A stretch of DNA of 64,000 nt. Source: Oculina patagonica. Taxonomy: Eukaryota. Below are positions 1 to 64,000 of the stretch, in pieces (positions within the stretch are counted from its first letter, which is position 1; the number at the start of each line of letters is the position of its first letter). The stretch covers positions 9,362,001 to 9,426,000 of the forward strand of contig NC_135761.1 of NCBI RefSeq assembly GCF_052425735.1, written 5' to 3'. Below the pieces are notes generated by a model, which was not told where the DNA came from, ran no database searches, and saw only the letters and a program-made list of their open reading frames with translations. Made by a program: the position numbers and the translations under genes.

Positions 1-3000
1 AGGGTTTGGAGGAACATCTAATGGTTTGCGCCCAGTACCGTTGTCATTTTAGTGTTAAGGGTATGTGATCGTTTTAGCTTTTTAATATTATTCTTCAAGG
101 TATGTTTAAATACAAACGTAATTAAAATTTAATTCAGTTCCAGTGGCTCTGATCTATTCATCAAAATTTAGCAGTTTATTAATTATACATGACAAAAGGC
201 TTCTTATTTCTGTAAATCTGCCGTTTTACCACTGTCATGCTGCTTTTTTGAAAACCACTGAAAGCTTCTTGACTGTGATGATGAGCATTTTTTCTGCTCT
301 GATTGACCATCACCTGAAATGAGAGGAAGTAGACTTTTTAAAATGAAGTTTTTTATTTGTGAGGCTCAGAGGGATGGAATATCCCAGTGATTTACTGTAA
401 ATGATCGATTAAGCGCCACTATTTGAATAAGCACTGCACCTTTACTGAAAATAAATTAATAGGTGCCGCCCTCGAATAAGCGCCGTAACGCTAATTTGGG
501 TATTTACAAAGAGACTGTGAAACTGTGTTCATGTTACCTCTTGTATAATTTTCATTGAAATAATTTTATATTAAATTGTGCATGCCTAGTAGGCACCTCA
601 CTCAATTCTCTCTATACAGTCAATAATCGTTAAAGCCGACATGCTCGGGACGTTGTTTACTGTCTGTTATAGCGAGAGTCCATAATAGCGGGAGTCATTT
701 CCAGTCAAACCTCTTTTGCCGGGGATCTGGATTTTGTCTGTAATAGTGAGTGTCTGCAATAGCGGGGTGTCTGCAAGGCGAAAGTTGACTGTATTCTCTT
801 CAGTGTTTTACCGGTAGTTAAAATAAGCGTTGCGTTTAAATAAGAGCTGCACATTAAGCAGGGAAAATTAAATAAGTGCCGCAGTGCTTAATAAATCTGT
901 TACAGTACTATATATATCTCAGGGAGATAAATAAAGAAAGATGGTAAATCAGGGAATACTAAGAAAATCAACACTTCTTCCCAGGACTTCTCCTAAAGGA
1001 AAAAGGAAAACTAGACACAGGTACCTCAGGGGAGTAGGTAACACTTGAAATATCTAAAAGGGTTTCGAAAGCATCTTGATAGGGTATATTATGCACCTAT
1101 CAATGGTTTGCCTAAGGATGGTGGATATGGGCAACCCCAGGGGAATTTGACATCTTCAGGTTTTCAAATGTCAACCTCCCCACCCTTGGGTCTCCACCCC
1201 AGGGAGGGGGACGAGCGGGGATGTGCCACGGCCCCAGAACCCCTACCCCATAAGTCAACATGGCCAAAATACCCCACAGTCCGGAAAAGACCGTACTCTG
1301 GGAGCCGACCGGCAGACACAGACGACTCGGCGAACCGCACAGGACCCACGGAAAGGTGACCCAGCACCCAGAGGCGACCCAGCAGCCAGCGGCGACCCCA
1401 GGGCACTCCCCAAGCCCAAAGGAAGGCCCCCCCCCCGCCCCGGGGTCTCCACTGAGAGTTAAATGTACCCTTGGCCAGGCCCCCTTCACTTTCCAAGGTG
1501 GGGACTAAATAAAAATTTTTACCGAGGGGACTGTTGTGGATGTCGAAATCCCTACCCAGGTAGAGCTAGGATAAGTGAAATTCCTGTGGGTCCCCCCTCC
1601 TATCTTGGGGCTAACCATTGATAGGTGCACTTATATATCTGGAGGAGATGTTATTGGTTTTGATTATGTTAATTTAAAGGTAGCTTTTATTATGTAGCAA
1701 AGCAGTGTGCAAAAAATGTAGACTGCATTTGTCGCACACTAATAGTAGCAAAGAGCTGTCAAAGACAGCCTGAGGCAACCTCTGAGGCAACCTCTAATAT
1801 GAATCAACGCATCAACAGAAAAAATTCCTACCTTGAGTATTTTTAGCTTGTGTTGTGAATATTACATATACTGTATCTAGGGCTGGACATTAATTGATCA
1901 TTGTACACTTTTAAAATATTAGGTACTAAATATTTCATGACATTGATCATGTTTTTTTAGGCTGTGAATATGTTGGTACAAAGTTGAATGTAGAAGAGCA
2001 TGGGAAAACATGCAAACATCAAAACAGTGCAGAACCGCCAAAGTGTCAAGCTCTCCATTCTGCGGTATGAACAAGTCAATCATAATAATATCTATAGTTC
2101 TCATTAAGAGAACAGAAGAGCTTTACTATAAATATTTTTTTATAATTAAAAATGTTTGAGGAGTTGGGCACGCTATGATTGGTCAGCTCGACTTCATATT
2201 TATAGCTCCAAAAAGCAGGTGGCTTACATCACATGCATGCTTTATCAAGTTATAATGCACAGGGCTTGCGTCACAAGTTTAAGCGTACATAACTTCTTAA
2301 AAATTTATAAAAGAAATAAAAAACTTTCTCCTTGTACATTGTTGAGTTATATCAGCACTTATATAAGAATTTTTAAGAACACTCGAGAAGTGCGAGAAGC
2401 ACAAGGTGCACTTCTCTAAATTCCTGCATGCTTATATAACTCAACAATGAACTCGGGTGCATTTTTTATTTCTTTATTACCCTATACAATCATGCAGAAT
2501 ATTGCCTGATACTTAGTCACAAATCTTGCAAAATATTTAGAATTTACAACTCTATTTATCTTTATTACACCAGTCTTCTGAAGAGCTGAGAACTTCAGTA
2601 AACGTTCTTTCAGAGAGAGTTACATGGCTAGAAAACAACCAAGATGCATTGGTGACACAGGTTGAACAATGTAACAGGTACATGTCCATATAATAAATGC
2701 TGTGTCAGTCTTTGTTTCTGGATATTAATTGTTATTAACTGGGAGAAGAATACCCTCTGACAAAGAGAATTGGAGAGCAACCTTGAGAAAGCAGACACAG
2801 TAGTAATCCATCAAAGGGAGATGTCTCAACATTTATAGAAGTCTGTGTCTGAGCCATGAGGCTCAACAGCCGGAGCATCCCGGTCTGTAGCATAGCGACA
2901 GGAGATGCACCCCCCGGATGGGATGCAGTCCATCGAGGGACCCCCCAGCAGTTATTCGCGGTACCCAATACACCTGGGTGGAGAGAGGAGGAGAGAAAGG

Positions 3001-6000
3001 TCTGCCCAAGAACACAACGCAGAGCCCCGGCCAGGCCCGAACCAGGGCCGTCGACCGGAGCGAGCGCGGAACCATTAGGCCACCGCGCCTCCCACTCTCA
3101 ACATAATAGGGGAGGAGTATATGTCTACCAGGTAGGAGGTGCAGTGGCCTACGCACTGGACTGCAGATCAAACATAACTGGGTTTAGCCCTGGGGGGCAA
3201 TGTGTGTGCTGAGCAGACACAAGAGGCCGGAGCAATACAGGAAAAATAAAGTCACCAAGGAGATCTCATAGCATGGTAACAGTTTGAGCACATCAGCTAA
3301 CAAAAACCTACTAAAACTTTAGATCTCAAGCTGACCCCGCCAGAGAAAAATGGATTTGAAATGATCTACATTTCAGTTAAAACGGACGTTTCGGGCCACT
3401 TTAAAATAAAATGGCGCGTATTTTAATCATTTTTACGAGGTTTGACTTTAATTTTCTCAAGAACGCTTTAGAGTTTTATCATGGGGTCACTAAGACAAAT
3501 GAATTTCAGTGAGATGTTTCAAATAGTATACAAAATGTTAACGAACTATAAGTAGATTTTTGGTACTTAATTTTGCACTCATTGCTCGAACTTTCAGCGG
3601 AATCCATCTTAATTACTCTCACAATGCTTCCCTGCACCCAGTTGCACCCTCCAAGTTTATTTTTTATTTTTTTTATTTTTTTGCTTAGTAGCCATTTGGC
3701 CACCGACTGCTCAAGTTTGGTCGCCAGTGAAAACTTTAGTCGCTAAATTAAGCCATGCTTTCAATCCTTCTCCTTATTTTAGTCGCCAGGCTGGCGACTC
3801 AGTTCCAATTTGGTCGCCAGCTCCAAAATTTTAGTCGCCATGGCGACTAAAATGGTCTTAACTTGGAGGGTTGTAGCCGCAAATTAAATGCTGGGGGGGG
3901 GGGGGGTAACCCAGCAATAGACTGGAAAAGGGTTGCAAAATGCAGCTGAGCATAGTCTAGGGGAGAGGTTTCAGAGTCCCAGTGACACATCCTATACCTG
4001 TCAACTCTCACTCCTTAGGCGTGAGTCTCAGCCTGCGAGTTGAAAACTTCGATCTCACGCCAACTCACGCTTACGAACCAATTTCCATCCATCGAAAAAT
4101 GTGAGAATACAACCATAAATTGCACACTTCAAAAAAGTGAACCAAACAAGAAAAAGAAACCAATGACTGAGAAACGAACACCCCGAAATCTCAGAGTTGA
4201 TAGAAAAGTGAGAATGTGTCATAGCAAAACAAGCTTGGGACGTGTGGCGAAGCAGACCGGAAACCAGACATCTTTGGGAACTGGAAAAGGCATCTCGGGA
4301 AATCCTAGCACTCAGGAACCACGCCTTTAACCCAAAAAAGTTGGCAGGCATAACATCCCCACCCGAAACGTCACAGAGGGTTGCACCTGACATTTATAGT
4401 CTTACCAGTACCTCTTAATAACAACTGATGGCCACTGACAATCCACTGACGAGTTTAAAAGCGGTATATGTTCTTTCAAAAATACAGTTATTGCGTAGAT
4501 TTATTGTCTCGATATATTTGTTTTGTAATTTTAATTGATTTTTGATTGGCCAATCCAAATATTACTGACCCTCTTTATTTTATAACAGTACTATTTCCAG
4601 ATTGTCCGAGACAGTAGAAGACCTGGTATTCCAAGTGGAACAGCTTACCATCATTCTGAAGCGATCGTCACTATATCGTGAGATGTCAGTGACTTCCATC
4701 CCAGAAACAATCAACAGCTCTCAAAGTACCAGCCCTGATGATACCCTATCTTATTCACACGCACATAGATCGCTGGTTAGACTTAAGAATTCCCCTGTGG
4801 TGTCTTCACAGCAAGATATTTGGAGTATACCTTGCGTCTTAAAATGCATCGGTACTTTGAGGTATAGTACAGTATTGATAAACTTTTTAGTAAACCTTTC
4901 AGTCCAACTGTGGAAATAATATTTTACTGATTGCTTTATTATGGGATGTGCGGTGGCCTAATAGTAAGTGTGCTGGTCTCTGGATTGAGCCGGTCTGAGT
5001 TTGACAGGGCTCGAAATTAAAAAAATCCTCAGGTCGCCATTTGGTGACAAGTACGAAATACTAGTCGCCAAATGCAAATTTGTAGTCGCCAGATTGTAAA
5101 ATCAATAGGAGCGTTTGATTTGACTCAAGGTTTGCAGAGGATTCTAGGGCAGCTTCAAACCTGCAAGTTTTCCGATGGATAGAATCATTTTGGGCAAAAC
5201 AAAAGGATGGATTGTAGCAATACAACTTCTTTTCGTATTTTGAAGGTTTTAGAAGCAAAGATTAGTCAAACTAGTATTCTGGCCACTAGGCTCGAAGCAG
5301 ACTTTACCTTTCAGTCCAACCAGGAAATAATATTTTACTGATTGCCATTATTATGGGATGTTAGTGGCCTAATGGTAGTGTTAGTTCGGATTGAGAGTGT
5401 GGTTTAGTCCTGCCAGGGCACTGCATATGTTTGTGGTCAAGACACTATACTCTGATAGTGTCTCTCTCCCCCAGGTGTATAAATAGTCAACCCTAGTTAG
5501 CATTTAGCGCCATGGTACTAAAATTTTAGAGCGGCGACTGAATTTGAACCAAGGTCCCAGCCTGGCGACAATTGAGAGGAATGAGTGAAAGCATCAGCTT
5601 AATTTGGTGACTAAAATTTTTCACTGGCAACCAAAACTTGAGTAGTTGGTGGCCAACTGGCCACTAAGGAAATAAGTAAACTGGAGGGTGTGGGTGCTGG
5701 CAAATTTACTGGGGGCAACCCTGCAGTAGACTAGCATCCCTCCAGGCTCGGGGGGAGTAGAAATACTCCTGGTCACTTCATGCTATGAAAACCAGGATAA
5801 GGTTCGGCCTGATGGGCCACTAGGCTCAAACACAGACTTTAATTTGGACAGTGGGATTTTTTTGTAACCTACAATATATTATCACATGCAAAATTCACCT
5901 ACACGACTTTCTGGTGACAGTAGTAATTATTGTGAGCAGTTTGTAGTTTTGATTTAAAAGAAGTATATTGTGTGGATGCCCGGGGGAGGGGGACTCCCAT

Positions 6001-9000
6001 ATTAAAGGGACGGGGATGCTCGTCGGAAATTTTTAAAAGAACCCCTAAAAGAGACCAATTTGGGCGTGGCTTAAGCTTTTTAACACCCCTAAAAGATACC
6101 AAAATTTGGAAAAAAGAACTTATATTTGTATTTTTCTTCGGGTGCGACCCTAAACGAGACCCTGGCGGCTAAAAATATTGCCATTTTCCCCACAACACCC
6201 TAAGCGAGACCCAAAGTCCGACATTTATACCCCTTAGCGAGACGACGAGCATCCCCGTCACTTTGATATGGGAGTCCCCCCCCCCCCCCCCCGGGTGTGG
6301 ATGGCTACAGCTGTAAGAAAAAAAAGATATACTGTAAAAATCTGCCCTTACTCTTTGGGTCGGGTAGCAGCTGCCCTCAGGTCTCACACGAATGGCTAGA
6401 TACCCTTCAAGAGAACAACAGAACATAAAACAGGAACAATGCCCCTAGCCCCAAAAGCAATAGCAACTGCTACACAAGAGGATCACTAGAATTACAAGCT
6501 AATGAGAGAGCACTACACTAATGTACTCTTTAAAACACCTGGATGAGAGAGTCTCTGAGAATTAGTGTCTTGTCCAATAATGCGAAAAATAGATGTGGAC
6601 AACGTCCAGGGCCTTTGGTTTGGCGTCCCATTACTGTCCAACCCTTTAAGGCCAACTGTACGTCCTCTGAGAGGGCAACAGTACAAATACAATGTCAAGA
6701 TGACTAGGTAAATACTGGACTATTTTGGAATTGAAAATATCAAATAAAATATCTATTTCTCCTTTTTTCAGGGGCCACCGTGGAACCATCTGGTCAATGG
6801 TCACCAAAGGTCATCGTCTTTTCAGTGCTGGGGGAGATAAAGTTATAAAGGTTTGGAACATGGAGAACGTGCGACTGGCAAGATGTACTGAGGTCCTTGA
6901 GGGTCACACTAATGATGTGAGTTATAGAGGGCTTAATAACTTATATATGGAGCCTTTTATTCCTGAGGGAGCATTATTGCTTATTAACTGTGTGGAAAGG
7001 GTGGGATGGAATCTCTTTTCACACTGAATGTGTAAATAAATAAATGGCAATTTGCAGTGGTATTTCCACAGAGTAGTTCTTCTATCCACTGTTCCTAATC
7101 AAATTGAAGTATTGGTTGTTGTGGAGGGAGGAAAACGGGAGAGCCCAGAGAAAAACCCTCAGGGAAAGTACATGAACCAACCACAAACTCAAACCCAATA
7201 TGACACAGGGTCCAGGAATCAAACATGGGCCAAATCAATAATTTATTGGTGGGAGGTGAGCGCTCTCACCAGCCATCTTTCGTCCTGTTTATGGAGGCAC
7301 TTTTTGGGGGTTTTCCTAAAAAAGAAGTCCAGTGAGCATACAGTAAACATCATTCATTACTTTTATATGCGAATACCGCCTCTCACGCACCCAACCCTGA
7401 TTTTGGGCTTTTTTGGAAGGTGGATGAGTTACACTTGGCAATCTCCCTCCTTTCTTTAATTGGTTTCATTTGATTTGTAACATTAAATTAATATGTTTTT
7501 CTCCTTTTTCTCAAGATTCACACCATGTGTGTTGGAGGTGGAAAACTATACAGTGCAGGATCTGATCAAGCAATTATCTCGTGGAACTTAGAAAATTTAA
7601 CCTTGCATAAAAAAGTAGAGGTAAGTTAGTAAGTGGAATTCTCGGCGAGGACTTTTCTGCTGATGTTACTCTGATTTACTTGAAATTCCTTTCTTTTTTT
7701 CAGAATGCTCATGACAATATCATATGTGCTATAGTGTACAATGGAAAGTACCTTTTTACCTCTTCTCATTCCTGTATTAAGGTAACATATTGTACTTTTT
7801 TCAATTGCAATACACAGAGAAAGTTTCTTACAATGCAATTATTTCCTCTACTTCATCACAGCAACGTACTCTATTTACAAACAATTACTTGCAATTACAT
7901 ACAAGGCGGACCCCGGAGAAAAAATGTGAAGGCTCGGATTATAAAATTGCCTGAATGAAACACCTTTTTGCCCACATGAGCCTCAATTTTTCTCCCCCTG
8001 TATCCGCCACTAACATGTAACAATTATTCCACGAGCGCGCGTTGGATATGAGATGGTAGATAGCCAGTGAGACGCGTAGCGCCAAGTTGGCTATAACGAT
8101 CTGATATCCAACAAGCGCGAGTGGAATAATTGTTTTATTAAAAACGCCCAAAGAATTGCAATATTTGAGCTCCCCAGCTGTTAGACGTGTTTTTGCTACC
8201 ATACTTGTGGTCAATGGAATATGAGCTCATATACCATTGCCTGTTAACCAATCAGAACGCAGGAATTGCAATATACCATATCGAGTTAGAGAAATTTCAT
8301 ATCTACTCACGGCCTTGTATTATTCTCTGTTTATACTAAGGTGTGGGATGCATCTACTCTTCAAGAAGTACACGAAATGGAAGATCTTCACCACTGGGTC
8401 AGAGCACTGGCCTTAGACACTAAAAGAGTAAGTGTTATAAATTACTTTCCGTGAAAATTACATGGTGAACGTTGGAAAAAAAGTCGCTGATTTCACTATT
8501 CTTATTATTCTTTCAAAAAATAGGCCCTAGAAAAAATAACAACAATAGTTTCAAAGGTAGAAAAAGAAAAGCATCCTAAAAACAATACACCAAAGTGAAG
8601 CAAAAAATGGCTTCAAAACCGTGGGTAAAGTGAACTCTTTGACAAAAGCTTTAAAGGACCTCATTATTCCATTGAATGGCGTTTTAAAAGGCATTTTACA
8701 AAGCTATAGATCACTGATAGATTTGTCTACATTTTCTGTTACAAATCAACATCAGCAACTGTCAGTCAAACATTTTGATGGGTTTGATTATAGTAACAAG
8801 GAATATGCCCTTTACATTATATCCTAGCTGTTTCCAATTACAAAGTGAATGAAAAAAAAATGAAAAAACCGCCAGCAAGTCGAGTTTCAGTACTCAGGGT
8901 CGTAACCATGTATATGGGATCAGGGATCACAGCCTTGGGATCGGGATCACAGCCTCGGGATCGGGATCATGGACCCAGGATCCCGGGTCACAAGTCATGG

Positions 9001-11133
9001 GATCCGGATCGGCCAATCAGATGGGATCAGAATGGAATCAGGGATCAAATGTTGCCACATTTTGGGGATCAGGAATCAAAATTTAGAGCTAAAATTTGGG
9101 ATCAGCAATGAAAAAATATACCTGGTTACGACCCTGAGTACTGGTTTGTTCTATCATCTCGTTTCACTTTTTGCTCTTGTCTTATCTTGGTTGTAGGAGA
9201 AGCTTTTCAGTGGATCTCACAATGTGGTCCACATTTGGGATGCCACTGGCTCATTTGGTCTCAGAGGAACAATCGATCATTCCCTTGGATCTGTTTACTC
9301 GTTAGCTGTCACGAGGCATTTTATCATTGTCGGTAAGTTTTATGTTACCTTATTATAGGAATATAACGAAGCATTTTAACAACGCGAACAAAATGTGCGC
9401 GTAATAAAATTAACGCGAATTGTCGAAAATTTATGTTTACATGTATTTATTTGACGCGAATTCTCGTGTGGTGTGTGCTTGATGTGTAGTAATTTTTATA
9501 GCAACCTGCGCTATTTTAAAGACAAAACAACAACGTCCAACAACAGAACTTGAGGATTTAACCTGATTTAAACAGGTCAAATAGTGACTAATATATTCAA
9601 TGAATGTACATGTGTCCAGGGATGGAATACATCTCATCCTGGCGCTATCCACTAGTACTGCCTCTGTTATTCCTCCAGCTTTGACGGAGAAATAGATGAC
9701 GTGAAAACATAACTTTGCCAGCAAGGTGTCTTAAAAAAAACAATGCTGTAAAATAGTATAATTTTAATAAACAATGACGTAAATTAAGGTACATGAAATT
9801 AACGCGAGTTTTTGAAATTCGCGTTAATTACATGTATCGTTAATTTCCTATAATAAGGTAAATAGGCCGCACCCTTGATACCCAAGAACTATAAAGGCAT
9901 CTGTCACAGCGACCTGGCGTCTGCCACTAGCTAGAATATTGGCTAGCAACCCCTTTGTGAGTTGCAACTCTATCTTTCCTTTCTAAAGACGCGATTTCCC
10001 CCTTAAAACTACTTTCAAAATTCGAAAAAAATGAATTTTCAGCACCTTAACACTCTACCCTCCCTCCCACAGGCACGTACAACCAGAACATTCACGTGTA
10101 TGATGTGAACTCGTACCAGTCCATCAAGGCTCTTGTTGGTCACATTGGCACAGTCACGGGACTAGCCCCGGCAGTGACAGGAAAATTGTTGTTCTCGGCT
10201 TCCTACGACACAACGGTGCAGGTACAGTCACGTGATAACATTCCATTGCAATGGGAACATAACGAATGGATCCGCATATGTAAGCAACTGACCAATCAAG
10301 TAGACAGGCATAGACACAGTTTATTTAACCACGAAGAGCTCAGGAGCCGTGGTATGAGTAAATGAAACTTATTCTCTGATCATTGAATCTTACTCTGCGA
10401 CACAGAAACACGGGCCCGGGCATAAGACACGCACCCACGCGCGTCCTACACACACGCGCGTGGTTCACACATCCACGCGCGACAAACACGCACAGGGCAT
10501 TGTTGGACTCTTCAGTCTAATTTTTTCCTACTTTTTTCAGATCTGGAATCTGGATACCATGTTACCAATGCAAACGCTTTCAAGACACGAAGGAAGTGTC
10601 AACTGTGTTGTTATTCATAAAGATTTGCTGCTATCAGGCTCAGAGGATATGGAGATCAAGGTTTGTATTATTAACGTTTAGTTCCTAAAGAAACGACCCT
10701 CCTTACTTTAGGATGTAGCACGCTTTTCCTATCGCTATTTTTCGGAGAGTGGGAGGCGCGGTGGCCTAATGGTAAGCGGGCTGGAATTTGGATTGAGCGG
10801 TCTGGGTTCGAGCCCTGGCTGCGGTCATTGATGTTGTGTTCTTTGGCACTGCCTCTCTCCACCCAGGTGTATAAATGGGTACCGGCGAATTTAATGCTGG
10901 GGGTACCCCTGCGATGGACTAGCAACCCATCGGGGGGGGGGGGGAGTAGAAAATTTCTACTACTGCTAGTCTCTTGATGCCATGGAAACTGGGATAAGCT
11001 GTGGCAGTATGGGTTACTTTGGCTCGCTGCAGACAATTTTACCCGACCTTAATTTTCATTTCAAGAATGACGTAAAAGTTAAATTCATTTCTGTTGTTTT
11101 CTTCAGGTCTTCAAGTACTTCAAAGCGGAGTAA
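1..11133 (+). CDS. TRAF7: TRAF7-family protein (TRAF-type Zn finger, coiled coil, C-terminal WD40 repeats), 5'-partial
   Basis: In-frame GT-AG exons: <1-60, 1961-2064, 2574-2677, 4601-4861, 6772-6916, 7516-7620, 7704-7781, 8341-8427, 9197-9332, 10073-10221, 10541-10660, 11107-11133 (VFKYFKAE*). Zn-finger-like LEEHLMVCAQYRCHFSVKGCEYVG..EEHGKTCK. WD40 motifs resemble TRAF7 (HWVRALA, GSVYSLAVT..GTY..IHVYD, GHIGTV..LA, FSASYD, QTLSRHEGSV). Ortholog versus paralog is not resolved. Confidence 0.85.
393..907. mobile_element. TA-flanked MITE with a nested second MITE at 615-793
   Basis: TIRs TACTGTAA..TTACAGTA with internal AATAAGCGCC repeats (family also at 38386-38826). Nested TACAGTCAA..TTGACTGTA element (related copy ending at 41762). 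Confidence 0.65.
1090..1630. mobile_element. MITE containing a nested CCCGGG-terminated hAT-like MITE (1198-1444)
   Basis: Outer TIR TGCACCTATCAATGGTT / AACCATTGATAGGTGCA. Inner element has the 8-bp TSD GTCTCCAC (1190-1197, 1445-1452). Confidence 0.75.
2840..3094 (-). mobile_element. tRNA-derived CORE-like SINE, degraded copy
   Basis: Aligns by eye to the reverse complement of the 17046 and 10751 SINEs, with many 1-3 nt deletions. Confidence 0.7.
3645..3873. mobile_element. MITE (TAGTCGCCA-repeat family) inserted in a SINE; inverted relative at 5488-5690
   Basis: TIR CACCCTCCAAGTT / AACTTGGAGGGTTG. The interior is the reverse complement of 5488-5690. Confidence 0.6.
5979..6295. mobile_element. 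CCCGGG-terminated hAT-like MITE
   Basis: Termini CCCGGGGG..GGACTCCCATAT / ATATGGGAGTCCCC..CCCGGG. Perfect 8-bp TSD TGTGGATG (5971-5978, 6296-6303). Confidence 0.85.
7060..7275 (-). mobile_element. second tRNA-derived SINE family (V-SINE-like)
   Basis: The reverse complement has a tRNA-like head (GGTGAGAGCGCTCACCTCCCACCAA..TTGATTCC) and a GGGTTTTTCTCTGGGCTCTCCCGTTTTCCTCC core. Confidence 0.5.
8021..8131. repeat. imperfect palindromic dispersed repeat
   Basis: CAATTATTCCAC..GTTGGATAT..TAGCCA pairs with TGGCTAT..ATATCCAAC..GTGGAATAATTG. Confidence 0.6.
8895..9136. mobile_element. MITE with internal GGGATC repeats
   Basis: TIR CAGGGTCGTAACCATGTATAT / ATATACCTGGTTACGACCCTG, flanked on both sides by AGTACT. 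Confidence 0.75.
9346..9860. mobile_element. TA-flanked MITE (related termini at 33753-33978)
   Basis: TIR TACCTTATTATAGGAA / TTCCTATAATAAGGTA with internal AACGCGAA repeats. Confidence 0.75.
10751..11043 (+). mobile_element. tRNA-derived CORE-like SINE
   Basis: Pol III A box TGGCCTAATGG, B box GGTTCGAGCCC, core GCCTCTCTCCACCCAGGTGTATAAATGGGTACC. Confidence 0.75.
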
Positions 11134-13358
11134 AACTTCTACAAATGTCATTTTTGATGCAATATCGCTAGGAGTTTTTCTTCCCAGTACTGTACTGAGA
11201 ATGATTTTATACTTGGATACTGCTATAATGACAAGACTTGTTACTGCATGTGGTCCTCCTGGTCCTTGTGGGCTTTCGTGCGAGAACACTTGCGCGCGCG
11301 CCACTCTAACAACTATAAACGTTGCGAGGCAGGAGTTGTAGAATAGGCCTTCTTGTTTAGCGTGTATTGACGCTGAGAGCTTGGCCCGTTATACGTATGA
11401 AAATGAATTTTATTTTATTTTTTGGTATATAAATGTGTCCCTCAGACCGTAAAATATATATAAATATGAATTTTATTTTTTTGTAAATAAATGACTCTCA
11501 AGAGTCAGTTATGAATAGATTTGTGTGGTGATATTTCTTTTTTCGTTTCTTGAAATAACATTTTACTTTGACGATATACCCGAAAGGTACGTCGGCTGTT
11601 AAATCCTTTACTCAGAAAAGCTGTTTTTGATATCTGCAGTTAATCACTTCTATCTCCGATAAAAGAGCAATAAGGTTCAACCCGTCCGGAGTGTTTGCGA
11701 CTCGTGCAGCTATGTAACCAATCAGAACAAACGTGCTTTTTTTCAACCAATCAGGAGCAAAAGCAAAACCAGTGGTGACTTGGCCTTCGCAAGTTTTCCC
11801 GCGCTTGGCGCGGGTTGCAAGTTTTCCCGCGCTTGGCACGGGTTGCATGCCCTTGTTTCGAGTTCTGATTGGTTCATTTCTATCCAACAGTCATGAACCG
11901 CTACAGTTAGCAATAGAAGTGGAAGAGAATTTTTTTTTAAAAAAGCCATCTATGTTGTCATTTGTGAAAACATGTTGAACTGTATTTTAATCAAAGGCCC
12001 TAAACTCAGCAACAGTGCTATAAAGCAAACACCCAATTGTCCCAAAGGGGCACACTAAATGTCATGGTGTTAGCGAGTACAGGCTATCAAACTCTCTTCG
12101 TTTGCTATACTTTTTGTCTTAAACTCCACAACGAGAAAAGAGCGAGAAAAAGGTTAGGTTTGTACAAACGCTTTACGTCCCGTTTTGCCGTAAGAGCAAA
12201 ACAAACACGAAATAGAAAATAGATTACGGACAAACCTAACCAAAATTCAAGAACATTAGCAAGTCTTTCACGTGTGTTAGAGAGGGCATTCAAATTTGGG
12301 ACGTTTTAGAGTTGCCTTAAACTTGATCCAGCTAGGACTTACGAAGTCGGTTAAACAATGAAAACACAATCCGATAATTAGGTTCTTTTGAATGTGACCT
12401 GCTTGATATTAAGGAGCTTTTTCTGTCACATTATTCAAAAAATGTCCTAACAAGATCGTTAAGCTGGGTCTTAAAAATTAGTGAAATGCTAATGTACAAT
12501 GCTTCTTGAACGAACGTTGACTGAGTTCGGTAAGGTTAAAAAGTTGGTTCTTGATTCTCGAAAAAATTCAAGTTTGTACTGTTTGCTTATATTGCTCAAC
12601 AGTTGAAGCGGTAGTTTCATTGTTTATTTTCAAATTGGGTGAAAAAGAACAAACGAAACTTGGATCGGTGCTAATTACACGAGAATCCTTTGTTTCTCTC
12701 TTGTTGACAGAGACCTTATCATACGTTGTATATTAACCGAGTCTTTTTTTTTACTGAAAAAGAAGCAAGTCAAGCTTATCTTCCCTTCCATTCAAAGCTT
12801 TCCAATATTCATGGCCCGTATAAGCCCTCGGCCTCATTTACTTACCGAAAATGTTTGCTTGTACTTTGTTAATTAGTTTGAACTGTCTATAGAAATATGT
12901 CGGTCATTTACAGTTCATTGTTTCCTCAAAGAGTGTGTTAATCCAGTTTCCCTTTACGTGGGGCACAGAATAAAAGCGTCTCTTTTACGAGTATTACAAA
13001 CTGATATTTGATTGGCCATTACAACATCTACAAAGTATGTTCTGCCAATAAAATTTTCGCCGGAAATTTAGTACGGGAATGAGTCATTTCACCGTCCCGA
13101 TCCTTGATTCCACTGAAAGGAAGCAAACTTGATGTGTAAACATGGATTTTTGAAATCAATGAAACAAAATTAGCGCCCTCTCGAGAGACTGGCCTGTTTT
13201 AACTTGATTACTGCAGTTAATTAAAAGAGTGTTTAGTTTGTACAACGATTGTCAAGACAAATACGAGAACCTGATCAATATGCGGGACTTTTGAATTCAG
13301 CTCTTATGGCCCACTTGGGAATAAACACATCCAAACATGCTTAACAGCGACACCCATT

Positions 13359-13372
13359 GTTGACTTGGCAAC
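13359..13372. promoter_or_regulatory. putative RFX X-box upstream of tub1
   Basis: GTTGACTTGGCAAC about 125 bp upstream of the ATG. A second match GTTACCATAGAAAC lies at 14907-14920 in intron 4. Confidence 0.45.
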
Positions 13373-13494
13373 GCGGTAGCTTATGAATCGTAACCGACCC
13401 GTAAACTCCTTCAGTTTGAATCTGTGAGCCGTAGAGAGCACTCTATCCGCAAGAATACTTTAGCGTTGCGATCGAAAATAAAAAAACTACAAAA

Positions 13495-16033
<2,539 letters not shown>

Positions 16034-17045
16034 ACATACAATCGCTTTTTTCGACACGTGCTGATATTATCAAGTGAAAAATGCGTAATATTTTAATAAT
16101 ATCTGAAGAAGAATTTTTTAATACGACAGTGCGCGCTGTCAACTGATCGTCTTCCTAAATTCTCCTTTCAGGTCTCTGTACATATCTAAAGTATAAGTTG
16201 GGAGAATTTCAACGTATATCGATACAATTTCCTGATTTTCTTGACCTTCCTTCGATCATTCTCTAAATGATGATTATCAGAATCTTAAATGGCGCTATGT
16301 CACATGTCATGAAGGTGAAGATAACCTTTAGTTGTCTCAGTTAAAAGCGTCGGACTTAAAGTGAAAACAAAAGGAATTGTCCTTTAACTGAGATTTAGGA
16401 GTTGAGAGTTCGAGTCCTGGACCCGGGTGCATAAAAATACAAGAATGTGAGATTCGCATATAGTGCGAGGGTTCCCCGGCAAGGAAATCAGGGGAAAGAC
16501 AAAGAGGGAAAAACAAAACGGGAAACGCCAGAGAGAGAGCAGGGAAAAGCCCGTAACAGTATTTAGCAACCGGGCCCTGGACGGGGTCAGTGTACTCTCA
16601 CTGTGCTTCTCTCCTCCCAGGCGTGTACCATGTAAAACTTCACGGGTCCCTCGCTTGATTGGAAGATAACTTTGTGAGAGAGAAAATCCTCCCCTGAGGT
16701 CTTGTGGCATAGGTCTTTTAAATACTTTTGATAATAACCAGGAATGGAAATCCTCAATGGGTCAAGAAAATCTTGAAACTAGCATATTATTTTTTTTAAA
16801 AAAGTATACAAGAAAATGAGCTGTAATTAGCACCAGGGCGAGTCATACCATAAAAGAGATGACGCGGCATATTTAGCATATAAGCTTGCATCCTTTTGTA
16901 ATCAAACTTCATTCACACAATAAAGTTTGACTGAAGCTTTGTAATCCATTTGGAGTTTGATGTGAGTGTGTGAGAGAGGGCAAGTTTTTTCATGTAGATC
17001 TACAGCATAACAAAATTATAAATACGCCCCATTCCATAACCAAGT

Positions 17046-17288
17046 GGGAGGCGCGGTGGCCTAATGTTAGCGCGCTCGACTTCGAGTCGAACGGCCCGGG
17101 TTCGAGGCCTGGCCGGGGCGTTGCGTTATGTTCTTGGGCAAGACACTTTACTCTCACAGTGCCTCTCTCCACCCAGCTGTATAAATGGGTACCAGCGAAT
17201 TTACTGCTGGGGGGTAACCTTGCAATGGACTAGCATCCCATCCAGGGGAGAGTAGCAATGCTCGGACACAGACTTTACCTTTACCTTT
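17046..17288 (+). mobile_element. tRNA-derived CORE-like SINE
   Basis: A box TGGCCTAATG, B box GGTTCGAGGCC, CORE-like CTTGGGCAAGACACTTTACTCTCACAGTGCCTC..TGTATAAATGGG, (ACCTTT)n tail. Confidence 0.8.
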
Positions 17289-17717
17289 CCAGAACCAGTA
17301 TTCAGTTTGGTGTTGATTGTGTTTGGGTAAATGAAAATTAGTAGATTATTTTATCTTACCACATCCTTTCGACTTGGAAAATAAAATCCCTGCGAACGCG
17401 TACGGTCTTTAAACGAAAGGTCCAACCTCGTTTCCAGGGTGTCTCTCACCCTCCTCTCAAGAGCAAGAAAAGAGAGTGACAGGGGCCGGGAGCGAAAGAC
17501 CCTTTGGAACGTCACGAAAGGTCTGGATGGAGTGACAATAGAAAGCAAGGGACCGCGGACGAAAATGCTGCTAGTGTACGTAGGAGCTGGAGACAGCTCT
17601 AATCAGCCAAAAATAAAAATACAGAGACAAGATAAGCAAGGCTGACACTACGTAGAAATGAAAAAACTTTAACGGGACAACGACATGATAAGTCCAAACT
17701 GAAAGTCAAAAATGCAA

Positions 17718-17762
17718 ACTCTGGACAGCTGTTTCGACCTGATTGGGTCTCTTCAGCAGAGT
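17718..17762 (-). ncRNA. minimal type I hammerhead ribozyme (Penelope-like/retrozyme type)
   Basis: Minus strand reads ACTCTG-CTGAAGA-GACC caatca GGTC-GAAA-C AGCT G-TC-CAGAGT. It has a 6-bp stem I, the CUGANGA and GAAA core, a 4-bp stem II, a palindromic stem III loop and a GUC cleavage triplet. Confidence 0.85.
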
Positions 17763-17932
17763 GTATGCCGCACAGAATAGAACAACCAGCGCAAAGACAT
17801 GTATAAAGTGCTCGTGGTAATGACAATCCGGATGGGCTCAAATTCAAACACCCGCCCATTGATCATAGCCGCGTGACTATTACTCAATAGGTCAAGAATT
17901 CGAAATATCATGTGATTGTCAAAACGGAGAGT

Positions 17933-18641
17933 TAGACTGAAATGCAGTTGTCTCCCGCCTTCAGCCTACCCCCTCCCCCCCCGAGGGGTACTCTCATAGA
18001 GAAGGAACGGGGATGCTTGTCGAAAAATTTGAACTAAATCCTCAAGGAGACCAATCTGGGCGTGTCTGAAGCTTTTTAGACCACTACAAGATACCATTTT
18101 TTATGCTTGATCGGTCTTGACCGCCAACACAGTGTGTACGGCGTTTTTTATTTCTTCGCGTGCAATCCTAAACGAGACTTGGTCGGCTAAGAGCGGTTTT
18201 CACTTGAGTGTCGAAAGTTAATTGCGTTTGCTTTGGTTTTGCATTGCTACGCTTAGTGATTGACTTAAAAATCTCGCGCCACTTTCTCAGCCAATCAGAA
18301 CTAAAACCAAAACCAATCGTGACTCGCTCGCGCACGTTTTCCCGCGCTTCGTGCCGGCTACATGTATTTGCTTCGAGTTTTGATTGGTTCACTGGATTGT
18401 CTGTGTCCTTTGTCATTGGCCAGAGTAATTACTTTGGTTTTGGTTTTACGACACTCAATTGAAAACTGCTCTAAAATATTTGGCGTTTTGTCTTGAACAC
18501 CCAAAGCAAGACCAAATTCCGTAATTTACACCCATCAGTGAGCCCCGACCCTTTCATATAGGAGTCCCCCTCCCCCATTCACTCAAGAGCCTCACTCCCA
18601 GGAGAAGGCTGAGGGCGGGAGTCAACTGCTATTTCAGGCTA
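17933..18641. mobile_element. three nested MITEs
   Basis: Outer ~35-bp TIR TAGACTGAAATGCAGTTGTCTCCCGCCTTCAGCCT. Middle element ~17975-18575 is of the 5979 family. Inner element 18191-18471 (GAGCGGTTTTCA..TGAAAACTGCTC) has a TAA TSD (PIF/Harbinger-like). Confidence 0.7.
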
Positions 18642-19242
18642 ATTCGCGCCAGCGATTTGAGAGGAAAAAGAACAACCATCGTTGAGTTCGTGATCACAAC
18701 TAGCTTTTTCCAAGCTGAATTTAAAAAAAACTATTTTCTTTTTATACCCCTTTTCAAAAAAAAAAATTGGAGTACAAGTCATTGACAACATTGTCATAAC
18801 TGAGTTCTTATGCTAATCGTTTGGAAACATCTTGACCGTTTTTAATCTTCCTGTCACTTCTTTTGTTTGATCATGGAAATATGTCTTTACAAGGCGTCAC
18901 TTTTATTACCAGACTAGTGAATTATACAGTTCATCTGAAAGCTGAGGCGCGATTAGAAATCAAACGAATTTAATTTCTGGATTGATTCAAAGGCGGCAGA
19001 AAACTGCCGATCATTTACACAAGAGGTTAATATATTTATAATTTTTGTGCTTTAATGACAATGAGTCAAATGGACTATGTAAATTTTTGCTTTTCCATAG
19101 TTCTCGGAGTCAAAACAATTTACAATGCTGATTCTTTTTGAACTTTATGGTCATTTGAACTTCATGGTCATTTGTTCTTAAAAAGTGACCTCAGTTTCCA
19201 CTCTCGGTGGAAGCGAGACAATTGCCAAAAAGACAAAATAGC

Positions 19243-19335
19243 AATTAAGTATAAAAATTAGCGAAAAAAGCCACATGGTTTTACTCAAGATGAGTTCGAA
19301 ACGTCGTGGCTTACTTTCGCTAATTTTTATACTTA
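19243..19335. mobile_element. short inverted Penelope-like insertion with a degenerate hammerhead core
   Basis: 12-bp direct repeat AGACAAAATAGC (19231-19242, 19336-19347), ~30-bp inverted arms, and internal CTCAAGA..CGAAACGTC. Confidence 0.55.
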
Positions 19336-19527
19336 AGACAAAATAGCGTCCACTAAAATAAATTTAGCAAACAGATGATTAAGCGTCTTTATTTCTTTGG
19401 CACAAGGAAAGCTAAACGAAAGGAAATAGACCGTTCTTTATACATTAAATTTCATTTAAAGTCACGCTCCAGAATATACCAGTTTAAACCGTGAAATAAA
19501 TATACATTTGTTTCGGCTAAAACTGAC

Positions 19528-20463
19528 CTAATTCAAAAAGCATAAAAATTGCCTGAGCGTGTTCTTAACTTCTTGTCTAACTTCTCGGATCTTCCAGCAA
19601 TAAAGAATCGGGTTCAGAGATGAGTTCAAGCAAACAAGACTGGCTGTTAATGCCCAAATGACATCAAGAAATGGCGATGATCCGTGAATGGTAATCATAG
19701 CTATGACTATACTGTATGGCAAATAACAAACTACTAATGTGACTTGTACCCACACTGCGGTATAAACAGTCCTTCTGTATCGCGCTATATTCAGTGGAAT
19801 TTCTCCTCCGTTCGGTTGTCCGAGGTGACCATGTACTTCTACTTGATTTTGATGATGGCGGAGTGCAAGGAAGATTTTCGAGAAACAACAGGCTGAGATT
19901 AAAAGACAGAGTGTTATTAAGGTAAAGTTATAAATTTTTGGGATCGTGTACTTCCAAAACGACATTGAGGCAAAAGTGATGCTGGGGATCCAAAAGAAGA
20001 TAACTAACGCTCGAACTCGCCTCAAAGTTACAATTGTTCTATATCGCGGCCCAAGTAACAGAGCGAGCAGTCTGTCCACACTTATTGCCGTCATCGTTAG
20101 CAAAGAGACTGCGGACAAAGTTGTAAAACTGACTGTACAAATAGCTGCCGAGTAAAAACAAAGATCAGTTAAGCGGAGGTCTGTCACCAAGGACGTGGAA
20201 TACAGCGCAGTGCTTGGTTGTGTAATAAGACCAACTAAAAGATCAGTGATTGCCAGGCAGCGATACAAAAGTTTTGATGGCGGATGAAGGGAAGTCTCCT
20301 TGTGCAGCGCAACTAGAATAAGCGTATTACCAAGGATTGCAGTAAAAGAAAAGAAAAAGTTTATAGCAGAATTGAAAGTCCAATGCTTTCCCGATGAACG
20401 AGCTGTACAAAACAGAACTTGAATGGTTTTGTTGTATTCTTCATTAGCCGTAGAGTTGTCCAT
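19528..20463 (-). CDS. intronless class A (rhodopsin-like) orphan GPCR, melanocortin/adenosine-receptor-like, 311 aa
   Basis: Seven hydrophobic segments. GN (TM1), LAxxD (TM2), DRL for DRY (TM3), CYLP (TM6), NSxLNPILY (TM7). N-glycosylation sequons NST and NKT at the N-terminus. Confidence 0.92.
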   Translation of the reverse strand: MDNSTANEEYNKTIQVLFCTARSSGKHWTFNSAINFFFSFTAILGNTLILVALHKETSLHPPSKLLYRCLAITDLLVGLITQPSTALYSTSLVTDLRLTDLCFYSAAICTVSFTTLSAVSLLTMTAISVDRLLALLLGPRYRTIVTLRRVRALVIFFWIPSITFASMSFWKYTIPKIYNFTLITLCLLISACCFSKIFLALRHHQNQVEVHGHLGQPNGGEIPLNIARYRRTVYTAVWVQVTLVVCYLPYSIVIAMITIHGSSPFLDVIWALTASLVCLNSSLNPILYCWKIREVRQEVKNTLRQFLCFLN

Positions 20464-21180
20464 GCTAGCTGGGTTTTGCGTGTTATGAGAGATGAAAGTT
20501 ATCTTCGACTTTTCTGCTCACTGCATGTCATAGTTTAGCACTGAGGAAGTGGGCGTTGTCTTAGAATGACACATGTCAGTCAAGAACGGTTCTTGCGTAG
20601 AACAGGTTCAAACAGCCAATTGTCGCTACCAACAACCACTCAATACTTCTCAATGCGAGGCACTTGACAAGATTATTATACGATTTTGCAGGTAGCTAAA
20701 TACTCATGTCGTCTCTCCTTTGGCGAGGCATACGTTTCATTACGCGATTAATATCCCACTCTTAAAGCGGACGGTCGTAAATCTGTCAGTACCGGCCATA
20801 ACAGATGTTTTCATAAAAATGTATGTGCATTTTAATAAAGAAAGTCTAGTAAACTAGGTAAATATTTACTTTCTGCTCTTTGATCGCCTTTAGCTTTTGA
20901 GGAAAAACTTGTCACACATTTTAAAATGACAAAAACTTCCCATGCACATGTCATTCTTGCCTAAATAAAGAGAGCGAAAAAGGTCTGGAGAGGACTTTTT
21001 CTTTTTTTCGTTCTCTCTCTTTTTTGTAATTCGTCGTCACTGCAGAGTGATTGCAAAGAAAAAATTTGGCAACGTCTAGTCGAGCGACCGAGTAAAGTTT
21101 GTTATAGCTGGGACTTCTGCTTAAAACAATCAAACTAAGCTATCTAAAAAAACTCATGGTTTGTTACGGAATTAAACAAA

Positions 21181-21963
21181 TACCGTATTTTCACGATTAA
21201 ACGCCGAGTCTTCACGGTGATGTTGAAAATAGGCCCCTCAGTTTTTTTTTTTTTGAGATATAATAAGCTGTAGGTTTTCTAGTAAGATATATGTTTGTGA
21301 AAAATAATGTATAAAAACCCCTTGCTTAATGAACAACAGGCTCGAATAAACTGCAGGAGACAAATAAACGCCGGGTCTACCAGGCCAAGTTTGCAAATAA
21401 ACGCCGAAGCAGGGGGGATCCAGGATTTTTCAAAGGGGGTGGCTGTTAAACAATATTTTTGTATACCGTTATGTGGGGTGGGACAGGTTAGAAGTTTTTT
21501 GAAAGTAAGAATGTAAATCATTTTGGGTCGAGGCCATTTCATGGAGCCGTATGCTCCATCCCTAGGGGGGTCTGGGGGCGCCCCCCAATGAACGTTGAAG
21601 CCTCTTAGACGTGATTTCTGTACTGAGCAGTACAGCTGTCAATAGTATTAAACCACTTTTTCCATTGCCCCCCCGAAGGTGAAAGTGAGATGTGAAGCCC
21701 ACAGGAAGAATTAGCAGGCGGACTGGCGACGCGCGTGACGCCGGACGGCCACAAAAAGAAGAAAAAATCATCCAGCAGGCGGCGAATCTTTGGAAAAATG
21801 ACCGTCCACTTTGAACGGCCGCCTGACTATGAAAGGTGGATGGACATTTTCGTTATTTTCATTTCACTATGTTTATTCTTTCTGGGGATCAAGGGGGTGG
21901 CTAGCCACCCAATCCACCCCTGGATCCGCCCCTGCGAAGGCGTTTAATCGAGAAAATACGATA
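21181..21963. mobile_element. TA-flanked MITE with nested CAGGGG..CCCCTG element (21410-21934)
   Basis: Outer TIR TACCGTATTTTCACGATTAAACGCC / GGCGTTTAATCGAGAAAATACG. Inner element flanked by a CGAAG duplication. Confidence 0.65.
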
Positions 21964-22252
21964 GATTCCATAGTGCCGTCGATCTGTTCAGTTTTAGATC
22001 ACAAAAATGTCAAAGTGTGATAATCGTAAAACATAGTCAGTATATAGAGACACCAGTGCCGTGTTTTATACTGCATGACATAGACTTGCTCCAAGTCTAC
22101 CTCGTATAAATTGATGAGAGCCAGAAGCGATCGATAGCGAGCAAGCGAGTGTTTGAAAATTAAAAGGGCTATGCATGACATAAATGGAGAACACCTGCCA
22201 AATTTTAGTCGTGTTAATACATGGCTTGGGCTTCTTAATTTGTTCAGTCGAA

Positions 22253-22540
22253 TACCGTAAAATTCCGGTTATAAGCTCCCCCGCTTATAAGCCCTCCCGG
22301 TTATAAGCCCATCTACCTGGAAACAAAAAAATGCATCCGATTATAAGCCCCCCAGGATATATTACGCGTTTTAACTTAAAAACGTATTTTGATCAACACT
22401 GCCGTGGTTCGTTTCGAAACGTCTTTTTTTCCTCCGCTTATAAGCCCTCCCGGATATAAGCCCCTCCGCTCTTATAAGCCCACACAAAACCCCTTACGAA
22501 GTTGTATAAGCTCAGGGCTTATAACCGGAATTTTACGGTA
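22253..22540. mobile_element. TA-flanked MITE (TATAAGCCC family)
   Basis: TIR TACCGTAAAATTCCGGTTATAAGC / GCTTATAACCGGAATTTTACGGTA. Same family as 51531-51867. Confidence 0.85.
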
Positions 22541-23868
22541 TACAGGTGATAGAGATGTTTTGGTAAACGGACTATGCAAATGTTTGCTTTTCCTACGTTT
22601 GAGCTCAAAGAAATAAGTTTGCAAGTCGTGTGCAGACGTTTTATCAGAGAGGTTTGTCAGCTCATTTCCTCGACAGTAGTTTATATACCACTTATAGCGT
22701 CCACCCTCTACCGGATATCGGCTCCCAGTTATTCGGCGTCGTATACATGTACGCCCTTGGCCCCAAACCAGGATTTGATGATATGGGAATTGAAATAACT
22801 TTCGCGCATGCAAAGATGGCCTCGGCGCGGAGAGGAGGTGGGTGGGTAGCATACAATCGATGGGGGACGTTGTTGAGTGAATTGCCTTCTCTGTGGATAA
22901 AATAAAAACCCAAAACATAAAAAACATTAATAAGTTTTTTAAGGTTGAAGATGTTTTATTCTGAAAAATGGTCTGTGAATACTTATTTGTACGAAATAAT
23001 AGACTTCAATGGTTACAGTTTAATTTTTCTATGAAAAAAAAACTGTTTCAAGCAGGATAGGGTCAATAGCAGTGTGAAGTGTGTTATACTTTGTTGTTCA
23101 TTATATAGTTTTCTGAAGAGCTGCGGTAGGAAAATTACGAATATCTCGAGAGAAAAACACGGAAAATGAAGTAAATTAGTGAATACTTTTAAGCGTTCTT
23201 TTGTTTTTGGACTTTGGGAACATGTCTAAGTCCAGTAATTGTATGAACAATTATGACGAATGGATTCTCCTGATAACAAGTATGTTATCAGGTCTCTTGC
23301 TTTAAATTAAATCGCAAACTGGGAAACATATGCCTAGATTCCGAGTAGGGTCCGAAGAATGTTCAATTCTTAATATCCAATCACGTTAAGCACAAGCACT
23401 TCAAGAATCGTTCAATCTCGTCCCAAAACCCGCGCGGCTGACAAAGGGTAGCGCAGACTCTGGGTACGAGATTGGGAGTCGTCACGTGAGCTTCTGGCTA
23501 TCGCGATGTGTTACCTAGCAACATCTCTGTAAAAAATCGTGAGCTCAGTCCGAGTGTAAAGCTCAATATTGAAAGCAGAGGGCGTGACATCAAATACAAA
23601 ACAGAACAGTGAAAAATGTTGAGTGTAACTTTCTCGAGCAGGAATTCCTTCCCTTCTCGCGGGAGATTTATGCAGGATTTACGATTCTTGGTTTGGAACT
23701 GTTCAGTCGTCCAAAGTAGTTCTCAGGAACAGCAAGTTTAGTTTGCGTTGAAAAATACGTGCGTTGTTACATGACGTGCCTTATATATGTAGTAAGTACA
23801 AAAATAAACCAATCAAAAATTGAGCTTTAATTTGTGGAAAATTCACCGACAAGGAATGTTCGGACGCG

Positions 23869-26800
23869 TCAGGATAACGAACCATTCACGTGACCGTTCA
23901 CGTGACTATCCACACAGTCCCATGTTTCTAGAGAATCCTCGAAATCTTCAAGGTCCGTAATTTCTAGGTCGTCGAGACTCCTGTCCACTTTAAGGTCCTG
24001 ACACTGCTGATAAGTTGAAATTAACTCCAACATGTCAGACTCCGCCTGAAGGGAAAAAACAATAAGACAGTCAGCGTTTGAAGGAAGCACGATAAAGCGC
24101 CGATGAACCGCGCATTATGCAAAGTCCCAAATTATCTTCAGAGCTAGAGTAATGGAAATACGAAATAACACCTTCGAAACAACAATGTCAAGAGGGTAGG
24201 AACTATTCATAAAGAAAACAATGACATACAAATCGCATTTTAAAAAGTCAAGTTGCACAAACGCTGTAGCACTACTAGCTCGTCATTTTCCGTTCATCTA
24301 AAATTGTTTGTTCAATTAGGTGAATAACTTCGCAATCCATCGAATCGTAATGTTCTATTCACGTTGACTTTTCCTTTTTACGTGGATGCAGCAACCCGCA
24401 AAATAACATAACATGGGCAACTCTAAGATACAGACATCTTTTACGGCTTACGGTGCGGGTGTTTACAGCGTATAATTAAAACACCACTCTAAGCTGGACA
24501 CATTGAGTAGCTCCCTGCTGAACATTCCTTTAACCCATCTAACGTACATAGACAACAATGAATGTTGCGGCGGATACAGAGGAGAAAAATTGAGGCCCGA
24601 GCGGCAAAAAGGTGTTTCATTAAGAAATTTTATACTCCGGGCTCCCACGTTTTTCGCTGGGGTCCACCTTGTATGCATAGACTGCCTGCAAGTCTAGATC
24701 CACCTTAAAATGTCAACTTCAAAGGCATTCACTGTAATTATTTAAAGAAAATTATCAAAAAAGTCGATTACATCTAACCTGTGTAAATTGCATTTCGTCC
24801 ATTCCCTCTACAGTGAACCAGTGAAGAAACGCTCTCCTCTTGAACATAACTCTAAACTGCAGATTGAGTCTTCTAAATAGTTCTTGTATAGCTGTGTTAT
24901 TAGCTATAAAGGTTGCCGACATTTTCATTCCGTGCGGAGGCACGTTACAAACCGCAACTTTAGCATTATGTGGGATCCACTCGACAAAATTCCCGCAGTT
25001 TTTATCTTGAACCTTCGCCATCTGATCCTCAACTTCTTTCATCGATAGCTTTTTACCGCGAAACATCGCTGCGTAGGTAAGGTATCTGCCATTTCTTGGA
25101 TCACAGGCGATCATAACGTTTTTGGCGTCAAAAATTTGCTGAGTCAGCTCAGCTACTGTCAGATTACGAAATGTCTGTGACTGTCTACTGGTCAGCGGTG
25201 CAAACCCAGGCATGAAGAAATGAAGGCGAGGATAAGGAATCATGTTCACGGCCAATTTACGCATGTCCGCGTTTAACTGAAGAGAAAAATAAGAAATAAG
25301 ATTATCTGGAGGACCTTAGCTGTTAAAATGGGGGAGGGGGGAGGGGTGTTAGGCCAGTAATGTTTCTTGTCCCCGCCCGCTTCAAAAATCAACAGACGTT
25401 ACTTTCGCTTTGTACCAGTTCTTTAAGCACAACTGAAAATTATGTAAGGCATTACTTTTTCTGCGTTTTAACACAAACACAGGCCAATCGTTTAAAGCCT
25501 CGGTACGCTAAGTCCGTAGTGGATAGGTCAATTGCCTTGCAGGATTTCTTTGCCAGTTCGCTTCTGGAGAATTCGACGATGGAAGAAATAACAAATAACA
25601 AAAAAAAAGGCGCCCACCCGCTCGCTTTTTTTTTATGAAATCCGTACGAGAAACATTTTTTTTACTTGGCCTTAAAAGATAGAAAGGTTTTTAAGAATTT
25701 TATTGCGGGAACACTGAAGCTGTTTTTCGAATAAAGTGCCCTAGAAAAGCGGATGGAAATTGCATAAGTTTCCACATGATTTTCAGGCTTAGTATTATTA
25801 ATAGTATTATTAATAGTTTAGCATTATTAATAGTTTTTTTAGGTATTCTAATTAATGTCCTTAATTAGCCCACAAGGACTAAACACATCGACACCGAAAT
25901 AAAGTTTTTACTTACTTACTTCAGCATTCTTAACTCGCTGAATGGGCACTGAATCTCCTTCATGGTCAAAACGAATGCAAGTAAGCCAAGACAGAGCAAA
26001 ATTACCTGGGTCCGATTTTCAAATTTATTTCCTCTCCGGCGAACAAGTGCTAGCGATCACGTAGTAACCAGCCTAAAGACGTCCTACGTAAACTTTAATT
26101 CTCCTTACTAATTACCGTACTTTTATTTTAATGTTAGTTCTGAGAATAAGTGTACAGTGATCAGACAATATCCCTAATTAATGACTTCCTGCTTTCTATC
26201 ACCTGTCTGCTTGACATTGCATTGAGAATGTATGGAGAATTGAAATGTTGGTCACTCACCTGTCCAGGAAAACGAAGACAAGTAGTAACACCGCTCATGG
26301 TCGTCGATATAATGTGATTTAAATCTGAGTACGTTGTAGTTTCAAGTTTAAGCGTTCTAAAACAAATATCATACAGCGCTTCATTGTCGAACGAGAACAC
26401 TTCATCTGTGGTCTCTATCAACTGATGTACCGCCAGAGTGGCGTTATAAGGTTCAATAACAATCTCGGAGACTTTTGGTGACGGAAACACGCTGACTGCG
26501 CTGAGTATCCGGTCCGGGTACTCCTCTTGTAAATGGTAGAGTATCAGAGTGCCGAGCCCAGACCCTGTGCCGCCTCCAAGGGAATGCGCAACCTGGAAGC
26601 CCTGGATCGAGTCACATGACTCGGCTTCTTTTCTGACCGCATCCAAGACCTGTTCCAGAAGGTTACATCCGTTTGTGTAAAAACCTTTGGCCCAGTTGTT
26701 TCCTGCTCCGCTCTCGCCTGAGAAAGAGGAAATAAGTAACAGTTATAAGTACAATCTCGCTTTCCTGTTAAATTGAATACATACTTCTTCTTATTGAACG

Positions 26801-29626
26801 AGCTTAAAGGTCGTACTGAGGAACACTGGTCTGCGCAAAAACGATTGAGGGGCAATTTTCTCTTTAAGGACCCTACCCTGTATGGTTGGTGTAAGAAGTC
26901 GTAACTTCAGTACGATTATTGCGATATAAAGCCGGAGCCGCTCGGTATTTTGATCTGCTCAATCGAACTAAAGTATGGCCTCAAGCGTCCTCTGGGGTAC
27001 GAAGAGGTAGTAAGTAATCGAGCGAAGTTATCCTTGCAACATTGAACAGAGGAGCCTGGAGGGGTAAAATTGGAACTACGGTAGGATTTGGATCATTGGG
27101 ACTGGGGAGCACAAACAAGAAAATGGGATTCATTGGGACTGGGATTTAAGCCGAAATAGGCTGGGAAATGAGATTTATACCAAACTCACCCACTTTTGCA
27201 GGACAGGTCCAGTGTCAGTTCTCATTTCCCGAAGATTTTAGATTTGGACTACTTTTCGACGGAAAAGAGGGACCCCGTCAACTTCTTTGGCAAGGCACTT
27301 GTATGCGATTTAAGTGAAATTCCATAGTTTTCATATGTGGTAATAAAGCCTGTGTTTTCGTTGCGTTACGTTTAAATCCCATACTGAAATAAGCCAATCA
27401 GAGCGCGCCTTATACCTCTACACAAACTAACCATACAAAGGGTTCCAAAAGCTAACTCAACGCATACATACTAGTCATACTCGCCGTGAAGATGTGAAAG
27501 AATTCTTTTTATGCGTTTGTTTAGATATATTTAGATACATTGCTAGTTATTTATCTTGGCTAGTGATCGAGTACATAAGTGAAGGGATAAAAATAGCGAG
27601 TTTTAGCCCAACGTTACAAATTATTTTACAAACATTTGTTTATGTGATGCATGGAAGCGTTAAAACGAAGTGGCTCTAATTAACAATATCACAATGGTTA
27701 ATAAAGTTGGCAAAGAAAAGCTTATTATCCTGTACGTATCAATTAAAACACCAATTAAGCAATGAAAAATTCATTTCGTTTCGTCTTTAAGAAGGCATTA
27801 AAATTTCTCATTCCTTATACACATTTTGAGCCCAGTAGGAGATAAATCGCCACCCTCTGCCAGATTTATTAGTTGACTGTTTCTTTTACCAATGACTGTG
27901 AAATATTCGTTAAACAAACTTTTTTGGTTGGTGGAGCGTTGCAAACAATTTAAATCACTCGGCTTTGCTTTGTTAATTAGCGGGATTTTAACCAAAGACT
28001 CCATAGTGGTTCTCATTCATGCTCAATTAAGCATCTGCGCGTCCTATAATCCGCGGTGAGTTTTGGAATAAATTTGGAATAAATTTGCCGACCAGCCGCA
28101 AGTGACACGCGACGGGGAAATAAGTTAATAAAACAGCACGTTTTGTTAGACTAGAACATACGACCAGTTTCCTTAGAAGTATTTTTTTCGAGGCGGTGTA
28201 ATATCACATAAGGGGGTCATGAACTGTTCCACATAAACTGGAATGTTCTACAAAACGCCATTTTGTTCCGTGTGCGCTAAACAAAAATGCAAATTGCTGC
28301 AAAGTTAGTGATGCTTATACGAAACAAATGAACGCACTTGCTGGAGGTTGACAGCTGAACAATGCTAAACACTTCAGTAAAAACCGCTAATATTGATGCT
28401 TTTATCAAAATAATTTTTATGTTTACTTGGTTTTTCCAATAAAATTTAGTGGAATGGAAAAGGAATGTATGTTTACAAAGCAATTTGGCGCTAGGCACCG
28501 TGAGAAACACGGAAAAAAGAAAACTACACATTATTAAGCCATGCGTTTAATGAGGAAACCGAATTGAAAATTAAACTTTGCACATTACTCTAAACAGGAA
28601 AGAATTGTCGAGGCCATATACTGACTGAGAGTTTATGCATACTGTAATAATTTAAATGGCTAAAAAAATGAAGTCTTAAAACAAAACTGGATAAACAGCG
28701 CTTTGAAAAAACAAAATAAAATAGACCACGGGATAATTATATCAGAAAAAAATCTTCTGCAGCGAAAGCGGAAAATTTTTGGTCAGAGTATCGGAGAGTG
28801 GTCCTAAAAGATGAACTCGCAGTTTAATTCGAATTCTAACTTTTAATGCAACGTATATTACAGCTGTAGATTTAATTATTATGAAAATACTCATTTAGAA
28901 GATCATGTGTAACTGCCATTTTAAACTACCTTTGTTACACGAGGTAAATACCAACCTCTTAAATACGAGAATGGCTAACAGCAAAGAAAAACAGTATTAA
29001 GCCAAAGTTCTTTAAAGATGATAAATAAACCCCTTTGACCAAGCGTTAATTAAATAACTTATTTACATAACGTAAACTTCTACCAGACTTACCGAAAACA
29101 AAATTATCGGGTCGAAAGACCTTTCCAAACGGCGCGGAGCGAAGCGAATCCATCGTGCCCGATTCCAAATCAACGAGGACATTACGCGGTACGTATCTAT
29201 TGCCTGCGAGTGAAAAAACATTTAAACCGCAAATTAAACGCATTTTTATTCGAAATTCTACAGTGTGTTCACAGTAAGAATTCAACCAAGATAAGCAGGG
29301 AACTTAATGAGAGCGTTTCTACATTACTATTCATAACTCACCGGCACCCTCGGCAAAATAAACATCAATTTTCTCCAATTGCGAATTGCAACTTCCATTA
29401 TAGCGTCCCTCTTCGTCTATTCCATGCTCCGCGCAAAGAATTTCCCAAAGCTAAGATAAGAGCACACATTCACGGTTACCGAGACGTGTAAATTGACCCA
29501 CAGACAAAAGAAATAACGCCACTAGAAATCTCGTAGCTACAAGCAAGTTAGTGCCATAACATTAACCACCTTGTAGCCAATTTGGTTTCCGCACTGTCCG
29601 ACTTGTACGTTTATAATCTCCCGCAT
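23869..29626 (-). CDS. divergent beta-tubulin (tub2), 469 aa
   Basis: Exons 29570-29626, 29342-29450, 29093-29203, 26260-26717, 24779-25276, 23869-24045. Same intron positions and phases as the other five copies, with no stops or frameshifts. [24 protein letters not shown] and the beta-type K252 are retained. Confidence 0.93.
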
Positions 29627-31063
29627 TACACAGGCAGAAAGGAGGTGTAGTTCCTTCGCCCGAACCCACAACTCGGGTTCATTTCGTTGCGGCAAACGGC
29701 CACAATTTACCCCCGTTCGACTGGACTATTGATAAATCTGCGTCTCGAGTGAGACATCAATTATTCATGCTTTGCTGCGAATCCTTTCAAAAACCGTGCG
29801 GGAACCAAAACAGGAACCAGATACCGGTAGGTCTGTTCAAGGTTCTTGAAAACCTCGCTTCCGCGCCAAAAGCACTTCCGGCTGGTTGTTGACACATGAT
29901 CGTAGGTCTTGAGACTGTATTTTACTGAGGAATTAATTTAAAAAAGTGATAAATAAAATTAGCAGTTTATTTCTTATATTTCTTCGGGTAGTTTGTTTTG
30001 TGAATCTGTTTTAACTGCCCTCTGTTAATAAAATGATAGCTGAAAAGCACAAGCAGCCTTTTGCGCCACTTTTATCACTTGTGACATGGTTGTGATTGGT
30101 CAAAAGACTTGTCATACTTTATTGGGAAACAATGACTACTAGCAGTTTCTAAAGCCTTGTTTCCATATATTCGCAGCTAATCGCACCGGATCGCAGGTCA
30201 AAACGTTCTGTGATCATAAGACGCACCTGCGATCTTTGGCGTGATCGTACAGCTTACATGTAGCTTGTCTCCATTTTATCAAACCGTTGCGTTGCACTGT
30301 TGTCAGTTTTGCATTTATCTCTGTAAGTTCGCAAATGAACCGTTAAGCTTGGGCTGTAAGTAGAGGCGAAAAATATGAACAGCACATCTGATAGGAAGAA
30401 CAGATAAGTCAACCAAGTCGCCTCGCCCCGATTGTTCAAAGGTGGATAAAGCTATCCACCGGCACTATCCAGTGTTATGTCGACACTTATCTACTGGATA
30501 GCGTTATCCACCCTTTAAACAACAGGGCCCTGGGTTGCAAAAGATTCAGTGAGGGGACCGCGGAAAACCAATAGGTGAACTCTGCGCGGTGACAGATTTG
30601 GGACACAAGTAAAGGTTTGAGTTTCAATTTCTTAAGAGGGAAAAAAGAATCCCTAATAAATGAAGCAAACATAACACTGCGTGCAATAGTAGCTGTAAAA
30701 TTCCATGCTGTAGCGTCGCTCAACTATCAGCCATTTCCTTTTGTTCTGATTTTGATGAACAACTGACACGCTGGGAGCATTCTATTCCTAGTGCTTAGAT
30801 GTTAACTTTATTGGTGTAAAGCTAGAAACAGCCGAAGTCGTCGGTGACTCTACGGGGACCAGAACTGCTCAAGAAAAGCCTCTGGAACACAACCTGCTTG
30901 ATTAAATGCAAGTTATCGCTAATATACCTCTGTTAGCCAGAAAAACGGAGACCACCACAACAAAGTAACACAAATTGGGTTTTAATGAACATCTTTGGAG
31001 TTAAAATAATTAATACGGTTTAAATAGATTAATCTTTTTAAAAAACAACAAGACTGAGAAGCT

Positions 31064-36262
<5,199 letters not shown>

Positions 36263-37660
36263 TTTTGATTCCCTCGACCTTGACTAGCAACAGGGCGCTA
36301 TCCCGCTACAACTGATCTGCGTTTTGTGATTTCGGCAACTCGTCAGCTGATTGTGACGTTTTTTGACAGTGTAACCATGACGACATTGTAAACAGCACTT
36401 CGCGCTGGAGCGCGGGCTCAGTAGTATAGCGTTTTCTGCTCAAAATTCTGCTTCAGCAACAAAATTCTGCTTGCTCGGTGCTGACTGTGATCACCCGCTC
36501 AGGCCGAAGCGAAAGAAGAGGACCGGCTGACCCGGCACATCGGCAAGCGAGACACCCACGAATGTGTCCACTCGCAGAAAAGCAGAACTGGGGAGGGGCC
36601 TGGTAAAATGTATCCCGCAAACCTTTGATTCGGGTCAGATGTCTTCATGAGTTGCCTTTGAATAGCATTGTTAACAAAAAGCGCGCCGTTATCCTTAAGA
36701 ATGGAATGAAAATCAGAAGAAATGTGCAATGCGATGTTCCTTTCCAACGAGTAATCAAAGCTCCTTTTGTAGCTCTGGAAGTACCCCAGAATAATATTTC
36801 GAAATAAGATAAAAAAAACCTGTTTTCCTTACTAACGTGTACCTTTTCTGCGCTGTGCAATACACAACAACATGAATGTATTAGGACTCTATTTGTAACA
36901 GGACCAAAGTTCGAGTACACTTTTTCTTTGATGGCTTGATCAGGGCTTCGCACGCGCCAGGGTAGGATCCGGACCAGACTTGTATAAAACGTGGGTCCCT
37001 GTGATTAAATAACGGGGAAGCTGAGTGAAAAAAAGAACCTGCCGGAAAAAAAATAATCATAAAAGGCACTTTTCCGCCGAAAAGGTAGGTGCCTAGTTCT
37101 CCTCGGCCAGTATTGCATAGCCTCGTATCTTTGATGGTTAGTTATTAATCAGACTAATCAGAACACTTCGCCACCTTTCCGGCGAAATCAGGCAGAAGAG
37201 AGAGAGCATGGGATGAAGGCTGGAGCTGGCAGAATTGCTGGGAAATTGCGCACTGTGATGTATGACTATGTTCCAAAATTGCGGGAACTTCACATGAATG
37301 GTTCGCTCTCTTCGACAGAACAAGAGGACAACCGACAGGAACGATGCCCTTAGCCCCGGGAACAATAGCAATACGTCTTTTTTGTCTTTTTACTCTAGAG
37401 GACCAGTAGAATTTCAAGCTTTCGAGAGCTGCTACACTACTGGAAAATCCACCAGCTGTTTCAGTCGGCTGCATACACAATCAATACAGTGCAGGGGCGG
37501 ATGTACACAGGTTATGTACATCCAGCCTTTCCATCAAGTTACACGGCGTCCCTTTCAATACGTCCTTTTTGTCTTTTCACTTCTATGAAATAAAATTCAC
37601 TGGTCTTATTCTCAGTATTCTGGACAGATACCAGGAAAATATACTGCTAACTGTACTTTT

Positions 37661-38054
37661 AAGGTCGGGACACACTAGGCGACAAGTCGCAGCGACAGGT
37701 CTCTGCAACAAGTCGCTCCATGTGTACTACTTCAAAATAAGTCACTGCGACAAGGCGCTTGTTTGTTGCTCACACAGCGAATTTTGAAGAGTGGGAATGT
37801 GAGTAGTTTTCCAATTTAATATGGCAAAAATGCGTGACGCTCTCTCATTGGTTAATTTATATTTTGTCGCAGAAGTGTGCACACGCTGCAACAACGCTCC
37901 TGTCGCTCATTTTGTCGCTGCGATCAGTCGAACGAATTCAAACTGGTTTGAATCCGTACAACTGATTGCAGCGAGAAAGATTGTCGCAAAAATGCACCAT
38001 GTCACACGAGGCAAAAAATGTCGCAGCGACTTGTCGCCTAGTGTGTCCCGTTTT
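37661..38054. mobile_element. MITE (TGTCGC-repeat family)
   Basis: TIR CGGGACACACTAGGCGACAAGTCGC / GCGACTTGTCGCCTAGTGTGTCCCG. Confidence 0.8.
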
Positions 38055-38385
38055 AAACTCTGGGAGCAGCCCTGTTCTCCAATCAGAGATATTCAATATA
38101 TCTGTGACTGAATTCAGTTAGTAGCATATCTCAAAACCGTTCTTCCGTTACAATCAAGCTGCAAGTCAACAGGAATTCGATTGTATGTCAATTTTGAAGC
38201 TGGACAAAACAAATATTATTCATGCATAGGTGCGTCTAAACTTGAAATAAAATTTATTCTTATTGAAGCGAGAACCAATTCTCGTATGCTGAACTTCTCT
38301 CTCCAATTTCACGATTTTGTACACGGATACATTAGGGTCAAGAACTTTGAGAAAAGTGTATCATGCTATTGTTCGGTTTTAGAAG

Positions 38386-38826
38386 TACCGTACGTTTTTA
38401 TTCGATTAAGCGCCCATCCTCGAATAAGCGCCCACCTCGAATAAGCGCCCACCCTGTAGGCAGGAAAAGTTAATAAGCGCCCAGCCTCGAATAAGCGCCC
38501 ACCCCCACCCTCCTAAAAAGAGGGCAAAAGAGGAATTTTGATTATTGTTGAAGTTGAGATTGAAATTGACTAAGTTCTTCAAAGAGACTACCCCGAAAAC
38601 CGAGTTTTTTAAAAGTGTTTTACCGCTGAAACTTTCATTGAACATTTAAAATTCAGCTTTAGTACAGCTTTACGTTAAGTTATTATACATTATTTTCTTG
38701 CAAAATAAACGTACTACTTGCTAAAAATGGTAAAAATGTAATAAGCGCCCAGCCTCGAATAAGCGCTCACCCTCAAGGTCCAAAAAATTAATAAGCGCCC
38801 AGGGCGCTTAATCGAATAAATACGGT
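38386..38826. mobile_element. MITE with AATAAGCGCCC repeats
   Basis: TIR TACCGTA..TTTATTCGATTAAGCGCCC / GGGCGCTTAATCGAATAAATACGGT. Confidence 0.75.
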
Positions 38827-39137
38827 TTTAAGGACAGTGTGACTTTTGGGCCTGCATTGGAGCAAGGTTTAACCAAGATCAATCAAACACAGATACTGCA
38901 GGACTCTGTTGTCTTTTATTGACCAATAGACTTAAATATAATTACACACGCGGAAAGCCGGGCTTCTTAATTTACTACTGACCTAACATAGGTCATGCTT
39001 TATTCTTCAAGAGAAAATTAGAACTGGAGAAAAAACTCATTACAGCTTAAAGTGAACAGCTTCTTTTGCCAGTTTATTAGCTACGAAAGATCAAACAGTT
39101 TTCCTGCGAATTCATTCTCGGTTTGTCAAGTTATTTA

Positions 39138-43927
<4,790 letters not shown>

Positions 43928-44013
43928 CTTTGAAAGTTTTAGCGAACGTTGTGGGCTCGACTTTCCTGTGTCTTTGAGTTTGCAATATGTTGCTCCGGGA
44001 GATTGCGGCGCGG

Positions 44014-44096
44014 TTTATAGCCAATGACTAATTTATTCAATTCTTTCTTTTGCATACAAAAGACCTTTATTATACAGTAATCGCCTCATGACGTCA
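44014..44096 (-). promoter_or_regulatory. tub4 core promoter: TATAAA, adjacent CCAAT, CRE (TGACGTCA)
   Basis: TTTATA 44014-44019, CCAAT 44021-44025, TGACGTCA 44089-44096. TATA and CRE are conserved upstream of tub6 (59778-59783, 59855-59862). Confidence 0.55.
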
Positions 44097-46436
44097 TCGT
44101 TGACAGGCATTATGTGTTTTGGATTGTTTATTGGTAATCATGGAAAAATGCGACACCTGAAAGCCGTTGTTCAAAAACAAAGCCACATGGGCGTTGAACC
44201 AATGGAAGAGTACCTGAGGTTACATGTGATGTCTTTCGAAAACAAAGCGCAAATTTTTGAGCGGCGATTCAGTTCAATATTGACAGCATCTCCGGAAAAC
44301 AAACCACGACAAAACTGCCAAGCGAAATATTAGTTATTTCGATGCAGTCCTTCATTCAATTTGGTCGTAAGAAGAAGGAGAGTGGTTACATTTTTTTGGC
44401 CAATTGGAATCTCGCATGATCTGTCAAAACACGCAAGGCACTTTGAGCTGTAAAAATGCTAAATAGACACTTCTTTCATTAAAAATACACTCGTTGATAA
44501 ATTTTGGTTCGCCATTTTGAATGCAAGATCTGCCAGGCGTTTCACTCCCCTCGCTTCCTAACCATCATGCCCCGTGTTCCCGCCTTCCTAACCGTCCGGC
44601 CGATCGGCACCTGGGAACGAGGCAGAGTCGGCACGGTGGAGAATAGCCTGCGTTGCAGACGAACAAAACCCCGGTAAACTAGGTGGAGAACAGAAGTTGT
44701 CCAAAGATGTAAGGGATAATCAAGAGAGGCTTGTCCTCTTTTGGGATAATACAATAGCCTCTGTGATGATGTTCCCCTTGGGATGTTCAGGCGATGGATT
44801 TTAGCATGCGGAACAGGCGCCGCTTAGCGCGACCTCCCAATAACCCCGCAAAAATAAACCGCCTGTTCTGCAGGCTAATGGATTTGGATTTTCGTTTATG
44901 TATATGAAATTTGAAGCCCAGATTTTCTTTAATACGTGTATCAACAGGTGTATCAAATTCAATTGCGGGTTTCAGAGCTGTCCCGTCATTTTCTAGGGCA
45001 CTAGGAATGGTCAGGAGATTCGCGGTCTCAATTAGAAGCTTGGCTTCAGAGTTCTTTAGAAGTTTTATGTGTCCTATAAAATATAGTAGGTTGATAACCC
45101 CCGATTCAAAACTGTATCGTGCTTGGGACTCTCGAATAAGTGTCTCGGTTGATCTTTTTTTTCTTTGTCTTGGTTCCCCAAATTCATAGGCCCTCTTATA
45201 AAATTGGCCGTTCCCTTACTGCCGAGGCGAGGTAATAGTATTACAGTCAACTCTCTAAGGGGTATCGAATGGTCTTTGCGTGCATCAGGAGCACAGCGTT
45301 TTTCTTTGCGAGCACGAGCATTGACAATAATTAGCCTTACGAGCAACGAGCACTTTTTAAAAAGCTACTTCCCCTAAAAACCGAGCACTAGTAAAAATAT
45401 GCGACCACGAGCAAAATTTGCAAGTAATGCAAAATTTTGATGGACCATTCATGACCCCTTCTCTGCAAGACGGACACCTTCGGGACCAGGCCCAACTGTA
45501 CGTCTTAGAGAGGTGTCCGCCTTATAGAGAGTCGAGGTAACGTGACACTAGTAATTTTGAGATAATAAACTTCAGTTGAACGGCTGTACAAAGTATTATC
45601 TGGAAAAAGTTGAAAATGGACTCGTTTTCCGTTTGTTCGTAACAATATGTTGCAAACTTAAAACAGGTCTACATGTATTCGCTTGTTCAAGCAAACGTTC
45701 ACGGCTCCTAGCTACACTTTGCGCAGCTTTAAATTTTACTGTTTTTTGTGGCGCCAGAAAGTTTCTCACCGAAACAGAAACTTGACTTCAGCTGTTTAAC
45801 TAAATTGGCACTTTTTTACTCGAACACGAAAGCTTTTTTACCTTTTTATGCTTTTAAGTACAAGTGCCACGCAGCAAAGGAAATTCTACGAGTCACTTGG
45901 GGCACTTTACAAGTCTCCCGAGTTTCTAATTGCTGGAGACTTGATCAATCGAGGAAGAGTAGTTCCGGGATTCGATTCGCCAGCTTTTTTCTTGCACCGC
46001 GCTAATCCCGCCAGCTATTGGGGATATTTTTAATGCATATTGCTTTCTATTTCATCCCGAAAGTGGATCAGCCTCGATACACTGTCGATAGCACATTCGC
46101 ATTGGGGCAAGCTTAACCGATATCAATTACCAACACAGATATTGCAGGAGTATGTTGTCTTTAATTGACCAATTTTAACACAATTACACACGTGGAAAAC
46201 AGGGCTTCTTAATTCACTACCGAGTTAACACAGGTCAGGATTTGTTTTTCAAGAGAAAACTACAACAGTTCGCTCGCACATTTACGCCTTTAAAAAGTTT
46301 CCAGTTTGATTTGCTTGGCAATTTTAGAGAAAACCTCGTTACAGCTAAAAGTGAACAGTTTCTTTTGCCAGTTTATTAGCTACGAAAGATCAAACAGTTT
46401 TCCTGCGAATTCATTCTCGGTTTGTCAAGTTATTTA

Positions 46437-51461
<5,025 letters not shown>

Positions 51462-51530
51462 TTAAGCGAACGTTGTGGGCTCGACTTTCCTGTGTGTTTG
51501 AGTTTGCTATATGTCGCTGCGGGAGGTTTA

Positions 51531-51867
51531 TATAGTAGAATTCCGGTTATAAGCCCTGGGCTTATACAACTTCGTAAGGGGTTTTTGGTGGGCTTATTAG
51601 CGGAGGGGCTTATATCCGGGAGGGCTTATAAGCGGAATGAAAAAAAACGTTTCGAAACGAGCCTCGGGAGTGTTGATCGAAATACGATTTTAAGTTAGAA
51701 ACGCGCAAAAAGCAACATTTAGCCCTGTTCAGTACTGTCATCCGGTAGAGGGGGGCTTATATCCGGGGTGGCTTATAATCGGATGTATTTTTTTGTTTCC
51801 AGGTTGATGGGCCTATAACCGGGGGGGGGCTTATAAGCGGGGGGCTTATAACCGGAATTTTACGGTA
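51531..51867. mobile_element. TATAAGCCC-family MITE inserted at the tub5 TATA box
   Basis: Same TIR as 22253-22540. The empty site GGTTTATAGCCAA is present upstream of tub4 and tub6. Confidence 0.85.
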
Positions 51868-52493
51868 GAGCCAATGACTAATTTATTCAATTCTTCTTTT
51901 GCATACAAAATTTACGTGCTTTCAATCACGCGACTTCGCAAAAGCCACCGAAATTGAAAGCTGCGTTTTTCTAGCAAAATAGCAGTTAAACTTCAAGAAC
52001 TTGATTTTTAAGCTTCTTTTATTTTGACCAAAATCAATTTATGCCATTCAAGTGGTTTGAGCGTATTTTATGTAAGATTCGGAACAAAATAAATATTTGC
52101 AAGCCCAGACAGGAATTTGTTTATGCATGTGGATCAAAAAAGAAATGACGTAATCAGGGAAATTTCGGTTCAATTCTCCAAACTTCTTGACTGGTGCAAA
52201 ACTCGGACTCGAGTCGTCGGATGACGCTAAACGGAGAAATACAACAGGATGGCCTCAGTCTACTTTTTATTTTGGCGTGAAATGGACTCCCTTTTATCGT
52301 CATTCAACTGGTTTGGGTTTATTTTATTCAACATTTGGAACAAAAAAAATATTTGCATGCCTAAGCATGAATTTATTCGGCAAGGCATGTGGCATAAGGC
52401 AAGAGATGATGCGATAAGGGAAATTCAGCTCACGCACACTCCGTGACTCACGCAAACACGACTTGTGTGCATTCTCGTACCTCGAGTCTTCGT

Positions 52494-53093
52494 TAGGGCT
52501 TTCCACAAGTTGCTCGGCAACTTTTTGGCAACTTTTCATGATTTGAGCAACTTTTTCCCCTTCGAGCAACTTTTTTCCTCTCGAGCAACTTGTTGCATTT
52601 TAAACAATTTTCAGACCGAAGATCTCCGAAGGTGTTCCGAGTGTTGTTTAAAGGTAATACGAACGTTTCCGAAGATTTACGAAGTTTGCCGAAGACTTTC
52701 GAGGAACATCTGAAGACGTTTCAACTTTCGGCTCATTCTGCATTAAAGCGTTACAAAACTCGTCAGCAAACATGACGTCATCGATATCTTCACAATTTTT
52801 CTCAGTTAAAGAAATCCTTGTTATTTAACAAATTTGCGCCTTAATCTAGATACTTGTTTTGCTGTAAAATTGCATTAAACTGCTTAGAAATCTTACCCTC
52901 AAAGGGAAATAAGCATATATTTAGAGAAATTCTTTTGATTAGAAGCAGCGTTTTGGATTTTTTGGAGCAACTTTCGAGAAACTTTTATTATCAGAAGCAA
53001 CTTTTTTGGATTTTTGAAGCAACTTTTGAGCAACTTTTTGAGAAATTACGGGCAACTTTTTGGGAAATCTCGAGCAACTTGTGGAAAGCCCTA
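52494..53093. mobile_element. hAT-like MITE
   Basis: TIR TAGGGCTTTCCACAAGTTGCTCG / CGAGCAACTTGTGGAAAGCCCTA. Perfect 8-bp TSD GTCTTCGT. Confidence 0.85.
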
Positions 53094-53375
53094 GTCTTCG
53101 TCCCTTCTGCGCAGGTTTGAAGAAACGCACAGGAATTCGATGTTGTGCTCAACTCGTAACAATAGGAAATCCCAGAGCACAAAATTATTCAAAACTACGA
53201 GATCGCTTCAATATTTTTTCAATTTTGCGTTTATATTAGACAACCTTAGAGGTTTTCAATGAGCATCAAATTCAGGGATTGTGTAGTGTAAGGATCAATT
53301 GTCACCTTGAAAAATTTTGGGGAAAATTCATCGAGAGTTTTAAAATAATCGTGTTTTTTGCGAAAGTAGGCGTAA

Positions 53376-53542
53376 AATAGACCCTTTGCATAAATGGCGT
53401 CCGCATTTGAATAACAATACAGATACATCCTTAGCCTCACGTTCACGTAAAAAATCCTTTGTTAAAAAACATCCACACGAGGCTAAGGATGTACATAGTA
53501 TTGTTATTTAAATTTGGGCGCCATTTATGCAAAGGGTCTATT
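53376..53542. mobile_element. palindromic MITE
   Basis: AATAGACCCTTTGCATAAATGGCG..CGCCATTTATGCAAAGGGTCTATT, with further internal symmetry. Confidence 0.75.
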
Positions 53543-54324
53543 GGTAAATAGAGCTAAACATTAAGCTTCACTATGATTCATATATTTCATATTTTTCGAA
53601 ATCGCGCAAGTCTACCTACTTTTTACGGTTTGGATATCGGATATGGGACATTTTTAAAAGGAATGAGGGCTAAAGCCTCCCATTAAACATAAAAAAGAAG
53701 CAAATTTCTTTATATGAAGTCTTGTCTTTATTTTACGCATAAATTATACCATCTAAAAACAAATTCCAAGATATTTTAAAATTCCTCTTGTAGATTTCGA
53801 TGAAACTCCGCAGAGCTGAAGGCAAAGACCCAAGGTAGACGTAGCTTGGAGGATCTCGAAAGAAAATGCGGTTAAGGGCTAAAATTCGATTCAGAGCAAA
53901 AACCTGTGTGACATCATTGTCACGTGATATTCATTCCGATCTCCCAAAAATTTATTTCATATTGTAGTTCAGTCTATGTGTAATCCATGTATTATAGTGA
54001 ATATGTCATTGACATTAATCCCTTTAAGATGAGAGTTTCAAAGTTGATAGGTATCGCTAAAAAAAAAACTGGGTCGAGCCACCTTAAAGTGACTCGGAAC
54101 GTCCTCGGAGGTTGATCATTTTTTTTTATCTTGGCTTAGATGACTGTGCCGTCTATCCCCCAAATTCATAGGTCCTTTAATAAAATTTGGTTAAGGTTGT
54201 ACGTTTACCGAGGTAGGTAATCGTATTACAGTTAACTCTCTCTAAGAGGGACACCTTCGGGACCTGCCCCAACTGTCCGTCTTAGAGAAGTGTCCGCCTT
54301 ATAGAGAGTCGAGGTAACTAGACA

Positions 54325-54766
54325 CCCGGGGGGGGGGGGTACTCCATATAATGGCCTATACGGGGAGGCTCCGCCCGAAAGGGGTACCTTTTTCAGGCTT
54401 CAGGTATATAAAAGGGTAGGGATTTCACAAGTTTTGGTATATGAAAGGGTACGAAAATCCGTCATTTAGGTTTTTTATAAGGGCCTTTAATTAAAATATT
54501 TTGAACAGACGCACTTTATGGCTGTATTATTTTAATTTATTAAGCGCGCGCTGCATGAAAATGACAAGAAAACGTTCTGTTCTACGTCTATGCCATGTCT
54601 TTTAGGTATATGAAAGGAGAACCTTTTTTCAGTAAAAGGTATATGAAAGGGGTACAATTTTCTGTCAAAATGGTATATAAAAGGGTAAGGGGTAAGAGCT
54701 TGGGGCGGAGCCTCCCCGTCAGGAGCCAACGTATAAAACTTTTTTGAGTGCTCCCCCCCCCCCGGG
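54325..54766. mobile_element. CCCGGG-terminated MITE (31291 family, reversed)
   Basis: TSD ACTAGACA/ACGAGACA. The empty paralogous site lies near 45540 (GAGGTAACGTGACACTAGTAATT). Confidence 0.8.
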
Positions 54767-55160
54767 ACGAGACACCAGTAATTCTGAGATAATAAAGTTG
54801 AATGGCTAAACACAGAATACACATCTGCTAAAAGTCGGTTACTTCAGCAAAAACTACAAACTGGGACAAGAATAATGCTTAAAAATTGACTCGTTTACCA
54901 TGTTTACCCGTTTGTTTATTATAATCGAAAGTGAGCAGTACATGCATGTTGCAAACTGTAACATGTCTACAGTGATCTCTCTCTAAAACGGACACTGTCG
55001 GGACCGGCTCCAACTGTATGTCTAATAGAGAGGTTTCCGTCTTTTTGGAGTTTAGTTACAGTAAAATCACTGAAAAGCGGCAGGGACGGGACCAACACCA
55101 GGAGTCCGTTCTGAGAGTTGACTGTATTCGCTTGTTTAAGCAAACGTCATGTACGGCTTT

Positions 55161-55371
55161 GGCCTACTCTGGGACCCAAAATCGCCTAAAGCCGCTATAA
55201 GTATAGATATTTTCGTATCATGAAGATTCCCATGTACATGTATACCACAACTGTACTTAGGGCGGTCACCTAAAATTGCATAACTTTAGGCGCCCAAAAT
55301 CGCACGTAATTTTGGACAAAATAAGCTAAAATCGCCTAAAGTTACAGCGACTTTGGGTCCCAGAGTAGGCC
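55161..55371. mobile_element. MITE
   Basis: TIR GGCCTACTCTGGGACCCAAA / TTTGGGTCCCAGAGTAGGCC. Absent at the paralogous site near 45705. Confidence 0.75.
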
Positions 55372-56084
55372 TCGGCTTCTAGTCTAAAACCTTAACTGTA
55401 CACTTAGCGCAGCTAAGAACTTGTTATCTGTTTTTCGTGGAACCAGAAAATTTCTCACCGAAACAGAAACTTGATTTCCACCGTTGAAGGGCTAAGCTGA
55501 AACGATCACTTTATACTCGAACACGAGAACTTTATTTTATCTTTTTATGCTTTTACGCACAAGTGCCACGCAGCCAAGGAAATTCTACCTATCACTTGGG
55601 CCACGTTAAGAAGTCTTCCGAGTTCCTACTTCTTGCTAGAGACTCGAGTCAATCGGGAAAGGGTAGTTGCGACATTTTTATTACATATTGCTTTCTATTT
55701 CATCTTGAAAGTGGTTCAAGCCTCAACTGCTCTTGATAGCACATTTGCTTTGGAGCAAAGCTAACCGAGATCAATCACAAACGCAGATATTGCAGGAGTA
55801 TGTTGTCTTTTATTGACCAATACTTTTAACACAATTACACACGCGGAAAGCCGGGCTTCTTTAATTCACTACCGAGTTAACACAGGTCAGGTTTTGTTCT
55901 TGACGAGAAAACTACAACAGTTCGCTTGCACATCTACGCCTTTAAAAAAGTTGCCAGTTTCATTTGTTTGGTAATTTTCGAGAAAAGTTCGTTAAAGCTA
56001 AAAGTGAACAGTTTTTTGCCAGTTTATCAGCTACGAAAGATCAAACAGTTTTCCTGCGAATTCATTCTCGGTTTGTCAAGTCCT

Positions 56085-59688
<3,604 letters not shown>

Positions 59689-61038
59689 CTTTGAAAATTT
59701 TAAGCGAACGTTGTTGGGCTCGACTTTCCTGTGTCTTTGAGTTTGCAAATATGTCGCTCTTGGAGATTGTGGCGCGGTTTATAGCCAACGACTAATTTAT
59801 GCAAGTCTTTCTTTTGCACACAAAAGGGCACCTCCTTATACAGTAATGGCTTCATGACGTCATCGTTGACAGGCATTATGTGTTTTGGATTGTTTATTGG
59901 TAATCATGGTAAAACGCGACACCTGAAAGCCATTGTTCGAAAACAAAGCCACATGGGGGTTGAACCAATGAAAAATCACCTGATTTTTCATGTGATGTCT
60001 TTCGAAAACAAAATGCAAATTTTTGAGCGGCGATTATTAACAACATCTCCGGAAAACAAACCACGACAAAACCGCCAAGCAGAATATTAGTTATTTCGAT
60101 TAAATCCTTCATTTAATTTGCTCGAAAGAGGAAGGGAAGTGGTAACATTTTGATACTGACACAGAATCGTGATATTCACATCCGGTTTTGATAATTTATT
60201 TTATCTCGAATGATCTGTCAAAAGAGGCAACTTAGCAACTAAGGCGTGGCGGTGGATGGAATTCGTTCCAGTCTCCTTCTTAGCACGGGCGAAAAGCGAT
60301 GTGACAATTGGACGGGAATTTTTTTGGTTTCATTTTACAAAAGAAATCTATAAATAAATGTATATTTTGGCTGGCCCGGTTACCACACACCGATGAACTG
60401 TAAAAACTTTGATCATTTGCGATATTATCAAAGTTGAGACCACCTCGAAGCTTTTGGCAAATTTTGATATTATGCTCAGTAGACGGATAAACATTGAAAG
60501 TACTTGAGACAATTTTATTATATTATATCTTTTATTGTAATTAAGGTGTTCTTTCCAATACGCGCCAATGATTTCACTTCCGAAAACCAACATCAAGAGA
60601 AAAAATGTCAAAGTGGCCAATCTCAAGAAAAAAACATTTAAGTGGCTTGTACCGTCTGTAGACAGCCGATTTGAATACGTCACCCAGATTTTGTATTTAA
60701 TCAGAGCTCGAAGAGACCAAAAGAGCATTCTTAAAGTTTATACCCTTTCTTCTGGTTGCTGGGTTACGACAAAAATTACTTATCCCTTCCCAGGGGACGG
60801 GACTCGGGCAGTAGATAATAGGGAGTCAATTTAATTTACTTCATTGAAAAAAAGAAGAAAGAAAACCTCTTGAGAGTTTCTTGAGAGTAGGGTCCGGGTA
60901 TATATAAAAAAAATAACAACCCCGTTGCCAAGCCCCCGTTGACCCGTTGCCATGTACTTGAATGACTGTTACCCAGACCTTACCAGACCCATTCCCGTCG
61001 AGAAAATCTCGATGGTCCTGGTAACGAGCCTATTCAAG

Positions 61039-64000
61039 ATGGAGTCGCTTCGGCCGAATCGTGACCTTTTAGATCCAAAATTCGAGGGCTACAAACTATC
61101 TTTAGACCCTCTAACACTATCTTCTACGAACTTAGTGACTGCAGTGAATGATATACCAATCAGAGAGGAATTGTTTTCCTTTCAGCACATGCGGGCTTTT
61201 GGGAATCTAAATCACCTCGTGGTCGATTCGTGGATTGATGGCGGGAAACCTGAAGTCATTTATTTTGTGAATGAAAATTACAAAGTGCAGAGAGCTGCAG
61301 TTAAGGTGAGTGGAGTGGAAATAGATCACCAAGAAACTGAAGCCTGCAAATACAGACCTATTTCTATCTGTTTGCACGCTATGAAAGCTGTAGCAGAATT
61401 TTTTTTTATTTCATTGACTTCCCGCACTGTCATGTGAGTATGGATCATTCCATAGTATTTTATCTGCATGTTGTGGTTCAATTTTACCCTTGGTACAAAT
61501 TGGTATTTTCCTTTGCTCTGATCTGGTGTATTAAAGACCCCCCCCCCCCCCTCCTCCTTTGCTACCCTTTTTCAGGAACAGGGGGAAAGGGTGGTGTGGA
61601 TATGAAATGATATGGCTCCATTGGTCCACTGGTAGATTGACCTAGATTGGGATCAGCTTGAAATTATATTAATCTTCTTGATTGTGGGTAGGGTCAGATT
61701 TTTAGGCAGGGGATGCATTATTCTCTAGAAAATTTTTAGAATCTAAACATGCTTTAAATGTGCTGTTTAGAGACAAAACAAATAGTTTTCTATCCATTAG
61801 CAGTCTTCAAGGCCAAGGGGAACGTTAATTCTTTACACCAATAACATGATCAAAGTACGATTGAACTAACTGGTGTAAGCAAAGGAACAGCTGATTGATT
61901 GACTGATCCAAATACAATGCCTGTTAGTTATCATTTATTTCCTTTTCATTTATCTCCATTTATTTCCTACCTAAAGTTGTTTCAATAAAATGTATAGTTG
62001 GAAAGTTGAATACATGTAACATCTTTTGGTCTACAAGTCCAAAAGGTCAGTCAATTTGATCTTTCCAAGGTGATTTGATCGTGCAACTCTAATAGTGATT
62101 TTGGGAGTGGGGCAGGGAAGGACAGCCTAGTCAAACTGTGCCGGCAGCCGGCGATTTTGCACCTGCAATGAACTGCTGCTGCCTACTTCACTCTAAAGTT
62201 CATTAATTTTTTATTACCAGGACAAAGATATTTCTTCAGTGGATACAGTATTCAAAATACCAGCAGTAGACAAAACCAAAGAAACCTTGAATGCAACATT
62301 GTTCTTTCCTTCTCAATCACTGGCTTGTCTATCAGACGGGTGTGGCAAGCTTTTCTTGCTACAAACCGAAGGTAGAACAAAGGACATTTCTGAGAGTACT
62401 GTGTGGAAGGTTGCCACAGTTTACCAGTTTAATCAGCCATCTTTAATTCTTCACGCAGTCCAGTGCCAAGAAACAGGATCAGTCAGTTGCCTCTTGTTAA
62501 GTATCACTGAAAATGATGCGGCTACATCAGTGAAGGATGCCCATGTTGTTCATTTAGAGCTGATTACTTTTTCGCAAGTGACATGCATATCGTCTGGGGC
62601 TGTTAGTTACAGCTGTGAGATGTTACAACAGTTCAGAGGTTACAGTGCACCAGTGTATGCCGCCATTGAGCCTGGCTGTACAGCTATTTTAGTGGCAAGT
62701 GAAAGGCCTTTTTCTTTGGTCAAAGGTAAAGTTTATCTTTTCTGGATTATTTTTAAAGTGTTTACGACACGAAATCTTTTATTGGCTTTTTTCTTTCGTT
62801 GATGTGCTTAGATAAAGGATTCATAGTTAAAATTAGTCCAAAAAAGTTTTTCCGTCATTTTTTGCCTTCGAAATGTCGCACTCTCAGCCATCTTGAAAAT
62901 TCATCAAACAAGTAGACGTCACAAAGATGACGTAACGTACCTTTTGTCATAACGGCGCGCGGCAAAAAGGTTCGTCACGTCACCTTTGTGACGTCTACTT
63001 GTTTGATGAATTTTCAAGATGGCTGAGAGTGCGACATTTCGGAGGCAAAAAATGACGGAAAAAATTTTTTTTGGACAAATTTTAAACTATGAATCCTTTA
63101 TCTAAGCATATCAACGAAAAAAAAAAGCCATAAAAGATTTCGTGTCATATACACTTTAAGTCTACAGGACACAGAACAGACCATTGGTGTTCTACATGTT
63201 AAAGGGTTTTGGTTTTGCTCATGTGGAGTAAGGTAGCTTGCGTAGCATGCATTCCCGTACAAAACGCGCTGCTGGCTGCATGAAAGTCGGGGTGAGAGCA
63301 GCAACCAGAATGGGGTGAAGACCCTTCCTTCATATGGGGATGCTTGCTATGCAGGCTAGGAGTCAAATTCATTTTGATAGATTGGAGTCATGTATGAACA
63401 CACAATGGTCTGTTCTGTCTAAGATATGAATATACCGGTACTTCAATTTTTTCATTTTAGCTTTAAAATAATCTTTATGTGGTATATGTTTTCTTTAAGT
63501 TAATAAACAGAAGAATTTGAATGGTCATTTCCAAATTTAAAAATAAAAACTGTCAACATAAAATATGCTGGCAGTTTTTCGGTTTTGTTAATTATCAGCC
63601 ACTGGGTTATGCTAAAGGCTACATGGTTATTTACTCCTAGAAATTGGCTGGAACTCTAACCAAGAAAGGTATCCATTAAGTTCTCAGTTTTGTCTGACTG
63701 ACAGAGATAGCATTTTACCATACTACTGTTATCTGTTACATTAGGTGATGATGAAGAAAAGCTGCCAGAATTAAAATCCAGTGACCCATTTGAAGAGATG
63801 GCTGACAATGGATCTAACAGTACATCAGTGCCAGTATACAAATGGTCCCAGGACAGTCAAGATGTGACAGTCAGATTTGAAGTTCCAGAGGGTACAAAGA
63901 AAGAGGAAATATCCTGTAATATAAAAGCAGATTCCCTTGACCTTTGTGTTGGGAAAGAGGTCATGTTAAGTGGTCCACTTTTTGCAAAAGTGAACTCAGA
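61039..64000 (+). CDS. NUDCD1: NudC domain-containing protein 1, 3'-partial
   Basis: Exons 61039-61305, 62221-62725, 63745->64000. N-terminus MESLRPNRDLLDPKFEGYKLSLDPL..HMRAFG..DSW resembles NUDCD1. The CS/p23 domain begins YKWSQDSQDVTVRFEVP. An upstream in-frame ATG exists at 60952. Confidence 0.88.
62753..63159. mobile_element. ~400-bp near-perfect foldback MITE, TTAA-flanked (Kolobok/piggyBac-like)
   Basis: Arms of about 190 bp (TTAAAGTG..GACACGAAATCTTTTAT.. / ..ATAAAAGATTTCGTGTC..CACTTTAA) around a short loop near 62950. Confidence 0.85.

What the first reader, a model, noticed from the sequence alone, without database searches (positions are those of the whole stretch)
23869..29626. Intact, highly divergent beta-tubulin with a rewired motor-binding surface and atypical tail, embedded among five near-identical copies
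Seen: tub2 keeps all five intron positions, MREI, QCGNQ, GGGTGSG and K252. Relative to its neighbours it has E407Q, E410Q, D417E and E421T around helix H12, a changed M-loop (SRQSQTFRN vs SRGSQQYRA), F167V, Y200F, P70S, D177E, T178I and a 1-aa insertion (RGKKLSM). The EGEFxxx poly-E tail is replaced by a longer Asp-rich tail ending [12 protein letters not shown] (12-bp tandem duplication). Known: E410, D417 and E421 are kinesin-binding residues mutated in human TUBB3/TUBB2B disease; EGEFxxx is the axonemal motif; poly-E tails carry glutamylation and glycylation; 167/198/200 line the benzimidazole site. Inference: a specialised isotype that escaped homogenisation and builds microtubules with different motor, modification and drug behaviour, perhaps in one cell type.
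Basis: partly seen in the sequence, partly recalled or inferred. Interest (0 to 1): 0.8.

Follow-up and report, generated by a model that had tools for sequence, protein, structure and literature searches.

The report
Ancient divergent coral beta-tubulin isotype
This is a real, intact and transcribed beta-tubulin gene of the stony coral Oculina patagonica that belongs to an old, strongly conserved but unstudied branch of beta-tubulins shared by stony corals and sea anemones, with a changed outer surface and an unusual conserved tail; what cell structure it builds is still unknown.

Summary
On the minus strand at 29626-23869 lies a six-exon, 469-aa beta-tubulin. Its five GT..AG introns sit at the same positions and phases as in five canonical neighbours. 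It is 68% identical to them.

My gene model is 100% identical to the annotated Oculina patagonica protein KAL9974870.1 / XP_078365036.1.

- **Expression:** all five introns appear as spliced joints in RNA-run contigs of three organism labels.
- **Constraint:** one related transcript differs at 28 synonymous sites and 1 non-synonymous site. Against genomic orthologs dN/dS is 0.02-0.05.
- **Age:** full-length orthologs exist in Acropora, Orbicella, Stylophora, Pocillopora and Porites, and in the anemones Actinia, Actinostola and Nematostella. They form one clade (100/100) on a long stem. In Actinia the gene also follows a canonical beta-tubulin.

So this is an old tandem paralog, not a copy that recently escaped homogenisation. 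The neighbours are alike in protein only (dS 0.11-0.41).

Nucleotide loops are untouched. Clade-fixed changes cluster in H3, H4, H12 and the H1-S2 loop. All three axonemal marks are missing. The tail carries a conserved acidic motif with one tryptophan.

Best reading: a specialised non-axonemal isotype. Cell type, motor behaviour and drug behaviour remain untested. I found no paper on the clade.

The parts
29570..29626 (-). exon 1 (codons 1-19, [19 protein letters not shown]; start ATG at 29626)
   Evidence: The intron 1 joint 29570/29450 appears in RNA contigs of X1, X3 and X13.
29342..29450 (-). exon 2 (H1-S2 loop region; ends in phase 1)
   Evidence: Joints 29450/29570 and 29341/29202 appear in RNA contigs.
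29093..29203 (-). exon 3 (codons about 57-93)
   Evidence: Joints 29202/29341 and 29092/26716 appear in RNA contigs.
26260..26717 (-). exon 4 (T3 to T7: [17 protein letters not shown]5 loop, residues 167/198/200)
   Evidence: Pfam PF00091 Tubulin, E 1.7e-37. Joints appear.
24779..25276 (-). exon 5 (K252, M-loop, one-residue insertion, H11, start of H12 with E407Q and E410Q)
   Evidence: Pfam PF03953 Tubulin_C, E 5.2e-42. Best PDB matches are beta-tubulin chains at E 2e-81. Joints appear.
23869..24045 (-). exon 6 (rest of H12 and the 41-residue non-canonical tail with the conserved DLE[DE]FEDSLE[TS]W[DE]C motif; stop TGA at 23871-23869)
   Evidence: The tail has dN/dS 0.04-0.10 among corals. 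The joint 24044/24778 appears in X1, X3 and X13.
23881..23906 (-). 12-bp tandem repeat, 2.2 copies, encoding HVNG-HVNG near the C-terminus
   Evidence: Tandem Repeats Finder. Similar HxNG repeats occur in the Orbicella and Porites orthologs.
13495..59688 (.). surrounding array of five canonical beta-tubulin genes (446-447 aa, each with EGEF and a poly-Glu tail), the paralogs used for comparison

Best explanation
tub2 is a functional beta-tubulin isotype of Oculina patagonica. It arose by an ancient tandem duplication of a canonical beta-tubulin, before stony corals and sea anemones separated. It went through a burst of change and has been held almost constant since.

It most likely still binds GTP, pairs with alpha-tubulin and enters microtubules, because every nucleotide-binding loop and the beta-specific K252 are intact. 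The microtubules it builds would be non-axonemal and would differ in two places:
- their side-to-side contacts (M-loop, H3, H1-S2 loop);
- the outer ridge that motors and MAPs read (H4, H11-H12 loop, and H12 with E407, E421 and, in corals, E410 neutralised).

The usual poly-glutamate tail, which is the substrate for glutamylation and glycylation, is replaced by a conserved acidic, hydrophobic motif with a single tryptophan. That motif looks like a docking site for a partner protein.

Shown here: gene structure, transcription and splicing, purifying selection, the age and membership of the clade, and where the changes lie.

Inferred, not shown: polymerisation, altered motor/MAP/modification behaviour, and the cell type. 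My leading guess for the cell type is the microtubule cage of developing stinging cells or another stable cytoplasmic array.
For: **Intact gene.** The model has canonical splice sites and is identical to the NCBI annotation.

**Transcription.** All five introns appear as spliced joints in contigs of RNA runs from three organism labels, including small runs of 82-340 million letters. That argues for more than trace expression.

**Constraint.**
- The X13 transcript shows 28 synonymous and 1 non-synonymous difference over exons 4-5: pN/pS 0.01, P = 7e-18 under neutrality.
- Pairwise dN/dS is 0.02-0.05 at dS 0.8-2.3 against genomic orthologs.
- Core dN/dS is 0.02-0.035, against 0.002-0.012 for the canonical neighbour over the same species pairs. 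Tail dN/dS is 0.04-0.10.

**Age.**
- Orthologs at 90-94% identity occur in Orbicella, Stylophora, Pocillopora, Porites and Acropora, and at 74-76% in Actinostola, Actinia and Nematostella. All share the tail motif.
- In the maximum-likelihood tree the 13 clade rows form one group at 100/100, on a stem of 0.48 changes per site with short inner branches.
- The ortholog follows a canonical beta-tubulin on the same strand in other corals and in Actinia.

**Where the changes lie.**
- 24 positions that are invariant in 14 other metazoan beta-tubulins are changed in all 10 clade members.
- Clade-fixed changes cluster in H3 (5), H4 (5), H12 (5) and the H1-S2 loop (4). T4, T7, H6 and S7 have none.

**Axonemal marks.** EGEF, T55-G56-G57 and the Glu run are present in all five neighbours and absent in tub2. 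The criteria are as set out for Tetrahymena beta-like tubulins in PMC3382179.
Against: - No protein-level or cell-level data exist: polymerisation, motor binding, modification and drug response were not tested.
- The cell type is unknown. The single-cell tables I could reach were cut off or not held.
- The structure model puts the tail below pLDDT 50, so a folded or docking tail is not shown.
- Several changes sit at lateral contacts, so a role outside the lattice cannot be excluded.
- The RNA runs are labelled 'RNA?' by guess. The spliced joints, not the labels, carry the argument.
Confidence: 0.7

Rival explanations
1. A young, species-specific copy that recently escaped gene conversion in a homogenised array and is drifting fast.
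For: It sits inside an array of five copies with 97-99% identical proteins. Another note of this scan (s1-271124) suggests conversion-like patches among those copies.
Against: - Orthologs with the same 24 diagnostic substitutions and the same tail motif occur across Scleractinia and Actiniaria.
- The clade has 100/100 support and short inner branches.
- The tandem position is conserved in Actinia.
- The canonical copies differ by dS 0.11-0.41.
Confidence: 0.02
2. A decaying or relaxed duplicate (a pseudogene in the making) that happens still to be open.
For: It is 32% divergent from its neighbours. It has lost the tail motifs and changed several disease-associated H12 residues.
Against: - It is intact in every species examined.
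- It is spliced and transcribed.
- dN/dS is 0.01-0.05.
- Even the tail is under purifying selection.
Confidence: 0.01
3. A tubulin that no longer serves as an ordinary lattice subunit. It might be an end-capping, nucleating or sequestering factor, or a partner of a matching divergent alpha-tubulin in a non-microtubule polymer.
For: Fixed changes lie in lateral-contact elements: H3 (5), the H1-S2 loop (4), and in corals M-loop positions G277Q and Y281F. The long stem branch suggests a change of function.
Against: - Nucleotide loops T1, T4 and T7, and K252, are unchanged.
- The protein is 68% identical to canonical beta-tubulin over the whole core.
- Known isotypes with altered M-loop and H3 still build microtubules (knowledge of the family; Tetrahymena BLTs, PMC3382179).
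Confidence: 0.1
4. A sperm or cilium-specific axonemal isotype.
For: Testis- or cilium-specific divergent beta-tubulins are common in animals (knowledge of the family; insect survey PMC2880298, listed).
Against: - It lacks EGEF, T55-G56-G57 and a Glu run, while all five neighbours keep them.
- It is present in many RNA runs of three studies, not only in a few, which does not look seasonal (weak evidence).
Confidence: 0.07

Closest known systems
Canonical metazoan beta-tubulin (the five neighbours; vertebrate TUBB2B/TUBB4B in PDB)
   Same: Same fold and domains (PF00091 and PF03953). Same five intron positions. MREI, GQCGNQ, GGGTGSG and K252 are present. PDB beta-tubulin chains match exon 5 at E 2e-81.
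   Different: - 68% identity.
- 24 otherwise invariant positions are changed.
- One-residue insertion after G319.
- H12 has lost E407, E421 and, in corals, E410.
- No EGEF or poly-Glu tail; instead a longer conserved tail with one Trp.
Tetrahymena non-canonical beta-like tubulins BLT1/BLT4 (PMC3382179)
   Same: Longer beta-tubulins that lack the EGEF axoneme motif, the residue 55-57 outer-dynein-arm motif and the EEEE modification site. They carry M-loop and H3 substitutions and serve restricted non-axonemal arrays.
   Different: Independent origin in a ciliate. No shared tail motif. The function of tub2 has not been localised.
Divergent animal isotypes such as vertebrate TUBB1, C. elegans MEC-7 and TBB-6, Drosophila betaTub60D/65B/97EF
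   Same: Lineage-restricted, more divergent paralogs used in particular cell types or conditions, with isotype-specific tails (knowledge of the family; reviews PMC8987236 and PMC2880298, listed).
   Different: tub2 groups with none of the divergent bilaterian sequences in my tree, apart from a weakly supported, probably long-branch attachment to scallop and filarial sequences. It is restricted, as far as sampled, to Hexacorallia. Its tail is conserved over a much deeper split than is usual for tails.
Database orthologs: Orbicella XP_020602908.1, Stylophora XP_022779496.1, Acropora millepora XP_029184363.2, Actinia tenebrosa XP_031560286.1, Nematostella XP_032231891.2
   Same: Same clade, same diagnostic substitutions and same tail motif. 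The Oculina entry XP_078365036.1 is this gene itself.
   Different: They are named only 'tubulin beta chain-like', 'tubulin beta-2A chain-like' or 'hypothetical protein' by automatic annotation. None of these accessions occurs in the paper library searched.

Membership tests
beta-tubulin (tubulin/FtsZ superfamily) | Tubulin GTPase domain plus tubulin C-terminal domain | tested here: met
   PF00091 at E 1.7e-37 on exon 4 and PF03953 at E 5.2e-42 on exon 5. The AlphaFold model has pTM 0.78 with the tubulin order of strands and helices.
beta-tubulin (tubulin/FtsZ superfamily) | Nucleotide-binding signatures GQCGNQ (T1), GAGNNWAKG (T3), GGGTGSG (T4) and N204/N226/Y222 | tested here: met
   All are present and invariant in alignment A3.
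beta-tubulin (tubulin/FtsZ superfamily) | Beta rather than alpha: MREI N-terminus, K252 in place of the alpha catalytic Glu, short S9-S10 loop, closest solved chains are beta | tested here: met
   MREI and K252 are present. The top 60 PDB matches are all beta-tubulin chains. The S9-S10 loop length was not examined separately.
beta-tubulin (tubulin/FtsZ superfamily) | Forms GTP-dependent heterodimers with alpha-tubulin and polymerises | not testable with these tools
   Needs recombinant protein.
axonemal beta-tubulin | C-terminal axoneme motif EGEF followed by three acidic residues | tested here: not met
   Absent from tub2 and from all clade members. Present in all five neighbours.
axonemal beta-tubulin | Residues 55-57 (S/T)-G-(G/A), the outer-dynein-arm motif as stated in PMC3382179 | tested here: not met
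   tub2 has A-G-N and the anemone orthologs have A-E-D or S-D-H. The neighbours have T-G-G.
axonemal beta-tubulin | Run of glutamates in the tail for polyglutamylation and polyglycylation | tested here: not met
   The tail after H12 has 4 Glu and 8 Asp, and no two Glu are adjacent.
hexacorallian divergent beta-tubulin clade (defined here) | Monophyly with the coral and anemone orthologs | tested here: met
   100/100 support for the 13 rows. Corals are 97/95 as sister to the anemones.
hexacorallian divergent beta-tubulin clade (defined here) | Shared diagnostic substitutions (H6N, H105F, E108N, E111N, K154H, P220T, F260Y, V313Y/F, E407Q, E421T/R, Y425C and others) and the tail motif DSLE-x-W-[DE] | tested here: met
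   The full combination occurs in no other retrieved protein.
hexacorallian divergent beta-tubulin clade (defined here) | Tandem position next to a canonical beta-tubulin | tested here: met
   Seen in the Oculina window, in three other coral contig sets and in Actinia tenebrosa. Nematostella could not be fetched.
pseudogene | Stops, frameshifts, broken splice sites, dN/dS near 1, no mature transcript | tested here: not met
   None of these was found.
short docking motifs in the tail (Atg8/LC3-interacting region: acidic stretch then W-x-x-[LIV]; kinesin-light-chain W-acidic motif L/M-D/E-W-D/E) | Pattern match conserved across orthologs; binding to the partner | tested here: inconclusive
   W-x-x-[LIV] preceded by acidic residues holds in 11 of 12 distinct orthologs (WDCV, WDCL, WECV, WDCI, WDSL; the exception is L007 with WDCE). 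The kinesin-light-chain pattern is missed by one inserted residue (L-E-T-W-D). Such short patterns are common by chance, and no binding was tested.

The most novel reading that the evidence does not exclude
The conserved tail (about 30 residues ending in ...[14 protein letters not shown][VLI]) may be a built-in adaptor. In that reading it is a docking motif on the microtubule surface itself that recruits one specific partner, for example an Atg8/GABARAP-type protein, a motor light chain or a cnidarian-specific MAP. It would mark a dedicated microtubule population peculiar to hexacorals, for example the cage around developing stinging-cell capsules or spirocysts. This would be isotype-encoded cargo or partner selection in place of the usual code of tail modifications.
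Probability: 0.12. Interest if true: 0.75.

Novelty: new member of a known kind. Interest (0 to 1): 0.45.

Why it matters
Beta-tubulin is among the most conserved animal proteins. Most ideas about how isotypes and tail modifications tune microtubules come from bilaterians and ciliates.

Here is a beta-tubulin kept since before corals and sea anemones split. It evolves several times faster than its canonical neighbour yet remains under strong constraint. It has also swapped the modifiable poly-Glu tail for a conserved motif.

If it marks a cell-type-specific microtubule array, it gives a natural experiment on the tubulin code in a non-bilaterian. Its unique tail would also serve as an epitope for following that array. 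An ortholog exists in Nematostella, so the question can be tested directly by knockout and tagging.

It does not change how tubulins are understood in general. Divergent isotypes are a known phenomenon, and the gene is already in RefSeq under an automatic name.

Tried and rejected
- **Full-length query.** I could not hand the spliced 469-aa protein to the search tools as one reference, so I worked through exon references. The exon 5 search of the 50% representatives gave only exon-level ORF fragments.
- **Fragment alignment A1.** An alignment of exon pieces on a canonical backbone misplaced exon 2 and the tail, and I dropped it. The reduced alignment A2 worked and led to the Acropora full-length protein.
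- **Tail-only search.** A search with P0235 residues 405-464 found only 3 proteins because of the word index, so it says little about the clade's range.
- **First AlphaFold run.** With 24 sequences it was unusable (pLDDT 45.7). The 70-sequence run folded the core but left the tail below 50, so I make no structural claim about the tail.
- **ESM Atlas search of the tail.** It returned only unnamed short tubulin-tail-like clusters.
- **Nematostella locus.** It could not be fetched by exact look-up.
- **Literature.** Seven searches for this clade, for cnidocyte-, spirocyte-, neuron- or testis-specific beta-tubulins in cnidarians, and for the accessions found nothing specific. Mentions in the Aurelia, Nematostella apical-organ and Twist papers concern other tubulins.
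- **Single-cell tables.** The Stylophora atlas supplements are not held in full. The Astrangia marker table is cut after the first clusters and shows only the canonical neighbours.
- **Region scans.** Rfam and repeat scans of 23000-30500 found nothing.
- **Scallop and Loa loa grouping.** I considered the weak grouping of the clade with these sequences in the tree and reject it as a relationship. Support is 93/74 and 89/85, below the star threshold, and all are long branches.


Full report
**What is there.**

Six beta-tubulin genes lie in the window. One is on the plus strand (13495-16033) and five are on the minus strand. The gene in question runs from the ATG at 29626 to the stop at 23869.

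I built its model from open frames and splice signals. It has six exons: 29626-29570, 29450-29342, 29203-29093, 26717-26260, 25276-24779 and 24045-23869. The five GT..AG introns are 119, 138, 2375, 983 and 733 bases long. The coding sequence is 1410 nt, giving 469 residues, with no internal stop. Intron positions and phases match those of all five neighbours.

The model is 100% identical over its full length to the NCBI protein 'hypothetical protein ACROYT_G011968 [Oculina patagonica]', KAL9974870.1 / XP_078365036.1. This identifies the genome and gives independent support for the gene model. Another agent of this scan reached the same organism (s1-262701).

tub2 is 67.7-67.9% identical to each neighbour. 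MREI, GQCGNQ, GGGTGSG and K252 are present. By canonical numbering I confirm the following:
- P70S, F167V, D177E, T178I, Y200F, E407Q, E410Q, D417E and E421T;
- the M-loop change (SRQSQTFRN against SRGSQQYRA);
- the one-residue insertion (RGKKLSM against RG-RMSM).

The tail lacks EGEF and any Glu run. It is 22-23 residues longer than in the neighbours and ends in [11 protein letters not shown], encoded by a 12-bp unit repeated 2.2 times at 23881-23906.

One point needs correcting. The neighbours are 97-99% identical as proteins but 92-97% in coding DNA, with dS of 0.11-0.41. Purifying selection alone could therefore explain why their proteins are alike. I did not test for gene conversion.

**Is it alive?**

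I laid contigs of three RNA runs and the reads of a fourth on 23750-29700. All five predicted introns came back as exact joints:
- the joints skipping 733, 983, 2375 and 119 bases appear in the contig runs X1, X3 and X13;
- the joint skipping 138 bases appears in X3 and X13.

The fourth run (X22, poly-A raw reads) laid only 2 reads and showed no joint.

The three contig runs carry three different organism labels. The run types are guessed ('RNA?'), but spliced joints can only come from RNA. The transcript was assembled even in runs of 82-340 million letters from several studies. I read this as more than trace expression in ordinary samples; that is an inference.

The X13 transcript comes from a close relative. 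Of the 32 base differences from the window in exons 4 and 5, 29 are listed. Of those, 28 are synonymous and one is V357M. That gives pN/pS of 0.01, and a probability of 7e-18 of seeing at most one non-synonymous change under neutrality.

**Orthologs and age.**

An exhaustive profile search with exon 5 found exon-level ORFs at 91% and 84% identity, then a drop to the roughly 73% typical of canonical tubulins. Their contigs are ENA coral-associated assemblies. They let me build complete six-exon orthologs in three further taxa: L001/L002, L005/L006 and L007. L001/L002 are near-identical to the Acropora protein.

Against these orthologs tub2 is 89-92% identical, with dS of 0.9-2.3 and dN/dS of 0.024-0.046.

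Over exons 4-5 and the same species pairs:

| Gene or region | dN/dS |
|---|---|
| tub2, exons 4-5 | 0.02-0.035 |
| canonical neighbour, exons 4-5 | 0.002-0.012 |
| tub2 tail (codons 412-456) | 0.04-0.10 |

So tub2 evolves a few times faster than its neighbour yet is still strongly constrained, and the tail is constrained too.

A profile of exon pieces then reached full-length database proteins:

| Group | Species | Identity to tub2 |
|---|---|---|
| Stony corals | Orbicella faveolata | 94% |
| | Stylophora pistillata | 93% |
| | Pocillopora meandrina | 92% |
| | Porites lobata, Porites lutea | about 90% |
| | four Acropora species | about 90% |
| | Desmophyllum pertusum | fragments only |
| Sea anemones | Actinostola sp. 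| 76% |
| | Actinia tenebrosa | 75% |
| | Nematostella vectensis | 74% |

All carry the same tail core, ...YQQC[QE]D[LM]K...[DE]SLE[TAS]W[DE][CS]... .

In a maximum-likelihood tree of 38 beta-tubulins (LG+C20, careful search) the 13 clade rows form one group at 100/100. The stem is 0.48 changes per site. Corals (97/95) are sister to the anemones, and inner branches are short. The weak attachment of this long stem to scallop and filarial sequences (below the star threshold) is most likely long-branch attraction.

In the other coral contigs and in Actinia tenebrosa the ortholog lies directly downstream of a 446-aa canonical beta-tubulin on the same strand. In Actinia the boundaries of exons 4, 5 and 6 fall at the same residues.

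The duplication is therefore an old tandem event that predates the split of Scleractinia and Actiniaria. It was followed by a burst of change and then by stasis. This contradicts the picture of a copy that recently escaped homogenisation.

**Where the protein differs.**

In all 10 clade members, 24 positions differ from a residue that is invariant in 14 other metazoan beta-tubulins. They are, in canonical numbering: H6N, D26, L42, R46K, A63S, Q94E, H105F, E108N, A110C, E111N, V119, C129, L130I, I152L, K154H, P220T, F260Y, V313Y/F, G369A, G400E, E407Q, N414, E421T/R and Y425C.

I mapped clade-fixed changes onto the secondary-structure elements of the model:
- most changed: H3 (5), H4 (5), H12 (5), the H1-S2 loop (4), the H11-H12 loop (3) and H5 (3);
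- unchanged: T4, T7, H6, S3 and S7.

By established knowledge of the tubulin fold, H3, the H1-S2 loop and the M-loop make the side-to-side contacts between protofilaments. H12, with the H11-H12 loop, forms the outer ridge read by kinesins, dynein and many MAPs.

E407Q and the loss of E421 are universal. E410Q is coral-only. D417E is found only in Oculina and Acropora, and it is conservative. F200 and the loss of F167 are universal, and E198 is kept.

**Axonemal marks.**

All five neighbours carry EGEF plus acidic residues, T55-G56-G57 and a Glu run. tub2 has none of them: residues 55-57 are A-G-N, and the 41-residue tail has 4 Glu and 8 Asp with no two Glu adjacent. The same three criteria were used to argue a non-axonemal role for the Tetrahymena beta-like tubulins, which are the closest analogy in the literature (PMC3382179).

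**The tail.**

A second AlphaFold run with 70 sequences folded the core (mean pLDDT 72.9, pTM 0.78). It left residues 434-469 below 50, with only weak helical hints. The tail is thus probably flexible on its own.

Its conservation across corals and anemones points to a short binding motif. The segment with acidic residues followed by W-x-x-[LIV] fits the general pattern of Atg8/LC3-interacting regions in 11 of 12 orthologs. It misses the kinesin-light-chain W-acidic pattern by one residue. These are pattern matches only, and I treat them as leads.

**What it most likely does.**

My best reading (0.7) is a functional, non-axonemal beta-tubulin isotype. It would enter microtubules with altered lateral contacts, a less acidic motor and MAP ridge, and a docking motif in place of a modifiable poly-Glu tail. 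It would be used for a particular array.

I could not establish which array. Cnidarians have conspicuous specialised cytoplasmic arrays, notably the microtubule cage around growing stinging-cell capsules and threads. Those depend on microtubule regulators in Nematostella (PMC11193195). That makes cnidocytes, including the hexacoral-specific spirocytes, my first guess, but nothing here ties the gene to them.

The rivals are a non-lattice role (0.1), an axonemal or sperm isotype (0.07), recent escape from homogenisation (0.02) and a decaying copy (0.01). They are weighed in their own sections.

**Known or new?**

The gene and its orthologs are in RefSeq and GenBank under automatic names. I found no paper that describes this clade, its tail or its expression. 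The library is limited to open texts.

Divergent, lineage-restricted beta-tubulin isotypes are a well-known kind, so I class this as a new member of a known kind. Its unusual points are its age and the conserved non-acidic-run tail. The scan has also noted a second 'intact but highly divergent beta-tubulin' on another piece of this genome (s1-319906). I could not compare the two.

**Limits.**

- There is no information at the protein, cell or tissue level.
- The range of the clade outside Hexacorallia was not tested.
- Organism names for the ENA contigs were not given. L001/L002 are called Acropora-like because their protein is near-identical to the Acropora cervicornis protein.
- dS values above 1 are saturated, so the dN/dS values against distant corals are approximate. 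The close comparison (X13) does not have this problem.

Noticed in passing
window 25143-26140 (intron 4 of tub2, with the first bin reaching into exon 5): Stretches of this region match abundant RNA-run contigs in all three organisms. Word depth reaches 299 in X1 and 8751 in X13 (bin 25143-25341). Many contigs run on into unrelated sequence at loose ends. This looks like an interspersed repeat or an independent transcript rather than intron retention. No Rfam family and no internal repeat was found there.
   Followed up: partly
L009:798-3371 (ENA ERZ23499561); proteins P0002, P0093, P0165-P0167: A more divergent relative of the clade, known from exons 4-5 only. It has the diagnostic F260Y, V313Y and E407Q but lacks the one-residue insertion, reads HWYMEEG, and sits on a long branch (0.15) beside Oculina. 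It may be a second paralog in some coral, or a fast-evolving ortholog.
   Followed up: partly
window 13495-59688: The five canonical copies fall into dS tiers. Copies at 43927, 51450 and 59688 differ by dS 0.11-0.14. The copy at 36262 differs from those at 43927 and 59688 by 0.31, and from the one at 51450 by 0.40. The plus-strand copy at 13495 differs from all four by about 0.40-0.41. One long intron (1.8-3.2 kb) sits at intron 3 in the 36262 copy and in tub2, but at intron 4 in the three youngest copies.
   Followed up: partly
L001:13305-19671, L002:13319-19339, L005:20378-20519: In the Acropora-like and one other coral contig set, a histone gene cluster (H1 linker histone in L002; H2A-, H2B-, H3- and H4-type ORFs) lies a few kb downstream of the tub2 ortholog. 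In the Oculina window the downstream neighbour is a 311-aa intronless ORF (19528-20463, minus strand). The 3' side of the synteny block therefore differs.
   Followed up: no
P0322 (Orbicella XP_020602904.1, 249 aa), P0321 (Acropora cervicornis KAK2560803.1, 202 aa), P0320 and P0336 (Desmophyllum): Several genomes carry extra partial gene models of this clade on the same contig as the full-length gene. They are either split models or additional partial copies.
   Followed up: no
L012:23115-24590 (Actinia tenebrosa): A third tubulin gene (375-aa model, 98% identical to canonical over exon 4) lies downstream of the Actinia ortholog. The divergent gene is thus embedded between canonical copies there too.
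   Followed up: partly
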